Below, one piece after another: positions 1 through 64,000 of a stretch of 64,000 nucleotides of DNA. The translations under genes and the position numbers were made by a program. Origin of the DNA: Minutocellus sp. GHC0000111 (taxonomy: Eukaryota); contig OZ361260.1 in NCBI GenBank assembly GCA_977018835.1, positions 2,046,001 through 2,110,000 on the forward strand, in the 5' to 3' direction. Each line of letters opens with the position of its first letter. Position 1 is the first letter of the stretch. A model generated the notes under the pieces. It was not told where the DNA came from, did not search any database, and saw only the letters and a list, made by a program, of their open reading frames with translations.

Positions 1-187
1 AATTCCCTCAAAATACCATGGTAGATCTACTTGTAGATCTACATACATATTCCGACCGGTATGTAGATCTATGCCTGCCGTACTACCGAGAATGTTTGCC
101 CAGCAACACATGTGTTTTGCGTGCGCGTACCCAGGTAGGTACCGGTAGAACTACCGGTATACTGTTACATCCCCACCCCAAAAGGAG

Positions 188-1281
188 CTAGGTCATGGCC
201 TCGGTCAGAAGCTCCTTCATACGCTGTTTCTTGGGCTTCAGATCAACGCCAAACTTGTCCGACGCGGTCTCCATGGCATGCTTGGCGGTAGCCTTGTCGA
301 GATTGAAGCATCTGACGTAAGCCTTTACCCAACGCTTGAGTGCCTTGTCGGTTGGAAGCTTCTGCCCATCGACTTCTTCAAACATGGTCTTCTTCATCCT
401 CCTCATTGGACGATTCCTCCTTGGCAGCCTTCTTCTTACCAGCCTCGGCCTTGGCAGCCTTCTTCTTCTTGGCAGCGGCCTTCTTCTTGTTTTCCTTGAT
501 CCAAGTCTTGGTCAACTCCTCCGACGGATCCGCCAGGAAATCGAGGAGACGATCAACGAGGAAATCCTTGTCGACCTTTTCGCCATCCGAGGCGCTGCGA
601 TCAATGTCGAAGAAATCGCAAAGGTTCTTCAGGCCAGGATTCGAAATCTTACGAGCCTTCTCGCCGTACTTCCTCTTTTGATGTATCATATGAAGTTATT
701 TGTGAAAGGCGAAAAACAAATTAGAAATGTAGTCGGAGCAGGGCACACATGTACAGCACATGTACCGGTAGGGCACGATGGACATCAAAGTGACTTACCT
801 CCAGCTTCTCGTCGATTCCCTTCTGCTCCTCCTCATCGTCGGTGCTTTTAGTGGGAAGATACCCCGAGAACTCGAGCAGCTGCTGCTTCCGGACCTTCTC
901 CTTCGAGGCACCTCCGAAGACGAGCTGATGAGCCATCTTGAGCTCATTGCTCTTCAACTTGGCTGCCTTGATGGACTCACAGGTACCTGGAATGTCCTCC
1001 AGCTTGGTACCTCGGCCGTCAAGGTGGATCCGCGCCTCGGCTTTGGCCGCAGCCGTCACCTGAAAATCCTCGGCCTCGAAAATTGCCGCGGACTTACGCT
1101 CACGCTTGGAAGTGGTAGGCAGACCGAGGGGGTCGATTTCCAGTCTCTTGGAGACCCCCTCGCTCTTGCGCTTCTTGTTGGGAGCACCAGCGGACGTCGT
1201 GCCGGAGCTGGTGTCGATCTCCATCGTTGGGGCCTCAGCAGCGGCCTCTTCGGGCTTTGGCTCAACCGGTTCGACTTGCAT
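188..1281 (-). CDS. DEK-like chromatin protein (DEK_C domain at C-terminus); 2 exons plus one apparent frameshift
   Basis: ATG at 1281. Exon 1 is 1281-799, followed by a GT-AG intron 798-675; exon 2 starts at 674 and joins ...KLE|RKYGEK. LLEFSG and LCDFFDIDRS are DEK-like motifs. The C-terminal PTDKALKRWVKAY...DKFGVDLKPKK lies in another frame (188-406), so a 1-nt shift near 385 is needed. Confidence 0.75.
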
Positions 1282-1453
1282 AGTGATTTGTCTTGGTTAC
1301 ATGTACCAACTGGATGTAGTTGAACTGTCATCAGGACTGACTGAAGCCGTAGCCCGGTTGACGATTCACAGCTTCCGGGTTTCCCGACGTAACCATGCAT
1401 GAGCGAAACGCCACACAGCTCCTTTTCCTTCGCCCAGCCATTTCACCAACACC

Positions 1454-1998
1454 ATGATCGGTTCCGCAGGACGAATCGCCGCCCGAAGGGCACCCACAAC
1501 CGCCGTTCGACGCATGTCGACGGCAGAGCCCAAGATGCACAAGGCCAAGGAGTGGCAGGTATCAAGGACTCCCGACCGAAAACGCATGATCACGTGAGTA
1601 GTTTTGGATGCATACGGTTCCTACCAGCCTTACTCAAATGTACTACGTTCTACGTACACTACCGACGGATTTACGAGGGTCTGGTTCGGATATCGACCAT
1701 CCATCTATCGACCATCGATCTGCAGATCACCAAGTCGTCTTCTTCTCTTTCCCTCTCTTCGACCACGGCGTACTTACTTCGTTTTATTCTTCTCTTTGCT
1801 TTCCCATCACACGTGCGCACAATGTGTTGCGAAACAACCAAAATCTTGGTAACAAAACAATCGAAACAGCTTGTTTTCGAGGGCGATTTCCCCAAGCTCG
1901 GCATCGGCCTTGGTGTGCTTGCCGTCATCGGAGCCGGTTATGGCTCCATGTATTTTGGAATGTGGCATCAGCAGAAGAAGCAGGGTTACTGGAAATAA
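1454..1998 (+). CDS. Small single-pass, probably mitochondrial membrane protein; 2 exons, 1-nt frameshift at about 1555
   Basis: ATG 1454 gives MIGSAGRIAARRAPTTAVRRMSTAEPKMHKAKEW, an Arg/Ala-rich presequence. One extra G at TGG(G)CA continues the frame as AGIKDSRPKTHDH. Intron 1594-1869 (GTGAGT...AACAG). Exon 2 encodes LVFEGDFPKLGIGLGVLAVIGAGYGSMYFGMWHQQKKQGYWK. Confidence 0.7.
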
Positions 1999-2624
1999 AT
2001 TGATTGACGCATTCTATTGGTTGGCCAAATCGTGGGTGGTCGCGATCAAGCTCTTGTTGGCTACGCGTATGATTCGATGTGCGGCACGATGGATGCCAGT
2101 GGTACCGGTACTTGTACCTTTTCGATGGGAGAGGAACGAATGAGAAATTCAGAAGAATCCAACCTTTGGTGTTCTGATTGTCGAGTCGATTCAAAGCGAG
2201 CCAGTTCTTTCCCAGCTGATAGATCTATCTGAGCCGAAGAAACGATGATCCGGCTCGTTGTAATAATAAAAATTCCCTGAATATTCTTCGAGAAGATACT
2301 GCGCTCTCTACAGTAGCTACAACTACTACACCTATCTAGAGAGCCTAGCTAGTAGCTTAGAAGAGGAAAAAGATCCGAAAGCTTCTCACGTCTATGTATC
2401 ACGACATGCAGTGTCCTACATTAATCTACGCTACATACGTACCGGTAGGCTTTTGCAAAACGTCGAACGCCGAACAATCCCCCTTCTAGATCTAGACAAC
2501 TAATTCCATTTCAAATATTACTTCCTACCGGTAGGCCTAGCTAGGCCCACAAATAGTCTAGATCTAACTAGGCCAATATCACTCATACATGTACATGTGT
2601 CGAGCCTTTCCCCCCGCTCGTCGC

Positions 2625-3717
2625 TCACCGCCGAGCTGCTCCTCTCAGAACGAAGATTGAAAGAGCGGCGAGTCCGGCGACACCTACCAAGATGAGAGCT
2701 TCCTTGTTCTGCTCCAAGAAAGATTCCTCCTCTTCATCATCATACGTCTCGTCGATTTCCCGTTCTTCTACTTCCTTTGAGAAAGACACTCTCCTATCGA
2801 TGGATGCCGTCGGCCGATTCTTCTTCAAGCTAGATTGGCGAGGCAAAACTCGGCCGCTGCTGCTCACTTTGTGTACATCGTCTCCCATTCGAACATACTT
2901 TGGTCGAATTTCCTTTGCCGGGGTTGCAAATTCGTCATCGCCGTTCTCCTCTTCTCCCCTACCAATACTGGAGGGAGAGCCAGGAGGAGTTGTGTTCTTT
3001 TTTTCTTCGCCAGTCGCCACAATATCATCAATATCATTATTGCCAGATGTAGCTGTAGCGACCTTCCCACTCGACACGGGACTTCCAAACATGGCCTGAG
3101 CACGCTGCTTCTCCTTTTTCTTTTCTGCCTTCTTGCAGTCCAAGTAGCTGGTAATGAGCCTTCTCAATTCCTTGTCTTGGACCCTGAGATGCGCGACAGA
3201 TGCTTTTGTTCGATTGGCACTACCAACAGCAATAGCAGAACCAGTAGAACCGGCAATATCACCTTCGTCTGTTGGCTCAATGCCGCCATCGTTTCCACCA
3301 CCACCCACAACGCTGTACTCCACAATAATATTTCTAGCACGCCTGAGGATCTCAATGGCACCCGTGTAGTCCTTCTTCTCGGCAAGACTTCGGGCAATCA
3401 GAATGTAGCTTTTGACGCGCCACTCACCAAAGAGCTTGGCATCACACAGACCGCACCCACCGTCTTTAACCAAGATGCTGTGAATAAACAATCCTTTCTT
3501 ATCAATCAGGGCATCGAGTAGGATCAATGCATTCTGCGCGAACTTGGCAGCCTCAGGCCAGCGTCCGAGCTGAGCACAACACGTCGACGCGTTGTTGCTG
3601 CAAGTTACCATCACCTCGACTAGGTCGGCTCGCGTCTCGTTACTGGAACTGGAATCGTGCTGAACAAATCGTATACTGTCGACTGCACCGGCATACAAGT
3701 TGAGAGCGTGTTGATAA
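2625..3717 (-). pseudogene. TPR-containing tail-anchored protein, 5'-truncated
   Basis: TPR-like helices (YQHALNLY, SNNASTCCAQLGRWPEAAKFA, ARSLAEKKDYTGAIEIL) and a C-terminal hydrophobic anchor followed by basic residues. Upstream of about 3720 the ORF is only antisense of the 3742-5934 gene, and no native start is visible. Confidence 0.65.
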
Positions 3718-3741
3718 TAAATTACATCCGCCACAACACAA

Positions 3742-5934
3742 ATGGCCAACAACAACCCTCCCGCTCTCGGTAACGCCCCTGGTGGTGGAGGTGCAGGACT
3801 GCCTGCATCCCTCGTGGACGTCACAACTTCCTTCGGCTTGTTTGTTGTAGGGGCGGGCAAGGATGCACCTTGCGAGTTCCAGCCCATGAGGTCCGCCGAC
3901 CCCCGCCCCGTGCGCGTGACCTCAGAGAACGGACCAATTCCAAAGGGCGCTCTCGTGGTAGGCGTGCAAGTAGAAGGACAATACCAAGACGCCCGATTCA
4001 CCAAGCCAACCGAGTTTCGGTCGTACCTCCACACCACTGCGGTCGATCGCCGCATCGTGTATCTTGTCATGACCAGAACCCCTCCTCCGCCCAATGCAGA
4101 CTCCGCCACTCTGCTGGCCTACCAGGACGAGTTGGTGGAGAAAATGCAGGACGCGCTCGTCGGCATCACCAAGAAGAATGCACCGGTCGAGCCGACATAT
4201 CGCCCGTCCCACCTGCCGTATGTGCAGCGCCTCCACACCATGGTGTATGGCGGTCGTGACACCCGTGGCATCTTGGAGGACGTGCCCCAAATGCCTGCCG
4301 CCGATTTGCCAAACCTCCACGCCGACCAGAACTGGCGCGACGCCATTCACCGCCGCATCGTCAGCAAGAGCACATTTGTAGATGATCTCTTTCTCTGCTA
4401 CTGCGCGACCATGGGCGACATCCCTCCCGGTGCCAACGCCACAAGAACCGAGATGCTTCATCGACTCACCTCCCTGGAGAGCAACCTCAAACGGGTGCTG
4501 ACGCACCGCATCGACACAGGCATGCAAAACGCCAATCAACTTCCCATTGTCTTCCCGGCCGTGTCCTTCCATGTGTACCGGCCGTCCGACGCACTGGACG
4601 ACGATGGCGAGGATGACAGCGTCGCCTCTTCCGACGACGAGAGCTTCATTGAAATCATTTCTGACGACGAGGACGAGGACGAGGAAGCTCCCGCTGGAGG
4701 AGACACCCCCCCTGTCCCTCCAGGAGTAAGAGTAGCTACCGACAACCTCTGGCCAATGAACATCTACGGCGACAGTCTCACTCAAACTCCAGAGTACTGT
4801 TGGTACTACGACATCGACGACCCACACGAGATCAACGTAGTCAAAAAGCTGTGCCCCAATGATACGTTGGAGGCCATCGAGGAGGTCTGCGATCCAGTAG
4901 GCCGGGGATACGTCCTGCTTTCGGAAGACTGCGCCCAGAAAGGAACCGTGTGTGGACGGCGCATTCCCAGCATCTTGGCTGAATCCAATGGCAGAATGGT
5001 GATGCCTGAACTACAGGTCAGGACCAAGCATGGAGAAGTGTACCAAGTGTCATGGGCTGTCAGCAGGTGCCGAGTCCTTTTCTCCAGGCTGCTCTTGGTA
5101 GAGCAGGGGATCCTTCTCGCCAAGCCTATGTCCATAAAAATTTGGCATGGATATTTCGTCGAAAATGGCGCAAACAGAGTGTACCACGTCCTAGACCAGA
5201 AGTGTCGGCTTTCGATCGCAACGCATGGCGATGATGCCTCAGCAATCTCCCGAAACCAACAGGGTTATTCAACAACAACCCTCCAGACACGAATCCGTGC
5301 TCTGGCCCTCATGGCCACCAGGATCGTTACTGAGCATGTTCGCATCCAGGGCACCCGAGCTCAAAACGGATTCCAGAGACTCAACCCCGGAGAATCTTGG
5401 CAGATTGGCAACGGATCTACCAGGCACGCCGCCGTCGAGTCTGATTTCCGTGCTTGTTTGGATGTGGCAAAATATCTCATCAAGCGCACTTACAGGGTCA
5501 TGGATACAATCTCGTGCAGGCTGGCACCCGAGGTAGCCGAGGACCGCCTCCCTCCCAATCGGATTGTCTTTCCGGCCTGCAGACCATCTGCTTTTCATGG
5601 AAATGGAGCCCCTCGCAATGAAATCAGCGGAGCAACAGGCATGCGCAAGCCTGATGAGTATTGGAATGCTCTCCTCCCATCCCGTGTTAAATATTACAAC
5701 AACGCAGAAAGCCAGAGCATTGGAAATGGGCCCGGTAAGGACCTGGCGGTTGAGGCAGGAGATGCTGTCAAAAGGCTGGGCTTGCCAATTTTTATTGCCA
5801 TGAGGATCAATGGGCATCTGCGGTACTTCCACTTGTTCCCGGACTATGTTGACTATCGTTGCTACTATGATCTCCGTGTGTGGCAGGATTTTGCACCAGA
5901 TCAGCACAAATACCCAGCTTTGATGCAGCCATGA
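3742..5934 (+). CDS. Intronless 730-aa hypothetical protein with a central acidic tract, on an inserted segment
   Basis: Long intact ORF with an A/C-rich start context (ACAACACAA-ATG). No domain recognised. Confidence 0.75.
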   Translation: MANNNPPALGNAPGGGGAGLPASLVDVTTSFGLFVVGAGKDAPCEFQPMRSADPRPVRVTSENGPIPKGALVVGVQVEGQYQDARFTKPTEFRSYLHTTAVDRRIVYLVMTRTPPPPNADSATLLAYQDELVEKMQDALVGITKKNAPVEPTYRPSHLPYVQRLHTMVYGGRDTRGILEDVPQMPAADLPNLHADQNWRDAIHRRIVSKSTFVDDLFLCYCATMGDIPPGANATRTEMLHRLTSLESNLKRVLTHRIDTGMQNANQLPIVFPAVSFHVYRPSDALDDDGEDDSVASSDDESFIEIISDDEDEDEEAPAGGDTPPVPPGVRVATDNLWPMNIYGDSLTQTPEYCWYYDIDDPHEINVVKKLCPNDTLEAIEEVCDPVGRGYVLLSEDCAQKGTVCGRRIPSILAESNGRMVMPELQVRTKHGEVYQVSWAVSRCRVLFSRLLLVEQGILLAKPMSIKIWHGYFVENGANRVYHVLDQKCRLSIATHGDDASAISRNQQGYSTTTLQTRIRALALMATRIVTEHVRIQGTRAQNGFQRLNPGESWQIGNGSTRHAAVESDFRACLDVAKYLIKRTYRVMDTISCRLAPEVAEDRLPPNRIVFPACRPSAFHGNGAPRNEISGATGMRKPDEYWNALLPSRVKYYNNAESQSIGNGPGKDLAVEAGDAVKRLGLPIFIAMRINGHLRYFHLFPDYVDYRCYYDLRVWQDFAPDQHKYPALMQP

Positions 5935-5960
5935 ACGAGGGGCAGTGAGAAAGAGTTACA

Positions 5961-7331
5961 TCAGATAAAAATAGAGCACATGACACTATTGTAATTAATC
6001 CTCAAATCTGCGAGGATGGGAAGCCAGCACAGTAGGGACGCAACTATGGCTTGATCGAGGTCACTAGGCCGAGCCGCACCGCAAACAATGGTGTGGGGCT
6101 GTGATTTGTCCTCGTGAAGACGGCCGTGGTGCCACAGCCAATGGGAACCATACTCAATAGGTTCAAACTCAGGAAGGACGAGTTCACGTAGAAGATTGCT
6201 TGGGGCGTAAAGGCGGCCGCCCTTGTCGTACGGGCTGATGATGAAAACGCCGAGGTCCTTCTCATTTGCTAGTCGTACATTTTCTAAATTTCCAGCCCTC
6301 TCACCATCTCCACTAGCCGTGTAATCGCCGCAGAAGTGGTGATGGAGATTGAGGTAGTCAAAGTCTCCCTCCAATATGAGCTTTCGGGTTACTTCAGCCG
6401 GAGCGTGTGTTGAAAAGCCGAAAAAACGAATCTTTCCCTCTGCTTTTAGTTCTCTCAAAACATCAATAAGGTTTTCACCGCTAGGATTCTGGTACAGCCA
6501 ATACCAGTGATCGTGAGTGTTGGCCCCGTGGACGCTGAACAGATCAACGTAGTCAAGCCCAAGGCGGTCCAGCTGCTCGAGGATTGTCGCACGATACTGC
6601 TCCTTTGTTGTACTCTTGCTGATGCCACCCTTGGTTTGGATAATTAGTTCTCCTCGTTTGATGTCACCGGAATCAAATAAAGTCTTGAGAGCTGCACCGA
6701 TTTGGAGCTCCGAACAGCCGTAACCAAGAGCTGTCTCGATGTGATTGCACCCCATCTGATGTGCATATCGTATGATCCGAACGAGATTGTCTTGGCATTC
6801 AACCTGGACGTCATCCATCGACTTGACCACCGTCTTTGGACGATTCCATGTTTGCTGAAAGCGCATGCACCCCAGAGACAAGATGGGCATGTCAAGCCCC
6901 GTCTTTCCGAATCGAACCGTCGGGACGCGGCGGGTTTCTGCTCCCGACAAGATGGACGCAAGAGTTTTGCACTCGTTCACGAGACGAGCAAAGCTGGCAT
7001 CTGTCTTGGCATTGCGCGCAACAGGGTCTTCCCCCTCCCGATCGGCGATGGCGTCGGCATGTGCGATGGTGGCCATGATGTTCCTTCCAACTTTAACGAG
7101 CCGGTCCGATGAAGACAACTGATCAAAATGCTGATCAAGCGCATCGATCAGATCAGGGCATGTCTTGACTAGAAAGTCACGGGCGACCCGGACCATTCTC
7201 TCATTGTCCTCCAAAACAACGGCATTTCCTGTAAATGTCCCATTTGCATCTGCGGCATGGTCAGAGACTGAATCTGCCGCCGCATTGTAGAAGGCCCTCT
7301 CGGAAAGAATGAGAGATTTGGCTCGATTCAT
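5961..7331 (-). pseudogene. Aldo/keto reductase (COG1453-like), 3'-truncated
   Basis: Motifs RFGKTGLDMPILSLGCMRFQ, NHIETALGYG, IIQTKG, LDYVDLFSVHG, GFSTHA and FIISPYDKGG. After about 6030 the reading runs into AT-rich non-coding-looking sequence and lacks the family's usual C-terminal extension. Confidence 0.75.
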
Positions 7332-7671
7332 CGTTGCGCTATGTTGCAATGTTTTGCGTTTGGCGTTTTGCTATTAGATTAGGCAGTGAGGAATTTCATG
7401 AAATGACGTGCATGCATCATCTGCCGCGGAATGCAGGGCATGCACTCCCGAAACGAATTTTATATCCCAAATCAACTAGTTTCTAATTTAGAGGAGTAAC
7501 TTCCTGCGTCAGTCGCGACGGGCGGGGGTGGGGCCCGAGCAGTCAGTGGCCCGAGCAGTTTCGGTTTCCCTCTCGCTATGCGCATGCGCTCGGGCAGCGC
7601 AGGCAGGTAGCCCATTTTTGCATACCGCAGCCATACTCTACTAGTACAGCTTCGTAGCTTTGGATGCGACG

Positions 7672-8547
7672 ATGACTCTCCCACTAGTATCTGTTTTTGG
7701 TCTACTTGTCATCATCGCGACTGTCCCAGCAATGGCGCTGTCGGCACCTGTACGGAAGATCGTTGTGACAGGAGCTGGAGGTCAGACAGGACAAGCCCTG
7801 TTTCGTAAGATGTTGGCATTGCCCGAGGAGTTCTCTCCCCTGGGCATTGTGCGCACCGAATCATCCAAGGCAGAGCTGGTCAAAAGTGGCGTCCCGGCCA
7901 ATTGTGTTGTAGTAGCAGATGTGGCAAGGGACACCGAAGCGCTAAAGGAAGCAGCCAAGGATTGCGACGGCTTCGCCATATGTACGTCCGCTAAACCAGT
8001 CCCCACCGGCGAGACGACGGAAGAAGGAAGGCCACTGTTTGGCTTTCCCAATGGCTCACCTGAAATTGTGGACTGGGAAGGGCAAAAGAATCAGATTGAT
8101 GCGTGCGGATCGAAGACGCATGTTGTCTTGTGCAGCAGCATGGGAGGCACGGATCCCAACCACCCGTTGAATCAGCTAGGCAAAGTTGATGGAAAAGGTG
8201 GCAACATTCTTCAGTGGAAGCGTAAGGCTGAAAAGTACCTCATGGACAGTGGCCGTCCCTATACCATTGTCCATCCCGGGGGGTTGCTAAATGAACAAGG
8301 GGGCGAACGAGAGCTAGTCATCAATGTCGACGACAGCATGGAAGGCACTGATTCGCGAACTGTCCCGAGAGAGGATGTTGCGGAGGTGATGCTCAACGCC
8401 TTTCGATATCCCAAGGCATATGGCAATCGGTCGTTTGATCTGCGTGCGAAAAATCCTGGTGATGGTGTTCCAACCACTGATTTTGAGGACCTCATCGAGT
8501 CACTGGGAGGTAAGAATTGTGATTACTCGCTTGGAAAGATTGCTTAA
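7672..8547 (+). CDS. NAD(P)-binding atypical SDR/NmrA-like protein with N-terminal signal peptide (probably plastid-targeted)
   Basis: Rossmann motif VVTGAGGQTG; VDWEGQKNQIDA, SSMGGT, WKRKAEKYL, YTIVHPGGL and VPREDVA; hydrophobic N-terminus. Confidence 0.9.
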   Translation: MTLPLVSVFGLLVIIATVPAMALSAPVRKIVVTGAGGQTGQALFRKMLALPEEFSPLGIVRTESSKAELVKSGVPANCVVVADVARDTEALKEAAKDCDGFAICTSAKPVPTGETTEEGRPLFGFPNGSPEIVDWEGQKNQIDACGSKTHVVLCSSMGGTDPNHPLNQLGKVDGKGGNILQWKRKAEKYLMDSGRPYTIVHPGGLLNEQGGERELVINVDDSMEGTDSRTVPREDVAEVMLNAFRYPKAYGNRSFDLRAKNPGDGVPTTDFEDLIESLGGKNCDYSLGKIA

Positions 8548-9040
8548 ATTGATGTCAATGTCCTAATGTAGATCTAGATCTACCGTGATATTCACGGCAC
8601 ATGTGTCTACCGGTGCCGGTGCAGCAGATCTACATGCACCGGTACTCTAGCTAGAACACCAGAAGCAACCACCATTTCAATCGCAACTACGTACTACGTA
8701 GCTAGTAGATCTACCGTAGTGAACTACGACACATGTACCGGTGTTTTTGGACCGGTCGCGTCGTAGAGCAATACCAATCTCCCTAAAATAATTGAAAAAT
8801 GAGGCAGATACGCTGGAAGCTGACTCAGTTCGGCATCACTCTCGATCTCGCTCATCGCATCAGCGCTGATGCTGCGCTAGCTGCTGCTCGAAGCATGTCG
8901 AACCAAAGGCAAAGAAGTCAGATAAAGGACTTGCCGCCAGCGCTTGCTACATGGTTTACACTCTTCACAGTTTTAAAAAAAAATTAAATGAAAGCTGCAG
9001 AGCCGATCCGTAGAAAGCAGAGGAGAAGCCACACCATGCC

Positions 9041-9517
9041 ATGAGGAGGTTATCTGGCACAAATTTTGCGAAATTTGCAGCGGCAACGTTCGGGGCTTCA
9101 ATTGGGCTGGGATATGCCTGCCTGCTTTACGTAGAACGTATGAATCCCAACGCCACTGCAGATGTCAACGCTAATGCTACCTCCGACGCTCCGCCAAGTC
9201 GTGACGAGGCATTGGTTCGAGCGATGATTCAGAATGCAAAGGAATCGAGCTGGCAGGAAAATCTGAGCAATGCAATCATGGCGCAAGAGAGATTCGTTCT
9301 GCCAGAACGGCACCCAGCTAGAAATTCTGGTGACGGGGAACAAGCTGAAAACAAACAAGCAAATCCAAGAGACCTGTTTGTCAAAAAAATTGTTGAACGA
9401 AGTGATCGATGGTTGGAAGAACAACAAGTGGAGGCAGAACGACGGAAACAGCAGAGAGAAGATGCCAGCTATTTCTCAACGTCATGGGGCAAGGGCGATG
9501 GCAAAAATGGAAGATAG
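9041..9517 (+). CDS. Hypothetical protein with an N-terminal transmembrane segment
   Basis: 158-aa ORF with hydrophobic FAAATFGASIGLGYACLLYV and a charged helical remainder. Confidence 0.6.
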   Translation: MRRLSGTNFAKFAAATFGASIGLGYACLLYVERMNPNATADVNANATSDAPPSRDEALVRAMIQNAKESSWQENLSNAIMAQERFVLPERHPARNSGDGEQAENKQANPRDLFVKKIVERSDRWLEEQQVEAERRKQQREDASYFSTSWGKGDGKNGR

Positions 9518-10102
9518 ATCTTTACATTCAGTTCAGTTTATCTCATATCAGCACTTTCATTCAAAAGAGTCGCGACAGTAACATTTTGATGCTTCGAGAT
9601 TCCTACATGTTTTTTCGTGCCAAAAATTACTATCATTACGTAGTAGTTGCGGATGAAAGTCCAAAGAATGATTGTCACACACCACAAACACGAGAATGTT
9701 GCCAGGATTGATTTGTTAGATACTTTCGTCTCTCGTGCGGCTACACATTCAATACATGATCGAATGATGATGAGGCCCCGCCGCCACGCCGCCACCGAAA
9801 AATCCAGGCGCGCGCAAACGCGGCGGCGGCGGCCGAGCGCTGTGATGAAACGCGACCGTCAGAACGACGCACCACCTCCTCGCAGTAAAAAGCTCTACAA
9901 TATGCAAGTACATGTACTGACTTCAAGCCAAATTGATTTTATCTGTTGTAACAAAATAGTACGAATTCCTACAGCATGAATTTCCATGCTGTCAGTTTTT
10001 GACCGTTACATGTAGAGTCTAGATCTACCGTATTACAGGTACTAGCTATCTAGTAGATCTACCGGTAGCAACAATTCCGTCGCCTGCCTTTTACCGGGAG
10101 AT

Positions 10103-12452
10103 CTAAGCGCCTTCGCCAACACACTCCATAACATCCTCAAAGCCACCATGCTCTGGATGGTCTCCTTTGTCTCGTCCTGACCTTGTGTTGCATTGCGCAC
10201 TCTTTTGAAGACTGGTAATGTAATGGAACCAATGAGACGGTATGTAAAGAACCTCGCCTGCTTTCAGCACAGTCTCTACAGCCATGGAATCTTTGGCAAC
10301 CTCAAGCCATGCTCTTTCCTCTTCCGGCATGGTTTGGATCTCCGGGTCATCGCTCTCCAATAAATTCAAATATCCAAAATTGAGTAGAGAGTGACGAAAG
10401 ACTGGATGTTGCCTTCGTGTTACGATGCCAAGCTTTGGACAGGCTTTTGGTGGAGAGAGAACATATCGTTTGGCACCGCTCTAGTAAGATGGAAAGAGTT
10501 GGAAAGAGAAAAGAAGTCAAGAGTTAGACAAACTCACGAGATATTTGAATATGCTGTTCGCTCGTAATCATGTACTCACCATCATAGCAACCATATTCCT
10601 GCCGGCATCGTAATGCGTAGCAGCTGTGACTCCTCGCTCTCCGAATCTGCATTGAATCCCCTTTTGCATTTCAGGCATAAAGCCAAAGAAGGTCGGCTCC
10701 GGGCTGGAAAAACTGGGCAAATCACGCGATACAAACGTCCATGTATTTTCAGGTTGCAACCGCTCCTCTTTCGGGATACCGGCCTGCCAATAGTAATGCT
10801 GTTCGGTCGGGTCCAGACCAACCTTATCAGCATATCGCGCGTGCTTAGCCCAGCGCGAATACGTCCAATCATTATCTATCGTAGGTGGCGGGCCCATTGT
10901 TCTAGGCTCTATGAAGGAAACAAGAAGGAACAAACAAAAAAGATTGAGATTAACAGCTCGGTCGGCATATTTCAGGTAAAAACCCAAAATCTGCCAACGG
11001 ACACTTACCCCAATTCATCGGCTGAAAGAAGGAGAAGAAATTTCCCTTTGCTTCTTGACAATGACCTTTGGTCATGGGGATGCCCCCGTTGGCATTTCCA
11101 CCACCGCCACCAAGCATCGTATCCAGCAAGCCAGTTTTGTTCTTCTTCCGACGAAAGGCGTCAAATTGAGACGAAATATACTCGTCAGTCCATTTCTTCC
11201 CCGCAGCTACTACCTCTGGCACATTGTAAACCTTGAATGGAAGCTCCGCGTCGCGAAATTTGAGGGCCATCGCCACCTGCTCCGGGTCATTGTAATCAAA
11301 GTGTTGCAATCGTTCCACAAATGGTTGCGGGGGGTTATCTATGTCATCCTGTGGCCAACGTGTCATTAGATTGCCGAGTGGCTCAAGGAAGGGGTATCCT
11401 CCCTCAACTGGCGGTTCTGGTAGTGTTGGAGGGTAAGTGTACTCGATAGAGGTGTAGTCCACCCGCGGACTGCTCCCGCCCGTAATGCCTCGGCCGTGAT
11501 GACGAAGATCTTTGCTTTCATCTTGCGGTCGCATTGAATCTGTATCCAAGCTCGTCGCAGTGTGTCGCCTCATGCCATCGTCGTCCGCCTCTGCCTCCCA
11601 CGGCATTGGTGGCTCACCGGCATGCCTTACCCGAAAGTCTTTGGCGCTCCGTTTGTCCGGTCGCCGTCCCAGCCCTCCCTCCAAAATCGAACGATCGATC
11701 ATATCCGCTTGGCCCGGTAGTGGAGGAAGTTGTTTCACATCGATCCATTTGTATTTGCGATTTGGAGACCAAATACCATGCTCCTTTGGGACCTCCGATT
11801 GGCCGTGGCCAGGAGCGTCACCTCTCCCGAAGCTTTTCCAAAACTTCCACCCCGGAGCAGTATCGGTAAGTGTTTCTCCTCTGCCTTCATTGTTGGCCTG
11901 CCTTCTTCTCTCTACATCTTCTGCTTCCGCTTGCGCAGCGTCTCGGTCGGCTTGTTGTGCACCGCCCTCATCAAAAGTGCCGTCAGCGACGCCATTCTTC
12001 TTCCGCAAGAGAGATGCTGCCCGTCTCCTCCTCCGGAGAGCCGCCCTTACTGCCCTTTGTCGGCCTCCACTGGTAATCGCCGTGTAGATGACAGCGAGGG
12101 CAAAAATGACGACGAAGTACTTCATGCTGTTGCTGGTATTGGTATTAGTATTGGTGCCTCTCCTTCGAGCCGATAAATCAGAATCTCCACGGCGGAACCG
12201 CTGATGACCCACGCCCAGTCGACCCTTTCGTCGCTGTGCGCGCCGACTATTGGTCGTGGTGGGAAGAGACTTGTTGGTTAGATAAGCCAGATCGGCCGAC
12301 ACGCCTCCAGCGGCGGCAGAGCCCGACCCGGTACATGTGTGGAGCGCTGCCGAATGACCATTGCTGCACTGACTGTTGCTGGAGCCTTTACTCGCCTTGG
12401 TTCGTCGGCGACCAATGGTGGCAGGGCTGCTGGCACTGTCGTGGAGCGGCAT
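10103..12452 (-). CDS. JmjC/cupin-like (Cupin_8) domain membrane-anchored protein; 3 exons
   Basis: Exons 12452-11009, 10908-10580 and 10480-10103 with phase-compatible GT-AG introns. HYD metal motif (AATHYDAGRN), LKAGEVLYIPSHWFHYI, and a TM helix YFVVIFALAVIYTAI. Confidence 0.85.
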
Positions 12453-13147
12453 GGTGTGTGAAGCAAGTACAGGCACGTCAATTGGCCACGTTGCTGATTG
12501 ATGCCGATGGCATGCAGGCATGCCATGGCCATTCCCCTTCGCGCGGTCGCGTCGGATTGAGTATCAGGTTTCTGTAAAACGTCAGCAGTACGTCCTCGTA
12601 AAAGGCCTGACTCGATCTTGCATCTCTTGATGCTCTCGTATCTTGCAATCTTCGTTGCTTGTTTGCCGGCAATGGCCGGTGCGCTCGTTTCAATCGTTTC
12701 TCCTGCCCGCAATTTTATTCTGCTCGCGCAAGAGCGGACAGAGTAGGTTCGGAGCGAAGACCAGTGTCACGACCAGTGAATGAGATGCCGCCGCAAAAAT
12801 CATACGGTAGTACTGGCAGCACTGTGGTTTTCAGCGGCTATTGTGACAGCGAAGAATTACAAACGCGCCCCGAAACCATCGACATTACGTGTAGTGTTTG
12901 GCGCAACCGCCAAACAGGACGGGCACAGGAAGCTGCAGTACTAGTAGGCCTACGCAGCGAGGAAAGAACCGAAGAAGCAAATTGCAATCGATCAGCACCG
13001 AAGGCGATTTTCCTTTCGTTTATTACAGCATTTAGCTACGCACTTCTTTGCAGAGGTTGTGGAGGTATCAGTGTCATCAGCAGTAGGGCTCATTCTTTTT
13101 GCCACAGTAGTAGATTGACGAGTACTGGCACAAATACTCTTAGCGCG

Positions 13148-14203
13148 ATGAGCGCCGACCTACTCGCGTTGGCTTCGAAAGAGGATTTCTCCCTCGTCTA
13201 CCCAATGCGACCATTTGGAACTCGCCACGGTTGAAACGTGACCCTCCCAGTGCTAGGATTTCCTTCGGTTGCCCTAGCTCGCCTAAACGACCCCTTGGAC
13301 CAGTCATTGGCAAACGAAGCAGTGCGTCATGCTGTTCTAGATCTGGGCATACGGTACTTTGATGTAGCCCCAGAGTACGGTGACGGAGTTGCTCAGGAAC
13401 GTCTTGGGCCGGCACTACAGCCATTTCGAGATGAAGTGTTCTTGGCGGCCAAGACAATGTTCCGGAGTGCCGAAGGAGCAGCAACTGATCTCGCGAATAC
13501 ACTGAAGGCATTGAAGACAGACCACCTGAATCTTTATCAATTTCATTCCATTAGTACCGAGCAGGACGTGAATGACATCCTATCAGAAGGTGGCGCAATG
13601 GAAACATTCCAAAAAGCCAAGCGAGAGGGTGAAATTGACGCCATTGGTTTCTCGGCACACTCCGAACCCATGGCAGTTCGAATGATTGAAACAGGTCTTG
13701 TTGACACAGTCATGTTTCCAATTAATTTTGTCGCGTACCATTACGGGGGAATCGGAAAGAAAGTGCTGGAAGTGGCCATAAAGTATCAGCTTGGTGTTAT
13801 TGCGCTAAAAGCTGGGGCAAGAGGACGGTTGACGAATGTAACCGGCAACGAGATTCACGTTCCCGACAAATTCAACCACATCCCAGAGTGGAAGAGACAA
13901 GAAATGATCAAGTTCCCCGTCCGGACGTCAAAGACGCATCCTACTTGCTGGTACGAGCCGGAAGATGACCCAGAAGAGTTAAATAGGCTCATATTGTGGT
14001 CGCTAAATCAGTCAGGCGTCACGGCAGTTTTGCCGCCAGGGTCTCTGGACTTGCTGGACGGAATCGCGAAAATGCTGCTAAAAGGTAAGGGAGAAGTTCC
14101 TCCATTTGATAAGGCCGACATGCAACACATGCTCGACCGATACAGGGATATTGTGCCCATCTTTCACGACAGAGATGAATCGGGAACCAAGGTATCTACT
14201 TAA
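13148..14203 (+). CDS. Aldo/keto reductase with an in-frame TGA at 13232-13234
   Basis: MRPFGTRHG*NVTLPVLGF, GIRYFDVAPEYG, FLAAKT, LYQFHSI and GFSAH all lie in one frame across the TGA. The true start may be further upstream. Confidence 0.8.
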
Positions 14204-14643
14204 AACAGGAACTGCTGGCAGCAGCACCGCACCCCTGACCGAAGATTATGGTAACATGTACCTAGGTACTTGTACAAAAGGAGAAAGTTTCTAGGCCACA
14301 CATCAATAGCAATGTGCATTTAGATATAAATGCATACTGCATGTACATGCACATAGATGAAAATTCGACACTCCTCATTCCTTGCTCGGGTTCTTGCCAT
14401 GCTTGGCCCGATCTTGGTTCCGAGCAAAGGGTCTCTTCCGAATTTTCTTCGATCTTAATCCATTGATGAGCAGGAGCCTCCTATCAACAGCGCTATGAAT
14501 TCTCGTTTCAATTCGATCCAGGACAAGAAGAAAGATACATGTAGACCAAACCTTTTTTGTTGAAGTCGAGGATTGGCTCCTGACCTGCGCGCATCCTTCT
14601 TCATTTCTCCTCTTCAAGATTATACATATGTGTGGCATCAGGC

Positions 14644-15423
14644 TGCAATAGATCGGTAATGGTAGACTGAGTTAGGTCTACAGTTCTACTGGATCAAGAG
14701 ATCCAGCTCATTAAACTCACCGAGCCAGCAGCCCGCCTGCTTGGCTCGAGCTAGCATTTCTCTCTCTCTCCTTCTCACTCGATCTCTCACACGCAGGTGC
14801 TGTTAGTCGATCCAGTCACAAGGAGATGACTTGATGGACCGGGACGGGACCATCACGTTCCGGGACACCCCGATGTTTCTAAGCGCGATGACTCTGTGCG
14901 CGCGACACGATGCAGGAAGGACAGAAAGTGGAGATTGAGGCTGTAAGTGGCCTCGCACAAAAGGGGACGAATTAGCGCAGCGCTTGACGCGCTGATCGAC
15001 AGCTTTGTGCCGGTCATCTGCCCAGAGATAAAATTGAACAGGCCACAAAGCACAGTCTGGTCCCTCTCTCCGCAGGGTGCTTCATTGAAGTTCCGCGGGA
15101 GCCCGAATCTTGGCTGAGACGTGTGGAACACCGCGGAACGAAAGCAGCAGCAAAAGACGGCATTGAATGCCGCTTCATTTTTGATCTTTCTTGACCATTT
15201 TGAGTCGCTTCTGACTCGCATTTCATTCGGAGAAAAACAAGCAGGCGAAGCAAGTGTTCCCTTGCTTCTCCTGTATGAAGAGAGAGGAGGTGCTTTAGCT
15301 CATAATTTTCAGAATTGGATTTTTGCGAAGGCAAATTCCAAGATAATTTTTAGGTAAGCAAATTTGGTATCAATTGCTGAGTAACTTTATTGTCTATCGC
15401 AGGCAATAGTCCAGCATATTGCA
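14644..15423 (+). repeat. 5' LTR (780 bp)
   Basis: Begins TGCAATA and ends TATTGCA (inverted termini); aligns end to end with 20928-21735. Confidence 0.95.
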
Positions 15424-15499
15424 CTATATCGATATAAATCAATTGTTCATTGATATCGTTTTGCATTTATCTTTCGACCGTATCTTTTCCACTGTCGAC

Positions 15500-16696
15500 A
15501 TGGAAAAGGAGTTGACAACATTTCGTCCGGTGATGAATCCCATCGAGATGAATGAAAACAAGGCCCAGAGGGCCATGGAGGTGGCCGGCATGTCCGAGAA
15601 AGCCGTCGAGAAGGCGAGGCAAGCAGCATACGGTGAGCTTCTTGACAATGCCGCCACCAAGGCTGTCGTGGATGTTATTCTTTGTCAGTTGAGGGCCAAG
15701 GATCAGAAGAGCGAGCAATATAATCCCGCGCTACTTCTGTCCCTCCACGGGAGTCTGGAAGACATGTGTCGGCGGAGAGAAGAGGTTTGCAGACTCTCTG
15801 AACTGCCGGTGTCGCAGATGGATGTGCGCTTCCGGGCCGCTCTGGCCGAGCGGGTCCAGGAGCACACCGCCGAGTATCACGAGAGATACGTGAAGAACCT
15901 CGACCGTAACACCCGCGACGGTGAGGACGGTTGCATGAGGGTGCTACCGAGCCATCCGTTGTTTGAGAGTCTGTACTGTAACGACATCCCGGCAGAGATG
16001 AAAATTTCGATTCAGGAGCTCGCCCGTTTCACGGAGAAGCTGGCACGTTTCTCCCTCGAGAAGCCCGGATGGCGGGGAACCGGTGATTTAACCCCGCTCA
16101 TCACCCAAGGCCTTCTCCACCTAGGTCTAACCGAAAATGATTGGAAGGATATTTTGGTCAGAGCGATGCCCGACCATTATGTTCGGCGCATGTTCGATCA
16201 TGGCTTCGACCCGGATGATCACAATCTCCTCGAAACGATAAATATGTTCGAGAGATTTGAAACCGCCGACAACCTGATTAGAAGGCCGACCAGGATTTCC
16301 AACACCGCCGGAAATCGCCGCCGACAACCGCCGAATCCCAATCGAAGAAACAATCACCGTCAGGGGCGACGACGACCATTCCGTCGCCAACCAAATTTTA
16401 TCTCACGTCCTTCTTTTCCCAACAATCGATTTTCTAGAAGAAATTCTCCTCATCAGAATTCTCACAATGGTTTCCATCCTAATCGTCGTTTCAATCCTAA
16501 TTTCAACCGCAGGTTTGGCTCTGGTGATAATAGTAATAATAATCGCCAGCGTCGAAACAACGGTGGGAATTTCGGAAGAAATCGAGGTAGGAATAATAAT
16601 GGAGGCGGTCGATTTAATAATCGACGACAGCAAGAGGCCAATGTGCTAGACGTTCTTAGGAGAGAGGGGTCGTCCGAATCGGACACCTCTTTATAA
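15500..16696 (+). CDS. gag: Gag-like protein with an Arg/Asn/Gly-rich C-terminus
   Basis: First ORF after the 5' LTR. It has a basic low-complexity nucleic-acid-binding-like tail and no CCHC knuckle. Confidence 0.8.
   Translation: MEKELTTFRPVMNPIEMNENKAQRAMEVAGMSEKAVEKARQAAYGELLDNAATKAVVDVILCQLRAKDQKSEQYNPALLLSLHGSLEDMCRRREEVCRLSELPVSQMDVRFRAALAERVQEHTAEYHERYVKNLDRNTRDGEDGCMRVLPSHPLFESLYCNDIPAEMKISIQELARFTEKLARFSLEKPGWRGTGDLTPLITQGLLHLGLTENDWKDILVRAMPDHYVRRMFDHGFDPDDHNLLETINMFERFETADNLIRRPTRISNTAGNRRRQPPNPNRRNNHRQGRRRPFRRQPNFISRPSFPNNRFSRRNSPHQNSHNGFHPNRRFNPNFNRRFGSGDNSNNNRQRRNNGGNFGRNRGRNNNGGGRFNNRRQQEANVLDVLRREGSSESDTSL
16655..16661 (+). promoter_or_regulatory. Candidate +1 ribosomal frameshift site CTT-AGG-A
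   Basis: Lies in the gag frame inside the 47-nt gag/pol overlap (pol-frame stop at 16647-16649, gag stop at 16694-16696). Pol is in the +1 frame. Confidence 0.65.
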
Positions 16697-19600
16697 ATTT
16701 CTGGGAGATGGCGCCTATCCTACTAACAATAAAAAGGGCATCTCTACCAATAGAAAAAGAAAAATCGATGTTAGAGATAATAATGCATATCAAACAAAAA
16801 GAAAGAAGCAAAAGGAGCATAGTTACGCTACTACTACTCGTAGTAGCAGGCGCACTTTCAATAAAAAGCGTCCAGCGACATCCAGTGACGTCACGATGAG
16901 GTCAGTGCGACCAAAAAGAGGCAACAAAACTAACATCAATATCGTTGGAGTGAGACATCTATTGAAAGGAACACGAAAGACGCCAGAATCAAATGTTACA
17001 CCAATAGTGGTGTTGTTAGCCCAAACTGGGGATAAAAGTACGCCCCAGGCGCCACTCGTTGCACTCCTAGATTCAGGGACAACGAGCTGTATTGCCATAA
17101 GCAATCGAGTGCCTTTCATCCGAGGCACCAAGGCTAGAAACACCAACTGGGCTACGAAAGCCGGTACCTTCCGTACGACGGCCAAAGGTACTTTAACCTT
17201 CATTATGTCCGAGTTCTCAACGAGGCCTAAATTTGACTTCGAGGTACACCTAGATGAGAGAGAGTCATCATCTATGTCAAGATGCGATGTTATTCTTGGT
17301 ACCAATTTCATGAAGGCCTTCGGTATCAACCTCAAATTTGACGACAACGTCATTGAATATGAAGGCGCTACTATACCGATGAGGAATAGAGAAAATCTGG
17401 ACGCCAACATGCCTCATCTAGTAGCCAACGCTATGGAAGAAACATTGGAAACGGAGGCGACGAAGGCCATGGTATCCAGAATGACACGGATAGCCGAAAG
17501 TAAGTACGAACCAGCAGACCTAGAGCAAGTAGTCAGGTCATGCGATACTCTATCCGACCAAGAGCAAGACTCACTCTACCGAATGCTGAAAGAATTCGAG
17601 TCTATGTTCGACGGGAAGCTTGGCGAATGGAAAATGGAACCTATATCCATCAAACTCAAGAAAGATGCCAAGCCAGTACACGCCAGAGCGTATACTATAC
17701 CCAAAATCTATGAGAACACGGTAAAGAATGAGATTGAGCAATTCTTACAAAGAGGAATCCTACGAAAGGTCAACCGCTCGGAATGGGCGTCCCCAACCTT
17801 CATTGTACCCAAGAAATTGAATGTTGGGCAAGACACGCCTACCGCGCGAGTAGTGGTGGACTTCAGACGAGTCAACGAAATGATAGTTAGGTACCCGTAC
17901 CCGGTACCGAAGATCCAACATCTCTTAATGACACTCGAAGGCTTCACCTTCGCGACAAGTTTAGATCTGATCCAAGGTTACCATCAAATGCCATTGGACA
18001 ATGAGGCTAGAAAGGTCTGCACGATAGTGCTACCGTGGGGGAAATACGAGTATACCCGACTACCAATGGGTATTAAATTGGCAGGAGACGCATTCCAACA
18101 ACGAATGAACGATCTCCTCGGCCATCTCCCTTACGTCCGATGCTACCTCGACGACATACTCATAGTCACCAAGAAAGATTGGAAAGAGCACGTCGAATGC
18201 ATCCGCACGGTACTAGAAACAATGGGTAGCGCTGGTCTCAAGGTCAATGCAGAGAAATCTTTCTTCGGACGAAGAGAGCTAGACTACCTTGGATACCACA
18301 TCAGCCAAGAAGGCATCCGACCGGACACCAAGAAGGTGGAGGCCATCAAAGCTCTGGCAGCGCCCAAAACACGCCGCCAGCTACGCTCGTTCATAGGAAT
18401 GGTAAATTTCTACCGCGATATGTGGAAGCAACGCTCCCACCTACTCGCACCAATGACAAAATTAATGTCACCAAAGAAGCCGTTCAAATGGACTGACGTA
18501 GAACAAAAGGCCTTCGAAGAGATCAAAAATCACATTTCATCCGAATCCCTTCTAACCTACCCCAATTTCGACCTTCCATTCGATGTATATACCGACGCTA
18601 GTGACCGCCAACTTGGCGCAGTCATATCGCAGGAAGGCAGACCAATTGCTCATTTTTCGCGCACGCTCAATCCAGCGCAGCGCAACTACACCGTTACTGA
18701 CAAAGAGACACTATCTATCGTCGAACTCCTCAAAGAATACAGAAATATACTCTACGGCCACAAGATCCGAGTATATACTGACCACAAAAACATTACACAA
18801 CCAAATATATCATCCCAGCGCATTATGCGATGGCGCACTATTATGGAGGAATATGGCATAGAGCTTATCTACCTCAAAGGCACACACAATGTGGCAGCCG
18901 ATGCTCTCAGCCGCCTCCCGCGAGAGACCATCGCAGAGGAGTCCAACGCTATCGACTACCCGGAATGCCTCAACGTAGACGCCCTACCAGAGGACGCATT
19001 CCCTATCCGATACAATGTGATCGGCGTTGAGCAACAATTGGATAATAACCTGGTCCAACGCGTCGATAAACCTGATGATCTCATGCTCCGCCCTTTTGTT
19101 GGAGGCGGAACCGTCAGCAATCTCATATGCAACGAAGAAGGGAAGATTATTATACCAGCATCACTACAAAACAGAGTATTGACCTGGTATCATTCGCGCC
19201 TGGTGCATCCAGGCCGTGACAGATTGTATGAAACAATATTCCAACACTTCGACTGGCCTAAGAAAGGGCAATTAAGGAATGCAGTAGGAGCATTCGTCAA
19301 AGGATGTAGTGTCTGCCAAATGACAAAAAGGCAGACCAAAAAGTATGGTCATCTCCCAGAAAAGCGGGTAGAAAGCCTCCCATGGGAGACGGTACACATT
19401 GACCTATACGGCCCAAAGAAAATAAAAAGGACAAATGGACCACCGATAGAATTCAAGGTGGTAACCATGATAGATCCCGTGACAGGGTGGTTCGAGATGT
19501 GCAGCTTCGACGACAAACAACCGGAGACGGTACTGAACATCCTCGAACACCAATGGTTGGCGAGATATCCGAGACCAAGTAAGATCATTGCCGATCGCGG

Positions 19601-20217
19601 AGGCGAATTCGTAGGACACGTATTCAGACAAACCCTACACGACGACTATGGCATTGAACTACGGCTTATCACTACGGCTAACCCGCAAGCCAACGCGGTC
19701 GTAGAGAGAATGCACCAAGTCATAGGCAACATGCTTCGCACGATGAGCCTAGAAGACATGTATTTGCTTCCTCCGCCATATGACCCATTCGCCGGTGTCA
19801 TATCGGCGATCGGATATGCGATAAGATCAACTTGGCACACCACCAACCAAGCAACCCCGGGACAATTAGTGTTCGGAAGAGACATGGCTTTGAACATAAA
19901 ACACGTCGCAGATTGGAATTACATCCAACAACGCAAACAAAGAATCGCGACCACCAACAACCAAAGAGAAAATAGCCGCAGAGTGCCTCATCGATACGAA
20001 GTAGGCGACAAGGTGTGGAAGATTAAAGCCAGCCACACCGGCGGAGGCTTAACAGCCACGCTAGAGAAGGCGGTAGAAGGACCGTACCTCATCACAAGGA
20101 AGGGTGAAGGACAACGGAACGGTCACTATCCGCCGACAGGTACGCGGCGGAGCGAGATACGAAACGCTCAACATCAGACGTATACGTCCTTACAATGAGA
20201 CACAACAACAAGCATGA
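16656..20217 (+). CDS. pol: Pol polyprotein (protease, RT, RNase H, integrase); C-terminal frameshift at about 20100
   Basis: Frame open from 16650. Motifs ALLDSGTT, LPMG...YLDD, YTDASD, H-H-C-C zinc finger, IIADRG...NAVVERMH and GPY. An AAGG duplication shifts the conserved tail RVKDNGTVTI...NIRRIRPY. Confidence 0.95.
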
Positions 20218-20927
20218 GCCGTGAGCGAAGAAATATGCCGCCACGAGCTGCCGCAGAGGCAAACAATAGAGAACTACTAGCACCGCGAGCGAAGAAAAGC
20301 ATTCCGTCGCGATGAGTAAACAGCCACGAAGCGAAGAAGATGCCGCCGTGAGCTAGATTAAAGCACAGGACAGCATGGCGAAGAAGATACCGCCATGAAA
20401 GAAACAAAGACGTGAACCAAACAACATGAAAAGAAGCATGTAAAGGCCTAAGCATAGAAAAGAAAGAGCAAAAACGCAAACAAATAAAAGTGTCTCGATC
20501 TGGGCGCACAAACGAAACCCGGAAAACGCAGGATGTGCGAACCAAGATGGGCTCATAACCCAATAATGATTTTTTCACGTCTGTCCGCCGTCCCTCGCTG
20601 CGAGAGGGAAGAAGCAAACAAGACTCAAGCGCGCGAGGAGCAGCCAATGACTGACGAGCCTAGTCGACTGATCACCGACACCACATGGTGAGCAGCGCCG
20701 GCACAACTCCCATGGCCACGCGCAAAGCTACACATGATGTGCCCCTCGCGAACAAAAGGTGAGTGAGCCAAACACAAGCTGACTGAGAGCCAGCCTCCAC
20801 CGAAGAAGGCCAGCAGCAGGCAGGCAAAAGCAAGCAAGCGCGAAGCGGCCGCGCACAACAAAAGGTAAGCACAACTTGACCGACACTTGAACACCACTCC
20901 TCTGACATGGATCGAGGAGGCGAGTGC

Positions 20928-21735
20928 TGCAACAGATCAGCAATGGCAGACTGAGTTAGGTGTCTACAGTTCTGCTGGATCAAGAGATCCAGCTCATTAA
21001 AAACTCTCACCAAGCCAGCAGCCCGCCTGCTTGGCTCGAGCTAGCATTTCTCTCTCTCTCCTTCTTCTCACTCGATCTCTCACACGCAGGTGCTGTTAGT
21101 CGATCCAGTCACAAGGAGATGACTTGATGGACCGGGACGGGACCATCACGTTCCGGGACACCCCGATGTTTCTAAGCAAGCGCGATGACTCTGTGCGCGC
21201 GACACGATGCAGGAAGGACAGAAAGTGGAGATTGAGGCTGTAAGTGGCCTCGCACAAAAGGGGACGAATTAGCGCAGCGCTTGACGCGCTGATCGACAGC
21301 TTTGTGCCGGCCATCTGCCCAGAGATAAAATTGAACAGGCCACAAAGCACAGTCTGGTCCCTCTCTCCGCAGGGTGCTTCATTGTTGAAGTTCCGCGGGA
21401 GAGCCCGAATCTTGGCTGAGACGTGCGTGTGGAACACCGCGGAACGAAAGCAGCAGCAAAAGACGGCATTGAATGCCGCTTCATTTTTGATCTTTCTTGA
21501 TCATTTTGAGTCGCTTCTGACTCGCATTTCATTCGGAGAAAAACAAGCAGGCGAAGCAAGTGTGTTCCCTTGCTTCTCCTCCTGCATGAAGAGAGAGGAA
21601 GGTGCTTTAGCTCATAATTTTCAGAATTGGATTTTTGCGAAGGCAAATTCCAAGATAATTTTTAGGTAAGCAAGTTTGGTATCAATTGCTGAATAACTTT
21701 ATTGTCTATCGCAGGCAATAGTCCAGCATATTGCA
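20928..21735 (+). repeat. 3' LTR (808 bp)
   Basis: TGCAACA...TATTGCA, preceded by the purine-rich GAGGAGGCGAG. Confidence 0.95.
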
Positions 21736-22088
21736 CATTGAAGTTCCGCGGGAGAGCCCGAATCTTGGCTGAGACGTGCGTGTGGAACACCGCGGAACGA
21801 AAGCAGCAGCAAAAGACGGCATTGAATGCCGCTTCATTTTTGATCTTTCTTGACCATTTTGAGTCGCTTCTGACTCGCATTTCATTCGGAGAAAAACAAG
21901 CAGGCGAAGCAAGTGTGTTCCCTTGCTTCTCCTCCTGCATGAAGAGAGAGGAAGGTGCTTTAGCTCATAATTTTCAGAATTGGATTTTTGCGAAGGCAAA
22001 TTCCAAGATAATTTTTAGGTAAGCAAGTTTGGTATCAATTGCTGAGTAACTTTATTGTCTATCGCAGGCAATAGTCCAGCATGTTGCA
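21736..22088 (+). repeat. Tandem duplicate of the distal 353 bp of the LTR
   Basis: Near-identical to about 21380-21735; ends TGTTGCA and is followed directly by the TSD. Confidence 0.93.
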
Positions 22089-22430
22089 CAGGCAGAGAGA
22101 AAATGACATCAATGCTGTTGATGAGAACACATGTAGAAATTTCTACGGTAGGAATGGAGGGTGTTTTCTTGTTGCTTACCGGTAGATGTCATGCATGTTG
22201 ATCTAGCTAGATCTAGATCTCTAGATGTGTGATTGTAGATCTGCTACATCTGTAGTCGCGGCACATCCCAGCATGAAATGGAAACAGGGAGCGAAGCATT
22301 TTTTGTAAGTTCGCGTCTTTCTTACGTCAAGGCGAATCATGTCTGCGAGCGAGCAGGTCGAAACGGTCGAAATCCGGGCTGCTGCTGCTGCTCTGCTGCA
22401 GCTACGCATTACTACGTAGCTACGTAGCTA

Positions 22431-25400
22431 CCTTTCGAGTTCAGAGGATTTGAAAGTGACATGATGATGACGTATTAGAAACACGACCACACCAGACCAT
22501 AAATCCAAGCTCACTTTTTCTAACTCCGAGGAATAAATGACGGCCAAGATGGAAGTCGGGGCAAGAACCAAGTTATGGTCACCAACTTCTACATATAGTC
22601 GAGAGATATTGTGCACCAGAACCAATAAATGTACATTATGTGATGATTTTTTTCGACATTTGCATTCCTCACCCCGGGAAAAAATACATTTTTGGAAGCA
22701 CCAAATCAAAATGTAATGAATAGAAATGGACATGCTATGATAAGTTATAGCAAATCAATGACTCCATCGTCTTCATCATTTTCATCTATGTCGTCCTCAA
22801 TGTCATCATCTTCGCCGGGAGCATCAATTGGCCAGAGTGGTTCACCATCCTCTTCAGCTTCTTCCTCGGCAATTTTTGCGAGACCAGCCTTTCCCCGTCT
22901 GGTCTCCACAAGATTGTTACCGCCACGACTTCTCTTGATGTTGTTATATATCACTGGAAGTTTTCCAAATACATTGAGAAAGGCCTCTTTTGATGCGACA
23001 TTGGCCCATACTTTCATCACAGTCTTGTCAAGAGCATTCGCATCATTCTTCTGACCGCGATGCTCCTTTTCGACGGCCGACTGCAAAGACATCCAGATGC
23101 CGAGATCAAGAACATTTGTCTCGGGCGACCGAGGAACCTGCTGGATTATCTCAATCTTATATTTGTTTTTGAGGTCCTCGGTGTACTTCTCAACTGCTTC
23201 ATTGGACCCATGACCGCCGGCATTGTCCATCATAAGATGTATAACATCAGACTCCTGAATGTATTTTGTGGATCCCACTTCACCCAATGATGTGCGTCTC
23301 GAATCGCCTTCCCGACCTCATTCATAGTCTCCAACATCCATTTGGAGTCGCAGCTACAGTCCTTGGTAACCTTATCGCCCCGTTGACACCGCACCCCGAG
23401 CTCAAGGTCGTCGATCTCAACCTTCACCTTCTCTCCATTGCTATCAGGAGTGTGTCGCTTGAGACTCGAGATCTTTTGATTGTAGCCAACAGCGGCATGC
23501 TTGCGACTTTTTGCCTGACCGTCGGATTTATAGTCCTCGTATTGAAGTTCCAATCGCTCTGTAACAAACTCAGAAAGGCCGTAGATTTCGGCAATGTGGT
23601 CGCAAAGATGGCCGGCGGTCATGTCAGCATTCTCGTCGTAAATGTCGCGCCAATCTTTGTCATTTTTTAGCGCATCGTTGACCTTAGCATCTGGAGAGAA
23701 ATTCTGATTACGCGTAAGCTTTTCCACCTTCTGCTCCCTGGCGACTCTCTTGATCATGATGCGCCCATTGAAATCAACGTCTTTGGTTTCATCCTTCATT
23801 GGTCGGCCAACAACTCCAAGATACATAACTTTGACAGGGTGTCTTCTGGATCGAATTTTCGGGCTTGCCTCGGAAGCATGGATAGACGCGAGGTTCGGAC
23901 TACTTTGTTCTTCGTCAGAAAGTGGCAACATCTTGATCTTTCGTCGCCGAGTAGTAGTGTAAAACCACTTTTCATCAAGATACGCTACAGGAATGTTGGG
24001 ATCGGTCGCAATGTCCTCCCACTTTTCGATCCAATCAAGTCGCTTCCTACAACATTCGGGGGTGAGCCTCGGCTTCTCGATCGACGACTTCTCCTTACCG
24101 CCTTGCTTTTTCCACCAGCGAAAAAGCTGAAGACGATGGAGACTAATTGTCAGCCTATCTTCATCTGGAGTAGCTGATTTTGCGCTCATACAGTCAGCTA
24201 GCTCCTTAAAGGTTGCCATCGCACCCTTCATCCGAGTAGCATGCCGACACAGCTCGCGGAGACATCCTGGCTCCTTCTCCTCGATCATGTCCGTGTGTGC
24301 CTTCCTTCCACGAACCTCCTTTCTGCCGATGGGATTGCTGATGCCATCAGTAAGGCTTTTGTAGAGCTGGTCTCTCCACTTGTAAAGCTGAGAACCACCG
24401 GTTGACTTGGCATAACCGTGATCGTACGCAACTTGCCGACACGCGGCAGTTGCAATTTGTTGCCGGTCTTCATGCGTGCGAGTTGGGTCGCCGTATCCCC
24501 CCACCAATCCGCGAGAGCCACGGCGCTGAACCGCATTCTTTCATTCGCCTGCTTTTCTTTTCTGATTGGTATTGGTTCGGTGACGGTTGCATTGGGACGA
24601 GGAGGACGGAGCATGTCATCGTTGGCCATCCGAACAACAAAGTCGAGGCCGAGAGCGACCTTTACCTGTTCATCAATGTCACTGGAGGTGGCACAGACAA
24701 CGGAAGTATCGGCTCCTCCTAAACCTTCATCATTGGGGGAGGCTGCAGCTGCTTCAGTGGCGGAAGTATCACCAGTTCCCTTCAGCATGCTGAGGAGACT
24801 TGCTGGCATCCAACCCAGTTTCTTGGCCTCGTCGACTAGTGATTTTGCTCTTGCTTCGCAATGCGCTGACTGTGCCTCCTTTCTGTGAGCTGACAACCTC
24901 TCACCTAGCTTAGTAGCTAAGACAGTCGAGCGCCCAGAGAACAGAACTTCATCGGGATTTCTTTTCTCGTGCACCTTCTGTCCCTCCGGTCCAGAGAATT
25001 TCGGGTGGTTGTCCTCCTTCTTTTTGCGCAACCTGTGAGCACAAACATAAAGCGCCCTCTGCGTCTTGTCTTCCCTCTCGGCCGATGCGTCGACAAGTGC
25101 AACTTCAAACTACAATGCTCCTTGAGATGTTGCTGCATATCCTTCCATTTTTCCTCGTTGTACTGTAGCTCATACTTTCCTCCACCGACGGACTTGGAAC
25201 GCAACAAGTCGGCCTCGATGAAAGCAGGGAGGACGTCTTCCCATTTCTGCCGAGAACCAACACAAATGTCATCTTTGCCGCAGGAATCGGGGGGGTTACT
25301 CTCCACCACAGATCCTTACCAGCCCTTCGAATGACATCTGCTGCAAGGAGAAAGGCCATGGGGATAGGAGGAGGGGCCGTCCTCTTCTTCGCCGACGACG

Positions 25401-25885
25401 GTGACGGTTTGGCGGGCGAAATTGACCGACCGTGGCCGCCGCTTCTTCGACGTGTTTGCGCTCGGCGATGGTGTTTTCGGCTCAGCTGCCGCCTTTGCCG
25501 CCTTCCTGGATGCCTTGGTGTTGCCTCTCTTGCTCCCTGAGAACGAAGTTCTGCTGCGTTTGTATTTTTTGGGCGTGGTCTGGTTGGTCGTCGTCATCGT
25601 CACAAAATTTGCGGGTTGCGGTGTGAGGGTGTGCGGGGGACCAAAAAACACATGTGTTCCTGCCAGAATCTACTGGACCTGCGAATTCAGTGGATACTAC
25701 TGGTCGGTGGCAACCTACTGAATGAGCAGGTCCAGTAGATATCCACGAGTTGAGGAGTATTTGCGTTCCTCCCGAAGAGAATATCGACTAACAAAACACG
25801 TGTGGTGGGAAATGAGAAATGGGTGCAAGAATGACGTTTTTTAGGGGTTATTGGTATACCCTCTAAATCCTCTGAAACCGAAAGG
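22431..25885 (-). mobile_element. Tc1/mariner superfamily DNA transposon (DD39D type)
   Basis: Imperfect TIRs CCTTTCGAGTTCAGAGGATTT (left) and CCTTTCGGTTTCAGAGGATTT (right, reverse complement), flanked by TA at 22429-22430 and 25886-25887. Confidence 0.92.
22745..25597 (-). pseudogene. DD39D transposase, frameshifted in several places
   Basis: YLDEKWFY, KVMYLGVVGRP, MDNAGGHG and QVPRSPETNVLDLGIW, with 39 residues between the 2nd and 3rd Asp. Split over five consecutive ORFs starting from ATG 25597. Confidence 0.88.
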
Positions 25886-26097
25886 TACGTAGTAGAGACT
25901 AGCTCTAGACTAAAACTAGTGACTAGACCTAGAGGCAGGGCAGCAGCAGCAGCAGCATGACTGTATCGGCCGACACATCATGTTTTGGGGGCGGAGTGAC
26001 GCGTGTATGTAGCACTCTGCTCACCCTAGCCCTACGTAGCTAGCTAGTGCAGAGCTTTCCCCGGCACGTGTCCAAGACTAGTTCTCAAGTTGTTGTC

Positions 26098-27723
26098 ATG
26101 TCGGCACCTGCATGTTCTACGTTAGACCATCACAACATTTCTTCCTCGCTTCCGAGTCATCAAAGTCCGATCCTCCAAGTTCGTCATCATCCGAGATTGG
26201 TTCCTTCTTCTTCTCTTCTTCATGTTTCCGATCAGCAAATTCCACTCACAATTCAGCCGAAATGCACACGGCGTAGGAAGCGAAGGGTGTCTGTACCAAT
26301 AGAACAGAATAGATGGTGGCTGAAGCAATATGACGCCAAGGCGTATCCAGACGCTTTGGTACAACCCAACGCAGGAGAATGCAAAATGATGCATGAATGG
26401 CAGAAGATGGCAGGGGCCTCCATCTCAACATGCAATGATTTGCATTTGTGGCAGCTTGGCGATCTGCTCCCTATCGATGGTGAGACGATGTTGCTGGGCA
26501 CAGGAACGTGGAGACATGCTTTCAATGTTCGAGATTATGATGGCAATCGGTTTGCATTGAAAATGCTCAGAGCCAGTGATGGAATGCATGGCGAGGGATG
26601 GTTCAGTCCCAGAAACTATGAAGGTGCACGTCGCGACGCCATTATGAATGAACGCCTTACAACTCCCAACCCATCTCACGTCCTTCAAACATTTGGCCAC
26701 TGTGGTTTGTCGGGCGTCTTTGAACTCGCAGATGGAGGCGTTCTGAAGAACTTGCTTTGGTATCACGACGGGGATGGAGAAGAATACGAAGCCCATTGGA
26801 CGATGCTCGATCGACTGAGAATTGGAACACAAATTGCTATTGGGTTGAAAGAAGTGCACACTGTCGGCGGAGATGATAATCCACCGCCCTTTAGCACTTG
26901 CGATCTTCAGATCGACCAAATTTTGAACGTAAACGGATCTTGGAGAGTGAGCGATTTCAATCGAGGAGAATTCTTGCAAATTGACCACCGAGGCAAACCG
27001 TGTCCATATACTCAGCAGTTCAATGCTGGAAATGATGTCACACGATCCCCAGAGGGATTTTCTTGGACGGGCAATTCCCTCACTTCTGCTGTTGATGTGT
27101 ATCATCTTGGAAGCATACTCTACGCGCTGTTGACGTCTATGCAGCCGTACGGTGAGTATCTCGAAGGAAAAGAGATTGAAGATCATTGGCATATCAAGTT
27201 TGATATTATTCACGAAAAGATTACTGTTGGAGCGACACCGAGGGTACCCCAGTACTTATTGAGGCGTCGCAACCCTGCTACAAAAGCACTCATCAAGGCG
27301 ATAAAAATGTGCCTGAGATTTACAGCAACGCTCAGGGCCTCAGCATCACAAGTGGCCGATTACCTGAGTGGCGAATTAGAAGAGATTGAGCGTCGATTGG
27401 TGGATGATCCAGCGTACCGGTACAGCCGTGACTTTGCACCGCCTCGAATGCTATTTTTTACTTCTGGTGGTACTGCATATCGGCTCGAACCGCGCGACTG
27501 GCCTGTGTCTGATAAGTTGACCATGTCGATGTGGATGGACGACGACACACATAATCCCCAAGATGCGGATTTCATCGACTTGCTCAACAGAATGCCTTCC
27601 ACACCTTCCTGCCGTCCTCCATGCAATGAATTTCACGAAAATACGTTTGAATGGGCGGCTCTCAAAGAAGTCGATGCGTGTTCCGTCGTTCAGTGTTCCG
27701 TCCAAGACAAGGTGCCTGTTTAG
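26098..27723 (+). CDS. Protein kinase-like protein (divergent catalytic loop)
   Basis: LGTGTWRHAF, FALKMLR, CDLQIDQIL, SDFNRG, RSPE and VDVYHLGSILYALLT. Confidence 0.8.
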   Translation: MSAPACSTLDHHNISSSLPSHQSPILQVRHHPRLVPSSSLLHVSDQQIPLTIQPKCTRRRKRRVSVPIEQNRWWLKQYDAKAYPDALVQPNAGECKMMHEWQKMAGASISTCNDLHLWQLGDLLPIDGETMLLGTGTWRHAFNVRDYDGNRFALKMLRASDGMHGEGWFSPRNYEGARRDAIMNERLTTPNPSHVLQTFGHCGLSGVFELADGGVLKNLLWYHDGDGEEYEAHWTMLDRLRIGTQIAIGLKEVHTVGGDDNPPPFSTCDLQIDQILNVNGSWRVSDFNRGEFLQIDHRGKPCPYTQQFNAGNDVTRSPEGFSWTGNSLTSAVDVYHLGSILYALLTSMQPYGEYLEGKEIEDHWHIKFDIIHEKITVGATPRVPQYLLRRRNPATKALIKAIKMCLRFTATLRASASQVADYLSGELEEIERRLVDDPAYRYSRDFAPPRMLFFTSGGTAYRLEPRDWPVSDKLTMSMWMDDDTHNPQDADFIDLLNRMPSTPSCRPPCNEFHENTFEWAALKEVDACSVVQCSVQDKVPV

Positions 27724-27910
27724 CGATCATTAGTTGCATTATTCATAATGCAGCAGTTGACTGAAAAGAAAGTAAAGTAGTAGACAAAAGCAGCTACGAA
27801 CCATTCAATTCATACCGTTCACTAAATGTACTTAGAGCCATGTAAATACTCTCCAAATATGATCTATATAGTTGAGCTATGTGCGCAGCCAGTAGCTATT
27901 CCTTGGCTCA

Positions 27911-29866
27911 TCAGATGGATACGGATGATTTCTTGTCGCCGAATAGCTTTTCTGTACCAAAGTTCAGATGTTCCTTGAGCCACGGTCTGGCGTACATGAG
28001 ATAAAGCATCGTCCTTGTTTCGCTCTGGGATAGATTCTCGGTTCCCCGATGACACGTTCTGTAATCATACATCATCGCATCACCTCGGCGCAGCAGTGGA
28101 GCAACAACTTTGTTTCTCGACATCCACTCATCCTCTTCTGTCCCCAGCACCATTCTCATGCTTGCCTTGTGATCACCAGCAGCACTCCATTTGCTTTCTA
28201 TCATCGCCCATTTCATCAACTCTTCGTTCACCTCCTCAGCTCGTTCACTTAAATTTGTTCCCGGCAGGAACTCCGTAGGTCCCAACTCGTCGGTCACATC
28301 ATCTAGCGGTATGAAGACATTGAAGGCATACGATGGGACATCCAGCATGTCTTCCTCCGGGAACAACGGCTCGCCATCCTGGTGCCAAGGTTGGTTCTGA
28401 CTCCCCGGAAATGAAAATATGAGGCCAGCATAGACCAACTCGGCGTTTCCGTTCTCTCCACCCAGCATATGCTTGATGATAGGTAGAAGGACAGGGTTCG
28501 ATATGACCCGTGGGTCATTAAATTGATATTCATCCATTCGATAGCGCGAGTCGATGCGACCAATGCAGCGAGAGGCTACCTCATGGTACCGAAAGTTGAT
28601 TCCAGTTTCAGTGCTGCCATTCATTTCTTTCCTCTTTCGACGATCTTTCTCTTCTTTGGCTGCTGTTTCTTTGGATGGCATTTTCATCTCGTCTTCTGGG
28701 GTTGTATCTACCATCACGACACTGTTCCTCTCAGCATTTTTGTTTGTACCATCCAATGCCATCTTTGTACCGCCGCCCGCTTCTTCTAACACCCTCCACT
28801 TTTCGGCCTTCTCGTCTAGCCTTTCGCAAAGCTCCAACTCAATCTCCCGTGCCGCAGCTACAAGCTCATTCATCAAGTCCGAAGGAATAATTGGTTCTTG
28901 CAAGTCGCCGTCGATCGCACCACGACTGTCACCACCACTTGTGCCTACAAACTCCACATCACTGTCCACCATCTCTGAAACCGAGGCCGTCGAAGGCTGC
29001 TGCGTGCTGTTGCGAATGATGAGAAGTCCGACATTCGACATGATGGTTTGGCACATTGACAGTGCCTGCTGCCGCTTCAGGACGAGACTCCGCTCATCCT
29101 CCCCTTCATCATCCGAATTGATCAAATCATATGGATCGTCCGCATTCCCGGCTGCCGCTGCCGTCTTTGCCGACAGCTTCCTCGCTTTGCTGCTGGCGGC
29201 AACAACATCTGGCGCTGAATCTCTCCACAGCTTGACTGGCATCATGCTCCCCACCCCAACAGTCTCGGTGCACAGGTTGAGAGTTTGTATTTGGGCGTCA
29301 GATCCAAGGCGTCTCCGCCGCCGCTGATGGATGAGCCACTCCCGCTCGGTGAGCTTCGTCGTCTCATACTCGCGCTGGAGGTAAAGTCGTTCGGAATTGG
29401 TGAGTCCGTCGGGACCCTCCTTCTCCTCCTCCCCCTCCTGCTCGTATTCATCGGAGGAGTATTGCTCTGCAACCTCTTCCACTTCATCGTCGTCATCGTC
29501 GCTTTCTACCTCTACTTCCACTTCCTTTCCATCCATTCTGCCGCTGTCATCACCAGGACCCATTTCGTTGGCCAGATTGCGTTGTCGGAGCTTGGATGCC
29601 TGGGAAGCGAAGCGCGCGCTGTTTGTGGTATCGAAGGGCGGTGGTTTCGAGACCATGACTTCAGCAGCAGCATCAATCTCCTCTTCGTTGTCTTGGCCAC
29701 CGCCGAAGAGACTGGCGCTTAGGCTCGACGCACCGGTTGCAGACGCCGCGGCACCATCACCCCTGGCACTATTACTGGCCGCGGGCCCAAAGAGGGCATC
29801 CGAGAGAGACGATGATGAAGTGGTCTTTGCCTTCTTGGCGTCGGGTTCCTCATTGCTGTTGCCCAT
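27911..29866 (-). CDS. Phytanoyl-CoA dioxygenase (PhyH) family protein
   Basis: QPWHQDG, NVFIPLDDV...GPTEFLPGT and GDAMMYDYRTCHRG; long acidic N-terminus. Confidence 0.85.
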   Translation of the reverse strand: MGNSNEEPDAKKAKTTSSSSLSDALFGPAASNSARGDGAAASATGASSLSASLFGGGQDNEEEIDAAAEVMVSKPPPFDTTNSARFASQASKLRQRNLANEMGPGDDSGRMDGKEVEVEVESDDDDDEVEEVAEQYSSDEYEQEGEEEKEGPDGLTNSERLYLQREYETTKLTEREWLIHQRRRRRLGSDAQIQTLNLCTETVGVGSMMPVKLWRDSAPDVVAASSKARKLSAKTAAAAGNADDPYDLINSDDEGEDERSLVLKRQQALSMCQTIMSNVGLLIIRNSTQQPSTASVSEMVDSDVEFVGTSGGDSRGAIDGDLQEPIIPSDLMNELVAAAREIELELCERLDEKAEKWRVLEEAGGGTKMALDGTNKNAERNSVVMVDTTPEDEMKMPSKETAAKEEKDRRKRKEMNGSTETGINFRYHEVASRCIGRIDSRYRMDEYQFNDPRVISNPVLLPIIKHMLGGENGNAELVYAGLIFSFPGSQNQPWHQDGEPLFPEEDMLDVPSYAFNVFIPLDDVTDELGPTEFLPGTNLSERAEEVNEELMKWAMIESKWSAAGDHKASMRMVLGTEEDEWMSRNKVVAPLLRRGDAMMYDYRTCHRGTENLSQSETRTMLYLMYARPWLKEHLNFGTEKLFGDKKSSVSI

Positions 29867-30279
29867 GATTGCTTTGACGAAGTTGATTTCCTTGCTAGCT
29901 TGTCATCGTCTTTCCGCCGCCGCCGCCAGACGGATAATAAAATTGCAAAATGATGCTCCATCCGCTCCAATGTCCGCTCCGTTCGACCGTCCATCCGCGC
30001 TCATGCATGCGCCATCGCAGAGATGCTATTGCACTATGGCGCGCCGCTCGACGGACTCCACTAGCTAGTCCACTCCTCGACTCAGCCATTCCTCTACCGT
30101 ACCAGGTAGGCCTACGACTCTACGACTCCTCGACGACCACCCACAATACGATACAAGCATCACAGTTTGATTGGTAATAACATCCGACGAAGACAAAACG
30201 ACAAAAAAGATAGAGCATCACCACAAATTGATTACAACTCAATAACAACCGTCAAAGGCAAAAAACGACAGCCAAGAAG

Positions 30280-31359
30280 ATGCCGATTGCCAACGATTTT
30301 ACCTTTGTCCACATCCCCGCCAACCCGTCAAAGCCCGTTACGAAGAAGACGGCGTCCAAATCTGGCGGGCTGCAAAACGATGCCCTCATCGCATACGCCA
30401 AGCACTACTTCCAGGCCCAATCTGGAAATGCCGCACGCCTCAACGCCCTCGAAGAGTTTGGCCCCGATGAGAGAGTGGGTTTGGCCGCCAAGTTGCGAGC
30501 GCAGGCGGGCAATTCTCCCCAGGTGATGCAAATGAGCGATGACGATATGATCAATCTTCTTCGCACCAGCTACGAGTCGACCAGCTGTGAGATTACGGCA
30601 CTGACTGTGCCGACCAAGGACAATGAATACCGTGCCGTGAGCATGTACGGGGCAGACAATGCCCGAAACGACAAATTGCCATTCAACAAGCGTGCGACAG
30701 AGCTACTCGTCGCTACAGGACATGCCCCTCCTTCTGGTGGAAAAGATGAGGACGGTAACGATCTACCCTCGGGTGTATGTGGTGATGTCTTTGTCGGACG
30801 GTGTCACGACGATGAGGTTGGCGATGTTTGGGAGAGGGTGGACTTTACCATCGAAGATGCCGACTGTCGTAGCGACTGGTGTCGCCAGGCGCGCAAACCT
30901 GGTGGCGGTGGCGGACGTGGCGCTGGAGGTGATGGTGGAGCGGCGGCTCCAAGTTTGAGTAACTTGATGGCACAGCAGCTTGCCGCGGCGCAGGGGGGTC
31001 ACTCCGGTGCAACAGCAGCGGGAGGTCTGCCCTTACTTCAACAAGGCGCCGCCGGTGTCGGAGGAGAAGCCGATGCTGGCACTTACAAATGGAGCCAAAC
31101 AGACGAAGAAGTCGAACTGAAATTTGCTGTGGCCAAGGGAACAAAGAGCAAATACATCAAGGTGAATTTTGGACGGCAAAAGGTTAAAGTTACAGTTGCT
31201 GGGACGACTCTTGTGAATGGCAAGACTGGTGGCGATATTGTGGTCGACGAAAGTACATATACGCTACAAGATGATCCGGACGGCAATGGGCGGGAGCTCT
31301 GTGTCACTCTTAGCAAGGCCGACGCATCCAACTGGCCTTGCCCAATTGAAGTGGAATAA
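30280..31359 (+). CDS. CS (p23/NudC-like) domain protein
   Basis: C-terminal YKWSQTDEEVELKF...IVVDESTYTL...LCVTLSKA...W. Confidence 0.8.
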   Translation: MPIANDFTFVHIPANPSKPVTKKTASKSGGLQNDALIAYAKHYFQAQSGNAARLNALEEFGPDERVGLAAKLRAQAGNSPQVMQMSDDDMINLLRTSYESTSCEITALTVPTKDNEYRAVSMYGADNARNDKLPFNKRATELLVATGHAPPSGGKDEDGNDLPSGVCGDVFVGRCHDDEVGDVWERVDFTIEDADCRSDWCRQARKPGGGGGRGAGGDGGAAAPSLSNLMAQQLAAAQGGHSGATAAGGLPLLQQGAAGVGGEADAGTYKWSQTDEEVELKFAVAKGTKSKYIKVNFGRQKVKVTVAGTTLVNGKTGGDIVVDESTYTLQDDPDGNGRELCVTLSKADASNWPCPIEVE

Positions 31360-31569
31360 CAGTGTAAATTGAGTGGCAATGCTTGCAATGAGCAACTACC
31401 GGTAAATAAATTGATCTGGCTAGGACTAATTACGTACCTAGTCTAGCTAGCTAGTAGGTAGATGTGGCGTACTAGCTAGTATGCATGTGTTTATATAAGT
31501 TGAAATAGCAGAATTTTCTAAGCTAACTTTGTGTGGTTCAGTTCGTTCAAAGTTCTGAAATACGGTATG

Positions 31570-33147
31570 TCACGAACATCGAACAACAACACAACTAATA
31601 TCGTCGACCTTACCCCCCAAACCGGACTTGTACTTTTCGTATCGTTGTTTTTTGGCCTGTTTGGCATACGGCGTCGGTGCCTCTGTATCCAGGGAAACAG
31701 CGCGGGATTGGTTGATAATCTTGCCGGCCATCATCCCCGCTCGGTCTGGTACAGAGCTGATTTGTTCCCAAATATCGTCCGGTGTAAGGTTGTCGAAGAT
31801 TCCATCGCTCCCTGCAACGATAATATCGCCAGGCTGCAATGGAAAGGTAAGCTTTGTGGCGTCCTTGGCTCTATCCGGCGAGTCACTGGCAAGCTGATAC
31901 GGGCAATCGAAGTAGTGCAAAATTTCCTTGGTCTTGGCGGCGACCTTGCCATCACGATACACTACGACGCTGCAATCGCCGAGGGTTAGAACGCGCAGAA
32001 TGTTATCCTCGCCTATGGATGCCAAGGACGCCGTAGACGCTCCCGTTGCCTCCATATTGGCAATTTCCGCGGCTGTTGCCAACGCATCGGTCATTTCACT
32101 GATGGTAAGGCCATCGTCACTGATGAAACTCTTAATTTGCGAGGCCAGTGTGAAGGAGTACAACGCCATGCCCTTCTCCTTGAGCGCCCCTGAGACGCCA
32201 TCGAAAATGCCAAACGAGCGGCCCTTGGTAAAAGCTGCATCTTCACCTCCCCAAGAAATTTTTTCGGGAGAGGGCAACACCTTGGACGCCACCTCAATCT
32301 TGATGGGAGTTTCCGATGGAACGATGATGTCATCTAACTTGGGCTTGGTCTTGAAGAGGTCGGTGATTGCAAAGCCTCCCTTCTTTGATGATGCCGGTGC
32401 AGCAGTCACATCTTCCTCCACCGCCTTGACTGGAGCAGGAGCAGTAGACGCTGCTGGGGATGGGGCTGGAGCAGAAGATGCCTTGTCTTTGTAAGAGCCA
32501 GCGTACGCGCCATCGTCCGCAATGACCTCCTCGATGATACCGCCGGCGCTGGCAGTGGAGGGGGCAGCAGCTGGAGAGGAAGCAAAGAATGCCCCGAATC
32601 CCTTCTTCGGAGCCTTCATAACTTCCTCTACGATCCGTTCGTCGTCAGTGGTGTTGTCTGTAGTAGTTGATTCCTCAGTCGCGGCACTGCCACTCATCAA
32701 CGAGGCGAAGAACCCACCTCCACCACCACCGCTCCCACTTTTGCTTTCTTCCGTGGCCCCGTCCCCCGCTGCCGCAATCGCTTCTGCCTCCTTCTCCTCC
32801 AACGATTCCTCGTATTCCCTTCGCTTCTGCTTCATGGTGCGCTCCTGCGTCTTGGTCATTTTGACGGCCGGGAAGGTGTCCGTCGGGGGCTCCCAAACGC
32901 TCTCCCCGGTCTTGCCATTGAAGAAGTATACTAGTCCGGTCGTCTCATCATCTAAATACGCCGTCCAGTCGCCCTCGGTTGCCAGCGGCTTGAGGTCCAT
33001 GCACAGCCTAGTTGGTGCTCTACCACTGCACGTAGCAGATGGCACGACAAAGGCCAAACAACCGCAGGACGAGACGTCGGGATGGACCCCAAGCAGGATG
33101 GTCAGGCCAAGTGCCAATGCTGCTGTCGTCACTGGTGCTTGCCTCAT
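31570..33147 (-). CDS. PTC7-type PP2C phosphatase with a WW domain and bipartite plastid presequence
   Basis: Signal peptide ending CLA-FVVP; WW domain WTAYLDDETTGLVYFFNGKTGESVWEPP; GGEDA, FDGVSG, GDC, GSDGIFDNL and GGKVDDISCVV. Confidence 0.9.
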   Translation of the reverse strand: MRQAPVTTAALALGLTILLGVHPDVSSCGCLAFVVPSATCSGRAPTRLCMDLKPLATEGDWTAYLDDETTGLVYFFNGKTGESVWEPPTDTFPAVKMTKTQERTMKQKRREYEESLEEKEAEAIAAAGDGATEESKSGSGGGGGGFFASLMSGSAATEESTTTDNTTDDERIVEEVMKAPKKGFGAFFASSPAAAPSTASAGGIIEEVIADDGAYAGSYKDKASSAPAPSPAASTAPAPVKAVEEDVTAAPASSKKGGFAITDLFKTKPKLDDIIVPSETPIKIEVASKVLPSPEKISWGGEDAAFTKGRSFGIFDGVSGALKEKGMALYSFTLASQIKSFISDDGLTISEMTDALATAAEIANMEATGASTASLASIGEDNILRVLTLGDCSVVVYRDGKVAAKTKEILHYFDCPYQLASDSPDRAKDATKLTFPLQPGDIIVAGSDGIFDNLTPDDIWEQISSVPDRAGMMAGKIINQSRAVSLDTEAPTPYAKQAKKQRYEKYKSGLGGKVDDISCVVVRCS

Positions 33148-33659
33148 TTTTCCAATGATATGGGCACCTGGTCTCTCAGATTATCTATTTGAATGATGCT
33201 CGAGAACGATGTGCAATTGCCGAAAGTGAAGATTCACGGATTCTCGCTCAGCTCTAGCTAGGCCGGGTAGTCTAATGCGAGTGCAAGTGTACGACCTCGG
33301 AATAAGATGCAAAGTTAGTGGCAAGTAAGCCGGCGCGAGCACGTCGCGTCATGGCTTTTCGCTGATCGATGTCGTCGGGGCTCTACTTGCTTGCTGTTTC
33401 TGCATGATGACAACCTGAAACCTAGCTACGTACATGTAGGCCTACGTACGGCTAACTAGCCAGCTTACGAGCGTGTTTATCATGTCAACATCTTAGACTA
33501 GCGGCACTGCCTCTTAAACTGGCACGTGCGCTGAATCCCAATTTCCAATGTTGGTCGAGTTAAATCCTTTGTAGACGACTTGAATATGGAACGGGGTACT
33601 GTAAGCATGAGAGTAGCCTTTGTGCTACGATCTGCTGAGGTTCAGCCTCTTGTTCCGGC

Positions 33660-36360
33660 GATTTGTGATGTGGAGTTGTGTGTGTGCACAAGCAAGCACA
33701 CATCGTCCATCATGACTCACCCACCCCCCAGTCTACCAAAGCAGCAACAGCTTGGCCGCATTGATTACAACCCACTTTTATTAACATACACAAAGCCCCT
33801 TATGCTACAACCCATGCACACATGCACAAATGTGGTAGTTGGCAGCAGTGCTGATTAAAACAGCAGCACTGCCAGTGCCATCAAAGGGTGTGATGAGAGC
33901 TGCGCCAGCAAAAGTGAGGCTCTCTCGATGCTGTTCTACACTGTTATCAGATTGGATCTGTTTGCTGTGTAATCAAAAACAACACTAGCTAGTAAACTGT
34001 TACGGAGTGGATTCCGCAATGGACTGTGGAGCACCTTTTTGTCTGGACAAATTCATCGAGTTGCGGGGCAGCAGCGAAAGCACACTCCGTCGCACTCGTC
34101 GCACTCCTCTTCATCGACCAAATCAGACCTAGTCGACTGCATTATTAAGTGATCTCTGCTACGCAGTTGGTCATCAAACGGCCTTGCTTAGTAAACGACT
34201 TGCGTCAACGACCTCAGCAAGTGTTCAGTGTGTGGTGAATGACAGAGACGACCTGCGAGCCTAGACTAGGCAGTGATGGCAGCAGTCGCAAACTGTCTTT
34301 CAATTCGTTTAATCGACAGCAAATGATCTCAGTAAATGATCTTAGTTTAATCGAGTTGTGGTAAACGACCTGAGACCTTCGGCGACGACCTTCGGCAAAC
34401 ATGATCTCGGCAAACGACTTGCGGCAATGATCTCGGTAAACGACCTGATTTTATTCGAGGTGTGGTAAACGACCTCAGTTAATCGATCTTGGTCAACGAC
34501 CTGTGTTAATCGATTTGTTTAACATTTATACCGGGTGTCTTTCAACTCGTTTAATCGATCTTGGTAAATGACCTCTGGTAATCGCTATCAATTTCGTTAA
34601 ACATTGCACCGGGTGTCTTTGACTAAATAATTGATTTTTACCCTCCTAGATCTAATGGACTACATTTGCACATTAAATGATCTCTGCTACGTAGTTGGTC
34701 ATCAAACGACCTTGTAAGAGACCTTACTGAACGACTTGCATTAACGATCTCAGTAAATGTTCAGTGGTAAACGATTTGTGGCAATCAATCTTAGCTAGCT
34801 ACACTGCAGGCCTGCAACAGACTGCAAATGCTAGCCCTGTGTTCATCGCGCGCATCTTGAAGTTCATGGTTGCCAAGCCTTAGCGGTGGCGACCGAGAGA
34901 GAACCACTCACCCTCGCGTCTGTCCGTCGACAGCCGAGGTCCCTTGCAGCACGATAAAACCTTTTCCTGCATTGTGTCCAATCACAGGGTCTTTGCATTC
35001 TTTACGTTTAGAGGCGGCGCGGAAAAAGGCTTTTCAAGAGTTCTCAAGCAAGAAAGCAAGCAGATGGCTCGGAGAACGAAAGCGACAGCTGCTCCGAACG
35101 CGAGGTGAAGAAAGGAAGCAGAGGACAAGAACGACGCGTCGATCGATCCAGCGATCGATTGCTTGCGGACCCGGACCGGGCGTGACGTGTCTCGGCCGGA
35201 CAGCAAGGAGGAAGAAAAGGAGGGCTGCAGCAAGCATCCTTCGATGGGCATCTGCCGGAGTCAAGACGATTGCAGGAGCCGGCTTTGATGACGACGGTGC
35301 AATCCTTTCCCGATCGAAAGAAGATTGCGATCAAGTCTTTCACGGATCTTTCCCTTGCTTCATCGCGTTGCTCCTTTCACGGGCATCCGCACAGCTGACA
35401 GATCACGATCAGGCTGTCCCGGAGGGAACAGGTCAGAAGATGCTAGCGACTGAGCATCGTCGCTAGCTCCGTCGCGATGTCAGCAAAAGGGACGAATGCA
35501 TGGAGAAGATGCCAGTGAAAGCAGAGCTTGATTCACATTGATCTCGAGAAAGATGGCGACAGTCATGGGTCGCTTTGCCACACTTGCTTTCTCGAGTTTG
35601 CTTTGCCGAGTTTCATCGTGCCATGGCACCTAGGCGGCGGAGCGCGGCCTGGTCTTTGTTGGGCTTGCGGCGTGTCGCTGCGCGCTCGTCCACTAGTTTC
35701 CAGGCCTCCTCGGACACCCACGCATTTCTGCGGAACGTCCGCGGCTCCAGTCGCGGCACCTGTGCCTTCACTTGCGGTGAATGCCCTCTCGGTTAGTTAG
35801 TCGTCTTGTGGTGACGACGACCTTTGGCAAATGATCTCGGCAAATGCACTTAGCTACACAGCAGTTGCGGCGGCAAGAGATTTGGCCCATTAATCACACA
35901 CAACACAACAATCAACCTCACAAACAATTTGCTTTTCAAACAATTTGCTGAACGACTTTTGTGGCAAGTGCCCTTGGTGAATCGACTCTGCTTGCAACTC
36001 GCAAGTGAGTGTTCATCGATCTCAGCAAACGAACTAAGTGTTCGGCCAGGGCAGGAGCAGCCCCCTGGACGAGCTTGGTCTTGGCCTCACGCCGCTTGGT
36101 GACTGACTGCCTCACCACCACCCACACCGACGGTCCCGCTGTCGGTGTCGACCGACGGTGCGGTCACGGACTAATTTGGCGGGTGCAACACTCTGGAAAC
36201 GCTCCTTGCTGAGGGCGCACTCGGACGCCATTGACTCAACCCACCAGACTGTGGCGGAGTTGTGTGGTTCCAACCCATTTTCCTGATCTGCTTTTACACT
36301 ACGTGCAGGCACCTTTTCGGGTCCTTTAACATGTTTAACAAATGTTCCGGGTGTTTTAGG
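33660..36360. repeat. Degenerate, apparently non-coding repeat or TE remnant with internal repeats
   Basis: Duplicated block TGATCTCTGCTACG(C/T)AGTTGGTCATCAAACG at about 34151 and 34678, many AAACGAC(C/T)T units, TpA-poor patches and no convincing ORF. Boundaries are approximate. Confidence 0.5.
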
Positions 36361-36693
36361 AGCTACTACGTAAGTAGCTACGCAGCGCTACAGCTACGTA
36401 GCTCTGGCTAGCTAGCTACGTAGATCTACAGCAGTGTGACATTGACAAGTAATACGATGAATTGAACTTGTTCTTTGATTTGTAACACATTGTTTAAACA
36501 CCTTCTACTTCCACAAACACGTGTGCCTCATTGCTGGACTACCAGCGTGGACTCACTGCAAAGGCCCTCGTAGGAAGCAACATGCTAGGCAAACAAAATA
36601 ATGCACAGCCTCTTTTCTCCTCCCTCCAAAATATCTCTACATGTAGTGCTTGTGTGGCCATCCTCCTGCCGCGTGCAGCCGGACAAATGCATT

Positions 36694-39542
36694 TTAAGAA
36701 GATTCAGTGCTAGGGACATCCTCCAGCATCCCCAGGCTGCTACTCTCTTGGGCGGAAATACTCATGCATGTGGCAGCTAATTCAATGCTTCGAGCCACAT
36801 GTGCGACAGAACATCGATTATCAAGCCCTAATATGTATTGCAGAAGTTCCAGACGCAGGCAGGGGGAATGCATGGAAGCAACAAGAGCATGGAGCGACTG
36901 CAGGAATCTTAAGCTCTCAAAATCAGTTGCCGTCACAGCATCTCGAAGTTGCTTTGCAAATTTCTTCCTGTTTGCAATTGCCTTATTGGATATGAATGTC
37001 ATGAAATTGGAATCATTGTCCATGGCAATTTTGAGATCGCCCTGGGCCGCTCTTTGATCTCTCCAGGACGCGAGGCGAAAGGCAACCGATTGCTCACCCT
37101 TTTCCACCCATTCCTCAATGGCAAGGACCGTTTCCTCCACACGCTTCTCTGCACCGCCATCTTGCATCGATTTCAACACTTTGGCTGCTCCAAGCACAGC
37201 CAAAAGACCGTCTGAATTAGTAGCAGACCTAAGTCTATCAGTATCGAGCGGAGGAGGCGGCGGTGCTGGTATAAAATGATCCTTGCTCAGAGTGCCTTCA
37301 CCACCACCAGCAGCTTGGGCAACGGCATTCTGCATGAACGAGGGATCCGACGGAGAATTCAATGGCGTCGGTGTTACATTATCTACCGAAGATTCTTCAG
37401 TCCCTGGATCATTTGAGTCAGATCCATGCTCAAAATTTCCGTTGGACAATGAATGACTCTCATTCTCTTCATCTGCGCTTGGGGCAGTACCGGTAGATTC
37501 CTTGCGACCCTTTGACGCCACAAGAGTGTAAAGAATGAGCAGCTGGCGGCTTGTATTGTAATCACCAGATCTCACTGCTGCTTCAAGTCCATCATTGACA
37601 ATATCTTGAAGATGATGATGCTCTCCCTTCTCTCCCTTGAAGGCTTCTTCCTCCTCTTCGTGCTGCATATCCTCACGAAGGACATCCATCAATAGATGCG
37701 CCACACTATCGTCGGTAGCACCAAAGCCTCCAGCAAGACGAGCACATTCCTCCGCCGTCAGCACATTCCTGATATCATCTGAGTCCAAATCCAGAAGCTC
37801 CTCCAATTTCTGCTGCATGTGGGCTTCGGAGGAAGTATCAACAGTAGTCTTATGAGCAATAGTGGCGTTCTGAAATGGATTGAGATTTCGCGCCATTGTC
37901 TGCAGTAGTGCCCTCTGCATAGAGTCAGTGAGGACCCGAATACCAAGCTCTGGCGTGATCATGAGTAGGGGCAAACCTTTCATGTGATCTTTTCCCAGCA
38001 AGGCATTGCATCTTGCACGAGTCCGGAGCAATGATATGAGAGAGCCATAGCAGGAAGTCCGAATGAAAAGAGCCACAGGTAAACCAATGCCTCCGTCCAA
38101 GGATCGCCCAGTCCCTTCTTCGTCATTGCACTCTCGGCCAATGGCACAGTCTACCCCTCGCACAATCCTACCCGGTCCTCCAATCCGCATATATACTTCA
38201 TTATATGGAACAGTATTCAAGCCTCCCTTGACAATCCTTCCGCCGATTTCTTTTTTTACATGAAATTAAGAGGCAATAAATAAATACAAATATGCATTTG
38301 GAGTGAGAGAAAAATTTGCAAGCAAGAGGATATGTGCGTATCTATGCAACATCACAATATGTGCATCACGGGGGCAGATACACTTCTTTTTTTGCAGACA
38401 TGTGATGTCAAGTAGGCATCCCACTTACCATAATCTTTGTCGTGAAGATAGGAATGATTCAGCCGCCGGAGACCAGCAAGAGACACAAGCGCCTCCTCTC
38501 TTCCATTGATCAAATTGCCGCGCATATCAATGTTGAACTCAGTCTTTGCGCTGTATCCGGCCTGCCACCCCCATGTGCGAGTTCTCTTTACTACTTCGTC
38601 CTCGCTCTCACCATTGGGGTGTGACCTGGGTAGCTCAAAGACTACGCCTGTCATATATTGCTTGGTCGATCCGTAGCATCTCATCTTCTTTCCATTGGAG
38701 GGCAAAAGAGACGTCGATGAGACGAATGAATTGAATGGGCGTACTTGCTTCTCCACAATACCAGTGCCATCGTCTCCTTTCTCCGAAGGCGGACGATCTT
38801 CGTGCTTGCTCTGGGCCAATCGCCTATTGACAACCGGATTTAAAAACCGATTAAGAAACGACGTCCACTCTGTATTGCTGATAGTCTTGACGACAGCATA
38901 GCCATCACGGAGTGCTTCCACTACTTCCCGCTCTGCTTCTGACATTTCAGCCCATACTTCCGCCTTATCAGGATCAGATTCAAGCAGGGGAGCAAACTCA
39001 TCACTCTGTGTTAGCTCCAGCTTCGGTAGAGGGTCAATCTTGGGAGTAAAACCACCAATGATGACCTCCGTACCAAAGTTATCAATCGAGTGGCGGCTTG
39101 AATCGATGGTATTATGCTGACTGCCACCATCTAATGGCAATCCAACAGCGCCTCCAGTACCGGCAGCATCGGATGACTGTGACGCATGGGAATGATTCCG
39201 TCTGTGTCGACGTGACCGAGACCCGCGACTGCCCTTACTCCCCCGACTACCTCGACTTCCCCTGCTACCTCCAGACGCAGTCGATGAGTCTGATTCGGCA
39301 CCCTCCTCGTCACTGGCCTCGGTTAGTCCATGCAGCTTCTTCTTCCCCAATCCCTTGATGGGAGTGCGAGGTCTACTGCGAGATCGAGATCTGCTTCCAG
39401 GCGGAACGACAGAGCTAATGGTATTGACGGAGGTTGAACTGGCCTGGCGGCGCAGGTGGTCCCGAAAGACGATGCTGCGAGCCGATTCATGGTATGTCAA
39501 GAGAGCTGGTGCCAACCGTTCGGCGTTGTTGTTGCTGTCCAT
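36694..39542 (-). CDS. Hypothetical protein; 2 exons
   Basis: Exon 39542-38429, phase-1 intron 38428-38250 (GTAAG...AAAG), exon 38249-36694; the join reads ...DKDY-E-IGGRIVKGGLNTVPYNE. Confidence 0.8.
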
Positions 39543-40139
39543 TTGTTCTTCGCGAAATCAAGTCCCCTACTCTGACGCTGAATGGGTTCGGGTTCTGCTT
39601 TTCGACCTTTGTTGGATTATTACTTATGCCTCCTCTTTGCCTTTGGGCCCTCTCGGGATAGAGCACTGAGCGGAGACCACAAGGAGGGAGGAATATGGCA
39701 CAAAACAAAAATAGTCCTTGGCGTCGTGGCTGCAGGTGGAACAAGAACTCGGGTCGAGGTTACAGATGATAATTGATGGATTCGGCGCAGGCGGCAGCGG
39801 TGACGCCGATGAAGATTCGGCCGAAGAGATGCGCCTGCTTTCGACCCAAGAGTGTTGGTCCCCGAGTATCGATTTTTCAATGTGATGAACAATGAAGAAG
39901 AGGAGGCTCTTGAAAACGTATCCGACGGGTGGATTGTGTTCTAGGTCTACCCGAAGTAGTGGCAGCGCGCTTCTCTCGGAGCGTCAAAGATACGAGGCTC
40001 GTGCCTCTGCGAGTTGAAGAGAAAGATGATACGATGTGATGGTCGCGGAAGTCGCAAAACCGCGTTTCTGAGGGGGGGAAGCACGTCATTCAGAAGAGAA
40101 TGGCCATTCTTCTGGCTTCTGGCGCCATGGTGTTGAAGT

Positions 40140-41676
40140 ATGGCGCCGGCGCCAAGCAAGATCAGACCGTTGTCAATTGCTTCCTATCCCGCGCCAAATC
40201 GTCGTTGCGCACAGGAAATTTCTCGAGTCCAGCGCAACATGAGCATCACATGCAGCAACTTCGATGCTGCCGAGGCCTGGATCCGACAGGCCGTAAAGTC
40301 TGGCCACCCACTCTTCTTTTCGCCGACGGTCTTTTCATCTGCCATGGCTGACGCACAAACCCAATTCAACATGCCAGTTGAGTCTCTTTCCAGCTTCCTG
40401 CGGTCCATCCATCTCATCCATGTAAAGAAAAATGCACACGTGTTGCGGAATAATGTGAAGCGGCACGTGGAAGACTACGTCCGTGGGAGCAGAATCCTTG
40501 ACATGGCCCGTTCGATGAACTATCCACCGTATCATGTTGCGAGATTGATTGTTGAGAATGTCGCCGATCTGAGAGGTGCTGCTGGTACTGGTAGCACCGG
40601 CTCCGGCACCGGTGGGAATGGATCGGCAGGATCTGCCAGCACCAACAAAAAGGCTGTAACAGAGGCAATGAGAGAGCCACAAAGGGTTCTGGGTTTCCCA
40701 ACAACAGTCAAACCTGAATATCGATCATCGGAGGAGAATGGATCATCGTCAACAAGTTCATCGTCATCGCCACCCTTGTCTCGTTTGGCAACGGAAGTAA
40801 TTGAAGCGATGCGTTCGGATCCGCTGTATGGTCCAAAACAAGACAGGGAGCGTCAATCAGTTGGCTTGGAGCATGAAGAGATGCTTGAGAAGGCTCTAGA
40901 GGCAATGGGTGAGTTAGTCTGTTTTTTTGGTACTAGCAGTACAGGATTAGGATAAGATCCAATGCAATCATCTCATCTCCATATATATTATGCGTGTACT
41001 TCTCTTCCATACTAATAAACCCAATTCTATTTTCCTTTCCCAGATATTCCATTCGAAACAGAAAATGATTTACGAATAAAAGGCACAGCTAGAACTCCAG
41101 ATGTATTGCTATCTACCCCGGTGGGCATGAAGGTACCTAAGCGATCATCGACAAGAAGAAAGCTTTTGATGGACGAAAATGATGGACATTTGTCAAAGCG
41201 AAAAAGTACGAGTAGTGAAGACGGCGAGGAAGAGTATGAGTGGAAGGTTGTGTGTTGGATAGATTCAAAGGTACGTGGGGAAGATCACATCAACATGATG
41301 ACATGACCGCCCCTGATATTGTTTCCTAGGGATCCCTAACAATTTTTCTTTTATCATTGCATTTCTACATTATGGATCCGCGAAATCCCGTTGTATTGTG
41401 CCGTCGCAGGCAATGTTTGGTGATGTTCAGACGCACAACAATTCTGTATTGCCCCAAGCTGAATCCTTTGTGCATCGGTTTGGCCCGGGCCTTATTTTGT
41501 ATTGGTTTGGTCATGCGCCAGTTGATCGTCTTGGTGATGGACATGGTGACGTATTGGTGACTGGATTTCATCTACCAGATGAATTCATGCTCCCTACGGG
41601 TGAACTTGCCACATCAAATAACGGGTGTCGGGGTAGGAAAATAGATAGAGAATTGGCAAGGATGCAAGACGAATGA
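40140..41676 (+). CDS. CDIN1/C15orf41-like (TPD family) PD-(D/E)XK-type nuclease; 3 exons
   Basis: Exons 40140-40908, 41044-41270 and 41410-41676. Motifs GLEHEEML, FETENDLR...RTPDVLL, WIDSKAMFGD and RFGPGLILYWFG. Confidence 0.85.
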
Positions 41677-41794
41677 GGCTGGCTGCGCTGGGCTTGGGCG
41701 GCTCTCTAGCTACCAGCTAGAAGCGTACATAAAGCAACCACTAAAATATTTAATAATTGAAAAAACCTTTGCTTACTGCGCACCTAAGAAAAGC

Positions 41795-42475
41795 TCACCC
41801 CGCAACATAGTAAGAGTACTCATCGACCAAGACAATTCGCAATTGATGGGATATTTTGATGATAGTAAGGATGATCCCACGTCGCCTGCTTTTCCACCAC
41901 AAACCAAACCATGTCTTTGGCTTTCGTAAAATTACCACGTTCATCAATATCTTGACTTGTTCTTGGACGTGTTCCCGACATTTCACTGACAGTGGCCGAG
42001 GCAACATCCCAATGCCTGCCAGGCATAAAATCGCGATTGAATAGTTGGGATATAATTTCATACGCCAATTGCCGTTCTGTCAATGTCCCCAACTCGAAGT
42101 CGTGCGCCGCTTTCCGGATCTCGGGGAGTGCTCCAAATGGCAGCGTGGAAAAGGGCTTCCCTCCCTTCTTTTCCATGTTGGTTCGATATTGAATAGTAAT
42201 GGATGCTGATCTCAATGTGGGATGCGATTTATCCTGTTTGTGTGGCCGGCTTGTATCAAAAGTCGCACTTCTCTGCTGAATGTTGCACGTACGATCCAAA
42301 CCATTGCTTCCATCACCACCAACACCGGTTCGCTGCTGCTGTGGCGAGATATCGATATCTTTTCCTCGGCGTGATGGTGGTTGCGGTGTACAAGTGCTTG
42401 TGCCGCTTTCCTGTGCCTCTGCTTTTGAATAGAGGAGACAGTTCCTTGGCGGCTTAGGCGCTCAAATACTGACAT
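41795..42475 (-). CDS. Hypothetical protein with apparent frameshifts
   Basis: Three overlapping same-strand ORFs give MSVFERLSRQGTVSS..., ...LAYEIISQLFNRDFMPGRHWDV...EKQATWD and ...VDEYSYYVAG. Confidence 0.5.
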
Positions 42476-42784
42476 GATATGACACGAATCCTTCTTCGCA
42501 AAGTATGGTTGAAGATGGCCGGTCTCATCATGGTCGTCTCAAACTTCTTTTTCTTTTCCTTGCGCCTTGCCGGGAGCGACTCATGACCTCAGAAAATGGC
42601 ATAAATCACTTGACGCTCTGTGGTCACAGCGACGTTTTTTTTTTCAATTTCCTTCTTTCCTTTTTTCACGGCGGCGTCGCGGCTGGCGCCCCCCCCCCCC
42701 CCCGGAATCGTAATCAACCATACCAATCGAGTAATCAATCCTCCGTACAAATGCATCGCCGGTTTGCTGTGTGATGCGCCCACA

Positions 42785-44488
42785 ATGGAACCCGAAGATA
42801 TGAACAAGAAAGTTGAGGGTTCGCCGCCGCCGTCCCGCCAACCGCAACACGCTCCCTTCGCCTTTCCCTTCCACGACCCCGCCACTATCGCTGGCAGTGG
42901 CTTTGTACAGCAAGAGCAGCAACAAAATACGCCCCGCCATGGCCATTCATCATTCGCTGCCTCGTCTGGGCCGCCGGCGGCGGCGGCGGCGGCGCAACAG
43001 CAGCACGGCGGCACAGAAAATGCGGCGGCACTTTTCTCTTGGGAATCATCCCGTCCTGCCGGCCACGGACATGTCCCCGGACAAGCCCCGAGAGGCCAAG
43101 AAGGTGGGCATGATATGAAATTAGCGGAACTGCACAAACTACAAAGGATAATGAAACAAAATCTGGAATATCAGCAGCACCAGCTGATGATGCAGTTGCA
43201 GGCAACACATGCTCATTATGCTCGGCAGCAGCAGCCGCCGCAGCCAACTGCCTCCGGGGGCCATATACACGCTCAGGGCAGTGATGATGATCCCGGTGGA
43301 TCAGTTGCCATGCAAATGCCGAGGATGCCGAGTGGTCTACTCAACAACATGTATTTGGGTTCGTACAGCAGCGCTTCGGAACGGTCCTTGCGAGGTGGAC
43401 AGATGGGGACACCATTGCACCTTCTTCCGACTGCTCCAGAACAGCAGGAGCATCAGCAGCATCAGCATCAGCAGCAGCCGTCTGTACAGGGACTACAGCA
43501 TGGTTATTTGTCGGACCAGAGCCTCCAACAGCAAGCAATATTGCACAATACACATGCAACGGCACGACAAATCGATTCTAGCGGTGCAGCTTCCACTTTG
43601 GGGCAGGAGGCGGCTTCTCACCAAGCTAATACTAGAATGAGCCAAAGAAAGGGCCAGGAAAATGAATTCGCCAACGATGCATTGCCGACAGCTGGTCGGC
43701 AGCAACAGGATATGCGTCGGCGGAGAAGCGATCCCTTCTTGCAGTGGCAATTTACCGCGAATCATTCTGATAGATCGGCTGCCACTGATAATTCGAGTAG
43801 ATTGCAGCAGCAAGAGCAAGCATCGTACTCCCAGCCCATGGCAGCACCCCAACAGCAGTCTCAGCTTTACCAACAAAATATTGATATGGGCATAGAGATG
43901 GATATGGACATACAGGAAGGGATAGATGTCCCACTAAATTTCTCAAATTTGTTCGATAACGATGACGAAGTTGATGACAACAACGACGACGACGACGGCA
44001 GCGGCGAGAAGGAAAAGCCGGACCATTCCGTCATTCATGGTGGATTCCATCCCATGTTGATGAATCAGTCATCAATCATACCCAATTATGCCCAGCAGCA
44101 GCAGCAGCAGCAGCATTCAAATCCAAATCAGTCTGTTGGAACCATCGGTACTCTGCCACAACCTGCTGGAATTTGGCAGCAACAGAGGCAGGATACTTCC
44201 TTTGGACTACATGGAACTGGCAGCAGCTCCGCGGTCGCATTTTCAAGAAGCCCCCACTCCTCCTCGAATCTCCGCCAGCGAATCTTGAAGCTCGACGAGG
44301 CAATGGAAAAGTCAATAAAGTCTCAAAAGATGCTTCAGGCGTGGGATACGAAGATGGGTTTGCGAAAGTGCCACAGTAAGACAATGCGCTCGACGACCAC
44401 AAGTAGGAAGAAGGTCCAGGAAATGATGGTCAGCACTATAATGAGAACCGGTGGGGCGACTGCATTTCTCTTCCCTAAGCAAGCATAA
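42785..44488 (+). CDS. Gln-rich low-complexity protein with a short basic C-terminal domain (possible regulator)
   Basis: Long ORF with poly-Q tracts; C-terminal KSIKSQKMLQAWDTKMGLRKCHSKTMRSTTTSRKKV. Confidence 0.75.
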   Translation: MEPEDMNKKVEGSPPPSRQPQHAPFAFPFHDPATIAGSGFVQQEQQQNTPRHGHSSFAASSGPPAAAAAAQQQHGGTENAAALFSWESSRPAGHGHVPGQAPRGQEGGHDMKLAELHKLQRIMKQNLEYQQHQLMMQLQATHAHYARQQQPPQPTASGGHIHAQGSDDDPGGSVAMQMPRMPSGLLNNMYLGSYSSASERSLRGGQMGTPLHLLPTAPEQQEHQQHQHQQQPSVQGLQHGYLSDQSLQQQAILHNTHATARQIDSSGAASTLGQEAASHQANTRMSQRKGQENEFANDALPTAGRQQQDMRRRRSDPFLQWQFTANHSDRSAATDNSSRLQQQEQASYSQPMAAPQQQSQLYQQNIDMGIEMDMDIQEGIDVPLNFSNLFDNDDEVDDNNDDDDGSGEKEKPDHSVIHGGFHPMLMNQSSIIPNYAQQQQQQQHSNPNQSVGTIGTLPQPAGIWQQQRQDTSFGLHGTGSSSAVAFSRSPHSSSNLRQRILKLDEAMEKSIKSQKMLQAWDTKMGLRKCHSKTMRSTTTSRKKVQEMMVSTIMRTGGATAFLFPKQA

Positions 44489-45129
44489 CAAACAGGAGCT
44501 GTCAGTCTTTGCCATCTCCCCTCTTAATTGTTGAAGCCTTCTTCCGCGGGCACAGACATCCCTATGTGTAGATATCTACGTGGGCACGCGGGCACAGACA
44601 TCCCTATGTGTACATCTACGTAGGAATTCCTACATGTAGCTACAGTAGATCGATTGGTTGATTATTATTGTAGATCTTTTTGATCGTTTGCCTTCGAGGA
44701 AAGTTAACCTACATAGCTTGTACTACATGTACATGTGCCGTACCGGTAGGTAGGTAGCACTCTCTGTCGATTTGTAATATGTACTACTTGTACGGAGTAG
44801 GAAGGGTGGTGTTCCCCAGGTGATAAATCGCCGCCCCAGGTGATAATTTGGTTGATTCGACTTTTGATTCAGGATTTTCATGGGAAGTCAATCGAATGAA
44901 TCGAATCCAATCGAATGAATCGCCCGAAATTGGATGATGGACAGACCAAGAGACCGTACATAGGTACCTATAGTAGGTATCATCAACAACCGGTATCACA
45001 TCATGTGTTGGATAAGACGTTGTCCCGTCCTCTTGAAAAGCTGCCGGATACCATACCGCCGAGGTACCACCCCCCTCTCTACTGCGCCCTATTCTCCTGC
45101 AGCACCTCATAGCCAAAGCTTCAACCAGA

Positions 45130-46785
45130 ATGGCAAACTCCAACCCCACACCGACCAACTACATCCGGGCTCTCCCCCCGGACTTCGAGTACACAGCCGA
45201 GGAGCAATCCCTCCTCGACCTGTACGGGACGGTGAAGCTTTACGAGAAGGAGGCGGCCAAATTGCGCGAGGCAGCAGCCAAAGCCAAATTGCAGGCTGCC
45301 GATGAACGGTATCAGCGGGAGCGCGGAGGAAATGCGCCCGGCCAATCCGACGGCGCCGACGACGACACTGGGGGCGGTGCGGCCGCGGCGGCCGCTGCCG
45401 CAAGTAGGAAACGCAAAAAGAAGCGCAAGAAGAAGCAGAAGAGAGTGAAGGACCAGCATACCGGTGGTAACACAGGAGCTGGCGACGACGATGCCGCGTC
45501 AGATGGCGAGGGATCGGATACCTCCGGCGTCGGCTCCAGCGAGGAAGAGTCGGAAGATGAGGGTGGCACAAGTCTATTGGAGAGGAGGGAGGCCAAGCTA
45601 CAACAGATGAGGGACGAGCTCGAAGAGAAGAAGCGGAAGGCCGTGGAAGAGGAGGAGGCGGCAGAAGCCCTGCGATTGCAGCATTTGGAAGAGGCCAACT
45701 CGGCCATATCGCTCATGCCGTCGGTGAAGCGCAAGAAGCGCGAGGAGGGTGGAGACAAGCCTGCCATGTCGCTTATTGCCAACCTTCAGGGGCAGGCCAC
45801 GCCGACACATGAATTCAGCAAGGACCTCAACATGGGCAAGGAGAATTCATCGGGAACCGTTGTGTTCCCGACCAGTATCGATGTGGCATCGTGGACGCCA
45901 CCCGACACGGCATCGAATCCAGCTGACGGTGCGCTTGAAATACAGCTGCCGGACTTTGAGTCGCTCAGGCTACAGGAGGGGTCGAGCAACAACACCATCG
46001 CCATTAAATTTACGGCGCCGTCCGAGTCCAAGCGATTCAGTATCAACATTGCAGCTCCTGGACATCGGGACTACTACGATATTCTGTTCCACTTCAATCC
46101 TCGGCCTCGGCAGAAGGGTGGTCAGCTTGTCATGAATGACAAGCAGGAAGGTATTTGGGGCAGTGCTCTGGAGGTACCGCTATCGACATTACCTCTCATG
46201 TTTGGCGACCACGCCTGTACATTGATTATTCAGATCAATGGTGATGGCTTCGATATCTTTTTGGACGGAGACCATTGTGCGAGATTGGAACACAGGACTC
46301 AGCTGCCTAAGGAGAAGTGCTCGCTGACTCTACAGTTTCCTAGCACGGACGACTATGGTAGCCCCGAGGTATGGACGGTGTATCGAGTTTGGTGGGGGCA
46401 AAAGCCCAGCATGGCCTCGGGAGATATTTCGGGCGTTGCTGGTGTCAACATGTACAGCTCCTTGCACCCGAAGAAGCTATTCGTCAGCGGCCTTTCCAAG
46501 CTCCATTCGCTGCCCGAGGTGGAGCTGCGACGTGCCGAATTGGAACGAGCCTTCCGCAAGTACGGCGGCTCGCATGGCGTCGCTGTTGTTTGCCCTATGA
46601 ATGCTACGTATGCCTTTGTTGAAGTCGAGACAGAGCGCCAGGCCGATCTGGCACTGCAAGAGATGGCATCCAAGTACCGTCTCAACAGGGCACGACGAAC
46701 AAAGCACGAAGCCTTGCAGGAGGAACGAGCTGCCGCAGAGGCTGCCAACGAAGGAAAGCTTCAGGAGAGTACAGAGTGGAACTAA
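45130..46785 (+). CDS. Galectin-like domain plus RRM fusion protein
   Basis: FSINI...LFHFNPR...VMND...WG (galectin fold motif); KKLFVSGL (RNP2-like) and YAFVEVE (RNP1-like); basic NLS-like RKRKKKRKKK. Confidence 0.8.
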   Translation: MANSNPTPTNYIRALPPDFEYTAEEQSLLDLYGTVKLYEKEAAKLREAAAKAKLQAADERYQRERGGNAPGQSDGADDDTGGGAAAAAAAASRKRKKKRKKKQKRVKDQHTGGNTGAGDDDAASDGEGSDTSGVGSSEEESEDEGGTSLLERREAKLQQMRDELEEKKRKAVEEEEAAEALRLQHLEEANSAISLMPSVKRKKREEGGDKPAMSLIANLQGQATPTHEFSKDLNMGKENSSGTVVFPTSIDVASWTPPDTASNPADGALEIQLPDFESLRLQEGSSNNTIAIKFTAPSESKRFSINIAAPGHRDYYDILFHFNPRPRQKGGQLVMNDKQEGIWGSALEVPLSTLPLMFGDHACTLIIQINGDGFDIFLDGDHCARLEHRTQLPKEKCSLTLQFPSTDDYGSPEVWTVYRVWWGQKPSMASGDISGVAGVNMYSSLHPKKLFVSGLSKLHSLPEVELRRAELERAFRKYGGSHGVAVVCPMNATYAFVEVETERQADLALQEMASKYRLNRARRTKHEALQEERAAAEAANEGKLQESTEWN

Positions 46786-47305
46786 ACCTAAAAGGAATAG
46801 TAGATCTACAGTACAAGTAGTGTGCGTGCACGAATTTACCGGTAGTACCGGTATGCTGAAATCCCTCATCATCCAATCTCCACATGCTGTTAGATCTAGT
46901 CGAGTAAGTCATTCTGTAGAGTCTTTCCGTCTTCCGGGTCGGCGGCAGCAACAGCTCAACTGACGACGCATGCCTCATAAATCTTTCTTCAGAGAGAGTA
47001 ACGAACATGGTAAGTCGATGGTATGACGAGTGGTGCTCCCGCGTCGGGGTGGTTTTGGTGAGGAAATGTGCGCGGCACCAGGGGGGACCATCTGGTGCTT
47101 GTCGTGCGTACATGTACATGTATTCTGCGAGTTGTTATCGCTCTTGGGTTGGGTTCTTGCGTTTATCATGTTGTTGGTGCAGATGTCCCGGGCGGCCTCG
47201 AATGTGATGATCGCAGTGATTTATCTTTGTTGTTAGTTAGTTTATACGGAGCGTTGCCCCGGCACTTCGTGCTATTAGCTTTGGTGTGTTTGTGTGCCAT
47301 CCTTT

Positions 47306-48196
47306 ATGCGTAGGTCGAGCATCTCCAGTCAGGGCTCATCCTCTTCAACGGGGGCGAGCATTGAGCTTTCTCGGTTCGTTAACGGGCCATCATTTATTGG
47401 GCGTGAGCTGGCTCGGCGCATCGTGTTGATGTCCACTATACTTGGTCCTGGTAGTGACGGCGCTGCTGAGAATGACGCTTGGTCTGGCGTGGTTATGTCC
47501 CTTCTCGGTCATTCTTGTACAGTCCGATTTTTTCGTTGGGCGGAGAGCACTTATGTTCCTCAGTATTTATCATCAGCGTATTCCGGTCTCAGGAGCAGTC
47601 AATTGGAAGCCGATGGCACGATGAGGAGTATGATGTCCATGTCTTCTTTGTCGGCTGCTTGTAGGGATTTATTCTACATTCGCCAGCTTCTTTGTGAAAT
47701 ATTTGTTCTTTTCTTTCGCGTCTCCGTGCGTGGCAGGGTCGTCGAGCGGTATGCTGATGACATCCAGTGGGGCATGGTGTCAGCTCTTGTGTCCTCGTCG
47801 AGATATCATCGGTACTTGTTTGATCACCGCCTCATGGAGTACGTTGGTTGTCTTCACTTTCGTAGTGATCCATTCGGATCTCGAGTTTTTCTGCGAGGAA
47901 GCACATTCTTGCATTTTATCTGTCGCCAGAATCATGAGTATCTTCCTCGTGTAATATCAGAATATCACCGTTTTAATGTTCAATTTGGTGGTGATATTCA
48001 CGCTCGGCAGAGGCATCACAAGTATGGTTCTCCTGCTCATCATTTTCGTAGATTCCATGATATTCACACTCATGGGAATCACAGCGACATGTTTGCATCT
48101 GGATCATCGACCTTCGAACTGTTGCGGGAATTATTCAGGGGCGGTGAGGCTTTTAATAGGTCTATATATGACGGGGATGATTATGGTCAGGTTTAG
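47306..48196 (+). CDS. Hypothetical protein (putative element cargo)
   Basis: ORF of about 296 aa with T-rich codon usage unlike host genes and a His-rich C-terminal part; no recognised domain. Confidence 0.5.
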   Translation: MRRSSISSQGSSSSTGASIELSRFVNGPSFIGRELARRIVLMSTILGPGSDGAAENDAWSGVVMSLLGHSCTVRFFRWAESTYVPQYLSSAYSGLRSSQLEADGTMRSMMSMSSLSAACRDLFYIRQLLCEIFVLFFRVSVRGRVVERYADDIQWGMVSALVSSSRYHRYLFDHRLMEYVGCLHFRSDPFGSRVFLRGSTFLHFICRQNHEYLPRVISEYHRFNVQFGGDIHARQRHHKYGSPAHHFRRFHDIHTHGNHSDMFASGSSTFELLRELFRGGEAFNRSIYDGDDYGQV

Positions 48197-48325
48197 CATG
48201 CTGCATAAGTGAGTGTGGTCTTCATCTCTCCGTTTTATGTGCACGTGCTATGTTCATCTTAGGGTGGTATTTTATTGGGCACGTGCTCATATATAATATA
48301 TATAATTTTTTTCTCTAATATGTAA

Positions 48326-51300
48326 TCATATACCTGAAGGACTATCTTCATCACCATTGGATTTTGCCTCTTCATTGTTCAGATCATTTCCAAGATTTCG
48401 ATTTTGTACAGGGGAAGCATGATCTCCATTTTGATCTTGGACAGCAATATCACTAGTCCCAGCTGAAGTTGGTGTTTGGGACGAGTCCTGCGTTTCATAC
48501 ATTCCTAGCTCCGAGCAGGAGTGGGGAGTCACCATTTTGACTCTGGGCGACTTGATCCTTTTTGCTGTGGCGTTGAGGTCCTTTGCCAACGCTCTTCTCC
48601 ATTTGTTTAGGTGGGTGAGGATTGTCACCACGTCGTTGGGATTTTCTTGGACTAACTTTTTCAGGTCGCTCTTACTAAGTTTCCTGAACGGATCATGTCT
48701 CAGTTCCTCGGCAGCAGCGGTCATCACCCCGACGGTCACGTCTTTGATCGTATCCTTTTCTTCCATTTTCCTACGGTTGCTGTGGGGATTTGCATCACCA
48801 TCACGGAGTGCTTTGGCGTACCTTATAACTTGTTGCATTTTGGGACTATGGCTAGTATCACGGGCCGGTGGCGACTCTTGAGCGGCATCACCTGCGACTA
48901 CTTCCTCATTTTGTCGCGGTGATGACTTCATTCTTTTTGCTCGTCTTGGCTGGTCTTGGCCCCCGACTTGTTCCTCGGAATTATCTTGATTCTCATTCGC
49001 GTCGTCAGCATTTTGCCTTGCACTGTTATCTGCATTGGTTGGTTTTGTTGTTAATTTTGACGTTGGTGTAGGCGATCGTCGTCGTTTGGCTGCTGTCGAT
49101 TGGAAAATAGAAATATTAAATTTGAGTAAGGGATACCAGGAAAGAGAAATTATCGAAGAATACCACGGGGTATTCAAAAGGAAGAGGCGAGCTTCAATTA
49201 TTCATATCGTACCTTTTGACCCTGGATCTTTGGCTTTCCATAATCGTTGAGCAAGATTGGGATCATTCTTGTCCTCCTCAGCGGGCTCGTCAATTAGCAG
49301 TCTCACCATGGCTGCGAATCGGAATTCTTTCCTGAGGTACAATATCTCGTCACTTGTTGACTTGAATCCAACAATGCAAGTTTTATCGTCGAGGTCGGTG
49401 TCCGTTGGAATCTGATCTCGTCTCATCGTTGACGACGAGAAGAGGAACCAATCGTCTTCGTTCTTGAGATCCTTGATTCTCTTCTTCATTGCGTCGCTCT
49501 GCAGATATCCTGCGTCTAGTGCTTCCCTCAGCACGGAGACGTATGTAGCCATTGCTAATGATAGCACGTCCGTTGGGGGAGAATTCGATCTGGACGTCCA
49601 CTCTGTCCTGTTCTTGTAGGCTGTGGCAAGGATCGTATCTGTCATGTGATCTCTTTTCTCGGCCGATGCTTCGTTGTGACGATCATTCTGATAAGCTCGA
49701 TATCCCTGCACTAGCATCGATTTCTCTGCCGACCAGTTTGAGACCTCAACCGTCGTGAATCCTTTGGTCGCCAGGGCAACTTCGGTGAATTCCTTGGTTA
49801 TTTCTGACAGAGCATTGTAGAAGATGTGATTCCTGATGGCCTCCAATTTATATGTCGGCAGATTATCGAGGGTGCTGTCGATCACTCCCTTGAGCTTCTT
49901 TGTTCCTCTTGCGCCTTTGCTCTGTTTCCCGGCGATAGTTGATGCCACGTTCCGCAGAAACGCCCATATAAGTTCAAGCTTGTTGTACGAAGCCATCTTT
50001 GGATCCTGAGAAAGTGCCATTTGGAAGGTGATGAGGGCGGAGGGGTTGAGGGCCATCATCGATGCAAGATCAAGTGTTCCTCTGATTTCTTTGGTCAGCG
50101 TGAAGGTGCTCTTTTGCTTCGGGGCCTCGAATTTGTGAACTCCATACGATATTCTGTGACCAATTGCGTTATGGAATTTGGCGTCGTCATCACAGTCGGG
50201 ATCCTTTTGATATCCTCGAGCCAGAAGCTTGATCTGCGCTACCACCATTTCGAGTTTCTTTTCTGGCGTTACTTCATCGCCATTTGTCTTTACCTTCGAG
50301 ATTTCTTCTCTTCCCCAGAGCGAGGTCGCAGTTAGATTCTTTGCGAGGGCGAAAGCCGCTGCCCCCCTAACGGACATGAGTGTTCCTTCGAGAGTACCAC
50401 CACTCTCCATGAGACATGATTCTACGGTGTGATGCTTAATTTCCTTGGCCTGGCTGGCAGCATTGAGATCTTTGAGCATGTTGCTGAGTTGCGAGAAATT
50501 GGTTTGTCCCGATGATTGCTGAGCAGCACGAGCATTAAGGTCACTGACTGCTCTGAGGTGGTCTACATCTCGTGTGAAATGAAGAACCGTGACATTGACC
50601 TTGTCGAGGATCTGTGAATCAGCGTGCAACACGTTGGATCCTTGATTATGGTAGCATTCCATTTGCTTCCGCAGCGTCGGGTTGGTCACGTCAAAGGAGC
50701 GATTGCTATCATCACCATATGGCAAACCGAATGTTTTCATCCACGATGCGAGACCACGGTGCTGGCCATCAATGTTGCAACCAATTAAATTGTAACTCAT
50801 TGACGTTGGAAAGGTTGATCCGAGACGACGGCGAGACAAGTAAATCACCATGTCATACCGCGCCCGCAAGACATAGTGAGTTCTTTTCATCCCTGTATAT
50901 CGGTCCAAGTCTCGAAGAAGAGGTTCCCTATGCGCAAAGAGAGGAAATATTCGTGAGTGTTCAAATTCTGTTTGAATACCTCTTGGTATTTAACCAGAAA
51001 ATTAAAATCAGCACTTACCCTTCGATCTCACTATTCTTGTCCTTCTCTATGAATGATTCGATGCTCGCAATGTCTTTTGCCAAGCCTTCGGCAATTTTTG
51101 AGCACTCGTCATGATAATCCTGGTTCCAATTCTCCTCTATTCTTCCCTTTTCAATAGTTTCCTGGATGTATTTATCGGCTTCTTCATAGCTTCCTGCTGA
51201 CAGCATGACATAATACAGTACCTTGGGTCCTGAACACTCGACCACGTGCCGCTTTACTGTTGACTCGCCACTCGCGACGCCGTATTCTGCATCGAACACA

Positions 51301-53941
51301 AGATCCTCCTCATCATTATCTGCTTCATTGCCAACGGCTCCGATCATCAGCGTTGCAGGTTGGAATGTAAGCTGCTCCTTCGCCTCATTTCTGCTCCGGA
51401 ACATGTCCACTGCGATGTCTTCGGCCTTGGCCCGCTGCACTAGTTGCTGATTACAGCCTCTGAGTTTCAATCGCTGCGAGGAAGTCTTCGGGAAAGGTAA
51501 CGACACATGGGCCAACAGGACAATTGGCCAATCCCCTCTCGAAGCAATGCTTGTTTTTAAATCAACTTTCGTCGTGCTTGCGGTTATGTTTGCGAGATGA
51601 TCGACATCTTTAAATTCATCTTCATCGTCACTATCATTGTCACTCTTGCCGCTGCCCTCACTACTCTGCTCGTCTCTATCGCTGCCACTCGAGTCGTCGT
51701 TATTGGATGCCTCGCTGTTGGCTTCTTCGGCTTCATCGTCAGCGTTATCGATATTATCAATAGAGTCGTCGTTAACTGGAGGTGCATTGAAGTCCTCTTC
51801 TTCCATCGGTAGGGCTTCCTGATCATTGGTGTTTCCTTCGGTACTAACCTCGGCGTTATCGACGGCACCATGAGGCCTGTCAGTTTCCAGAAGTAGCGTT
51901 TCTCGGCTGGCCATTTTTCGACTCTCCCGCCTTGGTGTAGCAGCGTCGACGAATAGCCTCGAGCGTTCAGTCTCGCTCATTTCTTTATCTGAGGCGTCAT
52001 CGCTGAGTTCGTCAAGATTTAGAAAGGTATCCTTTTCGAGCGTATCAAGATGGGCTTTTGTTTCCTCACCCACCCTCGCGAAATGGGCTTGTAGATAGTC
52101 ATTAAGGATGGCCGCCCCATTAGGAGCCACACGGTCAATTTCATCCAATACTTTGGCCACTTTCATCAACTCTGTCTTTGCGACAAATCCTTTACTTTCC
52201 CAGAGGGGCGTAATATTCTGCCATCTGCCCAATCCAACTTCATACCATATGTCATACTTCAAGAGACATTTGACAGCAGGTCTCGAGCGCTTGGCAAAGA
52301 GTAGTTTCATTACTCCGATAATATAGCTCTGGGTGTTCATGTTCACCTCTTTATTCCTAATCAGTTGGACATTGTCTTTCAAGAACTGGCCCAGGTAATA
52401 GGGAGTCATGGCATTATATCCGACCCAACTACCAGTTGATTTTGTGTTCGGACCGATCGTTGGAAGAAATTCATGAGATCGAAAGAGGTCGTGGATGGAT
52501 TGCCGCTCTTCTCCGCTTGTCGCAAATCGTAAGTCAAGATCATTTGAAATAGGGCCCTCTGTCAATTCTCCAAGAGCAAGAGTCGCCAATAGCCCTTGTA
52601 CAAGGAAAAGATAGACGAGATATCTCTTTTCCTTATTGTCCGCGAAAACATCAGGACCAACATGATCGTCCTCACTGAGAAGTGTTGGTACCGTAGCCCT
52701 GAGATGGTCAATTGCGTTAGTCAGAAATAAATCTATCAACTGAGGAAGCGAATCTCGATGAATGCAAACAAAGAATTCCGCTCCGCGTCTTTTGAGTTCT
52801 CCGCCAATGAAAGGATGGTAACTGGCAAAAAGTTTATCGATAACGTCATCGTCACCGTCCCTATTGATGTAGTCTGGCACGATGCCAGAGTCAATTATGT
52901 CCATGCATTTCAGGATACGTTATTATTGGAAACGAATGGATAAAATGCAAGCGCGGCAGAGGGGTCTTCTATCCACAGGTTGTCGAGGTTCTCCACTTTC
53001 CCCCCTGGTCGCCGATCACGGACGAGTTCACATTCTAACAGGGTCTTTGTTGGTTCGCTGACGTCTCGCTTTCTAAGCAACGTCTTCATTATCCCGAAGA
53101 GAAAGCTCTGCACGTAATTTGCGTCACGACGATAAGTCTGATATTGAGAGTTTGTGTCACCATGATGAGAAGGGAGCACTCCATAGTAAAATCCCCACCA
53201 TTCATGATTGAGATCCTCGGTGAATTTTCCGAGCGTCAGTTCACCGGCGAAACCCTCGTTATCCATTATCTTCATCATTATTCTAACGTCTTCGCTGCGC
53301 ATGATGAGATTACGTCGATCCGGATTTAGGTCATCCAAGTTGTCATCTACCTCGCCGTAAGTGCGATAGGCATGAATGCCCTGCGAGACGAGTGAATACA
53401 CCAGCATTTTGAAAGCTCCAGTGCTCCCAAATCCTTCAGTGTTCAATCTGATACAAGCGCCCCTATCGTTTCCATCACCAGCGGCACCAATATCTTCACC
53501 ATTAATTGCAGGGTCAGTGGCCCCGAAGTACTTCAAAAGAGCACGAAGAAAAAGGACCGAGAGCTTGACCGTTGAAGCCTCGCCAATGCATACACATATC
53601 TTTCCATTATGATTGAGAAACGTTGCTTCGATACCGGCAGCAGTCAACAGTTGCTTAATTCCTTCATCTGGGAGTTGGATTTGGATTTGCTATGTCACGT
53701 AAATAAAACAATGTATAAGTCAAAGGAGAGTTAGATCTCGTTTTGGGTCTTCCGAATGAATACTGGGGGGTATTCAAAAGGAAGAACGTCATATAATCAT
53801 CATGATTACGTCATGGAAATAAATCAGCACGAAAAAAAAAGAAAAATTGTTCACCTTGAAGGGAAATATTGCTACCGCTGGATGATTTTGATTGCAACTC
53901 AAAATCACACACCAATGGACAATGATTGTCGACGTTCCCTT
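48326..53941 (-). CDS. Very large (>1700 aa) multi-exon hypothetical protein, divergent from RepHel
   Basis: Phase-compatible introns 53854-53690, 51018-50928 and 49212-49093 join the minus-strand ORFs, with one frameshift near 52915. Fragmented minus-strand ORFs up to about 54940 may be its 5' part. Confidence 0.7.
49158..49175. promoter_or_regulatory. Intronic palindrome GAATAC-cacggg-GTATTC
   Basis: Inside intron 49093-49212. Confidence 0.7.
50974..50991. promoter_or_regulatory. Intronic palindrome GAATAC-ctcttg-GTATTt
   Basis: Inside intron 50928-51018; one mismatch. Confidence 0.6.
53758..53775. promoter_or_regulatory. Intronic palindrome GAATAC-tggggg-GTATTC
   Basis: Inside intron 53690-53854; shares the flank AAAAGGAAGA with the 49158 copy. 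Confidence 0.7.
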
Positions 53942-55019
53942 TCATGTGTCATCAGTGCGGGGAATTCCCTTTCGCTCTTGGTCAGTCGAAAATATGTGTG
54001 GATCTGATATCAATCGCATGCTCATCCACCGAAATGAATACAGAAATAGTTGATACTTACATCGTTGCTCCCAGCCTTCGCCGCACGCCGAGAGTTGCCG
54101 CTGTCACCAGCATCCTCGCTTCCATCTGGGGGATCGCCAACCGTGGCCATGGTCACTTCTTTGTTACGAGGCGGATGATGAGTGGACGTCAATATGAGCG
54201 ATGTATCGTTCGTTGTACGAAGAAGCACCTTACTTTGCGATCGGTATCAGATTTTTTTTTTCCAAGTTTTGTGAGCGAATGGTCCGGTATTTTCTCGGAA
54301 TTCGCAGAAATCTTGATTCGTTCGACCGGATGTCAGAATAGAAAAGCCCTTTGGTGTCGCCGTATCTTCATGTTCATTCTCGCACGTGTATTCATCTTTC
54401 ATTATTTGAGAAAAGTGATAAGTGCCAGTCCATCTCAACGATTCGACCAACGCTCTTGGCAAGAGCGTCCCATCGAAAGAAAACATTGCTCCGAGGTCGC
54501 CATATTCCACGGAAGATAAGCGTAAGTGCCCTTCGCGTTTGCGTCACTCAGTCGTGGCGCCGCTTTTATTCAGTGCGACTTGTACATTTATTGCTCGGGA
54601 TCGTCGCCGCGTCTCGGTTTCGTTCCAATGAATCGTATGATCATGTCAAGATGATTACTCTGTTCATTTGTAATGCTGGAAACGAGTCGCCCATTGCGCT
54701 TGAATGGTCGCGCAGTGCAGGTGATCGATCTTTACCATCGGGTCCCAAGCTTTCATCACCATCGTTGTCGGCGATGGGCAGGAGCGGCATGCATAAGCGG
54801 CATACCGATGGCGCATCGCATGGCGCGTGGCATGGTGGCGGTTCCTTATTTTTGACGCACGAAGGAAAGACATTATTTTGGGAGTATTTTTCCCTTTAAA
54901 TTCCGGGAGGTGTTCATTCGGAATGCCCGAAAAGTCCACACATCTGCACGTGCAACTGTGATTTTACACCTTTCTAGTTCTTATGATGTTAGTTGTTACT
55001 ATGTTTCTTCCAGCTGCTA

Positions 55020-56662
55020 TGTCAAGCACTGGCTCTCCTAGCAGGAACCTGCGCAGCAGCAAAAGCTCTGGTGCTGCTGCTGCTGCTGCTGTGTGGCTGT
55101 CGCTGCTGCTGGTAGGTAGCGGTGACGACAGCAAGCAAGAAGAGCAGCTGTTCTTCAGCAAAAAAGAACAAGAGTGACAGTGTTTCTGCTCTTGTGGTCT
55201 CTAAGAAGAGAGCTGTTGCTGATGATCAGCGTGGTGAGTCAAGCCCTGTTGCCAAGAAGAAAACAGGTGATGATTGATGATTCTGCTCTCTCTCTCTATC
55301 TGCCACCTCACCTGTGCCGAGCTTGGTGGACTTAAGCAAGAAGAAGCTAGCTGCTGTCACAGCCTTCGAAAATGGCGTTGACGTCAGCTACTTTGGCAAT
55401 TGGTATAGTGCTTGTCAGATTAGCACTGGCAGCAGGGTTCCTGTGCAGGAGCTAAAGGATGAAAGCAACCCTGCCCGTGTGTTCAGTGCCATTGACGATC
55501 GATGCTGGCAAGCGGTTCACTCTTGATGCTTGCTATGACTTGGTGCATGGCGTGGCCACTGCCTGGGCTCTTGAAGCTCGGTCCAAGGGCAGCAAGGACT
55601 GGGAGAACATTTCTGTGGTTCTTCACAGCAGTTACCCTGTGAGGCAATGAGTGCCATTCAGGAGAGTGGACTGGAGCTACAGTGTGTGTTTGTTCCTTGT
55701 GTTGGCAAAGACGATGCTGTGAGCACGAGTGCCAGTGGTGCTCTTGAAACCCCCAAGCGCACCCCCAAAGCTGAAGGAGGTGGCGCTAGTGCTGGGAAAG
55801 TTGCTGCTGCTCTTGCTCCTCCTGCTGCTGTTGTTGCCAGTCAGAGCACTGTTGCCATCAGTTCACCTTCAAAGTCACCACAAAAACAGCTCAACCTGGA
55901 CAGTCTTGACATCAAGGTGACCAAGGACGTTGTCCAGAAGTACAAGAGTGCCAAGGAGGCCCGTGGTGGTGGAGCCAGTGGCTACAAGCTCACAGTGAAC
56001 CTCTCTGGTGTGTGGTCACAACCTCAGGCAGAGCCAAAGTTGTGTGGGTGTCGTCAACCTCGTAGACAGGCGCAATGCCCCTTACTGGATTCTTAAGCCT
56101 GATGTTCTCATTGACACTCTTCAAGCTTTGACCGAGAACCCCCATCTTGCGTGCCTCTCTGACCTTGCAAACAGTGCCAAAGAGGTTCCTTTGCGCGACA
56201 TTCCTTGCGGTGCTGATGTTGGGAAGCTGTCCTACTCCAAGACTGGGTCAGCTTTTCCAATCACAACCACCATGTTTTCCCTGGACGTGTCAGAGAAGAT
56301 TCGCCCTCCTGCCGAGGAGGCTGTTTGCCTGGTGCAAATGTTGCACGAAGTTGTGACATCCAAAGTGTTCAAGGAGGCCTACACTGACATGATGGTGAAC
56401 GGCGGTGGGCGGTGGGCCAAGCTTGGCTCTCAGATTGAGCAGGCAGGACAACCACTCCTGTTGGGTCGTTTTCAAGGGGTGCAACCTGGAGGTTGTTGAT
56501 CCTTCACCCCTGAACACAGTTTTGATGGACAAAGACACCAAGGAAGCCATGTCCTTCTTGACTGACGGCGTTCCCCCTGGACGCTGGGCTGCCGATGCTT
56601 CGTTGCGGAAGATTGCTTACAAGGATTGGAGCATTCCAGCTGGTACGTTTGCGGAGGAGTGA
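55020..56662 (+). pseudogene. Degraded accessory gene of the Helitron-like element
   Basis: Chain of overlapping plus-strand ORFs (55314-56662) with protein-like composition, broken by frameshifts, in a TpA/CpG-depleted tract. Confidence 0.5.
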
Positions 56663-58112
56663 GGAAGTGAAACTTTGTTCTCAGGGTGGCTGCTTTCTGG
56701 TGGATTAAAAAACTTTGCATTGTCTTAGGTAAGGGCTTGATCACACTTCAACTACAAAAAACACCAAACACACAAACACAAACACAAACCACTGTCAAAA
56801 AAATGAAAAACGTTAAGCGCAAAAGTCATGAAGGAGGTCAAACACTCAGTCACAAATTCAGTCAGACCCCATTTTGCAATCAAAAAATCAAAAACTGTAA
56901 TCAAACTACATAGTGATCAAAAAAGCCCCTCTTGTTTGCACCTGTTTGCTCCTCACTGTGTGCTTCAACTTCTGCTAGTGCACCTCTCACTCATTTTTGT
57001 GTTCTTCACCTCCAGTTTTGGCACACATGGCATCTCTATCAGTGATGCCAGACAGGAGAAGTCTGTTCTTCCCCCCCCTTTCAGGCCTCAAAAAGCAATT
57101 GCTGTGTCAACTCCCTGTGCTCGTGCACTCGCCTAGTGTTGACGAGGTGTCAATGGCTTGCAGCTCAACCAGCGTGTTCCAGCAACAACACAGGAGGCTC
57201 TTCAAGATGATGAGAAGCTGCATTGTTTCCTTAAATGTTGCCGAGATTGGGAGCACAGTGGAGCTGAGCAACACAGGGAACACTGTTGCAAAGCCCTCAG
57301 TTTTTGTGACAGCCCCATCTTGGTGCTTGGTGCTTGAAGTCAGCCCTCTTGGTGTGCCATCAAAGGGGTTTAGCTACTTTTTCATGGACAAGAAGGTAAA
57401 GGAGAAGATGAGCTTTGCTCTTTTGCACCAGACGCTAAAGCGTGGGCTGGCAAGGGCTTCCCTCAGGATGAAGCTGATGCCAGCAGCGCACAGCCCATGC
57501 CTGGTGAGGCTGTCTGCCAGCTTGGTTGCCGGCCCCAAAGAAGTTTGGTCAATCAAGGTCCGGTCACCCTTTGGATCGCCATTTGAGGTAAAGGTGAAAA
57601 GGACCTGCAGTGGGCGGAACTTGTGGCTTCAAGTTGTGCTTGCCACTGAGAAGCTAGCAGGACGGGGCACAGTGGACATTGACTCTCTTTATGATGGGAA
57701 CCGATACGACTGTCCCCTGCCACTCTGCTGCTTGGGGTTGAGCAATGGATGCACAGTGGACGCAATTGACAAAAAAGACCAAGAGTGGGTGATCTTCATT
57801 AAGTGCCCTGATGGCTCAGTCATCGCCACGCCGGCTAGCAAGGAAGAAAGTTGCATTGATTTACATCGCAGAGTGGCAGCAATGCTGGCAACTCAACTGC
57901 CGGTGTCGCCATCTGACGTGTACACGACGTTTGGGTCAAAGCTACTAGAGCACACAAAGGCAAAGTTGTGGGAGACAGGAATGCACAATGGATCAACTGT
58001 GATGGCAAACATTCGTCTTCGCGGTGGCGTCTGCGTTCCACACACCGGCAATCTCAAGCGGAGGCAAAATCAGGTAAATACCAATCACCCGATTCATGGC
58101 TTGGTTCCGAAA

Positions 58113-58129
58113 GAATACCCCCTGGTTTC
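58113..58129. promoter_or_regulatory. Degenerate intronic palindrome GAATAC-cccctg-GT-TTC
   Basis: Inside intron 58074-58219; one base missing in the right arm. Confidence 0.5.
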
Positions 58130-61021
58130 AAAAAGAACCTACACTAGCTGATGATCACAGCCCCTTACTGCTAGCACGCTAACTTTCAATTTTAAAATTA
58201 TTTTTTACACAATGAACAGGTATCAAAACAAGAAAAGCAGCGACTGAAAAATGCTAGACGACACTTAGAACAAATTAAAAGGAAGGAGAGCATACCCAGG
58301 ATGAACATAAAGCCACCGCATCATGACCGTCTTCGCGACTATGATGCTCTTCATGTGCAGCAGCTATGGGAAGACGCAATAGAGTTGGACGTTGATTTGA
58401 GTGCTTGCGATCCATATCGTGCACTGAACAATGACAAGTACAAAATCGCCATTGGGCAAGCCACCAAGGTAATATCGGCAGCGAGGAGGAAAAGAGACGC
58501 CCACTTCAGGAAGGAAGATATGTACGCAATTAATCGCCAAGCATTCCGAGCATCAACCTATGCCGAACAGAAGGTACTCGAATCGCTCATGCGATTTGAA
58601 TCGAGAATGATGCAACTTCACCATGATGTTTGCTCTTTGTGCAATGAGTGCAGCATTGATATGACTGTAAACAAGAATAATGTCTGTCGAAGGTGTGCAA
58701 ATAAACGGACGAAAAATGATTATACGAAAGAAAATGCCATGATCCCACTGTGGATTGATGATGCGGGTAAGGAGCATCTAGAGGTTCCTCCGGAACTAGA
58801 ATGCCTCACTATTGCCGAGAAATTATTGATCCAGCGCGTCTCACCGCTCGTGCCAATACATCACATTAAAAATGGCAATCTTGGAATAAAGGGGCACGTT
58901 TGCTCCTTTATGCAAAATATCGAAGATCTAGCTTCGTCGCTCCCAAAATTACCTCACCAAGTCAAAGCAATACGGATGATTCGAACTCACGAAAATAGCG
59001 ACGGTCTTCCGGTCACGACAATGTACACTGTGAATCGTCGTCGCGTCATGAATGCTCTCCTCTGGCTCGTAAAGCACCACTCTGATTATAGGCAAGCCTA
59101 CGAGAACGGTGAATTGACTATTGATGAAACAAATCTTGACTGGATGCCCGCCGGGATAGATGAGGCTGATCTCTTATCCGTTACTGACATAGTGCACACC
59201 GAAAAAAATGATATAGTCTCGCTGATACCGAGGAGACTGGGGTGTCCAATTCCCAATGTATCGATCCCCTGATGATTGATAATGATGAAGAGGAATGCTC
59301 AGGTTTCTCGTGTAAAGAGGCAACATCGCTCACCAACGAAAATCAAGAAGCAATGATAAATGCTTTGAAGGAGGCAGCAGGCGAGCAGAGCGACGTATCA
59401 AAGCTTGATTGGCCACAGACCAGCTATCCCGATGCCATTTCGGAATATTCCAATGTACGCATCTTCACGAATGCATTCCCTTGGCTTTTCCCGGGAGGAA
59501 CAGGTGATTTCCGCGATCTTGACCGTGAATCAGACATAGACGTAGCAAATTGGGCACAACATCTTCTACGGCAGGCCGATGGAAGATTTCAGCGAGACAA
59601 GCTCTGGGGATTTTTTGTGTATAACTACTGCCAAAGACAGCGTAACAATTCTAGCGGAGGATACTTCATCAACAATCACATCAGCGATCCGCCCAAATCT
59701 CTCGATGAATTGAAGGAACAGCTAAGGAAGGGCGACTCTTCCTTTGTTAGCAAACTCATTTTCTACAGCAAGCGAGTTCGTGGATCAGATTCATACTGGC
59801 GGTCAGAACGCTCAAAATTATACACATGGATTTCTCACCACATAGAAGCCAATCACGGAGCGCCAGACATATTCATGACCCTCTCCTGTGCGGAATATTT
59901 TTGGCCGGATGCAATACGGCTCCTAGAAGAACGCATATGGATCGCGGAAGGGAGGAAAATCGTAAACGGAAATCGATGCTTTCGCGACGGACGGAAGATT
60001 GACCTCAGCAATAATAGGGTCGATCGAAACAGAGCCGTCAATGACTATGCCCTCGTAATTCAACAATATTTCATCAAACGTGCAGAGAATTTCTTGAACA
60101 CCGTCGGAAAGGAATTACTCGGCATAAAATATTATTGGGGCCGAATGGAATTTGCCAAAGGACGGGGGCAGATACACATCCATCTTCTTGGTATATTGGA
60201 CAAGACCATGACAAGAGACCTCCAGGACCAGCTAAATGACGGAGGCAGAAGTCACGCCGATCAGGCCAAACTCGTTGGGGACTGGGCAGAACGGGTCTTC
60301 GGCATGACTTCATCCATCGACAGGAATAGCGAGTGAGTATATGTGCAAATTGAATCAAAAACCAACATGATAAGACGCGACAAGGTCTCATGATCCCTCT
60401 TCCTCCTTTCTCGACAGGCCTGCTGACGAAAGCGGTAACATGGGAGCAAGCAAACAACGTCTCGGCGAGGTTTCCGACTATCGTAAGGACGAGGCTCGAC
60501 TCTGTTTTGAATGCCAACATCATAAATGCGGGAGCTACTGCATGCGAAACCATCGTGCGAAGAAAAATAAAGAATCAGCAAATTCCCCTCCCAGCACACA
60601 CGAGACGAATTCAAGCACCGCAAAACCAGATAAACGACGATATTGCCGTGCCGGAACAGGATACGAGAAGACCCCAAATGCTTGCGATACACCAGGATTC
60701 CAATTACGTTCAGACCATGCCATCACCCGTGATGATCGTGATTTCCTGAAGCTCGAAATGAAGCGGAACAATCTTCGCATGATTCAGACCCCACTCAACG
60801 TTCTGAGAGGATGGCGTGGCAATTGTGATATCAAAGTGTTATTATACGACTGTCACGACAGCGAACCAACGCCAGAGGACATAGCCGAAGTTACCGATTA
60901 TTTTTTCGCTTACGCAAAGGAAACGAGACACTGGCCACCGAACGCGACACTTTTACAGCCATCGTCAATCGGTGAGTGCTGCGTTGGATGCAAATGTGCC
61001 AAAACGGGACCAATTCCATTT

Positions 61022-61039
61022 GAATACCCGCGAGTATTC
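61022..61039. promoter_or_regulatory. Intronic palindrome (TTT)GAATAC-ccgcga-GTATTC(AAA)
   Basis: Inside intron 60972-61128; 9-bp arms. Confidence 0.72.
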
Positions 61040-63228
61040 AAAAAGAATCTGATCCCGCGTCTATTTCCGTTCATTGTGTCATTTTCACGCTGTAACGCGC
61101 ATGCTCAATCCCCTGATTCGACTTCCAGTGCTGAGGAGGTGTCAGGAAATATTGATGATGTAATCACATTGGCCAGGAAGCTGCTCAACAGAGCCGTGGT
61201 CAGTAGACTTGTGCCAAAACAAGAGTGCATGGTGGAGCTAGACAAGCTTCCCTTGATCCTGTGCACGGAGACCATCGAGTCATCAATTATTAGTAGTTTG
61301 TCCGGTAGCTACAAGCTCACATCAGACACCCACAATGGACTGGTTGCAAAATACAGAAAAATAGCTGCCAAGAACCCTAACCTTTCGCTCAGTGACCTGT
61401 TCCAACAACAAATTGGCAGCAAGAACACTGAGAAAGCTGTCATTCCACATTGGATAGGAGGGAGGGGGCAACCAACATTCCCAGTCTCTCACTAAGGACT
61501 ACACCTAGGTACATGCCAGAATGACGCTGCTAGTGCACAGGCCATGGAGAGCATCAACACCTCCCCGGCTAAGCAAAGAGCAATGGATCAAAGAGTTCAA
61601 CAACTTTCTTTCTGACTCGTGCTGCCCCCAGTCAGTCAAGATTGCGTACGCCAGGGTGAGAGAGCGCAAAGTGAAGAAACGCCACAGTGAGCCAACAGCA
61701 GAAGATGAAGAATGCCATGACTACGAGGCTCACGGAGACATGGATGATGAAACCAGAGACATTCTCAACTTGGTCAAAACCAATGCAGTCAGCAACGACC
61801 CAGGAGTGACCATTGGGGACTTCAAGTTTGACAGAGGGGGCTAAACTATGACTGGTCTCAGAGAATGTTCCCTGCAAGAGATAGACGCCATGCTTGAAGG
61901 GGGGTCCTGGCTAGAAGAAGCAGTCAGCTCAAAAGATGCAACAGAATGGACACCTTTTACCACTGAAGTAGATGGAAAGCCCATGGCAATTGATGCGTCA
62001 ATGGTGAAAAATGACCAGCAGGAGTTGCTTCTGACAGTGATGAGCAAGGTCAAGGAGGAGTGGGTGGAGTGCGCCACTTCAAGTGATGTCAACAAAGCCA
62101 GGTCTTTCAAGCCACTCTCTACTTGACGGTGCAAGGCTGCGCAGGATCAGGCAAGAGCTTCTTCATTAAATGCTTGGTGAACACAGTGAGGGAGGTTTTA
62201 GGAGAGAAAAACGTCATCCATGTGGTTGGCCCCACCGGTGCAGCAGCATGGTCAGTGGGAGGACAGACAATGCACAGAAAGTTTGGAATAAACCCTCACT
62301 CTCCATCATCTTTCCCTTCAGAAAAGCAAAGAGAGACAATGATGAAAGACAACAGAGTGACAGTTGTTTACGTGCTTGATGAAAGGAGCATGTACACAGC
62401 AGACAACCTTGGGGCTGCTTAGAGGAATCTTGCAGCAACTGCTCATGGAGGAGGCCACGAAGGAGAGCTGTTCGGGGGGGTGCCCATCTTTCTGCTTGTG
62501 GGGGATGACTACCAGCTGCCCCCACCACCAACAAACACACAAAAGGGGGCATTTGACACGGTTGGAGGGCAGCCTTCACACTCACAAAGGCAAACTGGAG
62601 TTGCTGCATCAGGAGCACAGCTTTTTCTCGACACATCTGAAAAGTGCATGGAACTCAAGACAATCAAGCGTCAAAAGTCAGATCAGGTTGAACTCGTCAG
62701 CATGCTGGGAAGGCTTCGGTCAGAGGACACCCAACACCAGCAGATGCAGACAAGCTAATGCAGTGCCACCTCACCAACTTTGGAAATGCAGAAGTGGAAG
62801 CCATCACAAGCAGCACAGGAACAACCATCCATGCATCTTTTTGCAAAAAAGGCGCCAAGGGATGAGTTCAACTACCAGAAGCTACAAAAGGTGCCCAGTT
62901 CAAGCAACCCAGTGGCCCTGGTGAAAACCAAGTGGGAGTCCACATCAGGGAAGGCAGCTGTCCGCAAGGCACACTTTCCAAACCCACCAGCAAATGCAAC
63001 AGTTCTTAGCAGAGGCGCCATGGTCTGCCTGGCAGACCGAAACTTTGAACCAGAGTGGGGACTCTTCAACAACAGCGTGGGAGAGGTAGAAGAAATTATT
63101 TTCGAAGAAGGAAGAAATCCAAACACAGGAGACCAACCATGCTACGTGGCAGTGAAGTTCCCTCAGAGTGCAGCGGTCCGGTCTGTCTGGGACCCCCTGA
63201 AGCCAAAGGTAAGAACTAGATTCTTGAT

Positions 63229-63246
63229 GAATACCGAGGGGTGTTC
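63229..63246. promoter_or_regulatory. Intronic palindrome GAATAC-cgaggg-GTgTTC
   Basis: Inside intron 63209-63345; the single mismatch is a TA->TG change. Confidence 0.62.
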
Positions 63247-64000
63247 TTTTGGAAGCCAAGCCGTGAGTCAGGTCATTGGTTGTTTAACTGCACCAGTTTA
63301 ACTCACACCCAACAACCTCCTGCCTTTCCCCCCTCATGTGAAAAGGTCGTTCCAATTCCAATGACAGCCAGCCATGATGTGCAAAATCAAGTGCTGCTGC
63401 ACAAAGCCACTTGCTGCCCACTCACACTGTCATTTGCAAAAACGTGCCACACATTCCAAGGACAGTCAGCAGGACCAGTGAGCCATGGCCAGCAACCAAA
63501 TGCGGTGGACCGGGTGATTGTGGACCCAGGAGACAAAGGAATGGAGGGAAAGAACTCAGCAGGGCTGCTCTACATGGCAGTGTCAAGAGAGCAACCACCA
63601 TATTGGCGACGATGCTAGCAACAACAGCAGTGAGCAGAGAGGGAGACGGCAAGACTCAGCAATCTACTTCACTGGGCACAACATGACTCGAAACAGAGTG
63701 CTGAATCTGACACTTAAAAAAAGATGGGTCAGAGCACCAAAGAGTGCAGTTGAGACGAAAGTTGGCATCCCGAGTGGAAGAAAACACAGTGGGGATGCAG
63801 CTGGCTGAAGGAGAAACACCAGAGACAGTGCTGAGCTGGTGCAGGAACTTCCGTGCGAGCAAAGACACCCTTGATGAAGCTGCGAGCAACTGGAGCTGGC
63901 GCAGGAACCTGAACAGAGACCTCAATTACTAGCAAACCAAGACAAAATTCAATTGAACACCAAATGAACTCAATGAGAAACGAGTGCTATGAAGTGGTGT

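Follow-up and report, generated by a model that had tools for sequence, protein, structure and literature searches.

A Helitron in the window (the whole 64-kb stretch of DNA that was analysed) carries seven 34-bp palindromes, and the positions of three of these sites match the edges of the domains within which the element has been hypermutated, which is its distinctive feature. The explanation proposed here, given about an even chance when taken as a whole, is one in which dimers of a giant protein would occupy the dyads, load there in a ParB-like manner and shield the adjoining stretches. The palindromes would thus be double-stranded DNA sites for a dimeric protein, the binder would be the Helitron's own giant DGQHR protein, loading at the dyads like ParB on parS, and the loaded protein would maintain transcription of the giant gene and of the Rep segment and spare both from silencing and from TpA/CpG hypermutation, with antisense RNA concurrently damping RepHel. 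The setting of the edges may be indirect, the sites perhaps driving two minus-strand transcripts which begin near sites 7 and 5. These parts do not stand equally firm: it is quite probable that some protein binds the dyads, that the binder would be the giant protein and would fold as ParB does falls just short of an even chance, and that binding would set the domain edges is doubtful.

The Helitron and its dyad sites

The element is a Helitron by its domains, in that one protein joins an HUH Rep (Helitron_like_N, E 2e-21) and a helicase (PIF1, E 2.3e-09) and also matches DUF6570 (E 2.5e-21), and exon 1 of RepHel ends in a ubiquitin-like segment. Helitrons terminate in a 5' TC and a 3' hairpin followed by CTRR, or in the ends typical of Helitron2. 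Here the left end probably lies at ~47.0-47.1 kb, where a 7-bp stem is found at 47076-47099, and RNA contigs extend 4.7-5.3 kb beyond 63946 with differing sequence. The window copy is damaged by small indels, and its giant gene has a 7-nt deletion at 52918. Family proteins of at least 90% identity are found on 23 large contigs of differing length (from one or several assemblies), the contigs of runs from several studies lead to a single near-identical consensus and run X19 holds a relative at 93-94% identity spanning site 5; judging from its copies, the family has multiplied recently. A second RepHel family occurs in run X1. The Rep protein has no relatives among viral contigs or phages. The host, to judge from the style of its genes, is probably a diatom.

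Table 1. Features of the Helitron, its dyad sites and its mutation domains (positions in the window)
Feature	Position	Strand	Setting or content	Remark
Giant accessory gene	48326..54150	-	1,749 aa	exons 54061-54150, 51019-53689, 49213-50927, 48326-49092
DGQHR (GxxR) motif of giant protein	50756..50770	-	candidate ParB/Srx-type nucleotide site	
Middle accessory gene	55020..56660, ends approximate	+	no known family	frameshifted in window copy
RepHel gene	57027..63900, right end approximate	+	DUF6570, Helitron_like_N, PIF1; four introns	frameshifted in window copy
Antisense introns over Rep	58684-58990, 59722-59838	-	GT-AG	RNA joints in 3/4 runs
Dyad site 1	49150..49183 (core 49158-49175)		giant-gene intron 3, 49093-49212	spliced in 3/4 RNA runs
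Dyad site 2	50966..50999		giant-gene intron 2, 50928-51018	spliced in 3/4 RNA runs
Dyad site 3	53750..53783		giant-gene intron 1, 53690-54060	371-nt joint in 2/4 RNA runs
Dyad site 7	54890..54923		intergenic, divergent promoter region	77 bp from edge at 55000
Dyad site 4	58105..58137		RepHel intron 1, 58074-58219	93 bp from edge at 58012
Dyad site 5	61014..61047		RepHel intron 3, 60972-61128	53 bp from edge at 61100
Dyad site 6	63221..63254		RepHel intron 4, 63209-63345	decay through TpA hits, in depleted domain
Intact domain, giant gene	47100..55000			
Depleted (hypermutated) domain 1	55002..58010		CpG/TpA/ApT depletion	CG+TA share 0.18 vs 0.42
Intact domain, Rep	58014..61098			bracketed by sites 4 and 5
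Depleted domain 2, helicase	61100..64000			CG+TA share 0.17

The palindrome GAATAC-N6-GTATTC was matched five times between 49158 and 63246 when one mismatch at most was allowed, against 0.09 matches expected in the 64-kb window, and none of 100 shuffles gave five; the fixed-spacing palindrome reported in a preliminary description of this DNA is therefore real and non-random. Among spacers of 0-15 nt, a perfect match was obtained at a spacer of 6 only, and a spacer of 9 gave one single-mismatch match, outside the Helitron. The preliminary description had counted three perfect copies and three with one change. Exact cores are present at 49158, 53758 and 61022 and cores with one mismatch at 50974 and 63229, but the copy at 58113 carries a 1-nt deletion rather than a substitution. 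It had also placed every copy within an intron, which holds for the six that it reported but not for site 7, which it missed and which lies between the start of the giant gene (54150) and the middle gene. The 18-nt core that it took as the unit is present, yet the full unit is longer, a 34-bp dyad TTCY-N4-GAATAC-N6-GTATTC-N4-RGAA (half-site TTCY-NNWT-GAATAC-C) whose outer TTCY/RGAA arms were found to be conserved by both a repeat finder and the matrix. Its observation of kept arms around a variable spacer was borne out, all seven spacers being different.

A symmetric matrix built from 13 half-sites and scanned over all 64 kb scored the six complete sites at 36-44 bits and the deleted site (58113) at 20.8, the best non-site position reaching 11.0. 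With each complete site left out in turn, that site still ranked first, site 7 with 31.4 bits. The scan of the whole 64 kb gave no site outside the Helitron, in agreement with the earlier statement that no copy was seen in seven host-gene introns or in the other TEs, and the 34-mer had no match in 47 kb of flanking DNA. All seven sites are non-coding, the non-coding share being 0.15, and they occur as single dyads with 1.1-3.2 kb between them; the element itself thus carries several non-coding dyads, as a parS-like system would. In collections holding little eukaryotic DNA, the strict 34-bp pattern was matched in no viral contig, in six metagenome contigs and in one prokaryote genome. Each of the six metagenome contigs has just one copy, set among ORFs of prokaryotic type and dissimilar to the Helitron, and these matches and the prokaryote one are read as probable chance occurrences.

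Sites 3 and 7, and likewise sites 4 and 6, are inverted twins of ~46 bp, and it therefore appears that sites have been copied within the Helitron. The family ancestor of site 7, derived through the differences seen in run X5, would stand one mismatch from the consensus, and the site has received TpA hits in both sequences, TA>TG in the window copy and TA>CA in run X5. The deletion in site 4 is confined to the window copy: RNA contigs X7 and X15 retain the base, as do all seven other copies with predicted proteins that read into RepHel intron 1, where the readthrough peptide is EYPLVFKK in six and EHPLVFKK in one, and the site at 58113 is perfect in most other copies.

Splicing in RNA supports four of the six site-bearing introns proposed earlier, namely the three of the giant gene and RepHel intron 1 (in contigs of two of four runs), but RepHel introns 3 and 4 were seen spliced in none of the four runs. 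The spliced form of RepHel intron 2 was likewise seen in none; introns 2 and 3 are based on their GT-AG ends and on the 994-aa reading frame that their removal restores across exons 2-4, and intron 4 on frame continuity. For giant-gene intron 1, a donor at 53854 was replaced by the RNA-supported 54060. Both the 371-nt joint of this intron and the joints of the antisense introns rest on short sides of 29-30 nt.

Mutation domains and their edges

When the balance of CG+TA and TG+CA was segmented between 44 and 64 kb, the BIC-best solution divided the element into the domains of Table 1, with edges near sites 7, 4 and 5 and the site always on the intact side. Almost identical edges were given by CG alone and by AT alone, and TA alone moves the last edge to 61531. 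For random edges, the finding of three within 93 bp of a site has p = 0.0007; non-coding blocks in general are likewise near the edges, at no more than 62 bp (p = 0.008), a closeness not fully separable from that to the sites. The preliminary remark that the sites at 58113 and 61022 bracket the un-hypermutated Rep segment was confirmed by the segmentation. Its suggestion of local protection in intron 63209-63345 has to be given up, as one arm of site 6 carries a fixed TA>TG in all seven copies and a further TpA hit in three of these.

Changes of Tyr to Cys or His among the other copies affected 12/61 cells (4/9 columns) in the depleted domains and 6/662 cells (4/64 columns) in the intact ones, making them ~20-fold commoner in the depleted domains (column-level p = 0.006), in a count which excludes the site-4 Tyr column and columns of fewer than three cells, which covers listed cluster members (up to 15 per cluster), and in which the copies are near-identical, non-independent and may recur across assemblies, the cell-level p being overstated. 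Because the copies are near-identical and possibly repeated across assemblies, they do not demonstrate long-term selection. Few substitutions separate the consensus contigs from the window, which makes the depletion a property of the whole family, and the Tyr codon changes among copies indicate that it is still continuing in the family.

At sites 7, 4 and 5 just one flank of the site is spared, a pattern that a freely sliding clamp would not explain. Two further observations run counter to simple shielding: mutation is under way in site 6, itself within a depleted domain, and TpA hits have also fallen on site 7.

Each of the two intact domains corresponds to a spliced minus-strand transcript, one from the giant gene and the other an antisense non-coding RNA which covers the Rep segment, as seen from two minus-strand GT-AG introns spliced in three of four RNA runs (longest ORF 166 aa). 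The sites need not cause the edges, because edges lie near non-coding blocks generally and the intact domains are those of minus-strand transcripts. Such transcription could explain the domains as well as site-bound shielding would. The corresponding alternative, the main rival though one that we consider unlikely, is that the sites are promoter or operator elements, serving either a factor of the host or a protein of the element, and that minus-strand transcription alone keeps the intact domains from the mutator. It would account for the location of sites 7 and 5 at the upstream ends of the two transcripts and for the one-sided protection; however, site 4 is at the antisense unit's downstream edge, sites 1-3 are deep within the giant gene, the 34-mer is absent from the flanking 47 kb, and neither the strand nor the starts and ends of transcripts can be read directly from the RNA contigs.

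A probable protein site in DNA and its candidate binder

Information in the 13 half-sites is concentrated at positions 1-3 and 9-15 (1.4-2.0 bits) and is low at positions 5-6 (0.1-0.5 bits), which pair in only one of the six complete sites, with position 4 pairing in three of six. Each half-site therefore holds two conserved patches ~10 bp apart, or about one helical turn, and such a spacing is the established footprint, among dimeric DNA binders, of a large dimer that reads successive grooves. An A-tract follows the site on the plus strand both in the minus-strand gene (sites 1, 3) and in the plus-strand gene (sites 4, 5). The conservation of identity in two patches, the lack of pairing and covariation and an orientation tied to the DNA together argue for a dimeric DNA-binding protein rather than a splicing hairpin. 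The earlier proposal of an element-specific site for a dimeric protein is upheld by this pattern of conservation, by the intergenic copy, by the DNA-fixed orientation and by the coincidence with domain edges; the other parts of that interpretation, a splicing hairpin and protection at 63229, were not supported.

The 14-6-14 geometry is that of tyrosine-recombinase targets. The dyads might then be recombination or synapsis sites, or be bound by RepHel to hold the element during rolling-circle transposition, which is judged improbable. The dyad length resembles loxP and FRT, both 34 bp, the inverted twins 3/7 and 4/6 share ~46 bp, and breaks in the DNA contigs fall at sites 7 and 4. Partner sites of tyrosine recombinases have identical spacers and a cognate recombinase. 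Here, however, there are seven different spacers, no element protein tested matched a recombinase family, and among the listed joints in eight runs none ends at a site.

The same twins show that patches have been copied within the Helitron, and the sites could on that account be neutral remnants of local copying, or of an introner or other tiny mobile element behind the introns; this is very improbable. Introner elements give introns that are homologous along their length and carry terminal repeats. Of 15 pairs of introns compared, flank similarity was clear in one (R1/R4, z 8.0) and weak in two (z 3.1 and 2.2), and since most pairs lack homology beyond the site the introns are not introners. 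Terminal repeats are moreover absent, the site is internal and varies in position, and conservation in two patches would not be expected from neutral decay. The last alternative, that the palindrome is a pre-mRNA hairpin co-regulating the splicing of both genes, as the preliminary description had also allowed, has in its favour that six of seven copies are intronic and that the transcribed strand folds into a 7-9 bp stem of ~-4 to -12 kcal/mol, but is scarcely credible given that identity rather than pairing is conserved, that no compensatory change is seen among the sites, that the distances to donor (12-277 nt) and acceptor (38-91 nt) vary, that one copy is intergenic and that Rfam gave no match.

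If the dyads are protein-binding sites in DNA, the giant protein is the favoured candidate for their binder, and RepHel or the middle protein could take that role instead. A GxxR motif is the phosphate motif of ParB Box II in the available text of one study (PMC12704722), and the giant protein has this element of the ParB/Srx fold in its DGQHR, by which it would qualify at the level of motif. The motif is the best-kept feature of the protein, being retained in all six homologues that cover it (one as EGQHR), and homologues of exon 3 are 22-37% identical. No family match was found for the giant protein in Pfam, NCBIfam, PHROG or PADLOC, sequence searches of the PDB gave nothing significant, word-based searches gave nothing or family copies only, and neither a methyltransferase nor a 2OG-oxygenase domain was found in its N-terminal half (Pfam and by eye). 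A single-sequence fold prediction reached a pLDDT of 34, and in a separate model the values stay below 50 across much of the DGQHR region. Fold searches gave no Foldseek match at E<=0.001; the best VIA-align Z was 5.2.

Alignment to phage DGQHR proteins by hhalign gave 90.9%, the highest of 20 column-shuffled controls being 89.2%, and the scores of HMMs fell inside the shuffled range. The DGQHR/DndB family (TIGR03187, PF14072) has a QR pair and FxxxN besides DGQHR (PMC4619093). Membership of the giant protein in that family was rejected, as QR and FxxxN are not kept in the homologue alignment and Pfam and NCBIfam matched none.

Relation to known systems

The closest precedents are found in algae, as far as the available parts of the sources go. 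In the red alga Bostrychia, the Plavaka accessory gene PAG3 is ParB-like and lies beside inverted-repeat arrays, and self-binding has been proposed for it, as yet untested (10.1101/2025.02.11.637652). Both cases combine a giant eukaryotic transposon, an accessory gene with a ParB-like segment (here the GxxR motif only) and inverted repeats in the element. In the portion available, however, PAG3 belongs to an EnSpm-type DDE element with tandem arrays adjoining the gene and a 2OG-oxygenase partner domain, whereas the present element is a Helitron with single dyads dispersed over introns and a promoter; an effector domain is not recognised in it, and its sites are linked to the edges of mutation domains. 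Sola1-1_Ec32 of Ectocarpus, of ~21 kb (PMC12477816), is, like the present element, a stramenopile giant element in which an accessory gene and the transposase are encoded on opposite strands, but its ParB-methyltransferase has an amino-methyltransferase domain, of which none was found here, and sites are not described in the accessible text. A self-binding, parS-like anti-silencing system, of the sort proposed for these red- and brown-algal giant transposons, is likely here.

The preliminary description had drawn its comparison with the VANDAL transposons of Arabidopsis, which is fair by function, since the VANC motif is likewise specific to its element, lies in introns and in non-coding DNA upstream, and is tied to local escape from silencing (PMC5735166). 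From the part of that paper at hand, the elements are Mutators and the motif is 9 bp, non-palindromic and arranged in dense same-orientation tandem repeats, with binding and demethylation shown experimentally, so that the algal ParB-like genes with inverted repeats offer the closer precedent. A VANDAL-type system was set aside for the Helitron, in which dense tandem arrays are absent, single dyads stand 1.1-3.2 kb apart and only the mutational footprint is visible. As a model of mechanism, VirB/virS and KorB/OB (PMC10770331, PMC11790492) provide a protein that loads at specific sites of the mobile DNA encoding it and exerts distant control there over transcription or silencing, VirB being a ParB-type anti-silencing clamp (PMC10770331). 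According to the sections available, these are bacterial systems with a canonical ParB-CTPase, an HTH and short sites, to which the giant protein is likened by motif only.

The mutational signature has a parallel in Bigelowiella natans, where TpA>CpA/TpG hypermutation is confined to foreign, integrated viral DNA (10.64898/2026.01.13.699255). In the available account whole viral regions are affected; here hit and spared domains alternate within one transposon, with loss of CpG and ApT as well. In the literature searched, no Helitron with such a ParB or anti-silencing site system was found, and for diatom Helitron introns no title among the matches listed pointed to a comparable system. The Helitron system would be a further form of a putative kind that is already emerging in algal giant transposons, whose ParB-like accessory genes are suspected of self-binding without a defined site or read-out. 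In the Helitron the 34-bp site is precisely defined, the candidate binder is transcribed, the sharp TpA/CpG edges serve as a built-in read-out and the family has recently multiplied, and thus both the idea of self-binding and the targeting rule of TpA hypermutation become directly testable.

In its most far-reaching form, the explanation would make this a Helitron ParB/parS-like clamp, the giant protein on seven dyads fencing the giant gene and Rep from a TpA-editing and CpG-methylation defence, and the protein possibly a distant relative of Starship DUF3723; as a complete statement this is unlikely. If true, the clamp would counter a eukaryotic hypermutation defence that has only recently been described, and would do so in a way visible in the DNA sequence itself. 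DUF3723 proteins are accessory proteins of the fungal Starships, which are giant transposons, and their function is unknown in the available text (10.1101/2021.12.13.472469). No link of DUF3723 to ParB was found in the literature searched, the PF12520 HMM gave no match and homologue P0008 had no usable feature match. Kinship with Starship DUF3723 may nevertheless serve as a lead only, the nearest clusters to homologue P0002 by language-model features being those of Starship DUF3723 (score 0.91; 122-133 of 256 features shared).

Extent and variants of the Helitron

Past window position 63946, the RNA contigs (assembled from the sequencing runs compared with the window) run on for a further 4.7-5.3 kb with other letters, and therefore the full element is longer than the window copy shows there. 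Joints lacking splice ends were found in the RNA contigs at 54235-56846 and 56572-57114, which suggests that internal deletion derivatives of the Helitron exist, one of them apparently having lost both site 7, the intergenic copy of the 34-bp palindrome, and the middle accessory gene; such a derivative would be a naturally occurring test case for the edge model, in which palindrome sites set the domain edges. Over 58953-62525, run X1 contains a second RepHel family, with a depth roughly one third as high and with differences falling mostly at every third base.

Antisense RNA and exon 1 of RepHel

The antisense RNA spanning the Rep catalytic segment (see table) contains no long ORF, and it is likely that RepHel is braked by this spliced transcript. 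At the end of RepHel exon 1, a ubiquitin-like segment recognised by eye (about 57790-58027) includes the motif IRLRGG; a Pfam search returned no match for the segment, and its sequence suggests a putative cleavable ubiquitin fusion.

Coordinates of LTRs and antisense introns in the window
Feature	Positions	Strand	Remarks
Gypsy-type element, LTR	14642-15399
Gypsy-type element, LTR	20926-21735
Antisense intron, Rep catalytic segment	58684-58990	minus	spliced, canonical GT-AG ends
Antisense intron, Rep catalytic segment	59722-59838	minus	spliced, canonical GT-AG ends

Small indels, dinucleotide loss and neighbouring elements

Compared with the family consensus, the window copy carries many extra letters (1-7 nt) in the depleted domains (55002-58010 and 61100-64000), where ApT is depleted together with TpA and CpG; in the intact domains, small deletions predominate. 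Assembly error may be the source of this indel pattern. The Gypsy-type LTRs differ by 11 substitutions (5 at TpA, 2 at CpG) and by 10 short insertions, mostly micro-duplications, all of which lie in the right LTR. A cluster of related direct repeats of 27-53 bp at 34144-36358, a region with few long ORFs, is probably another repeat element. Adjoining the Helitron left end, the host gene at 45037-46785 encodes a galectin domain and an RRM.
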